From Chiloscyllium plagiosum (Eukaryota), in assembly GCF_004010195.1 (NCBI RefSeq), contig NC_057758.1, forward strand, positions 7,146,277 to 7,210,276: a stretch of 64,000 nucleotides of DNA. The letters are read 5' to 3'. The position numbers were made by a program, and so were the translations under genes. This document shows, one piece after another, positions 1 to 64,000 of the stretch (position 1 is its first letter; every line of letters starts with the position of its first letter). The notes under the pieces are model-generated. The model had not been told where the DNA came from. It worked only from the letters and a program-made list of their open reading frames with translations, and searched no databases.

Positions 1-128
1 TTTTTTCCATTTCCACAACATCCTGCCCAACGGAAATTCTGGAGGTAAATTTTCAGGGACCCCGCCTCCATTTCGATTTCCTTTTTTCCGTCCCCGGAGG
101 CTTTTTCCTTCCCCTTGGCACAGCTCAT
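1..128 (-). pseudogene. Endogenous retrovirus gag N-terminus (matrix-like), frameshifted, runs off window edge
   Basis: Minus-strand ATG at 128 gives MSCAKGKEKASGDGK. A 1-nt shift in the A-run near 82-87 continues GNRNGGGVPENLPPEFPLGRMLWKWKK, resembling the PPxSPLGxMLxxW motif of class I (HERV-I-like) ERV Gag. It lies downstream of a PBS and LTR. Confidence 0.6.
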
Positions 129-421
129 ATTGAGTTCCTTCGTTAGACCTTCGTAACTGCTAGAACTCAATCCCAGACACCAAAGCAGTATTTAAAAGTC
201 AGTTTTCCTTCCTTGGTCCATGCAAGCAACGGTGTTGCTTGGCTCGATGTCTCCCTGTGCCTACTTGTAACCTTTCGCCTGCTTCAGATAGACGCTCATC
301 GGATCTCGATCAGTCAATCAGAAGGGGGAACCCACCAACGAGAAACACGGGATCATTCTAAAAGGAACAGGATGCATCTTCCCAACCATCGACGCTGCCT
401 ACCCGGCTGGTGATGATGGAT

Positions 422-439
422 ACCCCGGTTGAGCGTCCA
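422..439 (-). promoter_or_regulatory. Putative retroviral primer-binding site (tRNA-Pro-like, diverged)
   Basis: Minus strand TGGACGCTCAACCGGGGT starts 3 nt after the ...CTCACA LTR end and partly matches the Pro PBS TGGGGGCTCGTCCGGGAT. Confidence 0.55.
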
Positions 440-442
440 ACT

Positions 443-1100
443 TGTGAGAACCAGAGCTCACAATATAATAAATATCAGCCCGAGTCAAATTCTGAAACAG
501 CGAACTTTATTGAAACGTTCTTGCAAGACGGGTGTCTAGCAAGGAGGCATCTCAATCCAAAAATTACTTCACAATTTATGCAGTTTACTTGAGTCTCTAT
601 CAATACTTCCCCGTTTCCCTCATTGGCCTTCAAACCTATCAATATTACTTACTGTGTTCTGCGCCTGCCTAGCTGCGCTCCGCCCTTGTTTACTTCCTTC
701 CCTACTCCAGGCTGAGTGACCCTCACTCTTATTTACCCTGAAACTAACTTGGTTCATTTCAGTGCCTATATGAGGGCAACGTGCCAAGTCTGCCATAACT
801 CAATGTTCTTGGCATCTTATGTGTTTGTCTGTAACACCTTCCATTGTTTGCAGGCACATTTCATTATGTATTCACATTTCAGCTAATGAAAGCAATTATG
901 TATTTCCTTCACATATTTTCCATTCTTGGCTGAAACACTTATACACTGGTGTTAGTTCATTTACCTTGCATGATCAATTATTTATTCAGCTCTTGGCTGA
1001 AACAATTATACACTGGTGTTAATTCATTTATCTTGCATAAGCAAGTATGGTTGCAGAAGTAACACTGCTTTACCTATGTCCCACAGCATGTCCAACCACA
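443..1100 (-). mobile_element. ERV 5' LTR (upstream boundary approximate)
   Basis: TG...CA ends (tg at 443, ca at 1100), minus-strand AATAAA at 506-511, TATA-like GGTAAATAAG near 728-737, and a duplicated 48-bp U3-like block at 924-971 and 991-1038. Adjacent to the PBS and gag. Confidence 0.55.
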
Positions 1101-1388
1101 GCGAGGCTCTCACCTTTTCCTCCATTATTGATCAATTACACTTTCAGTCCCAACACACTCCTCTCTTGTCATTAGCCAGTCCCCATTTCTTTTCCTCATT
1201 TGACAGTTCCACGATTGCCCCTTCATTCCACCATCCCTCATTGGCCGTCATGCTGTCCACACAAGTTTCAGAAAAGCGGGAAGCCCATTGTTCAAATACT
1301 CTTGCTTTTCCATTCGCCCATTCCAGTCAGTCAGATCGGTCTTCGCCCAATTCAGGCAATTTCTGGAAAATCCACCCCTAGCAATGTA

Positions 1389-1606
1389 GTGAGCAAAAGG
1401 AGCTGGGACTGCCCTCACTGCTCCCCCATCATCCGCAAGGGAGTGAGCAACAGGAGGTGGGCCTGCCCTAACCCCTCCCGATCATCCACAAGGGAGTGAG
1501 CAACAGGAGCTGGGACTGCCTCTCCCCTCCCCCAATCATTCACAAGGTAGTGTACAACAGGATCCGGGGCTGCCTTCTCCCACTCATCATCCACAAGGGA
1601 GTGAGG
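1389..1606. repeat. Minisatellite, about 4 copies of a ~54-bp unit
   Basis: GTGAGCAACAGGAGCTGGGACTGCC...CATCATCCACAAGGGA recurs at about 1389, 1443, 1496 and 1550. Confidence 0.85.
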
Positions 1607-1919
1607 AATCTCTGTGTGGGTTTCATGTCTGGGGCATGTGTGTGAGTGGGTATCAACGTAGGGAGGAAGGGAGGGAAGGGCCAGTAAGTGGCAGTCAACA
1701 CTAAATTGTTGTGCTGCTTTCTCTCGCAACAGTTAACCGCCTCCCATCCTCCTTCAACCAACCATGCATTCATCGGGACAGTTTCCAACAACACCAATTT
1801 AAGGACTACATCCACATTTATTCTGCAAGAGAAGCAGAATGCAGTGGTCTCAAGGCAGACACAGAGACGCAGAGTCTGCAGCTCTTCAAGTAGCTGACTG
1901 ACACAGCATTACTTTTCAG

Positions 1920-2570
1920 GGATAAAGTTAAAAATCTCATAGCATCAGGTTATAGTCCATCAGGTTTACTTGAAAGTATTAGATTTGAGAGTGCTGCCGC
2001 TTCAGCTAATTAGTGCAGTGGGGTCCTAATACAATGAATTTATAGTAAACTATCACAGTGGCCTGCAATTGAAATGATACATTAAAAGAACCGAGATTGC
2101 TATCAAGTCTTTCACCTTTTCGAATGTATTGCAGGTTTCGCTTCATGAAGATGTAAATCTCAGAACTTCTTTGAAGTCACATTCTCGAGGTAACTTCAGG
2201 TTTTATAAAACAAAATGACATCTCAACTCAGACAATGTATTCAAGCTGTGAGGTTAGAATCTGTCTGCATCCCAAGCTTGAGTCAGACTGGTTCAATTCC
2301 TAGAGCAGGAATTTATAAATTGTGGCAGGAATTGACTCTCTGCTGGCTGCATGTTTTCTGAGCTACAATAGAATGTTCAAAGTTTGTGAGAAGATATGTA
2401 GCTCGGGTGCTCGTTGCTGAGCAACAATAAGTGCGTGTGAGTGTACGTGAGAGAGAGTTCCTTTGTGTGTGTGTGCGTGCTCGGTAGAATATGCACATGA
2501 GTGTAATGGAGTATTAACCTGTTCGACTATAACCTGGTGTTGTGTGAATTTTCATTTTGCCCACCCAAGT
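1920..2570 (-). mobile_element. Penelope-like terminal-repeat remnant (family B) with short inverted end and nested family C fragment
   Basis: Begins GATAAAGTTAAAAATC..CAGGTTATAGTCC and ends with its reverse complement GACTATAACCTGGTGTTGTGTGA (2526-2550). Homologous to 5115-5530 and 7470-7960. Family C start at about 2380-2425. Confidence 0.6.
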
Positions 2571-2909
2571 ACAACACCGGCTCCTCCACATCATTTTCGG
2601 GATAATTAGAGATGGGCATCCACTTCTGCCCTCGCCTGCCACACTCCCATTCAAACATTTTCCACAATCTTCAGACATGTTCCCTGTGTCAAACAAAAAC
2701 AAATGCATCACACTGTGCCCGATATCATTTGAATATGTGCTTTACCTGGTCATCACTTCCAGAGCCTGTCTGCCTTCTGCTGTCTCACTGTGTGTGGAGA
2801 TTATCACTGATTAACCCTGCTCATCTTTTGTCCCCAGGGAACAAGAATCCTGCAATCTTTGTCAGGACAATCAATGTTTACAGATACTTTCAAATGCTGC
2901 TAAGTAATG

Positions 2910-3230
2910 CCTGGGTGGTGCAGTGGATAGCACTGCTGCCGCATAGCGCCATGGATCTGGGTTCGATATTAGCCTTGGGCAACTGTACGGATATTGTATA
3001 TTTTCCTTAGGAATGCGTGGGTTCCTTCCTGGTGCTACGGCTTCCTCCCAAAATCCAAAGATGGGAGATTAGGTGAATTGGCCATGGTAAATTGTCCTGC
3101 ATTCAGGGATGTGTATGGTTGGTAGATCAGTTGTAAATATAGGGTAACGGAATGGGTCTGTGTGGGTTACTCATCAGCGGGTCGGTGTGGACTTTTTGGA
3201 CCGAAGGGGCTGTCGGGATTCTATTCTAAC
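2910..3230 (+). mobile_element. tRNA-derived SINE (HE1-like shark SINE), degraded
   Basis: A-box-like GGTGCAGTGG, B-box-like GGTTCGAT, shared core TTAGGTGAATTGGCCATGGTAAATTG and a CR1-like tail. Confidence 0.8.
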
Positions 3231-3514
3231 TGGAAGATGCATAGCACCAGAGGTCACACTGTTTCACAAAAGTGAACATTATTATGTGACTGAAAAGTTA
3301 AACGAATAAACATCCAAACATAAAACAATGTTTGCTTCAACATTCTGTGCAATGTTTTGAATTTGTTTTACTTTTACAGCCCAGGATGTTTAACTCATGA
3401 AGTCTTGAAGGTTCATTCACTTTCTAAAGAGATCAACACAGACGTCTGCCATTGCCCATTGGAATTTACGTCCGTTTCTTGCCAGTTTCTCATTCTGATA
3501 CCGGAGATTTCCTG

Positions 3515-3516
<2 letters not shown>

Positions 3517-3564
<48 letters not shown>

Positions 3565-3583
3565 ATCTATCTCTCGCTCTCTC
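3517..3583. repeat. (CT)n microsatellite
   Basis: Direct inspection. Confidence 0.95.
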
Positions 3584-4534
3584 CACAAATGTTCCACTGT
3601 CTGTGTTGTCAGAGCTCTTTGGGTAAAAGCAGTTTGTCTGTCAAAAGACCTGCAACTCGATCATGGTTGGTTGCAATCGTCATTGGTGACATTGCTCCAA
3701 TGCATTTTTATACTGAATCGGCTGTTTTGATTTTTTCATCTGATCCCCATTCAGCATAAACATTATTTAACTCTCAGTCAACAGCTTCCTCAATTTGTCT
3801 TTACAGTTTACCTTTCAACACTTTATTTCTTCCACATCATGCTGAGGTTTAATTTGCTCTTTTCTGAACTGGTAATTGATTGTTTTATTCAGTATTAATT
3901 CAGTAGTGGCGGGCAATTTAATCTTTGATGTTATCAATGCACAGTTGTTAATGTCTTTGTCTACTCTATTGAATTTATTCACTTTGCGAATTTGTTGATA
4001 GCTTTTCCAGCTTCTGCACTGTGCAATACTTCAATTTCTCGAATGTCAAGTAAGTTCCATGCTGAGCTGGAGTCCAAATGTAGAAGACTTTTCACTCACA
4101 GGCATAACTTCAGAACTGTGACTCTCCATCCAAGGTTGCGAAAACAGTAAAGTGCCCGTAAAATCATTTCCCTCTGTTGAATTCACATGATTAATAAGGA
4201 ACGTGCCAACAAAAACATCAGAGACTCTACTCACAAAATAAAATGTCAATTTACTGAGCAACGAACAATAAGACATAGGTATAGAAGTCGTCGATTCAGC
4301 CCATCAAGTCTGGTCAGCTATTTAATCAGGTCACTGCCATTGATCTGATAGCCCTCAACTACAAAGACTTGTCTTTTCTGTAACACCGTAGATTGCCTTC
4401 CTGATTAAAATCTGTCCATCTCAGCTTTCAGTACACTTAATAAACCAGTCTCAATAGTTCTCAGTGAAAATAAGAAATTAATCCTCATCTCGTACTTAAA
4501 TAAGTGACCAAATATTATGAGACCACGCACTGTG

Positions 4535-4975
4535 GACCGAGACAGGAGGCCTGTGACCAGTGGAGTGCCACAAAAATCGTTGTTGGGTCCACTACTTTTC
4601 GTCATTTATGTAAATGGCAGTTGGGAAGTCATGTTGCGGCTGTCGAGGCCATTGGTTAGGCCACTGTTGGAATATTGCATGCAATTCTGTTCTCCTTTCT
4701 ATCAGAAAGGTATTTTGAAGCCTGAACGAGTTCAGAAAAGATTTACAAAGATATTGCCAGGATTGGAGGTTTTGAGCTATATGGAGAGGCTGAACAGGCT
4801 GGGACTGTTTTCCCTGGAGCGTCGGATGCTGAGGGGTGAATTTACAGAGGTTTAGAAAATTAAGAGGGGCATGGATAGGATAAAAAGACAAAGATTAGGT
4901 TGGCATATCTGTTCGGCATGGACTGATTGAACCGAAGGGTCTGTTTCTGTGCTGTACATCCCTATGACTGTGCAT
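4535..4975 (+). mobile_element. CR1 LINE RT and 3' fragment
   Basis: RPVTSGVPQKSLLGPLLFVIYVN and LVRPLLEYCMQFCSP..ERVQKRFTKILPGLE are CR1 ORF2 motifs. Confidence 0.9.
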
Positions 4976-5114
4976 AGATCTTGTCCCCGAGAATATTTCC
5001 AAGGAATTCCCCTCCCATCAATGTGAAACTCACAGGCCTGTAAAATCCTGGATTATCCCTGCTATCCTTTTGATATGATGGGACTATGTCAGGAGACAGT
5101 TTTGGACTGTGGTG

Positions 5115-5530
5115 GATAAAGTTAAAAATCACACAACACCGGGTCAGAGACCAACAGGTTTAATTGGAAGCAATAGCTTTCAGTGCGCTGCTCCTTCATC
5201 AGGTGGTTGTGGAGTAAAAGATCACAGGACACAAAATGTATAAAGTGTCATGATACATTGAACAAAACTGGATTGTTAATTCTTCCATCTTTTAGAATGG
5301 TTTGCAAGTTTCGATTCATTAATAAGTAAATCCCAGAACATCTTTTAAGCCACCTCCATGAGCTAACTTAAGGTTTTCTTAAAAATGGTGACATCTAAGC
5401 TCAGACAATGCTTTAAAGGTGTGAAATCAGTGTCTGTCTGTACCCAATCTTGAGCCAGAATGGTTCTGTTTGCAAAGGGGAATTTACGAGATATTACATG
5501 GGCTGACAGCCTGCATGGAATATGTGAGCT
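5115..5530 (-). mobile_element. Penelope-like terminal repeat (family B)
   Basis: Homologous to 1920-2330. Minus strand has a decayed CTGATGAAGGAGCAGCGCACTGAAAGCTA motif at about 5174-5202. Confidence 0.65.
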
Positions 5531-5602
5531 ATTCACAGACCTCTGTGAAATCACCTGTGGCTAAAGAAGACACAAAGATTTCTGTCTGTGCTCTAGTAAT
5601 AC

Positions 5603-5905
5603 GTTTGGAGAAGATTTGTAGCTCAGGTTGATTTTTTGGATGTAGGGTTTGCTCGTTGAGCTGCAAGGTTCATTTCCAGATATTTCGAAACCCTACGAGG
5701 TAACATCTACAGTAGGTCTCTGGTGAAGCAATGCTGAAAATTCCTGCATTCTGTTTGTATGTTTGCATTTGTTTGGGTTGGTGATGTCATTTGCTGTCGT
5801 GATGTTATTTTCTGTGGTCAAGCCACTTCCTGTTCCTTTTCTCGGGGTGTGATAGATAGGGTCGAACTCAAAGTGTTTGTTGATAGAGTTTGTTGATAGA
5901 ATGCT
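5603..5905 (-). mobile_element. Penelope-like terminal repeat (family C)
   Basis: GTTTGGAGAAGATTTGTAGCTCAGGTTG start, homologous to 48847-49100 and 62615-62990. Confidence 0.65.
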
Positions 5906-6358
5906 GCAGTAAATTTCTCTCTTGCCTCACTCAATACTCTGGGACAGATCCCATCAGAACCTGGTGTTTTGTCTATCTTAATATGTTTTAAAACGCACAC
6001 CTCTTCCTTTTTAACAGTAACCTGGCTTAGAAACTTGCCATTCCCTTCCCTGAGGTCATTCTCCACCAATTCGTTCTCTTTGGTGAATACTGACATAAAG
6101 TATTCGTTTAGGACCGCACCTACCTCTTCTGACTCTACACAAAGATCCCCTCCTTTATCCTTGAGTGGGCCAAACCTTTCCCTGGCTACATTCTTGTTTA
6201 TTTTATATATGTGTGAAAAGCTTTGTGATTCTCCTTAATACTGTTTGCAAATGACTTTTTGTGGCCCCTTTTAGCCATTCTAATTCCTTTTATAAGTCCA
6301 TTCCTACTTTATTTCTTTACTTCAAGGGTTTTGTCATTTCCCATCCTCCTAAATTTTG
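5906..6358 (-). mobile_element. CR1 LINE ORF2 fragment
   Basis: SVFTKE...LKHIKIDKTPGSDGICPRVLSEAREK matches the KSPGPDGIYPRVL motif. Confidence 0.85.
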
Positions 6359-7005
6359 NNNNNNNNNNNNNNNNNNNNNNNNNNNNNNNNNNNNNNNNNN
6401 NNNNNNNNNNNNNNNNNNNNNNNNNNNNNNNNNNNNNNNNNNNNNNNNNNNNNNNNNNNNNNNNNNNNNNNNNNNNNNNNNNNNNNNNNNNNNNNNNNNN
6501 NNNNNNNNNNNNNNNNNNNNNNNNNNNNNNNNNNNNNNNNNNNNNNNNNNNNNNNNNNNNNNNNNNNNNNNNNNNNNNNNNNNNNNNNNNNNNNNNNNNN
6601 NNNNNNNNNNNNNNNNNNNNNNNNNNNNNNNNNNNNNNNNNNNNNNNNNNNNNNNNNNNNNNNNNNNNNNNNNNNNNNNNNNNNNNNNNNNNNNNNNNNN
6701 NNNNNNNNNNNNNNNNNNNNNNNNNNNNNNNNNNNNNNNNNNNNNNNNNNNNNNNNNNNNNNNNNNNNNNNNNNNNNNNNNNNNNNNNNNNNNNNNNNNN
6801 NNNNNNNNNNNNNNNNNNNNNNNNNNNNNNNNNNNNNNNNNNNNNNNNNNNNNNNNNNNNNNNNNNNNNNNNNNNNNNNNNNNNNNNNNNNNNNNNNNNN
6901 NNNNNNNNNNNNNNNNNNNNNNNNNNNNNNNNNNNNNNNNNNNNNNNNNNNNNNNNNNNNNNNNNNNNNNNNNNNNNNNNNNNNNNNNNNNNNNNNNNNN
7001 NNNNN

Positions 7006-7350
7006 CTAATGTAGTGGGGTCACGTGTAGTGTGACATGAACCCAAGCCCCTGGTTAAGGCCAACCCCATGGGTTCCAAACTTGGCTATCAGCCTCTGCTC
7101 GGCCACGTTTCGTTGTTGCCTGTCCTAAAGTCTGCCTTGGGGGATGGTCACCCTAAGGTCTGAAGTCGAATATCCTGGATCGCTGAAGTGTTCTCAGACT
7201 GGGAAGGAACATTCCTATCTGTTGATTGTTGTGCGGTGCCCATTCACCATTGCCGTAGCCTCTGCTTGTTCTCACCAATATATCATACCTCAGGGCATTC
7301 TTGCCTGCAGTGTATGAGATCGACAACGTTGACAGAGTCACATGACTACA
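7006..7350 (-). mobile_element. Penelope-like element, GIY-YIG endonuclease remnant
   Basis: Minus strand reads SCDSVNVVDLIHCRQECPEV*YIGENKQRLRQ, the NVVY..C..C..YIGET pattern. Confidence 0.75.
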
Positions 7351-7469
7351 TGACTACCTGCTACGCACTCAGGGGGATGGCCTCAACCGGGACCTTAGGT
7401 TTATGCGACCCGACAGGTGCCACACACACACACGGCAGGGACACACACACACACACACACACACCTCTT

Positions 7470-7960
7470 AGTTTTTTGGGGTGAATTGTGACTTGCAGAA
7501 TTACATTTTATTTTGCTCAAAAACGGCTGAAGCCCATGTAACATTCTGTAGATCCTTATTTTAGATTAATATCAGTCTGAACACTAGGGCACAGATAGCC
7601 TCACACAGGGCACCTCACACCTCCAATGCATTACCTGGGCCAACGTGGCACCGAGGGTTAAAGTTTCCGAGAAAATGTAACTTTTAGAAATTTCTGGAAT
7701 TTGCATATGAAGTTGCAACATGCCCATTCTAAAAAATAAGAAACTTAAAAAACAATTCAGATCTTTTCCAATATATAACTTCAGTTATATCACGCTGTGG
7801 ACATTTGCTCTTAATTCTGTGTCTTACAATCTTATACTCCACAACCACCTGATGAAGTAGCAGCGTGCAGAAAGCTACAGCATCCAATTAAACCTGTTGG
7901 ACTATAACCTGATGGTGTGTGATTTTTAACATTGTCCATAATCGTCCAAGACTAGCAACT
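7470..7960 (+). mobile_element. Penelope-like terminal repeat (family B), inverted relative to the adjacent endonuclease fragment
   Basis: Reverse complement of 5115-5530. Decayed CCACCTGATGAAGTAGCAGCGTGCAGAAAGCTA at about 7845-7877. Preceded by (CA)n at 7421-7463. Confidence 0.65.
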
Positions 7961-8399
7961 TCAGATAATCATTAGGAATGCTTTCTTTTTCTTTCGGACC
8001 ATGGTCTTAACATCCCTGATCATCCGACGTTCATGCATCTTGCGATTCGCATCCCTCATTTCCAGGATTGTGCCACTCCTGAAATCTTATCAACTGCTGT
8101 TTGAAATACTCCCACATCTCCGATGTCTATTTACCCTCCAACAGCAGGCTCCGATCAATAACGTCCAGTTCCAGCCTTGCAGTAGTTCCCCTTCCTCTAA
8201 TTTAAGGCCTTCACCTGAGGGCTGCTCATCCACGAGCATCTTACGGTATTATGGTCGCTACTCCCGAAGTACCCCACCTCCCCTACCAACCCCCCCCCCT
8301 CCCAAAGTGGTACTTTGGAGCAGTGGTGGGGTGTCACGGTGATTCAACGGTGAGCACTGCTGTCCAATGGCGCTAGGGACCCAGTTTCGATTCCTGACC

Positions 8400-8760
8400 C
8401 CACTGAAACTTCACTCACCTGTCCGGGCTCATTTCCCAAATCCAGGTTTCATATAATCCCTTCCCTGGTCGTACTGTTTACATATCATGTCAAGAATCCC
8501 TCTTGAATGATCCTTACAAATTCTGCCCCATCCAAGTCCCGAGCACACAGTGAGTCCGAGTCAATGTACAGGAAATGAAAATTACCCAAAACAGCAATCC
8601 TGCTAATGTTACGTCTATCCAAAACTGCCTATATGTTCTCTCCTCTGTCTCCGCTGTCTGTTGTGTGTCCTGTAGTATACCATTGTGGTTTCACCTTTCC
8701 TATTCCTGACTTTTAAGCGATTAAACTCTGCCCTTGATCATTGATATTTTTCCTCGAATC
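8400..8760 (-). mobile_element. CR1 LINE APE-endonuclease fragment
   Basis: Minus strand reads RIAVLGNFHFLYIDSDSLCARDLDGAEFVRIIQEGFLT*YVNSTTREG, similar to the GDFNFPNIDW region of CR1. Confidence 0.8.
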
Positions 8761-8952
8761 GTTGTTTGGCCAGGAACTTAATGCTCCTCCCATCTGGCGA
8801 TGCACAGCAAAGACTTGGGGATTTCTCCATCCACGGCCGAACACTGCTTTTCGTAATTTCACTTGGTGTGGGATGTTCGAGCCCCATGTGGGGTAATGTG
8901 GACCTCAGTCTCCATCTTGGACCTAGTTCTGAATATAACAATTCCACCCAAT

Positions 8953-9330
8953 GTGGCACGGTGGATCAGTGGTGAGGTGGCACGATGGTTCAGCGGTTAG
9001 CACTGCTGCCTTCATGGCACCAGGGACGCAGGTTGGATTCCAGCCTTAGATCACTGCTTCTGTGGCATTTGCATGTTCTCCCTGTGTCTGTGTGTGTTTC
9101 CTCCGGGTGCTCCGGGTTCCTCCCCAGTCCGAAGGTGTGCAGGTTAGATGGACTCTCCATGCTAAATTGCCCACAGTGTTCAGGGATGTGTGGGTCAGGT
9201 GCATTAGTCAGGGTAAATAAAGAGTAAGAGTTTAGGGGAATGGGTCTATGGGTGGGATACTCTTCAGAGGATCAGTGTGGATTTGTTGGATCGAAGGGCC
9301 TGTTTCCACGCTATAAGTATTCTATGATTT
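8953..9330 (+). mobile_element. tRNA-derived SINE (HE1-like) with duplicated head
   Basis: GGCACGGTGGATCAGTGGT followed by GGCACGATGGTTCAGCGGTTAGCACTGCTGCC, core TTTCCTCCGGGTGCTCCGG and tail GAAGGGCCTGTTTCCA. Confidence 0.85.
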
Positions 9331-11596
9331 AATGTGGGAGCTTTGGAGCGCCATGCTGAGAAATGTAGGCCTCAGGTTCCATTATCAGCAGAGCACTGAA
9401 TTTAATCATTCCTCCAATGTGAGAAATCTGGAGACACAGACTGGGTAATTTACGTGCAGGCTCAGTCTCAGGCAAGCTTATACCTTGGCGTAATACTTCT
9501 TGGATTACCAATCTCATTCTTAACCAGAGAGAGTAAAAACCAGTAATCCTTGGAAGTAAATGTACTGGTCCTCTGTTTTGAAGTAGACCAGGTGACCCAG
9601 ATCAATCTGCCTCATCTGCCAGTTTTCCTGACATTTCCTTCTCGAACTGACCAAAACCCACAACGTAAGCAAACGTAAACTTAGGCTTCATCGTGTGCCT
9701 AGTGCTAATTGATCTGCTGGAATAATGTGGAACCAAGGTTCCTCACCGTCCCAGCGAGATGCATGTGCACACAGAGCAGGAGAGTCTCAGGCTCCATTCT
9801 TGGGCACATTCTTACACTGATCTCACACTCGATGATGTGGGATGAATCGAGAAGCACAGTGTGGGGAAACTTAGGCCGTGCATCCAGTCCCGAACCAAAT
9901 ATTTACTGCTAATCGAGCGCTAGTTGAAACCAACAGATCAGGAAGATGTAGCCCAGGTCGAATCTTGGCCGAGGACTGGATGAGCCAATTTCACTCCCAG
10001 TATCAGATCAGTGATTATCTACACAACCTATACATCCAGAGCTAAAGCTGTATCTTGGTCCTCGTCAGCCAATGTAATTCATGGTGGTGGATTAAATGAG
10101 CCATATCCCACTCCTACCCTGGCCATGATGAAGGTCCAGGTTGCATCTCAGGCCTAATGCTGAGTTAGTCAATTATCCAATATCTCCACAATGCTGGAAA
10201 ATTTCGGCTCAGCATGTGTCAAGGGGCGAGAGCTGGGTTAGACAATTTCACACCCAGTTATGGATTAAATGTGGGGAAATATAGGACAAATGGTATAATG
10301 GGGCTAGTGCTGAAGGAGCCAATCCAAGTGCAGGACTTATTGAGAAGCTCAGTTCAGGGAGATTAACACTCAGGCTTCATTTTCACTTGCTTCATCAATC
10401 AGCTGGGTCTTTGACTGAGGCCTCGGCACTGTCTAATTGGCATGGGGGGCCACGACTGTGCCACAGGTGAGTGCAGCCTCCCCATCCCTGAGAACCATCA
10501 TCCTTCCCTCCCAGCGAGTGGATCAGCAGGAGTCGCCGACGGCACTTCAGGGTCCCCAGATGCCCAACTCCAGCTACCTGCACGCCCAACCCTGACAACG
10601 ACTTGGATGTTTGGGAGCATGCTCTCCACTTGTGTCAACATCGTGCCCCATGCCATCACCTGGCTGCCCTCTTGCAACGTATCCTGAGAGAGTGGGGAGC
10701 TGAACAAAGCCAGGCAAAACCTCCACCAGTAGCTGCAGTGAACCATTACAGGCCTCCAGGGCCCGGATGCCAAACTGTGCTGCATCGTGACCTCACTGCG
10801 CTTGGCCTCCAGCAAGCTGCGAAGCGTCAAGCAGCCCCAGGAACATTCCATCCCACCCTCGGGCATTACACACTGTGAGGCCAAGTCAACGACTACTACA
10901 TCATCACACACTGGCTGGGCTGAGGTGTCAAGGATCTGGAGTGACTGAAGCCTGACGCCTAGCTCCTCGTCATCAGCTGGACTGATCACAAGGGATAAAG
11001 GTGGCCAAAAGGCCTGGGCTTAGCTCTTGGTTATTAATAAGAAGAATTTGCATTCATGAAAAGCCTAGAACCTCGAACTCATGACCAATAGGCCGAATTG
11101 GCAAGGGAGCCTTAAAGTTGAGATTTGAACTGGCCCAGAAAATCTCTTGAGGACTCAGACATGTAAAGTTTCTGTCTAAGATCGTCCCAGAGATCACACT
11201 CTTTGGAAGTCTGGAATAAATCGCGCTCACATGCAGTTTAGTTTAATTTTAGTCATCCCCTTCATTTATCAATAGCATCGCTGTGACAACATATCACTGA
11301 CACCAAGAGGCTAAGCTAATTAGTTTCGAAAGGGTGCAGAGGAGATTTACTGGGATATTGCCTGGTATAGGGGGAAGATCCTACGAAGAAAGGCTGAGGG
11401 ACTTGAGGCTGTTTTCGTATGAGAGTAAAAGGTTGAGAGATGACTTAATAGAGACATATAAGATAATAAGAGGGTTAGATAGGGAGGACAGAGAGAGCCT
11501 TTTACCAAGTATAGTGACTGCGAGCACGAGGGGACAATTGAGAGGTGACAGATATCGGACAGATGTCGGAGGTAGTTTCTTTACTCAGAGAGTAGT

Positions 11597-11808
11597 TGAA
11601 ACTTTATTGCTGGAACAGCACAGCAGGTCAGGCAGCATCCAGGGAACAGGAGATTCGACGTTTCGGGCACAGGCCCTTCTTCAGGAAAGAAGGGCCTGTG
11701 CCAGAAACGTCGAATCTCCTGTTCCCTGGATGCTGCCTGACCTGCTGTGCTGTTCCAGCAATTAAGTTTCAACTTTGATCTCCAGCATCTGCAGACCTCA
11801 CTTTCTCC
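11597..11808. mobile_element. Fold-back Penelope-terminal-repeat element (family A) with 16-bp TSD
   Basis: Long inverted repeat centred near 11686. TTACTCAGAGAGTAGT is duplicated at 11581-11596 and 11809-11824. Confidence 0.85.
11654..11687 (-). ncRNA. Putative minimal hammerhead ribozyme
   Basis: Minus strand UUC-CUGAAGA-A-GGGC-CUGU-GCCC-GAAA-C-GUC-GAA has the conserved core, stem II, a GUC site and a 3-bp stem I. Confidence 0.6.
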
Positions 11809-12816
11809 TTACTCAGAGAGTAGTAAGGGTATGGAATGCTTTGCCTGCAATTTAGTAAATTTGCCAACTTTAAGTACATTAAAGTCGTCATTCGACAAGC
11901 ATATGGTTGTACATGGAATAGTGTAGGTTAGATGGGCTTCAGATTGGTGTGACAGGTCGACGCTGTAATGTTCTATGGTTTTTGTTCTGTACCAACATTC
12001 TCCCCACGACCCTTCCTGGAAATAAGGACACACTTCCCGAAACGCACCTGTAAATTGTTAATATGGACATGCTTCACGAGACCCCGTCCCCGTAAATACT
12101 AGCAATTTCCCCGCCACAACCACTCATTCCTCGAGAACAGTCCTGTAAATATAGACACATACCCCGCTAACGACCTGTAAATGCCAACACACTCCCCTGG
12201 ACCCCTGCTGTAAATACTGACATACTCCCCGGGACCCAACCTGCAAATACAGGCTCTCTCACAGGAACGTCCTGTAAATACTGATACAGTGCCTGGGACC
12301 TGCCGTGTAAAACCTTGCCCACTCCCCAAGTCAACCCTGTAAATACCGTCACACTGCACAGGAACTCCACTCTTAGTACTGACACACTCCTCACACCACT
12401 CATGTAAATATAGACGCACTTCCTGGGACACGCCTGTAAATACTAACACACACCCCGAAGTGCAACTGTAAACAATGGCACACTCTCCTCCACATTCCTT
12501 TAAACGCCGAAACGCACTCTCTGGGCCCTCAATTTAAATTCTGCCACTTATGCGTGACACACGTGGAAATGCTGATGCATACCGCAGAACCTCCTGCAAG
12601 TACTGCCATATTGGCTGGGACGCACATTCACCCACCGTGTAAAGTCTAAGTTACTCCGCGGGACATCTCAGTAAATGCTGGCAATCTCCACGGGACTACA
12701 CTTGTGAATACTGGCACTATACCTGGGATCAGCCTGTAAGTACTAACTCACTCACCAGGACGCCCTGTGAATACTGACACACTGCCTGGGGAGACCCTGT
12801 AAATACTGACAAAATG

Positions 12817-13025
12817 GAGAAAGTGAGGACTGCAGATGCTGCAGATCAGAGATTAAAAATGTGTTGCTGGAAAAGCGCAGCAGGTCAGGCAGCATCAAAG
12901 GGGCAGGAGAATCGACGTTTCGGGCCTTCTTCAGGATTCTTGAAGAAGGGCATATGCCCGAAATGTTGATTCTCCTTTTCCTTTGATGCTGCCTGACCTG
13001 CTGCGCTTTTCCAGCAACACATTTT
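12817..13025. mobile_element. Fold-back Penelope-terminal-repeat element (family A) with 17-bp TSD
   Basis: Inverted repeat flanked by TAAATACTGACA(A/G)AATG at 12800-12816 and 13026-13042. Paralogous copy at 36024-36222. Confidence 0.85.
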
Positions 13026-14939
13026 TAAATACTGACAGAATGCCCAACACTTCCCTGTAAAAACTGACACGTTTCCCTGCACCCGCCTATTAATACCAAC
13101 CCACTCCCTTCGATTACCCTTTAAATACTAACACCCCTGGAATAACTACATGCTCCCAGGTACAGTCTCGCAACACCGACACAGTCCTTGTGACCCACCC
13201 TGTAATTATTGACTCACTCCCCACGATTCACCTGTAAGTACTGAAACACACCACGGGAGCCCCATATTAACACTGATATGCTCCCCGGGATCCCCACTGT
13301 AAAAACTGGCACAATCCACAAGACCACCCAGTAAATACTGACACTTTCCACCGGGACACCCCTGTCAATCTCCATGTGCCCTCCCCTATAAATACCAACT
13401 GTCTCTACGGTAACCCACTGGAAATGCTGATACACAGCCCAGGACCTCAGTAAAAACTGACACATTCCCCGGTACACCTCTTTTAATGCTGTCACACTGC
13501 TCAAGAACGCCACTGAAAATACTCACATATCCCCTGTTCCCCGAATAACTACCGAACACTGCACGGGAATTCGCGACTGAATACTAACACATCCTGGTAG
13601 ACTCCTCCATCACCCCCGTAAATACTGAAAATGCCCCGGGGTACATTCCTGTAAATGCTGACACATACCCCGGTGCACCCCTCTAAATACTGTCACACTG
13701 CCCAGGAACATGGATACATTCCCTGGAAAACCCTATAAATACGGACTGCTGCCTGGCAATTTCCCACTGAACATTAACACACAGCACAGGACAGCACGCC
13801 CTGTGAAAACCCGAAAAACCCGGGGAACCTTCCTGTAGCTCCTGACACACTCCTCGGCGCACACCTTTAAATGCCATCACAGTGCCCTGGAAACCCTCTG
13901 TAAATATTGGCACATACCCCGAAAGACGACCGTGTCCATAATGACACACTTCCCGGAAACTACCTGTAAATAACTACACACTCCCCTGTATAACCCCCGT
14001 AAATACTCACTCCCCTGTATACCCCCGTAAATACTCAAGTACTGCCCAGAACCCCCGTAAATACTGACCCCACTCCCGCTACATACCGAATTTCTCCGTC
14101 GGACTCCCCTGTCAATACTGAGATACATCATGAGACACACCAATAAACATTGACACACAACCCGGATCCCTCCTGTAAATACTGACACTTTCCCCACACA
14201 CCCTTGTAAATACTGACACAATACCTGGAAATCATTCTGTTAATACTGACACAGTCCCCAAGACCCCAATCCGGAAGTGCAGCAGCCTCCTCAAGTACAT
14301 CTGACACACTCAACATGACCACCCCGTAAATACCGACTCTTTCCACCGGGACACCACTGTACATACTGCCATTTATCCCAGTAACTCTCTGCAAATACCT
14401 ACACACTCCCTCTGACCACCCCTGTAATTCTTGACACACTCCATGGCATCCCCTATAAAAATGAACTTTCTCTCCCCAGGAGCCCTGTAAATGCTGACAC
14501 ATTCTTCAGAACACCCTTGTAAATGTCGTCACACTGTCCTGTTACCTTTCCCCCACCCCCAAAGACTGACACATTTCCCGTAAATAATGACACATTCCCG
14601 GGGATCGCCCCTGCAAGTAGCGACATACTCCCTTGCACACACCCCTGTAAATATTGACCTACGCCCTGGAACTCCCACTAAATACTGAAACACTCCACGT
14701 GACTCAACTGTAAATAACAATACACTCCACGCGACCCCCGTAAACACTGACACATTCCCCAGGACCACCTGAAAATACCGACACTTTCCCCGCCACATCC
14801 CAATAGATGCTGACACATACCCCTTTAACACCCTGCAAATACTGACACACTCCCTGGGACCAACGCCCAGGAAGTAATGGCACCCTCCCTGAGACCACGT
14901 CTGTAAATACAGACACTGTCCCCCGGAACCACTCTGTAA

Positions 14940-15227
14940 AGATTAGATTCCCCGACAGTGTGGAAACAGACCCTTCTGCCCATCAAGTCTGCACTCAGCA
15001 GCAAGATCCATTTCCCTCTGACTAATGCGCCTAAAACTCCAGGCAATTTACCTTGGCCAATCCATCAATCCTACACATGTTTGTACGGTGGGAGGGAACT
15101 GGAGCACACGGAGGAAACTACTCAGACACGGAGAGAATGTAGAAACTACACAGACAGTCAGGATTCGAACCTGTGTCACTGGCCCTGTGAGGCGGCAGTG
15201 CTAATCACTGAGCCATCTTGGCGCCCC
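14940..15227 (-). mobile_element. tRNA-derived SINE (HE1-like) inside satellite
   Basis: GATTAGATTCCC tail through GCAGTGCTAATCACTGAGCCA head, reverse orientation. Confidence 0.85.
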
Positions 15228-17162
15228 AAATATTGCCATATTCCCCAAGAACCCCTATAAATTCCGATACTCTCCTCTGAATCCTCTGCAAATACTGACA
15301 CACTCACCGAGAAGATACCAGTAAGTTATAACACACTTCCTGTTACGATCCTGTGAATACTGACACACTCACCTGGGACACCCCCTGTAAATACAGACGA
15401 TCTCGCTGTGACCCCACCTGTAACTACTGGCACACGCTACGGAAACACCCTTGTATATGCCAAGAAAGTCCACAGGGACACCCCCGTAAATACTGATGCA
15501 CTCGTCGGGACATCCTTATAAGTACTGGTACTCTATTCAGGAACCCACTGTAAATACTAACACACAGCACAAGTGTCCACTGAGAATACCGACTCACTCC
15601 CCGGCATCACCCTGAAAAGACTGACACAGTCGCTGGGCGTCCCCTGTAAATAATGATACATTCCCGTGGAGGGCCCTGTTCATACTGAAATGCTTCCCGG
15701 GAGACCTCCTGTAAATACCGGCACAGTCCATGGGAGCACCGTGCAAATACTGACATGCTCCGCAGGACACCCCTGTAAACACTGACACGCACCACAGGAC
15801 CACACTGTAAATGGTGACACCCACCCCCCCATGCCCCCGTTAAATACCAACGCACTCCCTGGAGCCAAGCCCTGTAGATACTGACACACTCCACGGGACC
15901 CTCCCATAATTACCATTACTCACCTTGGGAAATACCTGTCAATACAGACATACTCCTTGGTATCCCCTGCAAATCACAGCACACTTCCCGGGATGCTGTG
16001 TGTAAATACAGACACTCTCTCTGCGATGCCCCATGTAAATGTCAACGCACTTGCAAATAAGGACATCCTCACTGGGACCCCCTGTAAATACTGACACAGT
16101 CCCTAGGTTTTGTCCTGTAAATACTGAAACACTCCCCAGGACACCACCTGTATATACTGACACACTCCCCAGGACACCACCTGTAAATACTGACACACTC
16201 CCCAGGACACCACCTGTAAATACTTACACACTTCCGAGGAGCCTCCTGTGAATCCTGGCAAACTCCCCAAGATCCCCCTGTAAATAACAATACACTGCCT
16301 GGGAGCCCCTCCCCGCTTCCCGGGACACCCATGTTAACACCGACACACTTCCACACACTTCCGAGGAGCCTCCTGTGAATCCTGGCAAACTCCCCAAGAT
16401 CCCCCTGTAAATAACAATACACTGCCTGGGAGCCCCTCCCCGCTCAATAAATGCAGGCACTCTCCCCGGGACCCCTCTGTAAATAGCGACACTATCTCAG
16501 GACGTAACCCCTGTAAATACTGACTCAACCCCAGGGACACCTCTTCTAAATATCGACACACTTGCTGGGACAAATCAGAGAATCCTGGCACATCCCCCGG
16601 ACGCCCCTGCAAATAATGACACACTGCCTGAGAGCCCCTCTGTAAATACGGACACTCTACCCGCAGACCCTTTTTAAATATCGACACTCCCAGGACACAA
16701 CCGCTGTAAATGCCGACTCAGCCCCAGGGTCACCCCCCTGTAAATATCAACACAGTCCCCAGAACCAACCTGTCAATACTGACACGCTTCCCGGGACACC
16801 CATGTTAACACCGACACACTTCCCAGGACCCACTTGAAATACTGGCACACCTTCCGGAAACCCCTATAAATGCCGACTATGTCCTCAGGACCCCACGATA
16901 AATGCAAACACACTGCATGGAACCGTCCTTGAAATGCTGACTCATTCCCAAGTACCCCCTGGTAAATACCAATACACTCCCTAGGATACTCTGTGTTTCC
17001 CAACACTCTCCCTGGGACCTCCCTGTAAATATTGACACACTCCCTGGTATCCTCCTGTTAATAATGACACACTCTCTGGGACGCTCGCTGTTAATGCAGA
17101 CACTCTCCCTGGGACATCCCTGCAAATACCCACACACTCCACAGCACTTCCCTGTAAACATG

Positions 17163-17481
17163 AGATTAGATTCTCCACAGTGTGGAAACAGGTCTTTCAG
17201 CCCAACAGGTCCACACCGCTCCTCCAAAGAGAAACCCACCAAACCCATTCCCCTACCCGATAATCACCCCGGACTAACGCATCTAACTCTTTGGGTACTT
17301 CAGCCTGGCCAATTCACCTGAGCTGCACATCTTTGCATTGTGGGAGGAAACCGGAGCACCCGGAGGACACACACGCAGACACAGGGAGAATGTGCAAACT
17401 CCACACAGACAGGCAGAAATCAAAAGAAAGGACCTGGTGCCGTGAGGCAGCAGTGCTAACCAGTGAGCCACCATGCCGCCC
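17163..17481 (-). mobile_element. tRNA-derived SINE (HE1-like)
   Basis: Full head, core and tail in reverse orientation. Confidence 0.88.
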
Positions 17482-18044
17482 AATACTGACACACATTGGG
17501 AGCCCCTCTAAATACTGACATGCTCCCCGGACACAACTGTAAATACCGTCACATTGCGCGGGAACTCCACTGTAAATACTTCACACTTATCAGGGCCCCC
17601 CTGTAAATGCTGAAAATACCGCAGGAAATTCCGTGTGCACAATGACCACCATGGAACTACTCACAATCTCCCTGGGAACACATTGAAAATACCGCTACTC
17701 TCCCCGGACCACGCACATGCATTTCGATGGTGTCCCCCTCAGCCCCACTGTAAATACTTACATTCCACACAGGATCCACCTATAAATCCCGACAGTCTCC
17801 TCGGAAACCCCCTGTAAGTAATAACGCACTGCCTGCCAGTCCCTTGCTAATACCGATACTCTACCAGACTACCCTGTGTTTCCCAACACTCTCCCTGGGA
17901 CCTCCCTGTAAATATTGACACACTCCCTGGTATCCTCCTGTTAATAATGACACACTCTCTGGGACGCTCGCTGATAATGTAGACACTCTCCCTGGGACAT
18001 CCCTGCAAATACCCACACACTCCACAGCACTCCCCTGTAAACAT

Positions 18045-18363
18045 GAGATTAGATTCTCCACAGTGTGGAAACAGGTCTTTCAGCTCAACAGGTCCACACC
18101 GCTCCTCCAATTAGAAACCCACCAAACCCATTCCCCTACCCGATATTTACCCCTGACTAACGCATCTAACTCTGGGCACTTCAGACTGGCCAATTCACCT
18201 GAGCTGCACATCTTTGCATTGTGGGAGGAAACCGGAGCACCCGGAGGACACACACGCAGACACAGGGAGAATGTGCAAACTCCACACAGACAGGCAGGAA
18301 TCAAAAGAAAGGATCCTGGTGCTATGAGGCAGCAGTGCTAACCACTGAGCCACCGTGCCGCCC
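18045..18363 (-). mobile_element. tRNA-derived SINE (HE1-like), copy made by local ~880-bp duplication
   Basis: Closely similar to 17163-17481, including both flanks. Confidence 0.88.
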
Positions 18364-19084
18364 AATATTGACACACACTGGGATCCCCTCTAAATACTGA
18401 CATGCTCCCCCGACACAACTGTAAATACCGTCACATTGCACGGGAACTCCACTGTAAATACTTCACACTTACCAGGGCCCCCCTGTAAATGCTCAAAACA
18501 TCGCAGGAAATTCCGTGTGCACAATGACCACCATGGAACTACCGACAATCTCCCTAGGAACACACTGAAAATACCGCTACACTCCCCTGGACCACCCACA
18601 TACATTTCGATGGTGTCCCCCTCAGTCCCACTGTAAATACTTATATTCCACACAGGATCCACCTATAAATACCGACAGTCTCCTCGGAAACCCCTGTAAG
18701 TAATAACGCACTACCTGCCAGTCCCTTGCTAATGCCGATACTCTACCAGACCATAGCCCCCCACCCCGTAAAAACTGACACACTCGCGAGAAGACACACT
18801 CCCTGGGAACCCCTGCACATGCTTATATTCTTCTCAGAAACGCCCTGTAAATACCAGCACACTCCCTGGGACGCAGCGCTTACATGCCATTGCGCTCCCC
18901 GGACACCCCGTAATGACTGACACTCTCCAGGATTCCCCTGTAAGTACCAAAGCGCTCACCCGAAGACCCTGTATACACCGACACGCTCGTCAGAACACAC
19001 CTGTGAATATTGGCACACTTCCAAGAACCCTTCTGTAAATATTGATAGGCACCCCAGGAATCCCCGTTAAAATGTGATACACTC

Positions 19085-20760
19085 TTGTCCCACTCTGTCT
19101 CATCCTCTCTTTCTAATACACCTCTCTCTCTGTCTCTCTCTTCCACCCTCCCCGTCCCTATTTTACTCTTTACCTCCCCACTTTCTGTATCTCTAACCCA
19201 CTCACATACTCTCTCTCTACGACCTCCCACTCTCTCTCCCTACACCATCCCAATCTCTTCCTACGCTCTCTCTCTACCCCACTCTCTTTACCCTTCCTTC
19301 TCTCGCTGCAAATATCTCCCACTCTCCTCTTCTCTCTTGCTGTACCCGTCCCACTACCTCTGCCCTCCTGCCAATCTACCTCTGCCCTCCCTCTGTTTCT
19401 CTCCCCACTCCCTCTCTCTCATTGTTTCCCCACTCCAACTCTCACTCTGTATACTTCACTCTCTCTCCCCACTTCCACCCTCTTTCTACACGCTCCCACC
19501 CTCTCTCTTCCCTACCAATCTCTCTCTACCCCCTCTCACTCTCAATCGCTGTACCCCACCCACTCTCTTTGCCACCTCCTACTCTCGCTCTCTAAAACTT
19601 CCCTCTCTCTATCCCCTCTCACAGTCTATATCCTCTCTCTGCCTTTTCCCCCGACTCTCTCGCCACTGAAATATTTCCCATTCTCACTATCTCTCTTTCT
19701 CTACCCCGTCCCATTCTCTCTTCCCTCCTCCAATTCTCTCGCTACCCTTCCCACTATCTGCCTCTCTCTACCCCCAGTCTCTCCACACCTCCTAATCTCT
19801 CTCTCTCCACCTTTCCACTCTCTCTAAATCCCTCCTACATTCTCTCTACGCCCCTCCAACTCTACCTAAGTAACCTATTGCCTCTCTACCCCTCCCTACC
19901 CCTCTTCCTGCATCCCAGTCTTTCTATCTGCCTCCCTCCCACACGCTCTCTCCTCCCTCCTCGCACTCTGTCTCGATCTACGCCTTCCCATCTCTCTACC
20001 ACACCAACACTCTCTCTTTCTCTCTCTATCCCACTCCCTCTATGTCTCCCTACTCCCTTACTCTGTCGTTTTCTCAATCTTCCCTGCTCCCATTCTCTCT
20101 GTCTACCCCCTCTCTCTACCGCCTTCTCCCTCTCTCACTTTACCCATTCCCACTATGTCACTCCACCGCCTCCAATTCTCTCAGCCCTCTGCATCTCTCT
20201 CTCTCTCTCTCTAACCCGCTCCCTTTCTCTCTTTCTCCTACTCTCTATCTCCCTCCCTTTCCATCTGACAGAATCTCGCTTCCTCCCTCTCTATCTAACA
20301 CACACTCTCTCGCTGGTCCTTCCCTCTCCCTCTGCTCCAGAGAGCGGGGAGGAGTGGGTCCGGCGGTGTTGGGTGGTGGTACAGAGGTTAGAGGGATATG
20401 GGGTTTGGGAGGAGGGAGAAAATGGAGGAGAATTGGAAAGGCGGGATGTAGACAGAGGTTGCAGGAGAGTGAGAGAGAAATAGAGGGAGGGTGAGAAGAG
20501 TTTAGGTAGTTGGAGCGACGAGGTAAGAGACAGAGTGAGTTGGGGCAAGAGATACCGAAAAGGAGAAGAGCAGAGGAAGAGAGGGATTGAGGAGAAAGAG
20601 CGAGAGAGAAATGAGGAGGCGAAAGTTGGGAAGAGGAAATGGGGAAAGCGTTCAAGAGAAGGGATGAGGGGGAGGAGTGAGAGTGAGCGTTTGAAGTGAG
20701 TGAGAAAGAGAAGGATGTGATTGAATGGAGGTGGAGGAAACGCAGTCGAGAAATGAACTT
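19085..20760. repeat. Low-complexity CT-rich tract (19085-20338) switching to GA-rich tract (20339-20760)
   Basis: Direct inspection. The switch occurs at CTCTGCTCCAG/AGAGCGGGGAGG. Confidence 0.9.
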
Positions 20761-20973
20761 TGCTGAAGGCCAGGTAGGAATGGGGGCAACCTCAAGGTGA
20801 AAGCAAGGACAGAGGGAGTTACACCCAACTCCTGAGCTCATGTTTCAGTTCTCTCTGCTTCCCTGAGAACCAGGACTTGGAGCTGAGTCTGTCTCTCTCC
20901 AGCTCAGCTTCTTCAAGACAAAGACAAACATGAACATCACTGACTGTGCTGCTCGTCACATTTAATGAACATT

Positions 20974-20979
20974 TTTATT
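20974..20979 (-). terminator. Candidate polyadenylation signal of GPCR copy 1
   Basis: AATAAA on the minus strand about 245 nt past the stop, followed by GT-rich sequence. Conserved in copy 2. Confidence 0.55.
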
Positions 20980-21222
20980 GTTTCCAAAACTGAAGTAATT
21001 GATACAGTCAGTGCGATGGTGCCTTTTCTCACTGGCCACTGAGTTGAGAGAAACTTTAAAATAAGTCCCCTTGTCCCTTTAACCACACTCACCCCCCCCT
21101 CCCCCCGCCACCCGTGGGATAAGGATGGAGAAACCAAAGCTACCCTCAGTCTGTTACAATAAGAATAGGCTGCTCCATCGCTGAAACACTGAACTGAAAT
21201 GAGAAAATCCCGGATGGATTGA

Positions 21223-22130
21223 TTAATGAGTGAATTTAATTGATTGGTTAATTTCGGTGAAGGGATATTTCAGCACATTCTTCAGCTGCTGTCTGAACTT
21301 AGTCTGGGTCACGACATAAATCGCGGTGTTTGTGCAGCAACTGAGGAGCTGCAGCATGAAGCCCAATTCCTGAACGAAAGGATGGGGAATCACAGGCGTA
21401 TCCAAGATCCAATACATTCGGTTCCATATAGAATACATCATTAACGTTCACCATAACAGGATGAAATTGGCCGAGATCACAAACAGTAAAATGATGGAAA
21501 CCTTTCGGTTTTTCATTTCAGTGTCAGACTGAGCGTCCCCATTGGTGTGAGCCCGGAGTCTCCTGCGGGCTCTGCTGGTGAATGAAATGTGTCGGACCGT
21601 AAACACATTGAGCAGCAGAATCAGGAGAAATGGGAGAGCCGGAGTTAGAATTTGGTGGAGGAACTCAGTTGTGACCCAGAAACGGGAGGAATAAGCGCCA
21701 TCTGTTGCAACACAAAACCAGGGGTCATTTCCCAGCCGATACCGAGCGGTGAGCAAAAAATACCAGAAAATGTTCTTTGAGCAGCTCAGCACAGCCACTG
21801 CTCCTAGAATCACAGCCGCCGTTTTCTCACGGGAATATCTACTTTTCAGCTTTTGGCAACAAATGGCCACAAACCGATCAAAGGTGAAAGTGACGGTGAA
21901 CCAGACAGAACAGTCAGTGGCTGCATAAAGCAGGACGGCGTGGATATTACACACAGGGATTTAGTACAGGAAATAAAACTTTGTCCGATAAGCAATGGGA
22001 ATGTGTCTCAATGTCAAGTCGAGGATAATAACCAGTAGATCCGCCGCTGCCATAGACCCCAAGTAACGTCTGACACATGGAGACAATCCACAATCTTTAT
22101 ATAGCAAGACATAGATCGTCACTATGTTAA
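21223..22130 (-). pseudogene. Class A GPCR (GPR139/GPR142-like) pseudogene, main coding exon
   Basis: Same 908-nt exon as 44436-45343, with MAAADLL, TFDRFVAIC and NTAIY motifs. In-frame TAA at 21961-21963 (TCC in the paralogue) and TGA at 21448-21450 (TCA in the paralogue). Acceptor AG at 22131-22132. Confidence 0.9.
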
Positions 22131-22735
22131 CTGTGAGGAAGGAAAAGAAATATATTATCCATCTGACAGGAGGCAAAGTCACCAGTTTGATTGAAGAGTC
22201 AGTGAGATTTTTCAAATGTGTCACGGCATTCAGTGATTAACTAAAATGATTGGAGCTGAAATAAAAATGGGAAGGTTTGTATTATGGACACAAATTTGTC
22301 ATAGAACACATGAAACCCTCCCTCCCCAAACACACAGAGGCACATCCATAAGAACAGGTGGTTTCCAGAACATTCCGATACACTTGATCACTCCAAAGCA
22401 AACCCAAGTCACTGGTTCGAGATTTTAATACAGAGGTTGAAAATGGTGCTGTCGTCAAGGATTCTCTCTCAGTTCCTTGAAGACAAACGGAGGTTGGAAA
22501 TTTCTGTCTTTCAGTCGAAATTGTATTTGAACCAAGTGAAAAAATGGAAATGCAATGAAAACGTATTCACATCTTTAACTGTCTGAGATGACTTTGGAAC
22601 AGAGTGTCCTTCTCTCTGGAACGGGATCTCTTCCCTTTGGGTCTTATCTTTTGTTCAATTCACTGACGTTTGGCCGTTCACAAATGATGTCAGAGATGGA
22701 ATGGTCCAGAGAATGTCGATTATAGAATGTACGGG

Positions 22736-22940
22736 GAGAAAGTGAGGACTGCAGATGCTGGAGACCAGAGTTGAAAAGTATGGTGCTGGAAAAGTGCAAC
22801 AGGCCAGGCAGCATCCGAGGAGCAGGAGAATCGACATTTCTGGCATCAGCCCTTCTTTAGACCTATGCCCTAAACGTCGATTCTCCTGCTCCTCGGATGC
22901 TGCCTGGCCTGCTGCGCTTTTCCAGCACCACACTTTTCTA
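22736..22940. mobile_element. Fold-back Penelope-terminal-repeat element (family A)
   Basis: Inverted repeat flanked by TATAGAATGTACGG (22721-22734) and TATAGAATATACGG (22942-22955). Confidence 0.8.
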
Positions 22941-22941
22941 C

Positions 22942-23180
22942 TATAGAATATACGGTACAGAATGATCTGGGGATGTTTATTATAAAATGTTGGGTACAGT
23001 ATGTTCAAGAGCATTTCAGTTATGGATGGTCGGGTAGAGAATGTTATGGGTCATGTAAGTTATGGAATGTTGGATACAGAATGTTCCTGGGAATATCAGT
23101 TATAGAATGTGGGGTACAGAATTTTCCAGCAATGTCATTTATAAATGTTGGGTAGAGAACATTCCATGAAATTTTCAGTG
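22942..23180. repeat. Degenerate 40-bp minisatellite, about 6 units
   Basis: TATAGAATGT.GGGTACAGAATGTTC..GG.AT.TCAGT at 22942, 22981, 23021, 23061, 23101 and 23140. Also at 46142-46380. Confidence 0.8.
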
Positions 23181-23184
23181 GCCA

Positions 23185-24560
23185 TACCGTCACGATTCCT
23201 CACCTTTTCCTCTGCTGCAACAATGACTAAATCGGTGCCACCTCATGATCTCAAAAGGAGGATGAACAGTTCTTCAACTTCGTAAACACATTCCACCCTG
23301 ACCTTAAGGTCACTTGGATCATCTCACTCACCTCACTCCCCTTCATGGACGTCTCCATCTTCATCTCTGGTGACTGACTAACCATGGACATCTACTGCAA
23401 TCCCACCGATTCCCAGATCTACCTGTACTACTTCTCCTTCCATTCTGTCTCCTGTAAAAACGTCATTCCTTATTCCCAAGTCCCCTGCCTCCTCCTCACA
23501 TGCTTCCAGGTTGACTAATTCCACGTTATATAATCTCAAATTGACTCATTCTTCCTTGACCACAAATACCTTTCCCACGTGGTCGACGATGCCATCCAGC
23601 GCATCTCCTCCATTTCCCATACCTCCCCACTTGAACACCGCCGGTCCCAACGAAATAAGGTCAGAGACCCGCAGTCTACATCTTCCAGCTCACCAACCAG
23701 CAGACACTTCACCTCATACTCAGCCACTTCCGCCACATACAAACCCCACTGCCAGAGATATATTTTCTCCGTGCAGCTATCAGTGTTCCCTAGTCAACAT
23801 TCGCTCCATGGCTCTCTTGTCAGATCCACGCCAATCCACCAGTCCACACCCCATTCCCGACACCTTCCCCTGCCAATGCAGGAAGTGCAAATCCTGCGCC
23901 ATCACCTCTCCCCTCACCTCTTTCCAAGGCCACAACGGAGCCTTCCACATCTGACAGAAATTTACCTGAACTTCAGCAAATCGCATTCACTGCGTAAGTT
24001 GCACCCAAAGTGGTTTCCTGTACATCCGGGCGACAGGATGCCATCTTCTGGATCCTTCCAGAGAAAATCTCTGGGACACACGCACTAACTAACTCCATCG
24101 CCCCTTGGCTGAACACTTTAAGTCTCCCTCCCACTCCATCAATGACATTGAGGTCCTGGGCCTCCTCCAATCACCATCCCCTAACCACCCGACGCCTGGA
24201 GGAAGAACTGCCTTGGGACCCTGCAACCACATGCGTTCAATGTGGATTCCAACAGATTCCTCATTTCACCTCCCCTGGATTTATCCTAGATCCAACCCGA
24301 CAAATCAGCACCGCCTTCCTAACTTATCGATCACCTTTCCCATCAATCTGCTCCATCCTCCTCTCCGATCTATCACCAAATCTCCCACATTCATCGTCTA
24401 TCGTATTCACATCTACCTTCTCCTCAACGCCACTCCCTTCCATTTATATACTTACACCACGACCCGCAAGCACTAATCCTGATTAAGGGCTTATGCCAGG
24501 AACATCAATTCTGCTGCTCCTCGGATGCCGCCTGACCTGCTTTGCTGTTCCATCGTCATA
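23185..24560 (+). mobile_element. Penelope-like retroelement, 5'-truncated (RT C-terminus, GIY-YIG, terminal repeat), decayed
   Basis: LPFMDVSI..MDIYCNPTDSQIYL..CKNVIPYSQ and TFPCQCRKCKSCA motifs, ending in a CTGATTAAGGGCTTATGCC terminal repeat. Confidence 0.85.
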
Positions 24561-25189
24561 CACACAGAATGAGACCTGATGGATAATATTTCATGAAGCC
24601 CCATTACCACCCCGGGTATACCTTGACACACAGTCACCGTGGAATACGTTTAGGAAAGGAGTTACCCTGGAATTACACAACATTGATTTTAGAATTCGGG
24701 AAATCTCATGGTAACAGGTCAAAGTTGGTCAAGAAAATCGCCTGATGATGTACATCTACTTCCCTCCTCACCACGCCTCATTGATAACTCAGTTCCCCAT
24801 GACGTAGGCAACAATCGGATGAAGCACTGAGGCAGACAAGGACACAAAACGTACTCTGAGTGTGGGACTAAAAGGTCTCTGCAGGTGTCTCTGCAGGTCC
24901 ACCAAAAACTGAGCTGGGCGAGGCGAGAAATATACAGTAGCCCGACTTTGTGAAGTGAAGCGGGAATCAAAAATAAGGAATCATTCTCACAAACTACTTG
25001 TCACAAATGGATGTGTCCCTAACGGTATCTGTAGGATCGGGAAGCACACAGTCCTGAGCGCGGGGACGTCTCAGTCTCATATTGAAGATACCGTCCACTG
25101 TATTATGTGGCACTACCTCCTGTGAAGTAGGACATACCTCGAATATATCGAGAAAATGGAATGTGAGCATCCATGAGGCACTGTGGGCT

Positions 25190-25320
25190 GTCGACAGCTG
25201 CATCATCAACGACCTTCCGTCCCTGATAAAGTCAGAAATGGGCTGTTCACTGATGGTTCCAAAATATTCAGCACCATTCACAACTATACCTATACTGAAG
25301 CAAGTTATTCAGCACATCAA
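25190..25320 (+). mobile_element. LINE RT remnant (FADD region)
   Basis: SCIINDLPSLIKSEMG followed by CTGTTCACTGATG (LFTD), a degenerate INDLP...FADD RT motif. Confidence 0.6.
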
Positions 25321-25479
25321 GAGTATTAATCAGGGATCGAATAAGGCCATTCAGCTATTCGAGGCAGTTTCTCAGCAACGTGAGCAGATCTTTCCATCTC
25401 TCATGACTGTTACACAGGAAATGGAAGGTAACATTCATCCATTCAAAACAGCCATAAACAAATACGTAGTGGACTGATT

Positions 25480-28400
25480 AGTAAGGCAGGTGCAGAGTTA
25501 AAGTTGGTTTAAATAAGTCTTTATCAGGTAACACAAATTAACAACTGCAGTGACACATTGATCCGTGCTGGGGCCTCACCTATTTGCAAACGATATCATG
25601 GTTTCAATAAATGCAACAAACGTGCTCGAACTAAATTTGAAATGACACTAAGCGAGACAGGAACTGAAGTTATCAAGAGGAGGTAGAGAATCTCTAATTG
25701 AATAAGCAATTTGCGAGCTGGAATATAACGTGGGTAACCACGAATCTGTGAATGTTTCAGGCAAAATGAAACGTTGTATACTACATAAACAGGGAGAGAT
25801 TACAGGAGTCAATGATACAGTGTGTACCAGAAAGTTCACTCTGACACTTTCAGACATCGGAGGTGTTGCTTCATCTCCATGATGGTCTGCTCACCGATGT
25901 TCCCGGGGCCCCATTGCTCTCAGTACACACCTGGTAGTTAGACGTGGTTGGTTGACGACTGGGACTCAACTTTATTTCCTCTTGGAAAATAAGACAGGGT
26001 ATGTGATTGAGCTGTTACACTCATATCATTTTGTAACGAGTGATTGTCATTCCCTTATTTTGACAATAGTTCCGGAAAAGGCTGAACCTTGTCCACAAAT
26101 TAACTTTATAATTATGGGCAATGTTGATGGCATTAGGCAGGAAAATACAAAAGATAATCACAGAAAAACTGTTTGAGTTTGAAGGACGTTTGGAAGTGGG
26201 CATCTTTCAAAAGCGAGATAATTAAAGTCCAGTGACAACGTGTTCCTGTTAGTGTGAAAAGAAATGTTCGCAGGAATAGGGAATACCACATGACAGGAGA
26301 TATTGTGATTTGGTCAATGAAAAAGAAGGAGACATATGTCTGTTGTGAGAAGCGAGGATCAAAGGAATCCCTTGAGCGTCCAGGGTGTTAGAGTACATTT
26401 ACGGCGGAAATCAGAAGGGCAAACAGGGAACATGTGATCGCTTTGGCTGATCAGGTTAAAGGGAATGGAAAAAAAAATCCTGCAAGTATATTAAGCGCAA
26501 AAGACAAACTAAGGAGGGAATAGGGCTGCTTAAAAATCAAACTGCAAACTATGTGTGTTTCCACAGGAGATGAATTAGGTTTATTACGTTTATTGTCACA
26601 TGTACTCACATGAGAACAGTGAATAGTTTACAAATCACGACATGTGACACAATCTTACATAAAGAGGTAAACCCCTCCAGCTACAGAATCTTAGTGAAAA
26701 GTGGAAAAATAAAAACACCAGAGCTAAAATGTAAAACATTGCAGCCCTTCATTTAACAGTGGAAATATAGAAAGACAGTGACAAGTTCAACAACACAGTC
26801 CATAAGCGCTTGGCCAAGCTGGATACACACTTCTCATAAGGACTGAAACTCCCAGACTCCTCTGCCTTACAGCCTGCTCCTGTTCTATGAGTGAGATCAT
26901 ACACAAACATATCCCGCATCAATATTTACTGTGGAAAAAAAGCTGGAAGTGAGGCAACTCAGGGAAATAAATCCATGCAGTGATGTTTTGAAACGAGACC
27001 AAATTACAGAAGAGGAAGTGGTGAAGTTTTTCAAATTCATAACCGTAGATTAATACCCACGACCTGTTCAAGCATATCCCAGGTCATTGTGGGAAGCTGG
27101 GGAAGTCATTGTGGAGCCGCTAGCGGAGATATTCGTATTATCCTCAGAGTTGTGATGAAGGGTCCCTGGACCCGAAACATTATCTCTGTATTCTCTGCAC
27201 AGATGTTGCCAGACCAGTTGAAATTTACCAGATAATTTTTGTCTTGTTTCCGATGAAGCATTTGCAGTTAGTTCAGACTTTATTTGTATCATTGAGAACC
27301 ACGGGTGACGTGATGAAGGGCTCGAAGACAGATAATATTGTAATATTAATTTGAAAACGGTATTAAGGAAAAGGCAGGGAACTACAGCGTGGTGTGTTTG
27401 ATGTCAAGGGTGCGTAATTATTTGGAACAGATTCTCAGAAGCAGGATTTACATGAAATTGTAACGGCAAGTACTAATTTTGGAGTTATCACGGCTTTGTG
27501 TATGATAAAATGTGTCTCTAAACTTGTTTGAAACCTTTCAAGACGTGACCAAGAACATCGATAAAGGGAAAGCAGCATACGTTGTCAACGTGGACGTTAG
27601 TGAGGCCAAGAAGGTTCTGCATGGTAGTCTGGTTAATAAGGTTAGATCACAGGGGATCAGGGAGAGCTAGCCAATTCGATTCAAAAGTTAGCTTGACAAC
27701 AGGTGAGAGAGTGTGGTTGGAGAGATTTGTGGTCCTAACTGATATCCTGTGACCAGCAGTGTGCCACAGGACCAGGCATCTGCTGTTTGTTATCTTTATA
27801 AATGATTTGGTTGAGAATATAGGTACCATGGATATTACGTTTGTTGACAAAACCAAAGTTTGTGTTGTAGTGAAAGGTGAGAGGGTCATTTCAAATGGCA
27901 ATGAGATCTTGATCAACTGGATCAGTGGGCCATGTAATGGCAGATGGAGCTTTATGCAGATAAATGAGGGCAGAATTTAATAGTTAATTGTAGGGCTGTA
28001 GGAAGTGTTGTCGAGCAGAGACACCTGGGGTGGAGTAAGACAGTTGCTTGAAAGTGGACCAGCAGGAAGAAACGGCAGTGAATAAGGGGTTAGAAATTCT
28101 TACCTTCATCGTTTAGAGCATTGAGTATAGGAATTGGGACATCAGGTTATTGCTGTACATGAGAATGATAAATCTACTTTGAGAGTATTGAGTACAGTTC
28201 ATGTTACCCTTCTATCGGAAGGATGTTATGAACTGGAAAGAGTATAAAATATTTAAAATGATGCCACGGAGTCTGGAAGTTTTGAGACATAAGGATAGCG
28301 GTAACATTGAAAACGATCTGGATCTCCCTGCACACCAGTCACTGAAAGCAATATTGCGGGAACAGAAAGTAGTTTGGAAAATAAATGGTCTGTTGACCCT

Positions 28401-28690
28401 CATCGTAACGGGACTTGAGTACAGGAGTAAGTAGCTGTACAGGGCCTGGGTGAGCCCCCATGTCGAACATTATGCAGTATGGTATGCAGTTTTCCTCTCC
28501 TTAGTTAATGAAGGAAAAACCTGACGTTGAGTGAGTGCAGCGAAGGATGACCTATCTGATCTCTAAGAGAACAAGCTTGTTGTGGGAGCATAGTTCGGGA
28601 CATGGGGTTTAGGCAAATGAGTGGAGATCTCAGTGAAATACATATATGTCTGTCAGGGCGAGAGGGATTGGAAGCAGGAATGATAATTCC
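25480..28690 (+). mobile_element. Cluster of heavily decayed CR1 LINE ORF2 fragments with nested insertions
   Basis: SDCHSL, LLFVIFINDL..TFVDKTKV and LPFYRKDV motifs, with many stops. Confidence 0.75.
27145..27275 (+). mobile_element. Short Penelope-like terminal repeat (family D) with decayed hammerhead, inserted in CR1
   Basis: CAGAGTT-GTGATGA-A-GGGTCC-CT-GGACCC-GAAA-CATT-ATCTCTG. Imperfect flanking duplication ATTCGTATTAT/ATTTGTATCAT. Paralogous copy at about 51578-51710. Confidence 0.6.
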
Positions 28691-28775
28691 CCTGATGAAG
28701 GAGCGTCGCTCCGAAAGCTAGTGTGCTTCCAATTAAAGCTGTTGGACTATAACCTGGTGTTGTGTGATTTTTAAC
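28691..28775 (+). mobile_element. Family B terminal-repeat fragment with hammerhead core
   Basis: CTGATGA-A-GGAGC-GTC-GCTCC-GAAA-GC-TA-GTG at 28692-28723, then GGACTATAACCTGGTGTTGTGTGATTTTTAAC. Confidence 0.7.
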
Positions 28776-29114
28776 CATATGCAATGAATGTCGCCTTGAC
28801 ATTCACCAGTATCAAAACAAAATTACACATCTCTTTGGATGTCCAGATATTAATACATGGAACAACCAAGAGAATGTATATGAAGAAAACAGGAGCAAAC
28901 ATCAAGCTAAGAATCACTTTAATAGCGGAACTTGGTGGATTTTGTCCAGAGTAGGTAAACACGCAGATATTTGCCTGGCACTGAGTTAAAAGTAATAATG
29001 TGCTCCATAACTGGAAGAATCGGCCTAACTCTCCTCGCCAGCTTCCTGACCTCACACACCTCACTCCCACACATGTTCACCAATTGATAAGGATCCACAA
29101 GCGGGGAGACACTT

Positions 29115-30500
29115 GAAACATAGAACAGTAGAGCACAGTGCAGACCCTTCGGTCTTGATGTTGTGCCGGCCTTTTGTCCTACCCTAAATTCAGACTACCC
29201 TACATATCCTTCATTGCACTACCTTCCATGTGCCTGTCCAGCAATCGCTTAAATATTGTATCTGACTCGACTGGACTGTCAGCAGTACAATTCATGCACC
29301 CACCAACTCTTAAAGAACCAAATCCGATATCTCCCCTAAAAATTCTTCCAAGCACCTTAATGTTATGCCCAGTCTTGATAGACATGTTTTCCCGGGAAAA
29401 AAAAGTCTTGGCTATCCACTCTATCTATGAGTCTCAATATCTCATACACGATATCAAGTCACGTCTCATCCTTCTTTTCTCCAATGTGAAAAGCACTGGC
29501 TCCCTCAAGGTTTCTTCATAAGACGTGCCCACCAGTCTAGGCAGTATCCTGTTAACTATCCTTTGCATGCTCTCTAAAACTTCTACGTTCTTCGTGTAAT
29601 GAGGCGTCAGAACTGAACACAATATTCCAAGTGAGATGCAACCAAGGTTCGAAAGAGCTGCAGCATAACAACGCGGCTTTCAAACACAATCCCCCTGCTA
29701 ATTAAAGCCAAAACAACATAGGCCTTCTTAATACCTTATCAACTTGGGTGGCAACTCTGAATGATCTATGTACATGTACCACAAGATGCCTACGTTCCTC
29801 CACACCTCAAAGAATCCTGCCTTTATCTCCGTATTCTGCATTAAAATTCGACCATTCAAAACAAATCACTTCAAACTTTTCCTGTTTGAACCCCAAATCT
29901 CACTTATCAATCCAGTTCTGCATTTGGTCAACCTGCAATAGCCTTCTTCACTACCCACAACTCCACTAACCTTCGTATCAACCCACACTTCCAGTTCCTC
30001 ATCCAAGTCATTTATCAAATTTACAAGGAGTAGAGGTCCCAAAACTGATCCCTGTGGAACACCACTGGTCACTGACCTCCAGGCTGAATACTTTCCATCT
30101 ACTACACCCCCTGTCTTCTATGGGCCAGCCAGTTCTGTATCCAGACGGCCAGATGTCCCTGTATCCCATGCCGCCTTACTTTCTGAATGAGCCTCCCACG
30201 GAAACCTTATCAAACACCTTGCTAAATTCCATGTACTTCATATCTACTGCTCTACCTTCAATAATGTGTTTTGTCACACCCTCAAACAATTCAATAAGGT
30301 TTGTGAGGTATGACCTGCCCCTCACAAAGCCATGCTGACTATGCCAAATCAAACTGTGGTTTTATAAGTAATTATAAATACTGTCTCTCCAACAGTTTGC
30401 CTAAGACTGACGTAGGACTAACACGTCTGTTTTTCCCATGATCATCCCTATTCCTTTTTCTGAACAAGTAAATGACATTTACCCACCTCCAAACATGTGG
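29115..30500 (-). mobile_element. CR1 LINE 3' part (RT and tail)
   Basis: TSGVPQGSVLGPLLLVNLINDLDE, SYEETLRE..FTLEKRRMRRDLI and FKRLLDRHM. Confidence 0.9.
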
Positions 30501-30795
30501 CACGACTGCATTGACAGTGAGGAAACAAAGATCATTGCTAAATGCGCAGCAATGTAATTGCTCGCTTCCTGTTGTAATCTCGAGAAATCTGCACTTTGCT
30601 CGAAATTGACCAGGGAATTTATCTATCGTTATGTTTGTACTTCGCCTCCACTTGTCTCCTCCATAAGCCCTGTTTAAATAACTGATAAACTGTTTTCCAT
30701 TGTCGTGATATATGCAGTGCTGCCTTCTTTGAACAAGCATCGTTCCCAATCACGTTGAAACATGAAATCGAAAATAATGGGAAGACACGAATGCC

Positions 30796-31830
30796 TTTAT
30801 GATGAAGGCTTATGCCTAAGACGCTAAGAATTGTTCTCCTTGGATACTGCCTGACCTCCCGTGCTTTTCCAGAGTCATAGTTTTCGACTCGGACTCTCCA
30901 GCAAATGCAGACTGCACTTTGTCCATTGCTGAGAGGTGAGTCGAAGAGTGTGGTGCTGGAAGAGCACTGCTGGTTGGCAGCATCTGAAGAGCAGAAGAAT
31001 CGATGTTTCAAGCACAAGCTCTTCAACAAGAATTAGGCTTGAGGCCCAAGGGGGCTGAGAGATAAGTACGAGGGTTGTGGGGTTGAGCAGAAGATAGCTA
31101 GAAATGTGAAAGATAGATGACAGTGGGTTGAAGGTGATCAGTTGTCGAGAAGAGTAGAGCTTATATGTGAGAAGAAAGAGAGACGGGGGGGCAGTACTTC
31201 GATAGGGCATTGCTGAGTTAGAGGGTTGGATTTCGGACAATATGATGAGTGGAGAAATGAGAAAGCTGATGAAATCCACATTGATTACATATGGTTGAAG
31301 AGTTTTAAGATGGAAGATGAGGCGTTCTTCCACCAGGTCTCAGGTGGTTCGGGTTTGGTGGTGGAGGAGGCCCAGCACATGTGTGCCTTTGGCAGAGTGG
31401 GAGGGACTTCAAAGTGTTTGACCACAGGGTGGTGGGGTTATTTCATACGTGTGTTCCCGAGATGTTCACTGGAAAATTCCACGTTTTGCTGTCCTGTCTC
31501 CTGAATGTAGAGGTCACCACATCGAGAGAGACGGGCATAGTAGATGACATGTGCGAAAGTATCGGTGAATCTCTGTCAGATGCGTGACAGACACTTTGGA
31601 GCCGTGGGCAGAACTCTGGGGTACGGGTAACACGTCTTGCGGTTGAAGGGGGAGGTGCTGGGAGTGGAGGGTGTGTTAATGGGTGGGTGGCTCGGAACTG
31701 ACAAGGGGGTCAGGGAGAGAACGCAGATACGTTTGGGCAGGGAGACATATACCTGATGGTATGGTCTGTACGTAAGTGGCGGAAATGACGGAGGATAACG
31801 CGCTGCATCCGCAGGTTGATTGGATGGAAG
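30796..31830 (-). mobile_element. Penelope-like element (GIY-YIG C-terminus) with inverted terminal repeats at 30796-31030
   Basis: MEERLIFHLKTLQPYVINVDFISF matches the EEERLIFRLGTLQPQGMNLDF C-terminus at about 38850. Family A-like repeats occur in both orientations. Confidence 0.8.
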
Positions 31831-31849
31831 TGGACGACAGTTGAAAATT

Positions 31850-32515
31850 TGGGGAAGTTAGTTGTGATATCTTAGAGACATTCCATATCACAGTAGAAAA
31901 GGTGTTGGACTTTCTACAATGTATGAAGATGGTTAAATCTCACGGGCCTTACTAGATAAAGACAAGAACAGTGCAAGAGACGACAGAAGCATTTGCTGGG
32001 TCCCTGGCTGATAATTCAGATCATAATTAACCACAGGAGCCATCACGGAAGACTAGTGGATAGCAAATGTTGTGCACTTATTCAAGAAGGATTGGGAAAA
32101 AAAGCTGAAAATATAGACGACTAAGCTTATTATCTGTGGTAGGTAAGTTAATTGAGAAGATTCACAAGAATAGGATATACATGCATTTGCTGAAAAATGT
32201 ATTGCTGGAAAAGCGCAGCAAGTCCGGCAGCATCCATCGAGGAGAAGAATCGACATTTCGGGCTTATGCCCGAAACGTCTTTTCTCCTCCTCCTCGGATG
32301 CTGCCTGACCAGCTGCGCTTTTCCAGAAACACATTTTTCAGCTCTGATCTCCAGTATCTGCAGTCCTCACTTTCTCCAATACATGCATTTGTAATGAAAG
32401 GGCTTGATTAGGAACAGTAAACATGGCTTTGTGCATGAAAGTTCAAGCCTAAAGTTTTTATTATTAAATTTACTTCAATGAATTGAGCTGGAAGCTTGAC
32501 GAGGGTTGGGCGGTA
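31850..32515 (+). mobile_element. CR1 LINE ORF2 fragment
   Basis: KSHGP, W.IANVVHLFKK and KHGFV motifs. Confidence 0.7.
32190..32378. mobile_element. Fold-back Penelope-terminal-repeat element (family A) with 13-bp TSD
   Basis: ATACATGCATTTG at 32177-32189 and 32379-32391, with inverted arms between. Confidence 0.85.
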
Positions 32516-34560
32516 GAACATCGAACATACAACAATACAGCTTAGCACAGGCCCTTAGGCCCTCAATGTTGCGGCGACCTATGAACTATTCTCACTGTGC
32601 AGTGGCACAGTGGTTAGCACTGCTGCCTCACAGCACCAGTGACACGGGTTCAATTCCCGCCTCAGGCGACTGATGGTGTGGAGTTTGCATGTTCTCCGCG
32701 TATCTGCGTGGGTTTCTTCCAGGTGCTCCGGTTTTCTCCCACAGTCCAAAGATGTGCAGGTCAGGTGAATTGGCCATGCTAAATTGTCCGTAGTGTTCGG
32801 TCAGGGGTAAATGTAGGGGTATGGTTGGGTTTCGCTTTGGCGGGACGGTGTGGACTTGTTGGGCTGAAGGGCCTGTTTTCACACTGTAAGTAATCTAATC
32901 TAATCTAAAAACCATCCATGTGTTATCCAAGGATTGTTTAAATCTCCGTAATGTGGCTGAGTTAACTGAATTAGCAGGTAGGGTTTCCACTCGCTTACCA
33001 CTCTCGAAGTAAAGAACCTACCTCTGACATCTGTCTTAAATCTATAACGCCTCAATTTGCAGTTATGACCCGTCGAACAAGCTGACGTCATCAACCTAGG
33101 AAAAAAGACGTTCACAGTATACCCTATCTAATCGTCTGCTCATCTTGTATGTCTCTAATAAATCCCCTGCTCGCCTTCTTCTTTCCAATGAGAACAAACC
33201 CAAGTCGCTCAGCTGTTCTTCATTAGAACTTCCATCCAGACCAGGCAACATCCTGTTAAATCTTCTCTGCACCTTTTTCGATGCTTTCCATATCCTTCCT
33301 GAAATTTGGCAACGAGAACTGTCCACAGTATTCCAAGTGCGGCCGCACTAGCGTTTTCAATATTTCCGGCATGATATTGCGGCTCCAGAACTCAATACAT
33401 CTACCAATGAAAGCGAACACACCATATGCCTTCTTAATAGCACTAACACCCTGGGTGGCAACTTTCAGGGATCTATGTACAGGGACTCCAAGATCCCTCT
33501 GCACATCCATACTACAAAGGATCTTTCCATTGACCCAGTATTCTGCCTTCCTGTTCTTCTTCCCAACGAGAATCACTTCACACTTAGCTGCATTGAACTC
33601 CATTTGCCACCTCTCAGCCCAAATCTGCAGTTTATCGAAGTCCCCCTGCAATCTGTAACATTGTTCCGAACTGTCTACTACGCCAAGGACTTTATTGTCA
33701 GCTGCAAATTTACTGATCCATCCACCTATGCCTGCGTCTAAGTCTTTTATAAAAATGACAAACAGCAGCGGTCCCAAAACAGAACCTTGTGGCACAATAT
33801 TAGTTACTGGACTCCAGGTTGAATATGTTCTATCAACCACCACTCGCTGCCTTCTTTCAGAAAGCCAGTTTCTTATCCAAACTGCTAAATCACCCTCAGT
33901 CTCATGCCTCCACATTTTGTCCAAAAGCATACCATATGGAATCTTATCAAATGCCTGACTGAACTTCATGCATGCCACGTCAATAGCCTACCCTCATCTA
34001 CACGCTGTGTCACCTACACAAAAAACTCATTGAGCTTTGTGAGACACCGTCTGCCCTTGACGAAACCATGTTGAATATTTGAAACCAAATTGTTGCTTGC
34101 TGGATTGTTAGAAATCCTATCTCTTATAATCATTTACAAAACCTTTCCTACAAAAGAATTAGGGCTCTCAGGTCTATAATTACCTGGGTTATCTCTACTG
34201 CCCTTCTTGAAGAAGGACATAACATTTGTCCCCTAGTCCTCTGGTACGAAACCAGTAGAAAATGACGACTCAAGTATCAAAGTCAAAGGCTCTGCAATCT
34301 CCTCCCTAGCTTCACAGAGAATCCTCGAATACATCCCATCCGGCCCAGGGGACTTATCTACTTTCACTCCTTCTAATATTTATACCATCTCTTTGAAACT
34401 AACCTCGATCCTTTCTAGTCTAATATTTCTGTCTCATTCTTCCCCTCTACAATATTCTCCTTTTCCTGAATGAACACCAATGAGAAATGTTCGTTTAGCA
34501 CCTGTCCGATCTCAAGAGGGCCCACACTCAACTTCCCACTTCTGTCTTTGACTGGCCCTA
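32516..34560 (-). mobile_element. CR1 LINE ORF2 (RT), relatively well preserved, runs into gap
   Basis: 240-aa ORF 33256-33978 contains FSQAFDKIP, VPQGSVLGPLLFVIFIKDLD, KFAADNK, WQMEFNAAKC, QRDLGV and LVRPHLEYC. Confidence 0.93.
32598..32906 (+). mobile_element. tRNA-derived SINE (HE1-like), well preserved, inserted in CR1 tail
   Basis: A box TGGCACAGTGG, B box GGTTCAATTCC and a (TAATC)n tail. Confidence 0.92.
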
Positions 34561-36023
34561 NNNNNNNNNNNNNNNNNNNNNNNNNNNNNNNNNNNNNNNN
34601 NNNNNNNNNNNNNNNNNNNNNNNNNNNNNNNNNNNNNNNNNNNNNNNNNNNNNNNNNNNNNNNNNNNNNNNNNNNNNNNNNNNNNNNNNNNNNNNNNNNN
34701 NNNNNNNNNNNNNNNNNNNNNNNNNNNNNNNNNNNNNNNNNNNNNNNNNNNNNNNNNNNNNNNNNNNNNNNNNNNNNNNNNNNNNNNNNNNNNNNNNNNN
34801 NNNNNNNNNNNNNNNNNNNNNNNNNNNNNNNNNNNNNNNNNNNNNNNNNNNNNNNNNNNNNNNNNNNNNNNNNNNNNNNNNNNNNNNNNNNNNNNNNNNN
34901 NNNNNNNNNNNNNNNNNNNNNNNNNNNNNNNNNNNNNNNNNNNNNNNNNNNNNNNNNNNNNNNNNNNNNNNNNNNNNNNNNNNNNNNNNNNNNNNNNNNN
35001 NNNNNNNNNNNNNNNNNNNNNNNNNNNNNNNNNNNNNNNNNNNNNNNNNNNNNNNNNNNNTTGTTAATATGGACATGCTTCACGAGACCCCGTCCTCGTA
35101 AATACCAGCAATTTCCCCGCCACAACCCTGTAAATACTGATACATACCTCGGCATCACCCGTTAATTACGAACACACTGACAGGGAAAAAAAAACAATTA
35201 ATACTGACACAGTCCCTGGTAACTTCACCCCCGGAAGTACCGACATATTCCTCGTCCCAGAGATCACACTCTTTGGAAATATGGAATAAATCGCTCTCAC
35301 AGGCAGTTTAGTTTAGTTTTAGTTCCCTGTTGGAACTGGCTCACTCCTCGGGAACACCCCTGTAAATATTGACACATACCCCGCTAACGACCTGTAAATG
35401 CCAACACACTCCCCGGGACCCCTTCTTTAAATACTGACATACTCCCTGGGGCCCACTCTATAAACACAGGCTCTCTCACAGGAACCGCCTGTAAATACTA
35501 ATACAGTGCCTGGGACCTGCCGTGTAAAACCTTACCCACCCCCCAAGTCACCCCTGTAAATACCGTCACACTGCACTGTAAGTACTGATATACTCCTCAC
35601 ACCACTCCTGTAAATATAGACGCACTCCCTGGGACACGCCTCTAAATCCTGACACACACCCCGAAATGTAGCTGTAAACAATGGCACACTCTCCTGCGTA
35701 TTCCTTTAAATGCTGACGCACACTCCGGGCCCCAATTTAAATTCTGCCACTTTTGCCTGAAACATGTGTAAATGCTGGTGCATTCCACAGAAACTCCTGC
35801 AAGTACTGCCATATTGGCTGGGACGCACATTCCCAACACCACCATGTAAAGTCTAAGTTACTCCCGGGGACATCTCGGTAAATGCTGGCAATCTCCACGG
35901 GACCACACTTGTGAATACTGGCACTATACCTGGGATCACCCTGTAAGTACTAACTCACTCACCAGGACGCCCTGTGAATACTGACACACTGCCTGGGGAG
36001 ACCCTATAAATACTGACAAAATG

Positions 36024-36222
36024 GAGAAAGTGAGGACTGCAGATGCTGGAGATCAGAGCTTAAAAATGTGTTGCTGGAAAGCGCAGAAGGTCAGGCAGCA
36101 TCAAAGGAACCGGAGAATCGACGTTTCGGCCCTTCTTCAAAGAAGGGCTTATGCCCGAAACGTCGATTCTCCTGCTCCTTTGATGCTGCCTGTCCTGCTG
36201 CGCTTTTCCAGCAACACATTTT
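36024..36222. mobile_element. Fold-back Penelope-terminal-repeat element (family A) with perfect 17-bp TSD
   Basis: TAAATACTGACAAAATG at 36007-36023 and 36223-36239. Confidence 0.88.
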
Positions 36223-38123
36223 TAAATACTGACAAAATGCCTAACACTTCCCTGTAAAAACTGACACATTTCCCTGGACCCGCCTATTAATACCAACACA
36301 CTCCCTTGGACAACCCTTTAAATACTAACACAATCCCTGGCACTCACCCCTGGAATAACTACATACTCCCAGGTACAGTCTCGCAACACCGACACAGTCC
36401 TTGCGACCCACCCTGTAATTACTGACTCACTCCCCACGATTCACCTGTAAATACTGAAACACTCCACGGGAGCCCCATATTAACACTGACAAGCTCCCCG
36501 GAATCCCCACTGCAAAAACTGGTACAATCCACAAGACCACCCAGTAAATACAGACACTTTCCAACGGACATTCCTGTAAATCCTTACACTCTCTATGTGC
36601 CCTCCTCTATAAATACCAACTGTATCTCCGGTAACCCACTGGAAATACTGACACACAGCCTAGGACACCAGTAAATACTGACACATTCCCCGGTACACCT
36701 CTTTTAATGCTGTCACACACCTCAAGAACTCAATTGAAAATACTCACATATCCCCTGTTCCCCTAATAACTCCCGAACACTGCACGGGAATTCACGTCTG
36801 AATACTAACACATACTACGACAATCCTCCATCATCCCCCCCGCCCCTCGTAAATACTGAAAATACCCCGGGGGAAATTTCCTGTAAATGCTGACACATGC
36901 CCCGGTGCACCCCTGTAAATACTGTCACACTGCCCAGGAACATGGATACATTCCCTGGAAACCCCTATAAATACGGACAGCTGCCTGGCAATTTCCCACT
37001 GAATACTGACACACAGTGCATGACAGCACGCCCTGTGAAAACCCGAAAAACCCAGGCAACCTTCCTCTAACACCTGACACACTCCTCGGCGCACACCTTA
37101 AAATGCCATCACAGCGCCCTGGAAACCCTCTGTAAATATTTGCACGCACACCGAAACATGACCCTGTCAATAATGACACACTTCCCGGAAACTACCTGTA
37201 AATAACTACACACTCCCCTGTATATCCCCCGTAAATACTCAAGTACTGACCAGAACCCGTACACACTGACCCCACCCCTGCGCTACATACCAAATTTCTC
37301 CCTCGGACTCCCCTGTCAGTACTGACACACATCATGAGACACACCCATAGACATTGACACAAAACACGATCACACTGTAAATAATGACACTCCCCCCACA
37401 CCCCTGTAAATACTGACACAATACCTGGAAAACATTCTGTTAATACCTACACACTCCCAAAAACACCCAATCCGGACGTGCAGCAGTCTACTCAATAACA
37501 TCTGACACACTCAACATGATCAACACGGAAATACTGACACTTTCCACCTGGACACCACTGTAAATACTGCCATTTATCCCAGTAACGCTCTGCAAATACC
37601 GACACACTCCCTATGACCACCCCGGTAATTTTTGACACACTCCATGGTATCCCCCATAAAAACGAACTCTCTCCTCACAGGAGCCCTGTAAATGCTGACA
37701 CATTCTTCGACCCAGCCTTGTAAATGTTGTCACACTGCACTGTTACCTCCCCCGCCCAAAGACTGACACACTTCCCGTAAATAATGACACATTCCCGGGG
37801 ATCGCCCCTGTACGTCGCGACATACTCCCCTGCACATCCCGCCGTAAATATTGACCTACGCCCTGGAACTCACACTAAATACTGAAACACTCCACGGGAC
37901 CCAACTGTAAATATCAATACAGTCCACGCGACCCCCGTAAACACTGACACATTCCCCAGGACCACCTGTAAATACCGACACTTGCCCCACCACATCCCAA
38001 TAGATACTGACACATACCCCTTTAACACCCTGCAAATACTGAAACACCCCCAGTAAGTAATGACACTCTCCCTGAGACCACGCCTGTAAATACAGACACT
38101 GTCCCTGGGAACCCCGCTGCAAA

Positions 38124-38411
38124 GATTAGATTCCCCTACAGTGTCGAAACAGACCCTTCTGCTCAACAAGTCTGCACTAACCAGCCAGATCCATTTCCCT
38201 CTGACTAATGCGCCTTAAACTACTGGCAATTTACCTTGGCCAATCCAACAATCCTTTACATGTTTGTACGGAGGGAGGGAACTGGAGCACCCGGAGGAAA
38301 CCTACTCAGACACGGAGAGAATGTAGAAACTACACACGCAGTCAGGATTCGGACCTGTGTCACTGGCCCTGTGAGGCGGCATTGCTAATCACTGAGCCAT
38401 CTTGCCGCCCC
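38124..38411 (-). mobile_element. tRNA-derived SINE (HE1-like)
   Basis: Paralogue of 14940-15227. Confidence 0.85.
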
Positions 38412-38620
38412 AAATATTGCCATTTTCCTCAAGAACCACTATAAATTCCGATACTCTCCTCTGAATCCTCTGCAAATACTGACACACTCACCGAGAAGAT
38501 ACCAGTAAGTTCTAACACACTTCCTGTTACGATCCTGTGAATACTGACACACTCTCCGGGATCCCCCTGTGAATAACGAAACATTACATGGGACACCCCC
38601 TGTAAATACAGACGATCTCC

Positions 38621-39460
38621 TCTATATTGGGGAGACAGGCCGCCTACTTGCGGAGCGCTCCTCTATATTGGGGAGACAGGCCGCCTACTTGCGGAGCGAT
38701 TCAGAGAGCACCTCTGGGCCACCCGGACGAACCAACCCAATCACCCTGTAGCACAGCATTTCAACTCCCCCTCCCACCCCAGCGAGGATATGCAGGTCAT
38801 TGGACTCATCCACCGCCAAACCACAACAACGCGACGGTCGGAGGAGGAGCGTCTTATCTTCCGACTGGGAACACTCCAACCACAGGGGATGAACTTGGAC
38901 TTCACCAGTTTCTTCATCCCCCCTCCCCCCACCTTGTCTCAGCCGAATCCCTCCAGCCCGGCACCGCCTTCCTGACCTGCAGTCTTCTTCTTGACCTCTC
39001 CGCCTCCATCCTACTCCGACCTATCACCCTCACCTTGACCTCTTTCCACCTATCACATTCCCAACGCCCCTCCTCCAAGTCCCTCCTCCCTACCTTTTAT
39101 CTTCTCCTGCTGAACACTCTCTGCTCATTCCTGAAGAAGGGCATGTGCCCGAAACGACGAATCTTCTGTTCCCTAGATGCTGCCTGACCTGCTGTGCAGC
39201 AATAAAGTTTCAGCTTTGATCTCCAGCGTCTGCAGACCTCACTTTCTCCTCGAAGATTTCAACCTACTGCGAATCCTCTTACAAGGATGCCTTCCTTGAA
39301 GAAGCTCTCTGTGCTGAACACTCTCTGCTCATTCCTGAAGAAGGGCATGTGCCCGAAACGTCGAATCTTCTGTTCCCTAGATGCTGCCTGACCTGCTGTG
39401 CTGTTCCAGCAATAAAGTTTCAGCTTTGATCTCCAGCGTCTGCAGACCTCACTTTCTCCT
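38621..39460 (+). mobile_element. Young Penelope-like insertion: GIY-YIG 3' fragment plus tandem terminal repeats, 8-bp TSD
   Basis: LYIGETGRLLAERFREH..PVAQHFN..MQVIGL..RRSEEERLIFRLGTLQPQGMNLDF. CGATCTCC at 38613-38620 and 39461-39468. The site is empty in unit 1 (about 15395). Confidence 0.9.
39331..39366 (+). ncRNA. Putative minimal type I hammerhead ribozyme (intact core)
   Basis: AUUC-CUGAAGA-A-GGGC-AUGU-GCCC-GAAA-C-GUC-GAAU, with stem I AUUC/GAAU, stem II GGGC/GCCC and predicted cut after 39362. Confidence 0.72.
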
Positions 39461-41496
39461 CGATCTCCCATTGAACCCTCCTGTAACTACTGGCACACCC
39501 CACGGAAACACTCATGTATAAGCCGACACAATCCACTGCGACATCCCTGTAAAAAAACAAACACAAACCCCAGTAACCCTTGTAGATACAGACAAACTCG
39601 CCGGGAACCCACACTCCGTAAATACTGATGCACTCATCGGGACACCCTTATAAATACTGATACTCTACTCTGGAACCCACTATAAATACTAACAACACAC
39701 AGCACAAGTGTCCACTGTGAATACTGACACACTCGCTGGGCGTCCCCTGTAAAAAATGATACATTCTACGGGAGGGCCCTGTAAATACAGAAATACTCCT
39801 CGGGAGACCTCCTGTAAATACTGGCACAGTCCATGGGAGCACCGTGTAACTACTGACATACTCCCCAGGACACCCCTGTAAACACTGACACGCACCACAG
39901 GACCACACTGTAACTGGTGACACACACCCCGCATACCCCCTTTAAATACCAATGCACTCCCTGGCGCCAAGCCTTGTAGATACTGACACACTACACGGTA
40001 TCACCCCCCTCCCCCCCATAATTACTAATACTCACCTTGGGAAATACCTGTCAATACAGACATACTCCCTGGTATCTCCCAGCAAATCACAGCACACTAC
40101 CCGGGATGCTGTATGTAAATAGAGACACTCTCTGCGAAGCCCCCTGTAAATGTCAACACACTTGCAAATAAGGACATCCTTACTGGGACCCCCTGTAAAT
40201 ACTCACACAGTCCCTAGGTTTTGTCCTGTAAATACTGAAACACTCCACAGCACACCACCTGTAAATACTGACACACTTCCGAGGAGCCTCCTGTGAATCC
40301 TGGCAAACTCCCCAACATCCCCCTGGAAATAACAATACACTGCCTGGGACCCCCTCCACGCCCAATAAATGCAGGCACTCTCCCCGGGACCCCTCTCTAA
40401 ATAGGGACAATATTCAGGACGTAACCCCGTAAATACCGACTCAACCCCAGGGACACCCCTTCTAAATACCGACACACTTGCCGGGACAAACCTGTAAATC
40501 CTGGCACACTCCCCGGGACGCCCCTGCAAATAATGACACACTGCATGGGACCCCCTCTGTAAATACAGACACTCTACCCGGGAACCCCCTTTAAATACCG
40601 ACACTCTCCCAGGACACAACCGCTGTAAATGCCAACTCAACCGCAGGGACACCCCCCTGTAAATACCAACACAGTCCCCAGGACCAACCTGTCAATACTA
40701 ACACGCTTCCTGGGACCCCAATGTAAATACTGGCATGCTCCACTTGACGCCCCTGTAAATACCGACAGACTCCCCAGGTCTCCCTGATAATACCGACACA
40801 CTCCTCGGGACCGCCTCTGTAAATATTGACACATTACACGGGATCCCTCATGAAAATATCGACAGGCTCTGCACCACACCGCAGTAAATACTGAAACACA
40901 CCCCGGGAGCACTCTGTAAATAGTGACCAACTCCCTGAGGCCATCCTGAAAATTCTGACACACTCCCTGGAACCCCACTTGAATACTGGTACTCTCCCTG
41001 GGAACCACCTGCAAATACTACCACATTCCCCAGGACCGTCTTGCAAATACCAACACACTCCCCGGGGCACCCTGTCTCTATCGACACACTTTCCAGGACC
41101 CCGCTGTTAACACCGACACACTCTCCAGGGCCCCACGTAAATAAAAACACAGTCCCCAGGACCCACTTGAAATACTGACACACTCCCCGGAACCCCCCTA
41201 TAAATGCCGACTATGTCCTCAGTACCCCACAATAAATACAAACACACTGCATGGTACCGCCTTTTAAATGCTGACTCATTCCCAGGCACCCCCTGGTAAA
41301 TACCAACACACTCCCTCGAACACCCTGTATTTCTCAACACTCTACCCGGGACCTCCCTGTAAATATTGACACACTCCCTGGTATCCTCCTGTTAATAATG
41401 ACACACTCTCTGGGACGCTCGCTGTAAATGCAGACACTCTCCCTGGGACATCCCTGCAAATACCGACAAACTCCACAGGACTTCCCTATAAACATC

Positions 41497-41817
41497 AGAT
41501 TAGATTCTCCACCATGTGGAAACAGGCCTTTCAGCCCAACAGGTCCACACCGCTCCTCCAAAGTGAAACCCACGCAAACCCATTTCCCTACCCGATATTC
41601 ACCCCTGACTAACGCATCTAACTCTGTGGGCACTTCAGCCTGGCCAATTCACCTGAGCTGCACATCTTTGAATTGTGGGAGGTAACCGGAGCACTCGGAG
41701 GACACACACACAGACACAGGGAGAATGTACAAACTCCACACAGACAGGCAGGAATCAAAAGAAAGGACCCTGGTGCTGTGAGGCAGCAGTGCTAAACACT
41801 GAGCCACCGTGCCGCCC
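41497..41817 (-). mobile_element. tRNA-derived SINE (HE1-like)
   Basis: Single paralogue of the two SINEs at 17163 and 18045. Confidence 0.88.
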
Positions 41818-42529
41818 AATATTGACACACATTGGGATCCTCTCTAAATACTGACATGCTCCCCGGACACAACTGTAAATACCGTCACATTGCGCGGGAA
41901 CTCCACTGTAAATGCTTCACACTTCCCAGGACTCCCCTGTAAATGCTGAAAACAGCCCAGGAAATTCGTGTGCATAATGACCACCATGGAAAAACTGACA
42001 ATCTCCCTGGGAACATACTGAAAATACCGCTGCTCTCCCCTGGACCACCCACATAAATTTCGATAGTGTCCCCCTCTGCCCCACTGTAAATACTTACATT
42101 CCACACAGGATCCACCTATAAATACCGACAGTTTCCTCGGAAACCCGTGTCAGTAATAACACACTTCCTGTCAGTCACTTGCTAATGTCGATACTCTCCC
42201 GGAGCATACCCCCTGTAAAAACTGACACACTCGCGAGAAGCCACACTCCCTGGGAACCCCTGCACATGCTTATACTCTTCGCAGAAACCCCCTGTAAATA
42301 CCAGTACACTCCCCGGGACACAGCGCTTACATGCCATCACGTTCCCCAGACACCCCGTAATCACTGACACTCTCCAGGACGCCCTGTAACTCCCAAAACA
42401 CTCACCAGGAGACCCTGTATACGACGACACACGCGTCAGAACACACCTGTAAATATTGGCACACTTCCAAGAACCCTTCTGTAAATATTGATACAGTCCC
42501 CAGGAATCCCCGTTAAAATGTAATACACT

Positions 42530-43980
42530 CCCGTCCCACTCTGCCTCATCCTCTCTCTCTAAGACACCTCTCTCTGTCTCTCTCTTCCACCCGCCCCGTC
42601 CCTATTTCACTCTTTACCTCCCCACTTTCTGTCTGTCGAACCCACTCACACACTCTCTCTCTACGACCTCCCACTCTCTGTCCCTACATCATCCCAATCT
42701 CTCCCTACGCTCTCTCTCTACCCCACTATCTTTACCCCTCCCTCTCTCGCTGCAAGCATCTCCCACTCTCCCCTTCTCTCTTGCTGTACCCGTCCCACTA
42801 TCTCTGCCCTCCTGCCAATCTATCTCTCCACAACCTCCCACTCTGCCTCTCTCTACACCCTCCCTCTGTTTCTCTCCACACTCCAATTCTCACTCTGTAT
42901 GTATACTCCCCTCTCTCTCCCCCCCTCCACCCTCTCTCTACGCTCCCCCACCCTNNNNNNNNNNNNNNNNNNNNNNNNNNNNNNNNNNNNNNNNNNNNNN
43001 NNNNNNNNNNNNNNNNNNNNNNNNNNNNNNNNNNNNNNNNNNNNNNNNNNNNNNNNNNNNNNNNNNNNNNNNNNNNNNNNNNNNNNNNNNNNNNNNNNNN
43101 NNNNNNNNNNNNNNNNNNNNNNNNNNNNNNNNNNNNNNNNNNNNNNNNNNTCCCACTCTTTCTATCTGCCTCCCTCCCACACTCTCTCTCCTCCCGCCTC
43201 GCACTCTGTTTCTATCTACACCTTCCCACTCTCTCTACCACACCAACTGTCTCTCTTTCTATCTCTATCCCATTCCCTCTATGTCTCGCCACTCCCTTAC
43301 TCTGTCGTTTTCTCAATCTTCCCTCCTCCCATTCTCTCTGTCTACCCCCACCCCCTTCTCCCTCTCTCTCTTTACCCCTTCCCACTCAGTCACTCCACCC
43401 CCTCCAATTCTCTCAGCCCTCTCCATCTCTCTCTCTGTCTCTCTAATCCGCTCCCTTTTTATCTTTCTCCTACTCTCTGTCTCCTTCCCTTTCCATCTCA
43501 TAGAATTTCGCTTCCTCCCTCTCTATCTGACACACACTCTCTCGCTGGTTCTTCACTCTCCCCCCACTCCAGAGAGTGGGCAGGAGTGGGTCCGGCGGTG
43601 TTAGGGGGTGGTAGCGAGGTTAGCGGGATATGGGTGTTGGGAGCAGGGAGAAAATGGAGGAGAGATGGAAAGGCGGGATGTAGACAGAGGTAGCAGGAGA
43701 GTGAGAGAGAAACAGAGGGAGGGTGAGAAGAGTTGAGACAGGTGGAGCGACGGGGTGAGAGACAGAGAGAGTTGGGGCAAGAGAAACTGAAAAGGAGAAG
43801 AGCAGCGGCAGAGAGATTGAGGAGAAAGAGAGAGGAATGAGGAGGAGTAAGGTGGAGAGAGGAAATAGGGAAAGCGTTCAAGAGAGGGGGTGAGGGGGAG
43901 GAGTGAGAGTGAGGGTTTGAAGTGAGAGAGAAAGAGAAGGATGCGATTGGGTGGAGGTGGAGGAAACGCAGTCGAGAGAT
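42530..43980. repeat. CT-rich tract switching to GA-rich tract at about 43570 (contains a gap)
   Basis: Paralogue of 19085-20760. Confidence 0.9.
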
Positions 43981-44199
43981 GAACTTTTCCGAAGGCCAGG
44001 TGGGAATGGGGGCAACCTAGAGGTGAAAGCAAGGACAGAGGTAGTTACACCCAACTCCTGAGCTCATGTTTCAGTTCTCTCCGTTTCCCTGAGAACCAGG
44101 ACTTGGAGCTGAGCCTGTCTCTCTCCAGCTCAGCTTCTTCAATACAAAGACAAAGAAGAACATCATTGACTGTGCTGATCGTCACATTTAATGAACATT

Positions 44200-44205
44200 T
44201 TTATT
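44200..44205 (-). terminator. Candidate polyadenylation signal of GPCR copy 2
   Basis: Minus-strand AATAAA about 230 nt after the stop, conserved between paralogues. Confidence 0.55.
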
Positions 44206-44435
44206 GTTTTAAACTGAAGTAATTGATGCAGTCAGTGCAATTGTGCCTTTTCTCACTGGCCACTGAGTTGTGAGAAACATTAAAATAAGTCCCCGTGTCC
44301 CTTTAACCACACCCCCACCCTCACCCGTGGGATAAGGATGGAGAAACCAACGCTACGCTCAGTCTGTTACAATAAGAATAGGCTGCTCCATCGCTGAAAC
44401 ACTGAACTGAAATGAGAAAATCCCGGATGGATTGA

Positions 44436-45343
44436 TTAATGAGTGAATTTACTTGATTGGTTAATTTGGGTGAAGGGGTATTTCAGCACATTCTTCAGCT
44501 GCTGTCTGAACTTAGTCTGGGTCACGGCATAAATCGCGGTGTTTGTGCAGCAACTGAGGAGCTGCAGCATGAAGCCCAATTCCTGAATGAAAGGATGGAG
44601 TAGCACAGGAGTATCCACAATCCAATATATTCGGCTCCATATAGAATACATCATTAACGTTGACCATAACAGGATGAAATTGGCCGAGATCACAAACAAT
44701 AAAATGATGGAAATCTTTCGGTTTTTCATTTCAGTGTCAGACTGAGCATCCCCATTGATGTGAGCCAGGAGTCTCCTGCGGGCTCTGCTGGTGAATAAAA
44801 TATATCTGACAGTAAATACATTGAGCAGCAGAATCAGGAGAAATGGGAGAGCCGGGGTGAGAATTTGGTGGAGGAACTCATTTGTGACCCAGAAACTGGA
44901 GGAATGAGCGCCGTCTATTGCAACACAAAACCAGGGGTTATTTCCCAGCCGATACCGAGCGGTGAGCAAAAAATACCAGAAAATGTTCTTTGAGCAGCTC
45001 AGCACGGTCACTGCTCCCAGAACCACAGCCGCCGTTTTCTCACAACAATATTTACATTTCAGCTTTTGGCAACAAATGGCCACAAACCGATCAAAGGTGA
45101 AAGTGACGGTGAACCAGACAGAACAGTCAGTGGCTGCATAAAGCAGGACGGCGTGGACATTACACACATGGATGGAGTACAGGAAATAAAACTTTGTCCG
45201 ATAAGCAATGGGAATGTGTCTCAATATCAGGTCGAGGATAATAACCAGTAGATCCGCCGCTGCCATCGACCCCAAGTAACGTCTGACACATGGAGACAAT
45301 CCACAATCTTTATATAGCAAGACATAGTTCGTCACTATGTTAA
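44436..45343 (-). CDS. Class A (rhodopsin-like) orphan GPCR, GPR139/GPR142-like; last coding exon (end of TM1 to C-terminus), first exon not located
   Basis: Open frame of 301 codons plus stop after the acceptor TTTTCTTTTCTCACAG|TTAAC (phase 1). Motifs: VNIVT, YLGSMAAADLL, C..AATDCSVWFTVTFTFDRFVAIC, ECL2 Cys, PALPFLLILLLN, LFVISANFILLW and SCCTNTAIYAVTQTKFR. Confidence 0.9.
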
Positions 45344-45934
45344 CTGTGAGAAAAGAAAAGAAATATATTATCCATCTGCCTGGAGGCAAAGTCACCAGTT
45401 TGATTGAAGAGACAGTGAGATTTTTCAAATGTGTCACTGCATTCAGTGATTAACTAAAATAATTGGAGCTGAAATAACAAATGGGAAAGTCTGTATTATG
45501 GACAAAAATGTGTCATAGAACGCATGAAACCCTCTCTCCCCAAACGCACAGAGGCACATCCATAAGAACAGGTGGTCTCCAGAACATTCCCACACACTCG
45601 ATCACTCCAGAGCAGACCCAAGTCACTGGTTCCAGATCCGAATACAGAGTTTATAAACGGTGCTGTCCTCAAGGATTCTCTCTCAGTTCCTTGAAGACAA
45701 CCGGAGGTTGGAAATTTCTGTCTTTAAGTCTAAACTGTATTTGATCCAAGTGAAGAAATGGAAATGCAATGAAAACTTATTCACATCGTTAACTGTCTGA
45801 GATGACTTTGGAACAGAGTCTCCTTCTCTGTGGAACGGGATCTCTTCCCTCTGGATCTTATCTTTTGTTCAATTCATTGACGTTTGGCCGTTCACAAATA
45901 ATGTCAGAGATGGAATGGCCCAGAGAATGTACGG

Positions 45935-46140
45935 GGAGTAAGTGAGGACTGCAGATGCTGGAGACCAGAGTTGAAAAGTGTGGTGCTGGAAAAGCGAAGC
46001 AGGCCAGGAAGCATCTGAGAAGCAGGAGAATCGACATTTCGGGCATAAGCCCTTGTTCAGGCTTATACCCGAAACGTCGATTCTACTGCTCCTCGGATGC
46101 TGCCTGGCCTGCTGCGCTTTTCCAGCACCACACTTTTCTA
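45935..46140. mobile_element. Fold-back Penelope-terminal-repeat element (family A)
   Basis: Paralogue of 22736-22940, flanked by AGAATGTACGG. Confidence 0.8.
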
Positions 46141-46384
46141 CTGTAGAATGTACGGTACAGAATGATCTGGGGATGTGTATTGTAGAATGTTGGGTACAGA
46201 ATGTTTCATAACATTTCAGTTATGGATGAGCGGATAGAGAATGTTCTGGGTCATGTCAGTTATAGACTGTTGGATACAGAATGTTCCTGGGAATATCGGT
46301 TATAGAATGTGGGGGACAGAATGTTCCAGCAATGGCATTTATAAATGTTGGGTCGAGAACATTCCTTGAAATCTTCAGTGGATA

Positions 46385-47760
46385 CACCGTCACGATTCCT
46401 CACCTTTTCCTCTGCTGCATCAATGACTAAATCGGTGCAACCTTATGACCCCAAGTGGAGGATGAATAGTTCTTCAACTTCATAAACACATTCCACCCTG
46501 ACCTTAAGGTCACTTGGATCATTTCACTCACCTCACTCCCCTTCATGGACCTCTCCATCTTCATCTCTGGTGACTGACTAACCACGGACATTTACTGCAA
46601 GTCCACCAATTCCCAGAGATACCTGTACGACATCTCCTTCCACACTGTCTCCTGTAAAAACGCTATTCCTTATTCCTAATTCCTCAGCCTCCTCCACACA
46701 TGCTTCCAGGTTGACGAATTCAACGTTATATAATCTCAAATTGACTCCTTCTTCCTTGACGACAAATACCTTTCCCACGTGGTCGACGATGCCATCCAGC
46801 GCATCTCCTCCATTTCCCATACCTCCCCACTTGAACACCACCGCTCCAAACGAAATAAGGACAGAAACCCGCAGTCTACACCTTCCAGCTCACCGACCAA
46901 CAGATACTTCGCCTCATACTCAGCCACTTCCGCTACCTGCAAACCCCACTGCCAGAGATATATTTCCTCCATGCAGCTATCAGTGTTCCCTCGAGAACAT
47001 TCCCTCCATGAATCTCTTGTCAGATCCACGCCAATCCACCAGTCCACACCCCATTCCCGACACCTTCCCCTGTCAACGCAGGAAGTGAAAAACCTGCGCC
47101 ATCACCTCTCCCCTCACCTCTGTCCAAGGCCACAAAGATTCCTTCCACATCGGACAGAAATTTACCTGAACTTCAGCAAATCGCATTCTCTGCATAAGTT
47201 GCACACAAAGTGGTCTCCTGTACATCCGGGAGACATGATGCCATCTTCTGGATCCTTTCAGAGAAAGTCTTTGGAACACCCGCACGAACTAACTCCATCG
47301 TCCAGTAGCTGAACACTTCAACTATCCCTCCCACTCCATCAAGGAAAATTGAGGTTCTGGGCCTCCTCCAATCACCAACCCCTAACCACCCGATGCCTGG
47401 AGGAAGAACTGCCTTAGGACCTGCAACCACATACGTTCAATGTGGATTTCAACAGATTCCTCATTTCACCTCCCCTTGGATTTATCCTAGATCCAACCCT
47501 ACAAATCAGCACCGCCCTCCTAACTTATCGATCACCTTTCCCATCTATCTGCTCCATCCTCCTCTCCAACCTGTCATCAAAACTCCCGCATTCATCGCCT
47601 ATCGTATTCACAGCTACCTTCTCCCCAACGCCACTCCCTCCCATTTATACACTAACACCACGACCCGCAAGCACTAATCCTGATTAAGGGCTTATGCCAG
47701 AAACGTCAATTCTGCTGCTCCTCGGATGCAGCCTGACCTGCTTTGCTGTTCCATCGTCAT
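46385..47760 (+). mobile_element. Penelope-like retroelement remnant
   Basis: Paralogue of 23185-24560 (LPFMDL, CKNAIPYS, TFPCQRRK). Confidence 0.85.
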
Positions 47761-48309
47761 AATCGCAGAATGAGACCTGATGAATAATATTTCATGAAGC
47801 CCCATTACCACCCCGGGTATACCCTGTCACACCATCACCGTGGAATACATTTGGAAAATGAGTTACCCTGGAATTACACAACATTTATTTTAGAATCTGG
47901 GAAATCTCGTGGTAACAGGTCAAAGTTGCTCAAGAAAATCGCTTGATGATGTACGTCTACTTCCCTCCTCACCACCCCTCATTGACAAAACAGTTCTCCA
48001 TGACGTTGAAAACAATCGGATGAAGCACTGAGGCAGACAAGGACACAGAATTTACTCTGAGTGTGGGACTAAAAGGTCCATCATCAAGAGTGTCTCTGCA
48101 GGTCCACCAAAGACTGAGCACGGCGAGGCGAGAAATATACAGTAGCCCGAATTTGTGAAGTGATGCTGGAATCAAACATAAGGAATCATTCTCACAAACT
48201 ACTTGTCACAAATGGATGTGTCCCTAACTGTATCTGTAGGATCGGGAAGCATACAGTCCTGAGCGCGAGGACGTCTCAGTCTCATATTGAAGATACCGTC
48301 CACTATATT

Positions 48310-48769
48310 ATGTGGCACTACCTCCTGTGAAGAAGGACATACCTCGAATATATCGAGAAAATATAATGTGGGCATCCATGAGGCACTGTGGGCTGTCGAC
48401 AGCTGCATCATCAACGGTCTTCCATCCATGATATAGTCAGAAATGGGCTGTTCACTGATGGTTCCAAAATATTCAGCACCATTCACAACTATACATATAC
48501 TGAAGCAAGCTATTCAGCACATCAAGAGTATTAAGCAGGATGTGGCACTACCTCCTGTGAAGAAGGACATACCTCGAATATATCGAGAAAATATAATGTG
48601 GGCATCCATGAGGCACTGTGGGCTGTCGACAGCTGCATCATCAACGGTCTTCCATCCATGATATAGTCAGAAATGGGCTGTTCACTGATGGTTCCAAAAT
48701 ATTCAGCACCATTCACAACTATACATATACTGAAGCAAGCTATTCAGCACATCAAGAGTATTAAGCAGG
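48310..48769. repeat. 230-bp tandem duplication
   Basis: 48310-48539 is repeated, apparently identically, at 48540-48769. Single copy in unit 1. Confidence 0.9.
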
Positions 48770-48846
48770 GATAGAATAAGGCCATTCAGCTATTCGAGGC
48801 AGTTTCTCAGCAACGTGAGCAGATCTTTTAATCTCTCATGACTGTT

Positions 48847-49824
48847 CAAGGTTTGGGAGAAGATTTGTAGCTCGGGTGCTCGTTGTTGTGGTTCTGTTCG
48901 CCGAGCTGGGAATTTGTCTTGCAAACCTTTCGTCCCATGTCCAGGTGACATCCTCAGAGCTTGGGGGCCTCCTGTGAAGCGCTTCTGTGCTGTTTCTTCC
49001 GGCATTTATAGTGGCCTGTCTCTGACGCTTCCCGTTGTCAGTTCCAGCTGTCCGCTGTCGTGGCCGGTATATTGGGTCCTGGTCGATGAGTTTGTTGATA
49101 GAGTCTGTGGGTGAGGGCCATGCCTCTGGGAATTCCCTGGCTGTTCTCTGTTTGGCTTGCCTGATAATGGTAGTGTTGTCCCAGTCGAATTCATGTTGCT
49201 TGTCATCTGCGTGTGTGGCTACTAAGGATAGCTGGTCGTGTCGTTTCGTGGCTAGTTGGTGTTCATGGATACGGATTGTTAGCTGTCTTCCTGTTTGTCT
49301 TAAGTAGTGTTTTATTCAGTCCTTGTATGGGATTTTGTACACTACATTTGTTTTGCTCATGTTGGGTATCGGGTCCTTCGTTCTGGTGAGTTGTTGTCTG
49401 AGAGTGGCTGTTGGTTTGTGTGCTGTTATGGACATAGGACAAACAGGGAGACAGCTAACAATCCGTATCCATGAACACCAACTAGCCACGAAACGACACG
49501 ACCAACTACCCTTAGTAGCCACACACACAGATGACAAGCAACATGAATTCGACTGGGACAACACTACCATTATAGGGCAAGCCAAACAGAGAACAGCCAG
49601 GGAATTCCTAGAGGCATGGCCCTCATCCACAGACTCTATCAACAAACACATCGACCTGGACCCAATACACGGCCACGACAGCGGACAGCTGGAACTGACA
49701 ACCGGAAGCGGCAGAGACAGGCCACTATAAATGCCGGAAGAAACAGCACAGAAGCGCTTCACAGGAGGCTCCCAAGCACTGAGGATGTCACATAGATCGG
49801 GGAAGAAACGTTTGCAAGACACAT
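48847..49824. mobile_element. Penelope-like insertion (family C): two inverted GIY-YIG 3' arms, 13-bp TSD
   Basis: Minus arm KDPIPNMSKTNVVYKIP..QTGRQL and plus arm IGQTGRQLTIRIHEH..FDWDNTTII..AREFLEAW, joined at about 49430. TCTCATGACTGTT at 48834-48846 and 49825-49837. The site is empty in unit 1 (about 25399). Confidence 0.9.
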
Positions 49825-49879
49825 TCTCATGACTGTTACACATGAAATGGAAGGTAACATTCATCCATTCAAAACAGCC

Positions 49880-52800
49880 ATAAACAAATACGTAGTGGAC
49901 TGATTAGTCAGGCGGGTGCAGGGATAAATTTGGTTTAAATCAGTCTTGATCAGTTTGACACAAATTAACAACTGCAGTGACACATTGACCCATGCTGGGG
50001 CCTCACCTATTTGCAAACGATATCATGGTTTCAAATCATGCAACAAACCTGCTCTAACTAAATTTGAAATGACACTAAGCGAGACAGGAACTGAAATTAT
50101 CAAGAGGAGGTAGGGAATTTCTAATTGGATAAGCAATGGACAACAATCTGACAGCTGGAATATAACGTGGGTAACCATGAATCTGTGAATGTTTCAGGCA
50201 GAATAAAACATTGTATACTACATAAACAGGGAGAGATTACAGGAGTCAATGATACAGTGTGTACTGGAAAATTCACTCTGACACTTTCAGACATCGGAAG
50301 TGTTGCTTCATCTCCATGATGGTCTGTTCACCGATGTTCCTGGGACCCCATTGCTCTCAGTACACACGTGGTAGTTTGATGTGGTTGTTTGACGACTGGG
50401 ACACAACTTTATTTCCTCTTGAAAAATAAGACAGGGTATGTGATTGAGCTGTTACACTCATATCATTTTGGAACGAGTCATTGTCATTCCCTCGGTTTGA
50501 CAATAGTTCCAGAAAAGGCGAGACCATGTCCACAAATTAACTTTATAATTAAGGGCAATTTTGATGGCATTAGGCAGGAAAATATAAAAGTAAGTCACAG
50601 AAAAACTGTTTGAGTTTGAAGGACGCCTGGAAGTGGGCATCTTTCAAAAGTGAGATAATTAAAGTCCAGGGACAACGTGTTCCTGTTAGTGTGAAGAGGA
50701 ATGCTCGCAGGAGTAGGGAATAGCACATGACAAGAGATATTATGCTTTGGTCAATGAAAAAGAAGGAGACATATGTCTGTTGTAGGAAGCGAGGATCAAA
50801 GGAATCCCTTGAGCGTCCAAGGTGTTGGAGTACGCTTACGGCGGAAATCAGAAGGGCAAACAGGGAACATGTGATCACTTTGGCTGATAAGGTTAAAGGG
50901 AATGAAAAAAAATCCTGCAAGTATATTAGCGCAAAAGACAAACTAAGGAGGGAATAGTGCTGCTTACAAATCAAACTGCTATCTATGTGTGTTTCCACAG
51001 GAGATGAATTAGGTTTATTACGTTTATTGTCACATGCACTCATATGAGAACAGTGAAGAGCTTACAAGTCACGACATGCGACACAATTTTACATAAAGAG
51101 GTAAACCCCTCCAGCTACAGAATCTTAGTGAAAAGTGGGAAAATAAAAACACCAAAGTTAAAATGTAAAACATTGCAGCCCTTCATTTAACAGTGGAAAT
51201 ATAGAAAGACAGTGACCATTTCAACAACACAATCCATAAGCGCTTGGCCATGCTGGGTACGCACTCCTCATAAGGACTGAAACTCCCAGACTCCTCTGCC
51301 TTGCAGCCTGCTCCTGTTCTATGAGTGAGATCATACAAAAATATATCCCGCATCAATATTTACTGTGGAGAAAAAGATGGAAGTGAGGCAACTCAGGGAA
51401 ATAAATCCATGCAGTGATGTTTCGAATTGAGACCAAATTACAGAAGAGGAAGTGGTGAAGTTCTTCAAATACATAACCGTAAATTAATACCCAGGGCATG
51501 TTCAAGCGTATCCCAGGTCATTGTGGGAAGCTGGGGAAGAAATTGTGGAGCCCCTAGCGGAGATATTCGTATTATCCTCAGAGTTGTGATGAAGGGTCCC
51601 TGGTCCCGAAACATTATCTCTGTATTCTCTGCACAGATGTTGCCAGACCAGTTGAAATTTACCAGATAGGTTTTGTCTTGTTTCTGATGAAGCATTTGCA
51701 GTTAGTTCAGATTTTATTTGTATCATTGAGAACCACGGGTGACGTGATGAATGGCTCAAAGACAGATAATGTTGGAATATTAATTTGAAAACGGTAGCAA
51801 GGAAAAGGCAGGGCGCTACAGCGCGGTGTGTTTGATGTCAGGGGTGTGTAATTATTTGGAACAGATTCTCAGAAGCAGGATTTACATGCAATCGTAATGG
51901 CAAGTACTGATTTTGGAGTTATCACGGCTTTGTGTATGATAAAATGTGTCTCGCAAACTTGTTTGAAACTTTTCAAGACGTGACCAAGAACATCGATAAA
52001 GGGAAAGCAGCATACGTTGTCAACGTGGACGTTAGTGAGGCCAAGAAAGTTCTGCATGGTAGTCTGGTTAATAAGGTTAGATCGCAGGGGATCAGGGAGA
52101 GCTAGCCAATTCGATTCAAAAGTTAGCTTGACAGCAGGCGACAGAGTGTGGTTGGAGAGATTTGTGGTCCTAACTGATAAACTGCGACCGGCGGTGTGCC
52201 ACAGGACCAGGCAGCTGCTGTTAGTGATCTTTATAAATTATTTGGATGAGAATATAGGTACCATGGATAGTACGTTTGTAGACAAAACCAAAATTTGTGT
52301 TCTAGTGGAAGGTGAGAGGGTCATTTCAAATGACAATGAGATCTTGTTCAACTGGTTCAGTGGGCCATATAATGGCAGATGGAGCTTTATGCAGATAAAT
52401 GCGAGGTATTGCAGCCTGATGGACAAATGCGGGCAGATTTTAATAGTCAATTGGAGGGCTGTAGGGAGTGTTGTGGAGCAGAGACACCTGGGGTGGAGTA
52501 AGAAAGTTGCTTGAAATTAGACCAGCAGGTAGATAGGGATGTGAATAAGGGGTTAGAAATTCTTACCTTCATCGGTCAGAGCATTGGGTATAGGAATTGG
52601 GACATCATGTTATTGCTATACAAGAGAATGATTAATCAACTTTGGGAGTATTGAGTACAGTTCATGTTACCCTTCTATCGGAAGGATGTTATGAACTGGA
52701 AAGAGTACAACATATATAAAATGATTTCACGGAGTCTGGAAGTTTTGCGACATAAGGATAGGTTGAGATTTTGTTCCATTTGCCTAGGAAGTTGAGGGAT

Positions 52801-53170
52801 GACCTAATAGACGTTTATAAAATCACGAAAGGCATGGATAGGATGAATATCCAAGGTATTTTCGCCAAGGTGGCGGTTTCCAAAACCAGAGAGTATAGTT
52901 TTAAGGTGAGACAGACGACATTTAAAGGGGGAGTAAGGGGCAGCTGTTTCTCACAGAGGGTTCTGTTTATATGTAGCGAACGGTTAGTGGTCGTGGTGAG
53001 TACAATTGCAGCATTTCAAAGACGATTGGATTTGTGCATGAATAGGAAAGTTTTGGAGAGGCATGTGCGAAAAGCAGCAATGTGGAACAAGTTCAGCTTG
53101 TGAAACGCGGTGAGGATGGGCGATTTGGCCAAACGATCTGCTTGCACATTGCATGACTGTGAGAGTTGAA
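49880..53170 (+). mobile_element. Decayed CR1 LINE fragments including 3' end
   Basis: Paralogue of 25480-28310, continuing as RKLRDDLIDVYKITKGMDR..FSQRV..FQRRLD. Confidence 0.8.
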
Positions 53171-54659
53171 GACTCTATAACACCTCTTTCATCACTAATT
53201 CTTCACTGTTCCCAATTTACTTACAGGTCAAATATCCTCTGTAAATACTTTCAACAATCTAACTCTCTGAACTTTCTTTAACAGAGTATTTCTGATATGG
53301 ATGTGATGCTGCAGACCACGGCAGGGAAGAGGCAGAATTGTATTCAACCACAAACTGTAACTTTTCTGCAAGGTATAATCCCTCAGTCTACCACGACAAT
53401 CAAGCCGATCTCTTGTTCAGTGACGAGTNNNNNNNNNNNNNNNNNNNNNNNNNNNNNNNNNNNNNNNNNNNNNNNNNNNNNNNNNNNNNNNNNNNNNNNN
53501 NNNNNNNNNNNNNNNNNNNNNNNNNNNNNNNNNNNNNNNNNNNNNNNNNNNNNNNNNNNNNNNNNNNNNNNNNNNNNNNNNNNNNNNNNNNNNNNNNNNN
53601 NNNNNNNNNNNNNNNNNNNNNNNNNNNNNNNNNNNNNNNNNNNNNNNNNNNNNNNNNNNNNNNNNNNNNNNNNNNNNNNNNNNNNNNNNNNNNNNNNNNN
53701 NNNNNNNNNNNNNNNNNNNNNNNNNNNNNNNNNNNNNNNNNNNNNNNNNNNNNNNNNNNNNNNNNNNNNNNNNNNNNNNNNNNNNNNNNNNNNNNNNNNN
53801 NNNNNNNNNNNNNNNNNNNNNNNNNNNNNNNNNNNNNNNNNNNNNNNNNNNNNNNNNNNNNNNNNNNNNNNNNNNNNNNNNNNNNNNNNNNNNNNNNNNN
53901 NNNNNNNNNNNNNNNNNNNNNNNNNNNNCCCCAAGTTAATACCGAAACAGTCTCTGGGAAACGTACCCCCGCAAATACTGAAACACTTCTCACGACCACC
54001 TCCCCCCTTCCCACTGTAAACACTGGCATACTCCTCAGTAACATTCCTGTGAATACTGACACAGTCAACAGGACACCCTCGTAAATGCCGACACTTTCAC
54101 CCGGACACCCCTGTAAATACTGACACATACCATACTAATACCCTGTAAGTGCCGGCCCACGCCCTGGGGACCCCTGCTGTAAATACTGACACACTCCCCG
54201 GCAGCCCTGTTGTAAATATTGATCGACTCTACGGGACCCACCTTATAAATGCAGCCTCTGTCCAGGGAACACCCCGTAAATTCTGACAAACTCCCCAGAG
54301 GCACCGTGTAAAACCTGACACACTCCCTGAACCGCCCCTTTAAATAGCCTCACGCTGAATGGGAATTGACCCTATGAACAATGACACATTCCTCAAAACA
54401 CACCTGAAAATACTGGCCCACTCCCCAGCATACCCCTGTAAATACTGACACACACTCCGAAACGCACCTGTACACACTGACATACTACTCTGCACATCCC
54501 TTTAAACGATGACACACATCCCGGGATCCCAATTTAAATTCCATCACTTTCCGTAGGACACCACTGTAAGTACTAACACATTTCACGGAACCACACTGTA
54601 AGTACTGACATACTGCCTGGGACATCTCTGTAAATATTGATGCATATTTCGGCACAGTT

Positions 54660-54720
54660 CTGTCAATCTGTCTATTTCTCTACCATCTGTCTATCTATAC
54701 ATCTACCTATTTGTCGATCC

Positions 54721-54753
<33 letters not shown>

Positions 54754-54841
54754 TCTATCTCACTGTTTGTTGATCTGTCCATCTATCTGTCTGTCTGTCT
54801 ATCTATCTGTCTATGTATCTACCTGTCCGTCAGTCTATGAT

Positions 54842-54922
<81 letters not shown>
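54660..54922. repeat. (TCTA)n/(TCTG)n compound microsatellite
   Basis: Direct inspection; runs into a gap. Confidence 0.95.
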
Positions 54923-55806
54923 NNNNNNNNNNNNNNNNNNNNNNNNNNNNNNNNNNNNNNNNNNNNNNNNNNNNNNNNNNNNNNNNNNNNNNNNNNNNNN
55001 NNNNNNNNNNNNNNNNNNNNNNNNNNNNNNNNNNNNNNNNNNNNNNNNNNNNNNNNNNNNNNNNNNNNNNNNNNNNNNNNNNNNNNNNNNNNNNNNNNNN
55101 NNNNNNNNNNNNNNNNNNNNNNNNNNNNNNNNNNNNNNNNNNNNNNNNNNNNNNNNNNNNNNNNNNNNNNNNNNNNNNNNNNNNNNNNNNNNNNNNNNNN
55201 NNNNNNNNNNNNNNCCCGTAAATACCGACACTTTCCACCAGGACACCATTGTACATACTGCCATTTACCCAGGTAACCCTCTGCAAATACCGACACACTC
55301 CCTCTGAACACCGCTTGTATTCCTGACGCACTACGTGTCACCCCCTATAAAAATGGACTCTCTCCCCCAGGAGCCCTGTAAATGCTGACACGTTCTTCGG
55401 CACACCCTTGTAAATGTTGTCACATAGCCCTGTTACTTCCCCCTCCCCATAAAGACTGACACACTTCCCGAAGCCCCCACCCATAAATAATGACACATTC
55501 CCGTGGAACGCCCCTGCAAGTAGCCACACACTACCCTGCACGCCCCCACCTTAAATACTGGCCTACGACGTGGAACTCCCACAAAATACTGAAACACTCC
55601 GTGGGACCCAACTGCAAATATGAATACACTACACGACACCCTTAAACACTGACACACTGCCCAGGACCACCTGTAAATACCGGCTAATTCCCTGCCACAT
55701 TCCGATAGATACTAACACATACCCCTTTAACACACTGCAAATACTGACCCACTCCCTGGGACCACCCCTGTAAATACCGACACTCTCCCGGGAACCCCGC
55801 TGTAAA

Positions 55807-56104
55807 GATTAGATTCCCCTACAGTGTGGAATCAGACCCTTCTGCCCAACAGGTCGGCACGAACCAGCCAGACCCATTTCCCTCTGGCTAATGCGCCTAA
55901 CACAACAGGCAGTTTAGCATGACCAATCCAGCAATCCTACACCTGTTTGGATTTTGGGAGGGAAATGGAGCACCCGGGGGAAACCCACGCAGACACGGAG
56001 AGAATGTACAAACTCCACAGAGACAGTCAGGCAAGGCTGCATTCGAACCTGCGTTCTGGCCCTGTGAGGCGGCAGTGCAATTCACTGAGCCACCTTGTCG
56101 CCCC
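55807..56104 (-). mobile_element. tRNA-derived SINE (HE1-like)
   Basis: Same insertion as 14940 and 38124, with shared flank CCCCAAATATTGCCAT. Confidence 0.85.
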
Positions 56105-57748
56105 AAATATTGCCATATTTCCCAAAAAACCCTATAAATTCGACACTCTTCTCTGAACACTCTGCAAATACTGACACACCCATCGAGAAGCCACCAGTAA
56201 GTCCTGACAAACTTCCTGTGGTGCTCCTGTGAATACTGACACACTCCCCAGGATCCCCCTGTGAATAACAATGCATTACCTGGGACACCCCCTGTAAATA
56301 CAGACGATCTCCCTGTGACCCCACCTGTAAATACTGACACACGCCTCAGGAACACCCTTGTAAATGCCGACACAATCCACTGGGACACCCCTGTAAATAC
56401 AAATATATACCCCAGTAACCCTTGCATATGCCGACACACTCGCCGGGAACGCACACCCCCGAAAATACTGACACACTCGTCAGGACACCCCTATAAATAC
56501 TGATACTCTGGAACCTCCTGAAAATACGAACACACAGCACAAGTGCCCACTGTGAATACTGACACACTCCCCGGCATCATCCTGTATACACTGGCACACT
56601 CGGTGGGCGTCCCTGTAAATAATTATACATTCTACGGAAGCGCCCTGTAAATACTGAAATACTCCCCAGGACACCCCACAGGACCACCCTGTAAATGGTG
56701 ACACACATCCCGCATGCCCCCTTGAAATGCCAACGCACTCACTGGCGCCAAGTCGTGGAGATACTAACACACTCCACGGGACCCCCCCACCCCCCCCTCA
56801 ATAATTACCTATACTCACCGAGGGAAATACCTGTCAATACAGACATACTCTCTGGTGTCCCCCTGCAAATAACAGCACACTACTCGGGATGCTGTGTGTA
56901 ATTACTGGCACTCTCCCTGGGATGTCCGTGTTAATATAAAAACACTGCACAGGGAACCCTACTGCAAATAAGAACATTCTCACTGGAATCCCCTGTAAAT
57001 ACTAACACAGTCCCTTGCTTGTGTCCTGTAAATACTGACACACTCCCCAGGACACCACCTTTAAATACTGACACGCTTCGCACGACTCCCACGTAAATAC
57101 TGACATGCTCCACTTGATGCCCCTTAAATATCGACAGACTCCCCAGGTCTCCTTGATAATACCGACACACTCCCCGTGACCCCTTCTGTAAATATTGACA
57201 CAATACACGTGACCCCTCCTGAAAATATTGACAGACTCTGCACCACACCCCAGTAAATACTGAAACACACCCCAGGACCACCCTGAAAATACTGACACGC
57301 TCCCTGGGATCCCCTTGTAAATGTTGACACAATCCCGGGGACCCCACTGCAAATGCCGACACATTCTCCTGAACACCCTGTAAATAACAACACAATCCCC
57401 AGGTCCCACACTAAATAACAACACACTCCCTGGGAGCCCTCTAAATACTGACACACTCCCCGGGACCATATTTGAATACTGGCACACGCCCTGGGAACCC
57501 CCTGCAAATACTGACACATTCCCGAGAACCTTCTTGTAAATAACAACACACTCCCCAGGGCACTCTATATATATCGACACACTCCCCAGGACCCCCCTGT
57601 TAACACTGACACACTCTCCAGAACCCCCACGTAAATAACAACACACTCCCCAGGACCCACTTGAAATACTGGCACACTCCCCGGGACCCCACTATAAATA
57701 CAAACACACTGCATGGTACGGCCCTGTAAATGCTGACTCATTCCCAGG

Positions 57749-57846
57749 AATTACATTCCTGAAGAAGGGCCTGTACCCGAAACGTCGAATCTCCTGTTCC
57801 CTGGATGCTGCCTGACCTGCTGTGCTGTTCCAGCAATAAAGTTTCA
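57749..57846 (+). mobile_element. 98-bp hammerhead-bearing Penelope terminal-repeat insertion with 13-bp TSD
   Basis: ACTCATTCCCAGG at 57736-57748 and 57847-57859. AUUC-CUGAAGA-AGGGCCUGUACCC-GAAA-C-GUC-GAAU at 57755-57790. Confidence 0.85.
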
Positions 57847-58064
57847 ACTCATTCCCAGGGACCCCTTGTAAATACCAACACTCTCCCCAGGACACCCTGC
57901 ATATATCAACACTCTTCATCGGGACCTCCCTTAAAATATTGACACACTCCCTGGTATCCTCCTGTTAATAATGACACACTCTCCGGGATGCTCGCTGTAA
58001 ATGCAGACACTCTCCCTGGGAAACCCCTGTAAATACCGACACACTCCACAAGACTCCCCTGGAA

Positions 58065-58388
58065 AGATTAGGTTAGATTCTCCACAGTGGGGAAATAGGC
58101 CTTTCAGCCCAACAAGTACACACCGCTCCTCCAAAGAGAAACCCACCCAAACCCCTTCCCCTACCTGATATTCACCCCTGACTAACGCACCTTACACTGT
58201 GGGTAATTCAGCATGGCCAATTCACCCGACCCGCACATCTTTGAATTGTAGGAGGAAACCGGAGCACCCGGAGGACACTCACGCAGACACAGGGAGATTG
58301 TGCAAACTCACACAGACAGGTGGGAATCAAAAAAAGGACCCTGATGTTGTGAGGCAGCAGTGCTAACTACTGAGCCACCGTGCCGCCC
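58065..58388 (-). mobile_element. tRNA-derived SINE (HE1-like)
   Basis: Same insertion as 17163 and 41497. Confidence 0.87.
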
Positions 58389-61160
58389 AATACTGACACA
58401 CACTGGGACTCCCTCTAAATACTGACTTGCTCCCCAGACACTCCTGTCAATACAGTCACATTGCGCGGGAACTCCACTGTAAATACTTCACACTTCCCAG
58501 GACCCCCCTGTAAATGCTGAATCCACCCCTGAAAATTCCCTGTGAATAGTGACCACCATGGAAATACCAACAATCTCTCTGGGAACACACTGAAAATACC
58601 GGCGCTCTCCCCGGACTACCCACACAAATACCTATGGTGTCCCCTGACCCCACTGTAAATACTTACATTCCCCACAGGATCCCCCTATAAATACCGACAC
58701 TCTCCTCGGAGACCCCCTGTAAGTAATAATACACTGGCTGCCAATCCCTTGCCAATGCCGAAACACTTCCGGAGACACCCCCCACCTCCCCCCCCCCCCC
58801 ACCTACCCCATAACAACTGACACACTCGCGAGAAGACATACTCCCTGGGAGCAATTGCAAATGCTTAAACTCTTCTCAGGAACCCCCTGCAAATACCAGT
58901 ACAAACCCGGGACAAACCCCGTACATGCTATTATGCTCCCGAGACCACCTGTAAACACTGACACTCTCCAGGGCTCCCCTGTGAATAACAACACAGTCCC
59001 CGGGCCACCGCTTGAAATACTGAAACACCCAAGACACCGTTGTAACTACCAATACACTCACCAGGACACCCTGTATTCACAGACACACTCGTCGGAACAC
59101 CCCTGCAGATATTGACACACTTTCAAGAACCCCTCTGTAAGTATTGATAGACTCCCCAGGAATGTCCGGCAAAAACTGAAATACTCCTGTCCCACTCTGT
59201 ATCATCCTCTCTCTCGAAGATCCCTCTCTCTCTGTCTCTCTCTTCCTCCCCCTCCCTCTTTCAGTCTTTACCCCGCCCACTTTCTGTCTCTCTAACCCAC
59301 TCGTACACACTCTCTCGGCGACCTCCCACTCCCTCTCGACACCCTCCCAATCTCTCCCTATCCTCTCTCTCTGTACCCGACTCTCTTTACTCCTCCCTCT
59401 CTCGCTGCACACACCTCCCACTCTCCCCATCTCTCTTGCTGTACCCGTCCCACTCTCTCTGCCCTCTTGCCACTCTATTTCTCCACCCACTCCCACTCTG
59501 CCTCTCTCTACACCCTCCCTCTGTGTCTCTTCCCACTCCCACTCTCTCACTATCTCCCCACTCTAACTCTCTGTCTGTATACTCCCCTCTCTCTCTCTTT
59601 CTTTCTCCCTCTCTGCTAAGGCTTTCCTCTCCTTATCTTTTTTCTCTACTTTTAATTGCAATTTAAACTGTTTCATTTCCTTTTCATGTTCAAGCTATTT
59701 CCATTTTCAATTGAATTTTAGCCATTTCCAAAGATTCCAATGGCATTCCTGGTGATTGTAAATGCTGTGCAATTACTGAGCCACCGTGCCGCCCAATACT
59801 GACACACACTGGGACTCCCTCTAAATACTGACTTGCTCCCCAGACACTCCTGTCAATACAGTCACATTGCGCGGGAACTCCACTGTAAATACTTCACACT
59901 TCCCAGGACCCCCCTGAAATTCTGAATACACCCCTGAAAATTTCCTGTGAATAGTGACCACCATGGAAATACCAACAATCTCTCTGGGAACACACTGAAA
60001 ATACCGGCGCTCTCCCCGGACCACCCACATAGATACCTATGGTGTCCCCTGACCCCACTGTAAATACTTACAATTCCCCACAGGATCCCCCTATAAATAC
60101 CGACACTCTCCTCGGAGACCCCCTGTAAGTAATAATACACTGGCTGCCAATCCCTTGCCAATGCCGATACACTTCCGGAGACACCCCCCCCCCACCACAT
60201 AAAAACTGACACAGCCGCGAGAAGACATACTCCCTGGGAGCACCTGCAAATGTTTAGACTCTTCTCAGGAACCCCCTGTAAATACCAGTACAAACCCGGG
60301 ACAAACCCCGTACATGCTATTACGCTCCCGAGACCACCTGTAAACACTGACACTCTCCAGGGCTCCCCTGTGAATAACAACACAGTCCCCGAGCCACCGC
60401 TTGAAATACTGAAACACCCAAGACACCGTTGTAACTACCAATACACTCACCAGGACACCCTGTATACACCGACACACTCGTCGGAACACCCCTGTAGATA
60501 TTGACACACTTCCAAGAACCCTTCATAAGTATTGATAGACTCCCCAGGAATGTCCGGCAAACACTGAAATACTCCTGTCCCACTCTGTATCATCCTCTCT
60601 CTCGAAGATCCCTCTCTCTCTTTCTCTCTCTTCCTCCCCTCCCTCTTTCAGTCTTTACCCCGCCCACTTTCTGTCTCTCTAACCCACTCGTACACACTCT
60701 CTCGGCGACCTCCCACTCCCTCTCGACACCCTCCCAATCTCTCCCTATCCTCTCTCTCTATACCGACTCTCTTTACTCCTCCCTCTCTCGCTGCACACAC
60801 CTCCCACTCTCCCCATCTCTCTTGCTGTACCCGTCCCACTCTCTCTGCCCTCTTGCCACTCTATTTCTCCACCCACTCCCACTCTGCCTCTCTCTACACC
60901 CTCCCTCTGTGTCTCTTCCCACTCCCACTCTCTCACTATCTCCCCACTCTAACTCTCTGTCTGTATACTCCCCTCTCTCTCTCTTTCTTTCTCCCTCTCT
61001 GCTAAGGCTTTCCTCTCCTTATCTTTTTTCTCTACTTTTAATTGCAATTTAAACTGTTTCATTTCCTTTTCATGTTCAAGCTATTTCCATTTTCAATTGA
61101 ATTTTAGCCATTTCCAAAGATTCCAATGGCATTCCTGGTGATTGTAAATGCTGTGCAATT
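58369..61160. repeat. ~1.4-kb tandem duplication (58369-59774, 59775-61160)
   Basis: Both units run from ACTGAGCCACCGTGCCGCCC to GTAAATGCTGTGCAATT. Confidence 0.92.
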
Positions 61161-61312
61161 GCCATAAATATCTCCCTTTTCCTCACAGGCACAGACAATT
61201 CCAACTCCATCTCCTTTGCCAATTCCAAAAATCTTTTCTTGCTCACTTCCTGTAAAAACTTCAAAGTGATTTCTTTCACCCTCAGGAAACTCTTAATGAC
61301 TGAAAGAGCCAT
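60990..61312 (-). pseudogene. Gypsy-like LTR retrotransposon gag N-terminus, disrupted
   Basis: MALSVIKSFLRVKEITLKFLQEVSKKRFLELAKEMELELSVPVRKREIFMAIAQHL..SLEMAKIQL followed by E/K/R-rich coiled-coil-like sequence, downstream of an LTR-like region. Confidence 0.6.
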
Positions 61313-61458
61313 TATTACACAAGGCACTCTCTGTTTAAACCAAACAAATTCAAGACCTGAGATAAAAGAAAATAATATTTACCACTTATTACCTTTGAGT
61401 CCAATAATACTAATCCCAAATTGGAACTAGAGATTTTGATCTCAACAACAACCTCCAA

Positions 61459-62109
61459 TGTTTATGGTCCAGACCAACCCCTCCCAAAATATATTAAGAA
61501 GATAGCCTAGATCCTAACTTTTTCTTACTTTAAGGTAAACGTAAGGTGCTTTGTTCCAGAAGCAAATTAATTGGCCAAACTACCAGATTTTATGTAAAAC
61601 ACACTTTATTCATCCACTATTGTTAAACTACAATAAGATAGAAGGAATTGGAATATCTTAACTCTATTGGAAACCTTAACAGAACTATAGATATAGTACC
61701 TACTACTAATTAACTGACCAAATATGCAACATTTCATTAACTCACCCTTGGAAAAAGGCAAATTCAGTCAATCAGATGGTGTTGCATGCAACTCCAGTGA
61801 CCCAGGAGGAGAATATATCAAAAGAAAGAGAGTACAGCAGCTGAGAGAGACCTACTGCAGCTTCTAAGCCTGCTGAGACCCCAACAACAACTGCTACTGA
61901 TAAACTAAAATCCTAAAAATTCTGGTTCTGTGAGAGCTTACCCCCACCCATTCAAGATGATTTTATTGTTCCAACTTTAAAAAAAAACTCAAGGCCTCAC
62001 AAGGTATTTACTCTATTGGTTTTTGTAGACTGCTTACCACCTTTGCCTTAAAACCTCTCTTTTAAAATAAAACAGAACAAAATAACCTCATAAAGCCACA
62101 GTATCATCA
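61459..62109 (-). mobile_element. Putative LTR of the Gypsy-like element
   Basis: TG at 61459 and CA at 62109. On the minus strand the end is followed by TTGGAGGTTG.. (PBS-like TGG start) and then gag. AATAAA at about 61605-61610. Confidence 0.5.
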
Positions 62110-62614
62110 TATCAAATCCTCATCAACAGTATACCACTGTGTTGCCTCTTCTGGTAGATCTCTCCCTCTGATAGGATAGAACGTATCCAGGAATGGTAAT
62201 GGAAGATCCTATCAGAGTTTTTGTTAGGAAACAGGATGTGCAGGGTTGATTTGGCAGGATGTACTAATGTCATTTCGAACACCAGATGGCCCAGCCAGTT
62301 TCAACCTGCTTTGAATTCCCTGTAGAAGTTGATGAACTGAGTAGCTTACTGGGTTCTTTCAGAGGCAGTAAATAATCAAACACTTCGTTATGCGTCTGGA
62401 ATCACGTAAAGGCCAGACCGTTAAGCATAACACATATATTTCTCTAAAGGATATGAATGAATCAAATGATTTTTATCAACATTCTGACAGTCACATTGTC
62501 ACCTTTATTGAGACTAACTTTTAAGTACAGAATTATTAATTGCTTACACTTAAATTCCACAAACCCAATCTGGAATTAAACTCATGTATGGAGCATTAGC
62601 CTGTGATTCTGGGC

Positions 62615-62990
62615 AAGGTTTGACAGGATTTGTAGCTCAGGTTGAGGTTCTGGATGTAGGTTTGCTCGTTGAGCTGGAAGGTTCGCATTCAGACGTTTTG
62701 TCAGCCTACTAGGTAACATCATCAGTGAGCCTCCTGGTGAAGCACTGTTGATGTTTCCTGCTTTCTATTTATATGTTTGGTTGTCTTTGGGTTGGTGATG
62801 TCATTTCCTGTGGTGATGTCATTTCCTGTTCTTTTTCTCAGGGGGTGGTGGATGGGTTCTAACTCTATATGTTCCGGTTGGAATGCCAAACTTCTAGGAA
62901 TTCTCGTGCATGTCTCTGTTTGGCTTGTCCTAGGATGGATGTGTTGTCCCAGTCGAATTGGTGTCCTTCCTATTTCCATGTAAGGATATT
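62615..62990 (-). mobile_element. Penelope-like element 3' fragment (family C-related)
   Basis: GATTTGTAGCTCAGGTTGAGG start. Minus strand FDWDNTSILGQAKQRHAREFLE matches the 49550-49620 peptide. Confidence 0.8.
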
Positions 62991-63479
62991 GTGATTATGG
63001 ATTATTATTATCCAGTATGTGATTCTGGATTATTAGACCCACGGCATTATCATTGTACCACAGTCTCCACATTGTATTATTCTGGTGCTTCTTCTTCCTC
63101 TGTTATTGAAGTCTGAGTCAACAAGCAAGGGGGTTTCCTCTGAAAGTTTTCTCAATAGTGCTTCAGAGTGAGCAACCAGTTTCTGCTAAAATCATTCACT
63201 GTTTTCCCATCATTTTCATTCTTGCCTTTGGGGACTTGGCAAAGAGGAATCACAAGTGCAATCCAAATTTCCTTTCCGTTCTTTGACAAAATACATTAAA
63301 AAAAGTATGTAATAAAATAATGCCTTTTGGCTTTGTAAGCCCATACCTAAAATAGATTCTGCAAAGTTATCAACTCTGCAACCTCTATTTCAGATTAAAA
63401 ATGATCAAGTAAATGTGCAAAAGATAAGGCTGAAACATTCACAACAATCTTCAGCCAGAAGTGGATATCTAGCATCACA

Positions 63480-63940
63480 GATGGTAGACTTCAGCCAATT
63501 CAATTAACTTCACATGATAACGAGAATTTGCTGGAAACATTGGATTCCACAGAAACTATGGGCCTGACAATTACCCAGCATTAATCCAGAGGAAGTGTGC
63601 TCCAGAATTAGTCACACCACAATCAAGCTACTCCATTACAGTCCCAACTGGTAATTACCTGACAATGTGGGAAATGGCCTAGATGTATCCTGTATGCAAG
63701 AAGGACAATTCCAATCATCAATACTGCCTCATCAGTCTATTCTTGATCATCAGTGAAGTGATAGAAGGTGTCATCAACAATTCTATCAAGCAACACTTGC
63801 CTTAGCAAAAACCTGCTCATTGATGGGTTTTGGTGAGTTCTGTCAGGGCCACTCAGCTCCTGACATTTTCACAGCCTTGGTTCAAACATGGAAAAAGGAG
63901 CAGAATTTCAGAGGTGAGGAGAAGGTGACAGCACGTGGCT
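63480..63940 (+). mobile_element. LINE (CR1/L2-group) ORF2 remnant
   Basis: MGLTI (degenerate GPD), CAPELV, MWEMA*MYPVCK and YCLISLFLIISEVIE (YRPISLL..SKVME-like). Confidence 0.7.
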
Positions 63941-63947
63941 TTCTCAT

Positions 63948-64000
63948 GAGATTCCCTACAGTGTGAAAACAGGCCCTTCAGTCCAACCAGTCCACACCGA
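63948..64000 (-). mobile_element. SINE 3' tail, cut by window edge
   Basis: AGATTCCCTACAGTGTGAAAACAGGCCCTTCAG, as in the other SINE tails. Confidence 0.75.

What the first reader, a model, noticed from the sequence alone, without database searches (positions are those of the whole stretch)
11597..11808. ~200-bp fold-back elements made of two inverted ribozyme-bearing termini, each with its own TSD
Seen: four independent insertion sites, at 11597-11808 (16-bp TSD), 12817-13025/36024-36222 (17-bp TSD), 22736-22940/45935-46140 (~14-bp TSD) and 32190-32378 (13-bp TSD). Each consists only of a Penelope-type terminal repeat fused to a truncated inverted copy, and the inversion point falls every time at or beside the CTGAAGA..GAAAC hammerhead motif. 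They look like MITEs, but variable-length TSDs suggest target-primed reverse transcription. Inference: ribozyme-delimited short RNAs or a template switch at the ribozyme repeatedly generate non-coding hairpin retroelements, which could be a retrozyme-like class and a dsRNA source.
Basis: partly seen in the sequence, partly recalled or inferred. Interest (0 to 1): 0.75.

Follow-up and report, generated by a model that had tools for sequence, protein, structure and literature searches.

The report
Minimal mirror-image Penelope retrotransposon insertions
These 200-base DNA hairpins are real and very common, but they are the shortest insertions of a known jumping-gene class (Penelope), not a new ribozyme element; each was likely written afresh when both cut DNA strands copied the element's RNA up to a predicted start point, which would explain the puzzling inverted ends of these elements.

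Summary
The six fold-backs are real: four sites, two of them duplicated, with 13-17 bp target-site duplications. Empty sites exist for two. They are termini of an RT + GIY-YIG Penelope-like family. A 1.52-Mb sample of the same genome held 45 short head-to-head pairs, against 1 tail-to-tail and 2 tandem. 44 of 45 carry the 34-nt tail on one arm only, and 41 junctions are distinct. 70 of 90 arm ends lie at -11..+13 of the hammerhead core (its C3 = +1), and only 4 lie further upstream. The predicted cleavage site (+28/+29) is about 30 nt downstream and may explain 10 of 90 ends. So the hinge is not random, but it is mostly not a ribozyme cut. It likely marks the RNA 5' end, since solo copies stop there too. 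Best reading: two short cDNAs primed from the two nicks and joined at microhomology, made anew at each insertion. The layout (inverted terminus, tail, TSD) is published; I did not find the fixed hinge in print. Not a retrozyme or MITE. This scan reported the same thing several times on other DNA.

The parts
11581..11596 (+). left TSD copy (16 bp), inside a LINE-type host repeat
   Evidence: empty-site copies of the host repeat; loose ends
11597..11686 (-). tail-less arm, inverted Penelope-like terminus, 5' end at about -1
11657..11684 (-). minimal hammerhead core (C3 at 11684, stem II, predicted cleavage after 11657); the only unmutated core among the 12 arms; activity untested
   Evidence: pattern; pairing counts on alignment A1
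11687..11808 (+). tail-bearing arm from +4 to +125 (lacks the start of the hammerhead core)
11775..11808 (+). 34-nt tail, present on one arm only
   Evidence: two 3'-end peaks at about +90/91 and +124/125; one-tail rule
11809..11824 (+). right TSD copy
12817..13025 (.). fold-back: tail arm 12817-12935 (-, with a stem II deletion), tail-less arm 12936-13025 (+); TSD 12800-12816/13026-13042
36024..36222 (.). duplicate of the 12817 insertion with a shorter hinge; tail arm 36024-36139 (-), tail-less arm 36140-36222 (+); TSD 36007-36023/36223-36239
22735..22941 (.). fold-back: tail arm 22735-22860 (-), tail-less arm from 22864 (+); TSD 22721-22734/22942-22955
45935..46144 (.). duplicate of the 22736 insertion, same hinge; tail arm 45935-46059 (-), tail-less arm from 46060 (+); TSD 45924-45934/46145-46155
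32190..32378 (.). fold-back: tail-less arm 32190-32258 (-), tail arm 32260-32378 (+); TSD 32177-32189/32379-32391
57755..57849 (+). solo tail-less stub of the same family, starting at -3, with an apparent 13-bp TSD and no inverted arm
   Evidence: read by eye
39108..39459 (+). partial tandem of two termini; the first runs past the tail into the 5' part of the ORF (39250-39312)
23382..24552 (+). longer 5'-truncated decayed copy of the parent family (RT thumb/endonuclease region, 3' UTR, tail-less terminus); duplicate at about 46582-47753

Best explanation
These are ORF-less minimal insertions of an endonuclease-positive Penelope-like retrotransposon family, each likely made anew at the target by two target-primed reverse transcription events, one from each nicked strand. 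Shown: the arms are the family's terminus; exactly one arm has the 34-nt tail; TSDs are 12-20 bp; both arms end in a narrow zone at the 5' edge of the hammerhead; junctions are diverse and rich in microhomology. Inferred: the RT/endonuclease nicks both strands about 15 bp apart. It primes internally at two sites near the 5' end of the RNA (about +91, no tail; about +125, with tail). Both cDNAs run off at the RNA 5' end (about -8..-2, a predicted transcription start with an initiator-like TCATTC and a conserved TTATCT about 30 nt upstream) or stop somewhat earlier. The two cDNA 3' ends anneal through 1-3 nt of complementarity (TTC/GAA repeats at -2..+9) and are filled in head to head. The template is mostly uncleaved RNA; hammerhead cleavage may set about one end in nine. 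Later deletions can trim the centre of the palindrome. The hairpins are by-products, not a self-propagating family.
For: Parent family: RT motifs in neighbouring copies; Pfam RVT_1 E 9.6e-08; GIY-YIG E 1.6e-4, just under the curated cut-off; the same termini flank ORF-bearing units and partial tandems. In 160 stretches taken at fixed round coordinates (1,516,907 non-N bases), 45 of 48 close arm pairs are head-to-head; 44 of 45 have one tail; 33 of 45 have a TSD vs 2 of 138 controls. Arm ends: 4 at -130..-12, 70 at -11..+13, 6 at +14..+28, 10 at +29..+37, 0 beyond, of 90. The tail-less arm reaches further 5' in 28 elements, the tail arm in 14, 2 ambiguous (p = 0.044; 15 vs 6 among the 22 youngest). 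In those 28, neither arm can be a copy of the other. 41 distinct junctions; the three recurring ones sit on microhomology and two of them recur across different subfamily variants. Microhomology of 2 nt or more in 13 of 27 spacer-less junctions vs 18% expected (p = 3e-4; 13 of 45 overall, p = 0.045). Solo TSD-flanked copies start at the same -4..-2 edge, as do 7 of 17 resolvable copies that run on into the ORF, so the boundary does not depend on inversion. Loose ends of reads and contigs pile up at the same edge in 3 runs. Literature: in vitro, an anole PLE cuts and extends both strands, starts RT internally at two sites that bracket the tail, is predicted to be a dimer, and mainly uses uncleaved RNA (PMC11167929).
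Against: No transcription start was observed: one search lists no place where many molecules begin, and the promoter motifs are read by eye against a recalled consensus. The D. virilis promoter is internal, TATA-less and lies upstream of an intron (PMC2377424), so it is not a direct precedent. No untemplated G (cap signature) was evident before -3 in the junctions read by eye. The two arms nearly always share subfamily variants (discordance 57/637 at diagnostic columns vs 94/1956 at other columns and 29% when shuffled). That fits one template or snap-back as well as two RNAs from one source. Centres change after insertion: the duplicates 12817 and 36024 differ by about 9 nt at the hinge, so the 28:14 asymmetry is not purely the insertion state. 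One junction with a stem II deletion recurs in 5 of 29 query-selected loci (L014, L016, L017, L025, L026), which a small propagating subfamily could also give; it was seen in 0 of 45 sampled elements. The in vitro data are from a different PLE clade.
Confidence: 0.6

Rival explanations
1. One primed cDNA folds back on itself at the TTC/GAA repeats near its 3' end (or an antisense RNA self-primes, as proposed in PMC3846280) and is copied into the second arm. Asymmetric central deletions then scramble the hinge.
For: Arms share rare variants. The recurring junctions are what a 3-nt snap-back would give. A hinge change after insertion is seen in one of two duplicate pairs. The tail arm is the longer one in 14 of 44.
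Against: Snap-back on the tail-bearing cDNA predicts that the tail arm always reaches further 5'; the opposite holds in 28 vs 14, and 15 vs 6 among the youngest. It does not by itself explain why the tail-less arm ends at a second fixed site that also ends solo copies.
Confidence: 0.2
2. The fold-backs are a self-propagating non-autonomous family (retrozyme- or SINE-like) that is transcribed and reinserted as a unit by the Penelope protein.
For: About 30 per Mb in the sample. One identical junction in 5 of 29 query-selected loci. Reads cross fold-back junctions in one RNA run.
Against: 41 distinct junctions among 45, and recurring junctions cross subfamily variants. The same layout extends to TSD-flanked inserts of 630, 1052 and 1778 bp. 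Solo and tandem copies share the boundary. No two direct-orientation ribozymes that could cut out a unit; the core is buried in duplex.
Confidence: 0.08
3. Hammerhead self-cleavage defines the short RNA, or triggers the template switch, and so sets the hinge.
For: The core and stem II pattern are well kept (stem II paired in 96.7% of cells, on copies pre-selected for the core). A minor cluster of 10 of 90 arm ends lies at +29..+37, against 6 at +14..+28 (p = 0.037).
Against: 80 of 90 arm ends lie 5' of the predicted cut and keep sequence that a cleaved product lacks. Helix I complementarity itself creates microhomology at +29..+32. No covariation above shuffles. Ribozyme-dead RNA inserts normally in vitro (PMC11167929).
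Confidence: 0.06
4. The boundary is not an RNA end but an RT stop or switch point set by the folded hammerhead/protein complex, or the end point of collapse of longer inverted insertions.
For: No start site was observed. Palindrome centres can change after insertion.
Against: An RT moving 3' to 5' on the RNA would stall at the 3' side of the structure (about +32), not at its 5' edge (inference). Long copies pass the site freely (39 of 238 arms reach beyond -100). Solo copies with no palindrome share the boundary.
Confidence: 0.05
5. DNA-transposon MITE with terminal inverted repeats.
For: Short, ORF-less, inverted-repeat shape with a TSD.
Against: TSD length varies from 12 to 20 bp, the ends are asymmetric by a 34-nt tail, and the sequence is the terminus of an RT-encoding element.
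Confidence: 0.01

Closest known systems
Endonuclease-positive Penelope-like element insertions with an inverted 5'-truncated copy, a 30-40 bp tail and a TSD (PMC3846280, Pen2a_Av; PMC8557442, Fig. 2 legend)
   Same: Head-to-head inverted terminus, tail on one arm only, variable TSD, partial tandems, parent ORF with RT and C-terminal GIY-YIG.
   Different: Here the commonest form has no ORF sequence at all, occurs at about 30 per Mb, and both arms stop at a fixed edge beside the hammerhead. I did not find this in the passages read.
Poseidon of Anolis carolinensis, in vitro (PMC11167929)
   Same: Two 3' ends bracketing a tail; terminus equals the segment just 5' of or into the ORF; hammerhead in the terminus; both strands cut and extended.
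   Different: Different clade (the family here has the CX2-5CxxC linker of Neptune/Nematis). That paper did not analyse inverted junctions or a 5' boundary in the parts read.
Minimal hammerheads of metazoan PLEs (PMC4209133)
   Same: Type I core, unpaired base before stem II, 4-bp helix I, palindromic 2-bp helix III that needs a dimer. That paper also saw pairs of motifs 100-700 bp apart on opposite strands in Schistosoma.
   Different: Stem II here is 4 bp; activity was not tested; most fold-back arms have lost part of the motif.
Non-LTR retrozymes (bioRxiv 10.64898/2026.07.22.740005)
   Same: Non-coding, PLE-terminus-derived, hammerhead-related.
   Different: Retrozymes are direct tandem repeats with a complete hammerhead in at least two consecutive units. 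These are inverted, mostly with broken cores.
L1 twin priming (recalled; no paper read on it)
   Same: Two primings from the two nicks, an inverted junction with microhomology, a TSD.
   Different: L1 arms copy different segments of one RNA. Here both arms copy the same segment, so two RNAs or two passes are needed.

Membership tests
EN+ Penelope-like element insertion | Parent ORF with RT and C-terminal GIY-YIG endonuclease, bounded by the same terminus | tested here: met
   RT motifs; RVT_1 E 9.6e-08; GIY-YIG E 1.6e-4, 22.3 bits vs cut-off 22.6; units of terminus-ORF-terminus. No gap-free full-length ORF was found; assembly gaps cover the middle of most long units.
EN+ Penelope-like element insertion | Inverted 5'-truncated copy adjacent at the 5' end (head-to-head) | tested here: met
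   45 of 48 close pairs
EN+ Penelope-like element insertion | 30-40 bp tail on one end only | tested here: met
   34 nt; 44 of 45 have one tail
EN+ Penelope-like element insertion | Variable-length TSD | tested here: met
   12-20 bp in 33 of 45; control 2 of 138; empty sites
EN+ Penelope-like element insertion | Partial tandems forming pseudo-LTRs | tested here: met
   window 39108-39459, L095, L164, L142
Neptune/Nematis-type PLE | CX2-5CxxC linker before the endonuclease and CCHH-type cysteines within GIY-YIG (PMC8557442) | tested here: met
Neptune/Nematis-type PLE | RT phylogeny within the clade | not tested
   no tree with reference PLEs was built
Minimal type I hammerhead | Conserved core and helices I-III | tested here: met
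   87% of cells paired vs 11-52% when slid; stem II 96.7%; one helix I pair is a mismatch in 36 of 46; no covariation above shuffles (47 copies chosen for having the core). Rfam gathering: 0 hits.
Minimal type I hammerhead | Self-cleavage | not testable with these tools
   needs an in vitro assay
Non-LTR retrozyme | Direct tandem units, each with a complete hammerhead | tested here: not met
   arms inverted; 1 of 12 window arms has an intact core
Non-LTR retrozyme | Circular unit-length RNA | not testable with these tools
   no suitable RNA data
MITE | Fixed short TSD and symmetric terminal inverted repeats matching a transposase family | tested here: not met
   TSD 12-20 bp; ends asymmetric by the tail; sequence belongs to an RT element

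The most novel reading that the evidence does not exclude
Penelope-like elements integrate by obligatory double priming: a dimer loads two RNAs and copies from both nicks at two internal start sites. Every inverted terminus in this class would then be the second cDNA. The roughly 100,000 stubs in this genome would be a fossil map of the element's transcription start (major edge at -8..-2) and of ribozyme-cleaved RNA (minor edge at +29), and a large reservoir of intronic dsRNA hairpins.
Probability: 0.35. Interest if true: 0.62.

Novelty: new variant of a known kind. Interest (0 to 1): 0.36.

Why it matters
How Penelope-like elements produce their tandem and inverted ends is stated to be unresolved (PMC8557442, PMC11167929). 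A very large set of minimal insertions with a fixed hinge, a one-tail rule and measurable microhomology gives concrete predictions that an existing in vitro system can test: a start site at -8..-2, both nicks primed, and ribozyme activity mostly dispensable. In practice these elements look like MITEs to annotation tools and may be an abundant source of dsRNA hairpins. They are not a new class of ribozyme element.

Tried and rejected
Rfam scan of the window: 0 matches. Run search: no listed holder is on record as RNA, which is no evidence either way. X20 laid 0 reads (no test). X19 (about 2% of the run read) gave no start-site pile-up, and its reads on the window elements nearly all run on into other sequence, so they come from other copies (435 of 438 only partly on it). 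No listed contig spans a window hinge, so the junctions were not independently confirmed from reads. A-to-I editing could not be separated from subfamily differences. Assembly artefact was rejected on TSDs, empty sites and duplicated copies. A splice acceptor at the boundary (as in D. virilis, PMC4209133) was rejected: there is no AG before -3 in long copies. A cap-derived G was not evident by eye. An apparent recurrent 'G + CCGAAAC' start proved to be a stem II deletion variant enriched by my query. The arm-discordance test for two different template RNAs was inconclusive because of CpG decay and query bias. TSD composition is only mildly AT-rich (65% vs 59%), and I found no clear symmetric target motif in 29 sites. 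The first pairing count used a mis-registered structure and is superseded. No intact full-length ORF was recovered from 20 candidate loci. Literature searches listed no paper on ORF-less fold-back PLE stubs with a fixed hinge or on twin priming in PLEs. The library lacks most subscription journals and repeat databases, and supplements of the papers were not opened (those of PMC11167929 bear on genomic insertion ends).

Full report
Observation. The six elements are present as described. Their TSDs are 16, 17, 17, 14, 11 (perfect part) and 13 bp. Two pairs lie in segmental duplicates, which gives four insertion events. For 11597 and 32190 the host is a dispersed repeat whose other copies carry the target once (11 of 23 and 14 of 25 hits span the empty site), so these TSDs are true duplications. 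The other two sites lie in tandem repeats, where the empty-site test is uninformative. The 212-nt element folds into one long hairpin (z = -22.5). Positions below are counted from C3 of the CTGA hammerhead core (+1). The predicted cut is then after +28, helix I begins at -3, the tail-less end is near +91 and the tail end near +125.

What the arms are. The first search of the own genome had 2877 candidates, of which 40 were scored, all matching on both strands. The same terminus bounds longer copies. L095 has a truncated inverted arm, a partial tandem and a TSD. L164 has terminus, ORF start, endonuclease and terminus. Several units of 3-4 kb are interrupted by assembly gaps. Neighbouring copies carry RT motifs, a Pfam RVT_1 match and a GIY-YIG match just under the curated cut-off. 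The C-x4-C-xx-C linker points to the Neptune/Nematis type as defined in PMC8557442 (passages); no tree was built. The fold-backs are therefore pieces of an endonuclease-positive Penelope-like family. The organism was not determined by any tool; earlier scan notes call it a shark.

Census. I took 160 stretches of 10 kb at fixed round coordinates on the 37 largest contigs (1,516,907 non-N bases). Of 283 BLAST hits, 238 passed the filters (40 nt or longer, core alignable); the rest were dropped. Of 48 adjacent pairs with anchors within 260 nt, 45 are head-to-head, 1 tail-to-tail and 2 tandem. 44 of 45 have exactly one tail. 33 of 45 have a TSD of 12-20 bp (25 of them 14-16 bp), against 2 of 138 random intervals. 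That is about 30 per Mb, or roughly 100,000 in the genome if the sample is typical. The two batches differed (36 in 0.95 Mb, 9 in 0.57 Mb), so this is an order of magnitude only. Pairs with one arm under 40 nt are visible among the unpaired arms and were not counted. Longer TSD-flanked head-to-head inserts of 630, 1052 and 1778 bp show that the short form is one end of a continuum.

The hinge. Of 90 arm ends, 4 lie at -130..-12, 70 at -11..+13, 6 at +14..+28, 10 at +29..+37 and none beyond (uniform null p about 1e-41). But the sharp edge is at the 5' side of helix I, about 30 nt upstream of the predicted cut, and 80 of 90 arms keep sequence that a cleaved 3' product would not contain. The minor cluster just after the cut is weak (10 vs 6, p = 0.037) and could also come from helix I microhomology. 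The edge is not a property of inversion. Solo copies with TSDs start at -4..-2 (for example L046, L051, L072, L073, L096). Among 30 termini found in loci chosen for running on into the ORF, 8 had no anchor and 5 abut assembly gaps; 7 of the remaining 17 start at -5..-1. Loose ends pile up at -3/-2 in three of four runs laid. These reflect many dispersed genomic copies, not RNA starts. Long copies of all subfamilies share TTATCT about 30 nt upstream and YYATTC at the edge, which resembles an initiator (consensus recalled). A promoter with TATA and Inr-like motifs in the terminus was proposed for rotifer elements (PMC3846280, passages), whereas the D. virilis promoter is internal and TATA-less (PMC2377424, passages). 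No start site was observed here.

De novo or propagating. There are 41 distinct junctions among 45. The recurring ones (3, 2 and 2 copies) lie on 2-3 nt microhomologies, and two of the three join different subfamily variants. Microhomology of 2 nt or more occurs in 13 of 27 spacer-less junctions against 18% by simulation; 18 junctions have untemplated or unassigned spacers of 1-26 nt. Against this reading, one junction recurs in 5 of the 29 loci selected by my query. Their arms differ at diagnostic sites and the junction was absent from the sample.

One cDNA or two. The tail arm holds sequence the other lacks, so under snap-back it must be the template and should reach further 5'. The tail-less arm reaches further in 28, the tail arm in 14, and 2 are ambiguous (p = 0.044); among the 22 youngest it is 15 vs 6. 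This favours two independent primings and matches the in vitro behaviour of an anole PLE: both strands cut and extended, two internal start sites that define the tail, a predicted dimer, and uncleaved RNA as the main substrate (PMC11167929, parts 1-2 of 4 read). Two results weaken it. Arms share subfamily variants far more than shuffled pairs (8.9% vs 29% discordance; background 4.8%). And the duplicates 12817 and 36024 differ by about 9 nt at the hinge, so centres can change after insertion. Self-priming on an antisense template, proposed in PMC3846280, remains the main rival.

Ribozyme and RNA. The motif fits the minimal type I hammerhead of PMC4209133 (parts 1-2 of 4 read). In 47 of the 72 copies listed and the window, chosen for having the core, stem II is paired in 96.7% of cells, with no covariation beyond shuffles. 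Only one of the twelve window arms has an intact core, and in a fold-back transcript it is predicted to be inside the long duplex. In the single-cell polyA run X19, 13 reads with 11 starts cross one opposite-strand joint in the hinge zone. So some fold-back copies are probably transcribed as passengers, though library template switching is not excluded. Editing and small RNAs were not testable.

Comparison. An inverted 5'-truncated copy, a 30-40 bp tail at one end and a TSD are the published structure of these insertions (PMC8557442 and PMC3846280, passages; PMC8969392, passages). Opposite-strand pairs of minimal hammerheads 100-700 bp apart were noted in PMC4209133. Non-LTR retrozymes are direct tandems with complete ribozymes (bioRxiv 10.64898/2026.07.22.740005, part 1 of 5 and passages); the fold-backs fail that test, and they fail the MITE test. 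Seven searches listed no description of the fixed hinge or of double priming in PLEs, within the library's limits. Earlier agents of this scan reached the same reading on this and other genomes (190 notes match the words, 8 shown). I had recorded my reading before seeing them, and they are not independent evidence.

Verdict. Real, abundant, and explained as the minimal form of a known insertion type. The useful residue is mechanistic: a fixed 5' edge and an arm asymmetry that make the unsettled Penelope insertion cycle testable. Interest 0.36; new variant of a known kind.

Noticed in passing
L142:969-2400 (G000:C8, about 24157500-24159000): Tandem array of five hammerhead-bearing units of about 190-225 bp, each starting near -3..-17 and running a variable distance into the ORF; it appears to meet the operational tandem definition of a non-LTR retrozyme, unlike the fold-backs.
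   Followed up: partly
window 11594 (run X19): 29 reads end at the tail-less end (+91) with a loose poly(T) run, 9 nt past an AATAAA found only in one subfamily; this could be polyadenylation at the first RT start site or a single host locus.
   Followed up: no
window 12817-13025 vs 36024-36222: Duplicates of one insertion differ by about 9 nt at the hinge, and both carry a stem II deletion on the tail arm; a similar deletion recurs in about 12 of the 30 query-selected loci.
   Followed up: partly
window 48836-49903: A second, unrelated Penelope-like family with its own hammerhead-like motif at 49779 and a 400-bp head-to-head inversion (48907-49305 vs 49829-49432, 93%).
   Followed up: no
window 44436-45449 (-) and 21448-21960 (-): Rhodopsin-family GPCR reading frames (7tm_1, E 2e-13 for the first) in a segmentally duplicated cluster.
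   Followed up: no
window 33256-33987 (-): LINE reverse-transcriptase remnant (RVT_1, E 7.7e-14); LINE-type repeats host the 11597 and 32190 insertions.
   Followed up: partly
window 30836-31721: Older copy of the family in a tail-to-tail arrangement with a second terminus, the rare orientation.
   Followed up: no
29 sampled TSDs: The TSD base at the far left is C in 19 of 29 when the tail is on the right; it may be a nick preference or boundary ambiguity.
   Followed up: no

Follow-up and report, generated by a model that had tools for sequence, protein, structure and literature searches.

The literature has described minimal hammerhead ribozymes in the pseudo-LTRs of metazoan Penelope-like elements (PLEs) since 2014 (Cervera and De la Pena, PMC4209133). 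Such motifs showed low activity in vitro even as dimers, and their palindrome permits a 4-bp helix between two copies (PMC4209133); cleavage as dimers was described by Lunse et al., as summarised in PMC6765202. For PAc, a Poseidon element of Anolis carolinensis, cleavage was reported to need the element protein, priming to take place inside the RNA, and insertion to proceed in the absence of cleavage (Frangieh et al. 2024, PMC11167929). Non-LTR retrozymes (bioRxiv 10.64898/2026.07.22.740005; PMC7229834) likewise have type I hammerheads that derive from pseudo-LTRs, and hammerhead-bearing retrozymes have been reported in one cartilaginous fish (bioRxiv 10.64898/2026.07.22.740005). The freely searchable literature yielded no report of a hammerhead ribozyme in a shark genome, and two supplementary files of PMC4209133 yielded no shark examples.

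We analysed a window of 64,000 nucleotides from Chiloscyllium plagiosum (NC_057758.1, positions 7,146,277 to 7,210,276), together with the 3.56-Gb assembly it belongs to, and encountered this known kind of ribozyme in a new host. The motifs are very probably minimal hammerheads in the pseudo-LTRs of at least four PLE families, three Neptune-like and one Poseidon-like, predicted to cut only as dimers, with most copies being mutated leftovers likely copied from uncut RNA. A sequence-only reading of the same DNA had proposed dense, dimer-working minimal hammerheads of Penelope-like elements, and the GIY-YIG frames, the pairing stems and a density of 46–48 per Mb described below support it. The window contains the following features, numbered from its first nucleotide.

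5097–5242, minus strand: decayed family B copy (blastn).
7806–7969, plus strand: decayed family B copy (blastn).
11594–11806, both strands: head-to-head family A pair; in the minus-strand copy (core 11684) the core, stem II and the palindrome are preserved, along with 3 bp of stem I.
27148–27199, plus strand: decayed family D pseudo-LTR copy with core, stem II (27160–27173) and GAAA (27174–27177).
27881–28488, plus strand: decayed LINE ORF2 (RT) fragment between the D and B copies and part of neither (tblastn 27–40% identity, best E 4e-20).
28691–28775, plus strand: family B pseudo-LTR copy, 5'-shortened, with core (28692–28698) and stem II (28700–28712).
28732–28772, plus strand: family B poly(A) signal, ATTAAA (28732–28737) and GU-rich stretch (28755–28772).
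38577–39457, plus strand: Neptune-like 3' end of family A, GIY-YIG frame (38577–38975) followed by two direct pseudo-LTR copies.
45937–46136, both strands: head-to-head family A pair upstream of a GPCR exon; in the gene-strand copy C replaces G8 and the palindrome is disrupted.
48845–49829, both strands: two Poseidon-like 3' ends of family C, arranged head-to-head and retaining traces of GIY-YIG; ribozymes at 48957 (minus) and 49779 (plus), both mutated.
57754–57850, plus strand: family A copy, core 57759, stem I of 4 bp, one mismatch in stem II.

The descriptor applied to the 64-kb window comprised CUGANGA, an optional extra base, stem II, GAAA, NN and UH. Its strict form, with a stem I of at least 3 bp, matched three sites (39335 and 57759 on the plus strand, 11684 on the minus strand), a number reached by 0 of 200 dinucleotide shuffles (mean 0). 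When the demand for stem I was dropped, leaving core, stem II and a palindromic NN, the plus-strand site at 28692 was added as a fourth, with a shuffle mean of 0.02. The relaxed form found 10 sites, compared with a mean of 0.6 and a maximum of 4 over 200 shuffles. No form was equalled by any shuffle, confirming that the CUGANGA...GAAA-NN-UH layout recurs at the places first named for it. Without the extra base after A9 the descriptor matched nothing in the window. Using real copies as blastn queries we identified about 31 pieces of families A–D, some of them duplicates belonging to a 23–24-kb segmental duplication within the window; four hold core, stem II and palindrome. As expected for a motif without stem III, no hammerhead family figured among the six matches (E up to 5) of an Rfam covariance-model search of the window, which picked up only hairpin look-alikes; these stem from the head-to-head junction at 11645–11723.

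Several details of individual copies differ from the initial description. The stems AUUC/GAAU and GGGC/GCCC ascribed to family A hold only in part, with GGGC/ACCC found at 57759 and a stem I of only UUC/GAA at 11684. In the sole direct pair of the window, the first copy (~39131) carries U16.1 changed to A, and the second, with its core at 39335 and a predicted cut at 39362/39363, is intact; longer relatives of this element lie at genomic loci L142 and L148. Retrozymes are recognized by at least two head-to-tail units with complete hammerheads, whereas the copies here are dispersed or head-to-head, their neighbours in the window and in 80 random stretches being mostly on the opposite strand. 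The family B motif with GGAGC/GCUCC and its core at 28692 retains core, stem II, an extra A (28699), GAAA (28713–28716), the AGCU palindrome and a predicted cut at 28720/28721, but stem I is down to 1 bp because the copy starts at 28691. The B sites near 5174–5202 and 7845–7877 had rightly been called decayed, both copies being degraded. The family C copy placed at about 49776–49815 has lost the closing pair of stem II (C11.1 to A at 49779), and in its inverted partner at 48957 GG replaces the palindrome.

The family D copy reported at 27145 does have the core C mutated to G (C3, position 27152), a change that abolished cleavage in the anole element (PMC11167929). It also has an extra A at 27159 and a stem III palindrome broken to CA from CG, and its segmental duplicate at 51582–51633 shows the same core changes; C3 is kept in 29 of 30 genome copies of family D picked without fixing that base. 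The proposed stem I, CAGAG/CUCUG, belongs to the window copy only, that of the family being AGUU/AACU. Judged from the sequence, the CAGAG/CUCUG pairing probably has its origin in TCCTCAG, the D core in reverse complement, which abuts the first bases of the copy; the likely start of the copy is the A of AGTT, 4 nt ahead of the core. The LINE fragment, which we take to be CR1-like, lies between the end of the D copy at 27199 and the start of the B copy at 28691. The interval 27145–28723 is therefore not one element but two unrelated copies separated by a fragment of LINE type.

In the majority sequences of families A, B, C and D the core elements CUGANGA, GAAA and UH are arranged in type I order. 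An extra base (A in families A, B and D; U in C) stands between A9 and G10.1, and the G10.1–C11.1 closing pair and a paired stem II were found in five of five majority groups, for family A also with downstream-only anchoring. These groups were formed from 337 distinct motif copies, of which 273 fell into five groups and 64 into 'other'. Of the 35 pairs in the majority stems 32 are kept, compared with 49 of 126 after strands were exchanged from one family to another, in line with the claim that the stems differ yet pair; the search patterns had partly determined stem II in this count, stem I never. Pairs were counted by anchoring on the core, as a MAFFT alignment of 15 copies misregistered family B. 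Stem I spans 3–4 bp in the majorities, and the largest A group (GATT) has a U–U mismatch at its third pair. The families are not mutually unrelated, as first stated: A and D are homologous, with 61 cross-family blastn matches spanning the core. The core, the extra base between positions 9 and 10.1, G10.1–C11.1, the short stem I, the palindromic 15.2–16.2, the several covarying families per genome and the mostly single or opposite-strand copies all resemble the PLE motifs of PMC4209133. Stem II, in contrast, has 4–5 bp in A, B and D as against 7–8 in Schistosoma.

A stem III without a loop cannot close in a monomer. In our families there is no loop 3, and the palindrome at 15.2–16.2 is CG in A and C and GC in B; in D that position reads CA in 17 and CG in 10 of 30 copies, the CA being read as CpG decay. 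The motifs are accordingly predicted, from sequence, to cut only as two copies joined by pairing of the ACGU or AGCU palindrome. When monomers and dimers were folded by minimum energy the active fold was not recovered, the active double hammerhead appearing in 0 of 9 dimer sequences, and these folds were rejected as a line of support.

Copies were also collected by the sequence behind the ribozyme only, giving 130 from family A, 110 of them covering the ribozyme. Core and palindrome were kept in 30 of 110 A, 3 of 19 B, 1 of 2 C and 1 of 5 D copies. Among the 110 A copies, only N7, the free position of the core, differs from one subfamily to the next (A 51, T 50); the remaining non-CpG positions of the core are 81–99% fixed, and CpG sites decay at 13–22% whether the fold requires them or not. 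This pattern implies a fold that is kept in master elements and decays after insertion, and the pairing reflects selection on master elements and not on inserted copies.

Each family was found behind a GIY-YIG frame, consistent with the Penelope-like carriers first suggested. Family A lies downstream of a frame with RT motifs, a CNRRRCNTC linker (CxxxxCxxC) and a GIY-YIG end (L142; Pfam GIY-YIG E=2e-4, with weak matches on longer copies), and relatives of this frame have PF00078 and PF01541. Pfam gave no GIY-YIG match on the GIY-YIG remains of the window. Family B follows a similar frame with a CHGRRCKTC linker (L238) and a long 3' UTR; its core lay on the sense strand behind the frame in 8 of 12 loci picked by the B GIY-YIG end, and no direct 5' pseudo-LTR was found in 12 long loci. 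Family D has GIY-YIG remains upstream at two loci (L107 and L118), with only the GIY-YIG end seen. The frame of family C (L145) has a DKG motif plus a GIY-YIG at its C terminus (weak in Pfam, E=0.096; blastp to the A frame E=4e-8) and no linker zinc finger. By the motif features of PMC8557442, A, B and D appear Neptune-like and C Poseidon-like, the two kinds of protein sharing about 33% identity over about 85 residues. Families A and B share with the Neptune clade of EN+ PLEs (PMC8557442) the RT, the CX2-5CxxC linker and the C-terminal GIY-YIG, and a further likeness lies in head-to-head truncated copies with two 3' ends about 35–40 nt apart; for family D, known from its GIY-YIG end alone, the linker was not seen. 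The best relatives of the retroelement proteins of the window are in carpet sharks and rays.

This family C locus is a pLTR-ORF-pLTR element with a ribozyme in both repeats, 2.27 kb apart, whose ATG lies over A9, the extra U and G10.1, an overlap also described for the anole element (PMC11167929); no C copy that was both intact and full-length was seen. As in PAc (PMC11167929), the ORF starts at ribozyme stem II, the cut site (predicted in family C) follows the start by about 28 nt, as against 26 in PAc, and the ends of copies fall at two points some 40 nt from each other, the later of them about 108–121 nt into the ORF (111–118 in PAc). PAc was assayed in vitro, whereas family C is known from sequence alone.

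Exact patterns matched the genome 65,074 (A), 17,799 (B), 8,164 (C) and 1,121 (D) times, with 0 matches for each reversed control. Generic core patterns, which did not demand paired stems, gave 132,589 (control 43) and 31,360 (control 9) matches, together 163,949 versus 52, equivalent to 46 per Mb or about one core per 22 kb. A pairing descriptor applied to 80 stretches at preset positions (766,248 bases) gave 37 matches, 48 per Mb, compared with 0–2 in ten Markov controls. The claim of a high ribozyme density, understood as predicted motifs, is thus supported by two methods. The extra base was present in 36 of the 37 matches, only 9 had at least three contiguous stem I pairs, and only one same-strand pair with matching palindromes lay within 10 kb. 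Extrapolation from the downstream-anchored copies suggests several hundred thousand family pieces in the genome. The motifs are unusually abundant and mostly dead; about 9,000 were given for Xenopus tropicalis and 4,000 for coelacanth (PMC4209133), as against about 164,000 exact cores here, with descriptors that differ.

Copy boundaries were informative. In random DNA, the start falls within −10 to −1, counted from C3, for 49 of 128 A copies (a set that includes some relatives sharing only the anchor) and for 10 of 25 in family B, an inverted copy adjoins 50 of the 128 and 11 of the 25, and the 3' ends form two groups about 35–45 nt apart. Among core-bearing A copies 82 of 114 begin 1–10 nt before C3, with a mode at −4, the A of CTCATT. 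Short B copies have their mode at −8, and in family D a start within 0–7 nt is seen for 26 of 31 copies. TATA or TATA-like boxes, called from the consensus and spacing of initiator and TATA elements, occur at −35 in A (TTTATC, a weak box), −38 to −40 in B and −33 in D, 29–32 nt ahead of the starts. The starts of short copies therefore cluster at the 5' edge of the ribozyme, about 30 nt behind a TATA(-like) box. Family C has a TATA at −53 and few short copies; 7 of 32 start 21–34 nt upstream and 20 of 32 extend at least 60 nt. Motifs and boundaries together suggest that the pseudo-LTR holds a TATA/initiator promoter directly before the ribozyme. The Penelope pseudo-LTR is known to have a promoter, described as TATA-less (PMC2377424).

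RNA was assessed in about 2% of a single-cell poly(A) run from the same or a close species, single-copy contigs differing by about 4–5%. The stretch carrying the D and B copies received 1,057 reads, of which almost all fell on the B copy, with a bias towards one strand. Of these, 519 (238 + 281) end in poly(A) after 28749 or 28752, 12–15 nt behind ATTAAA and before the GU-rich stretch, and the DNA behind these sites is not A-rich. The B ribozyme was crossed uncut by 586 reads, which continue into upstream B sequence for a median of 23 nt (likely limited by read length). As the reads cross the ribozyme and pass beyond the −8 start, they represent 3' ends of longer RNAs. Almost no reads fell on the flanks of this copy, and the reads are assigned to family copies, not to this locus. 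Family B RNA is thus polyadenylated about 30 nt behind an uncut ribozyme. Family A had 1,498 reads on both strands, of which 91% run into unlike sequence, and the stretch ends before a possible poly(A) site. No pile-up of RNA ends was seen for families A and B, in libraries of a poly(A) type that would lose cleavage products of about 30 nt; from RNA run X20, 0 reads were placed.

These observations can be arranged in a model. A promoter in the pseudo-LTR would start the RNA just before the ribozyme, so that the transcript of a pLTR-ORF-pLTR element would carry a ribozyme at its start and, in family B, just before the poly(A) tail. The two ribozyme copies of one transcript could then pair in cis, and lone copies without a partner would likely cut no host RNA. 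The element protein would probably prime reverse transcription inside the RNA at the 'tail', 80–130 nt behind the ribozyme; internal priming of this kind was shown in vitro for the anole Poseidon element (PMC11167929). Copying from the tail back to the first base of the RNA would yield the short solo and head-to-head copies. A more far-reaching version, which we put forward tentatively and with considerable doubt, likens the pseudo-LTR to retroviral U3-R-U5: a promoter, a hammerhead filling the repeated R from RNA start to poly(A) site, and the priming tail. Short copies would be integrated 'strong-stop' cDNAs of uncut RNA, long copies would need a jump between R copies or a ribozyme-made circle, the 1–2% of copies starting at the cut site would be a fossil record of germ-line cleavage, and family B would lend working poly(A) sites to host transcripts.

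If the ribozyme instead cut efficiently in the cell, the genome should record copies beginning at the cut site. We examined the first 100 of 6,089 family A matches truncated inside the ribozyme, allowing for CpG decay at +28/+29 and for subfamily variants. The first base after the predicted cut, +29, held 14 of 100 starts, 5 of them indels; among the 51 starts from +22 to +34 that were not indels it held 9 (binomial p=0.015 versus uniform, uncorrected); genome-wide, 201 matches start at +29 and 65 at +30. Both counts speak for efficient cutting. Starts at +29 made up 5 of 24 with inverted junctions (p=0.03), but 4 of 27 with unique flanks (p=0.15). Thirty sampled +29 matches comprised 10 indels in whole copies, 14 head-to-head junctions with shared letters and 6 unique copies, compared with 13 unique among 30 sampled at +30. 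We thus set aside the genome-wide contrast as confounded by indels and junctions: it shrinks to about 40 versus 28 unique copies, estimated from 30 loci each. Only 2 of the 128 A copies in random DNA start at +29, as against the 49 starting just before C3, and the RNA reads cross the B cut site uncut. Efficient cutting is consequently an unlikely reading, and the footprint at the cut site is a hint, not a result.

Somewhat less likely again is that the element retains the fold for use as a protein-binding or promoter-linked structure, one that cuts rarely or never. Catalytic mutants of the anole element insert unchanged in vitro, no RNA-seq ends were reported at its cut site (PMC11167929), and Naiad elements spread without such motifs (PMC8557442), to which the weak stem I and the uncut reads seen here can be added. 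Yet the anole motif did cut in the presence of protein, and both C3G and G8C abolished this activity (PMC11167929). Our Neptune-like and Poseidon-like families, for all the divergence of their proteins, also have the core, G10.1–C11.1, the palindrome and UH in common, which counts against this reading.

The abundance of the cores and the poly(A) site that family B provides could suggest ribozymes domesticated by the host to regulate nearby genes such as GPR139-like receptors. We regard this as highly improbable: the copies decay like neutral DNA, the 37 random-stretch matches included a single same-strand pair with matching palindromes within 10 kb, and mutations affect every sense-strand copy upstream of the two GPCR exons, including the duplicate of the 45937–46136 pair at 22737–22936. 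Ribozymes had been claimed for the GPCR intron, but no intact copy lies by the GPCR exons. Exon 1 was not found in the window using the N-termini of 10 relatives (the first 60 residues for 5 of the 10), so that the term 'intron' rests only on a splice acceptor at about 45345; the best relatives of the GPCR are in carpet sharks. Chance resemblance to a short, degenerate motif, which the brevity of the core and the missing Rfam hammerhead match might invite, has a negligible probability and is refuted by the shuffles, the reversed-pattern controls, the random-stretch survey and the covariation of stems between families.

Uncut RNA thus remains the favoured main template, and the cut-site signal is unproven. 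With about 164,000 intact-looking cores, the boundaries of the copies can be read as a map of the element RNA, with its start, its cut site and its priming sites, and this map bears on the role of the hammerhead in transposition.

The window contains tandem segmental duplication units of ~23–24 kb with ~90% identity between them:

12123–28298, first unit
35340–52761, second unit
55217–61160, third unit, partial

The family D copies with cores at 27152 and 51586, and several family A copies, are therein duplicates rather than independent insertions. At 12100–19100, 35300–42400 and 54000–60500, a C-rich, degenerate repeat of ~32 bp forms extended arrays whose GC skew is strongly negative. Two GPR139-like receptor exons, ~80% to carpet-shark proteins, were also located:

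44439–45344 and 21226–22134 (minus), each beginning mid-TM1 at a splice acceptor

Because exon 1 of these receptors was not found within the 64-kb window, the exons may be pseudogenes or belong to genes with very long introns.

Repeated deletions were observed that take out stem II, or the whole span from the start of the core to the cut site:

12936 and 36139 (minus) of the window, hammerhead deletions
L257, L278, L281, L282, L305, L307 and L341, loci of the assembly, hammerhead deletions

At the joints, two to three letters are common to both sides. The deletions possibly reflect a reverse transcriptase that bypasses the folded RNA; alternatively, slippage at a DNA hairpin may have produced them.

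Copies also adjoin or interrupt one another. At L409 (G000:C39:16067500-16075700) a family A pseudo-LTR lies inside a family B pseudo-LTR, directly 3′ of the B poly(A) signal; at L027 an A/B junction is located at the core. Several truncated A copies (L267, L286, L297, L322 and L331) stand immediately 3′ of the same (TAATC)n run, which lies at the end of another repeat, suggesting that this run is a preferred target. An open frame of 339 amino acids adjoins a family A copy in L032 (G000:C1:39821-42848), and resembles the RNase H portion of a retroviral or LTR-element pol.

Additional variants carry the core with different stems:

62627–62759 of the window
L143, 4899 (minus)
L208, 4717
L186, 9762

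Hammerhead-bearing families or subfamilies in this shark therefore number more than the four that the sequence-only reading had distinguished.
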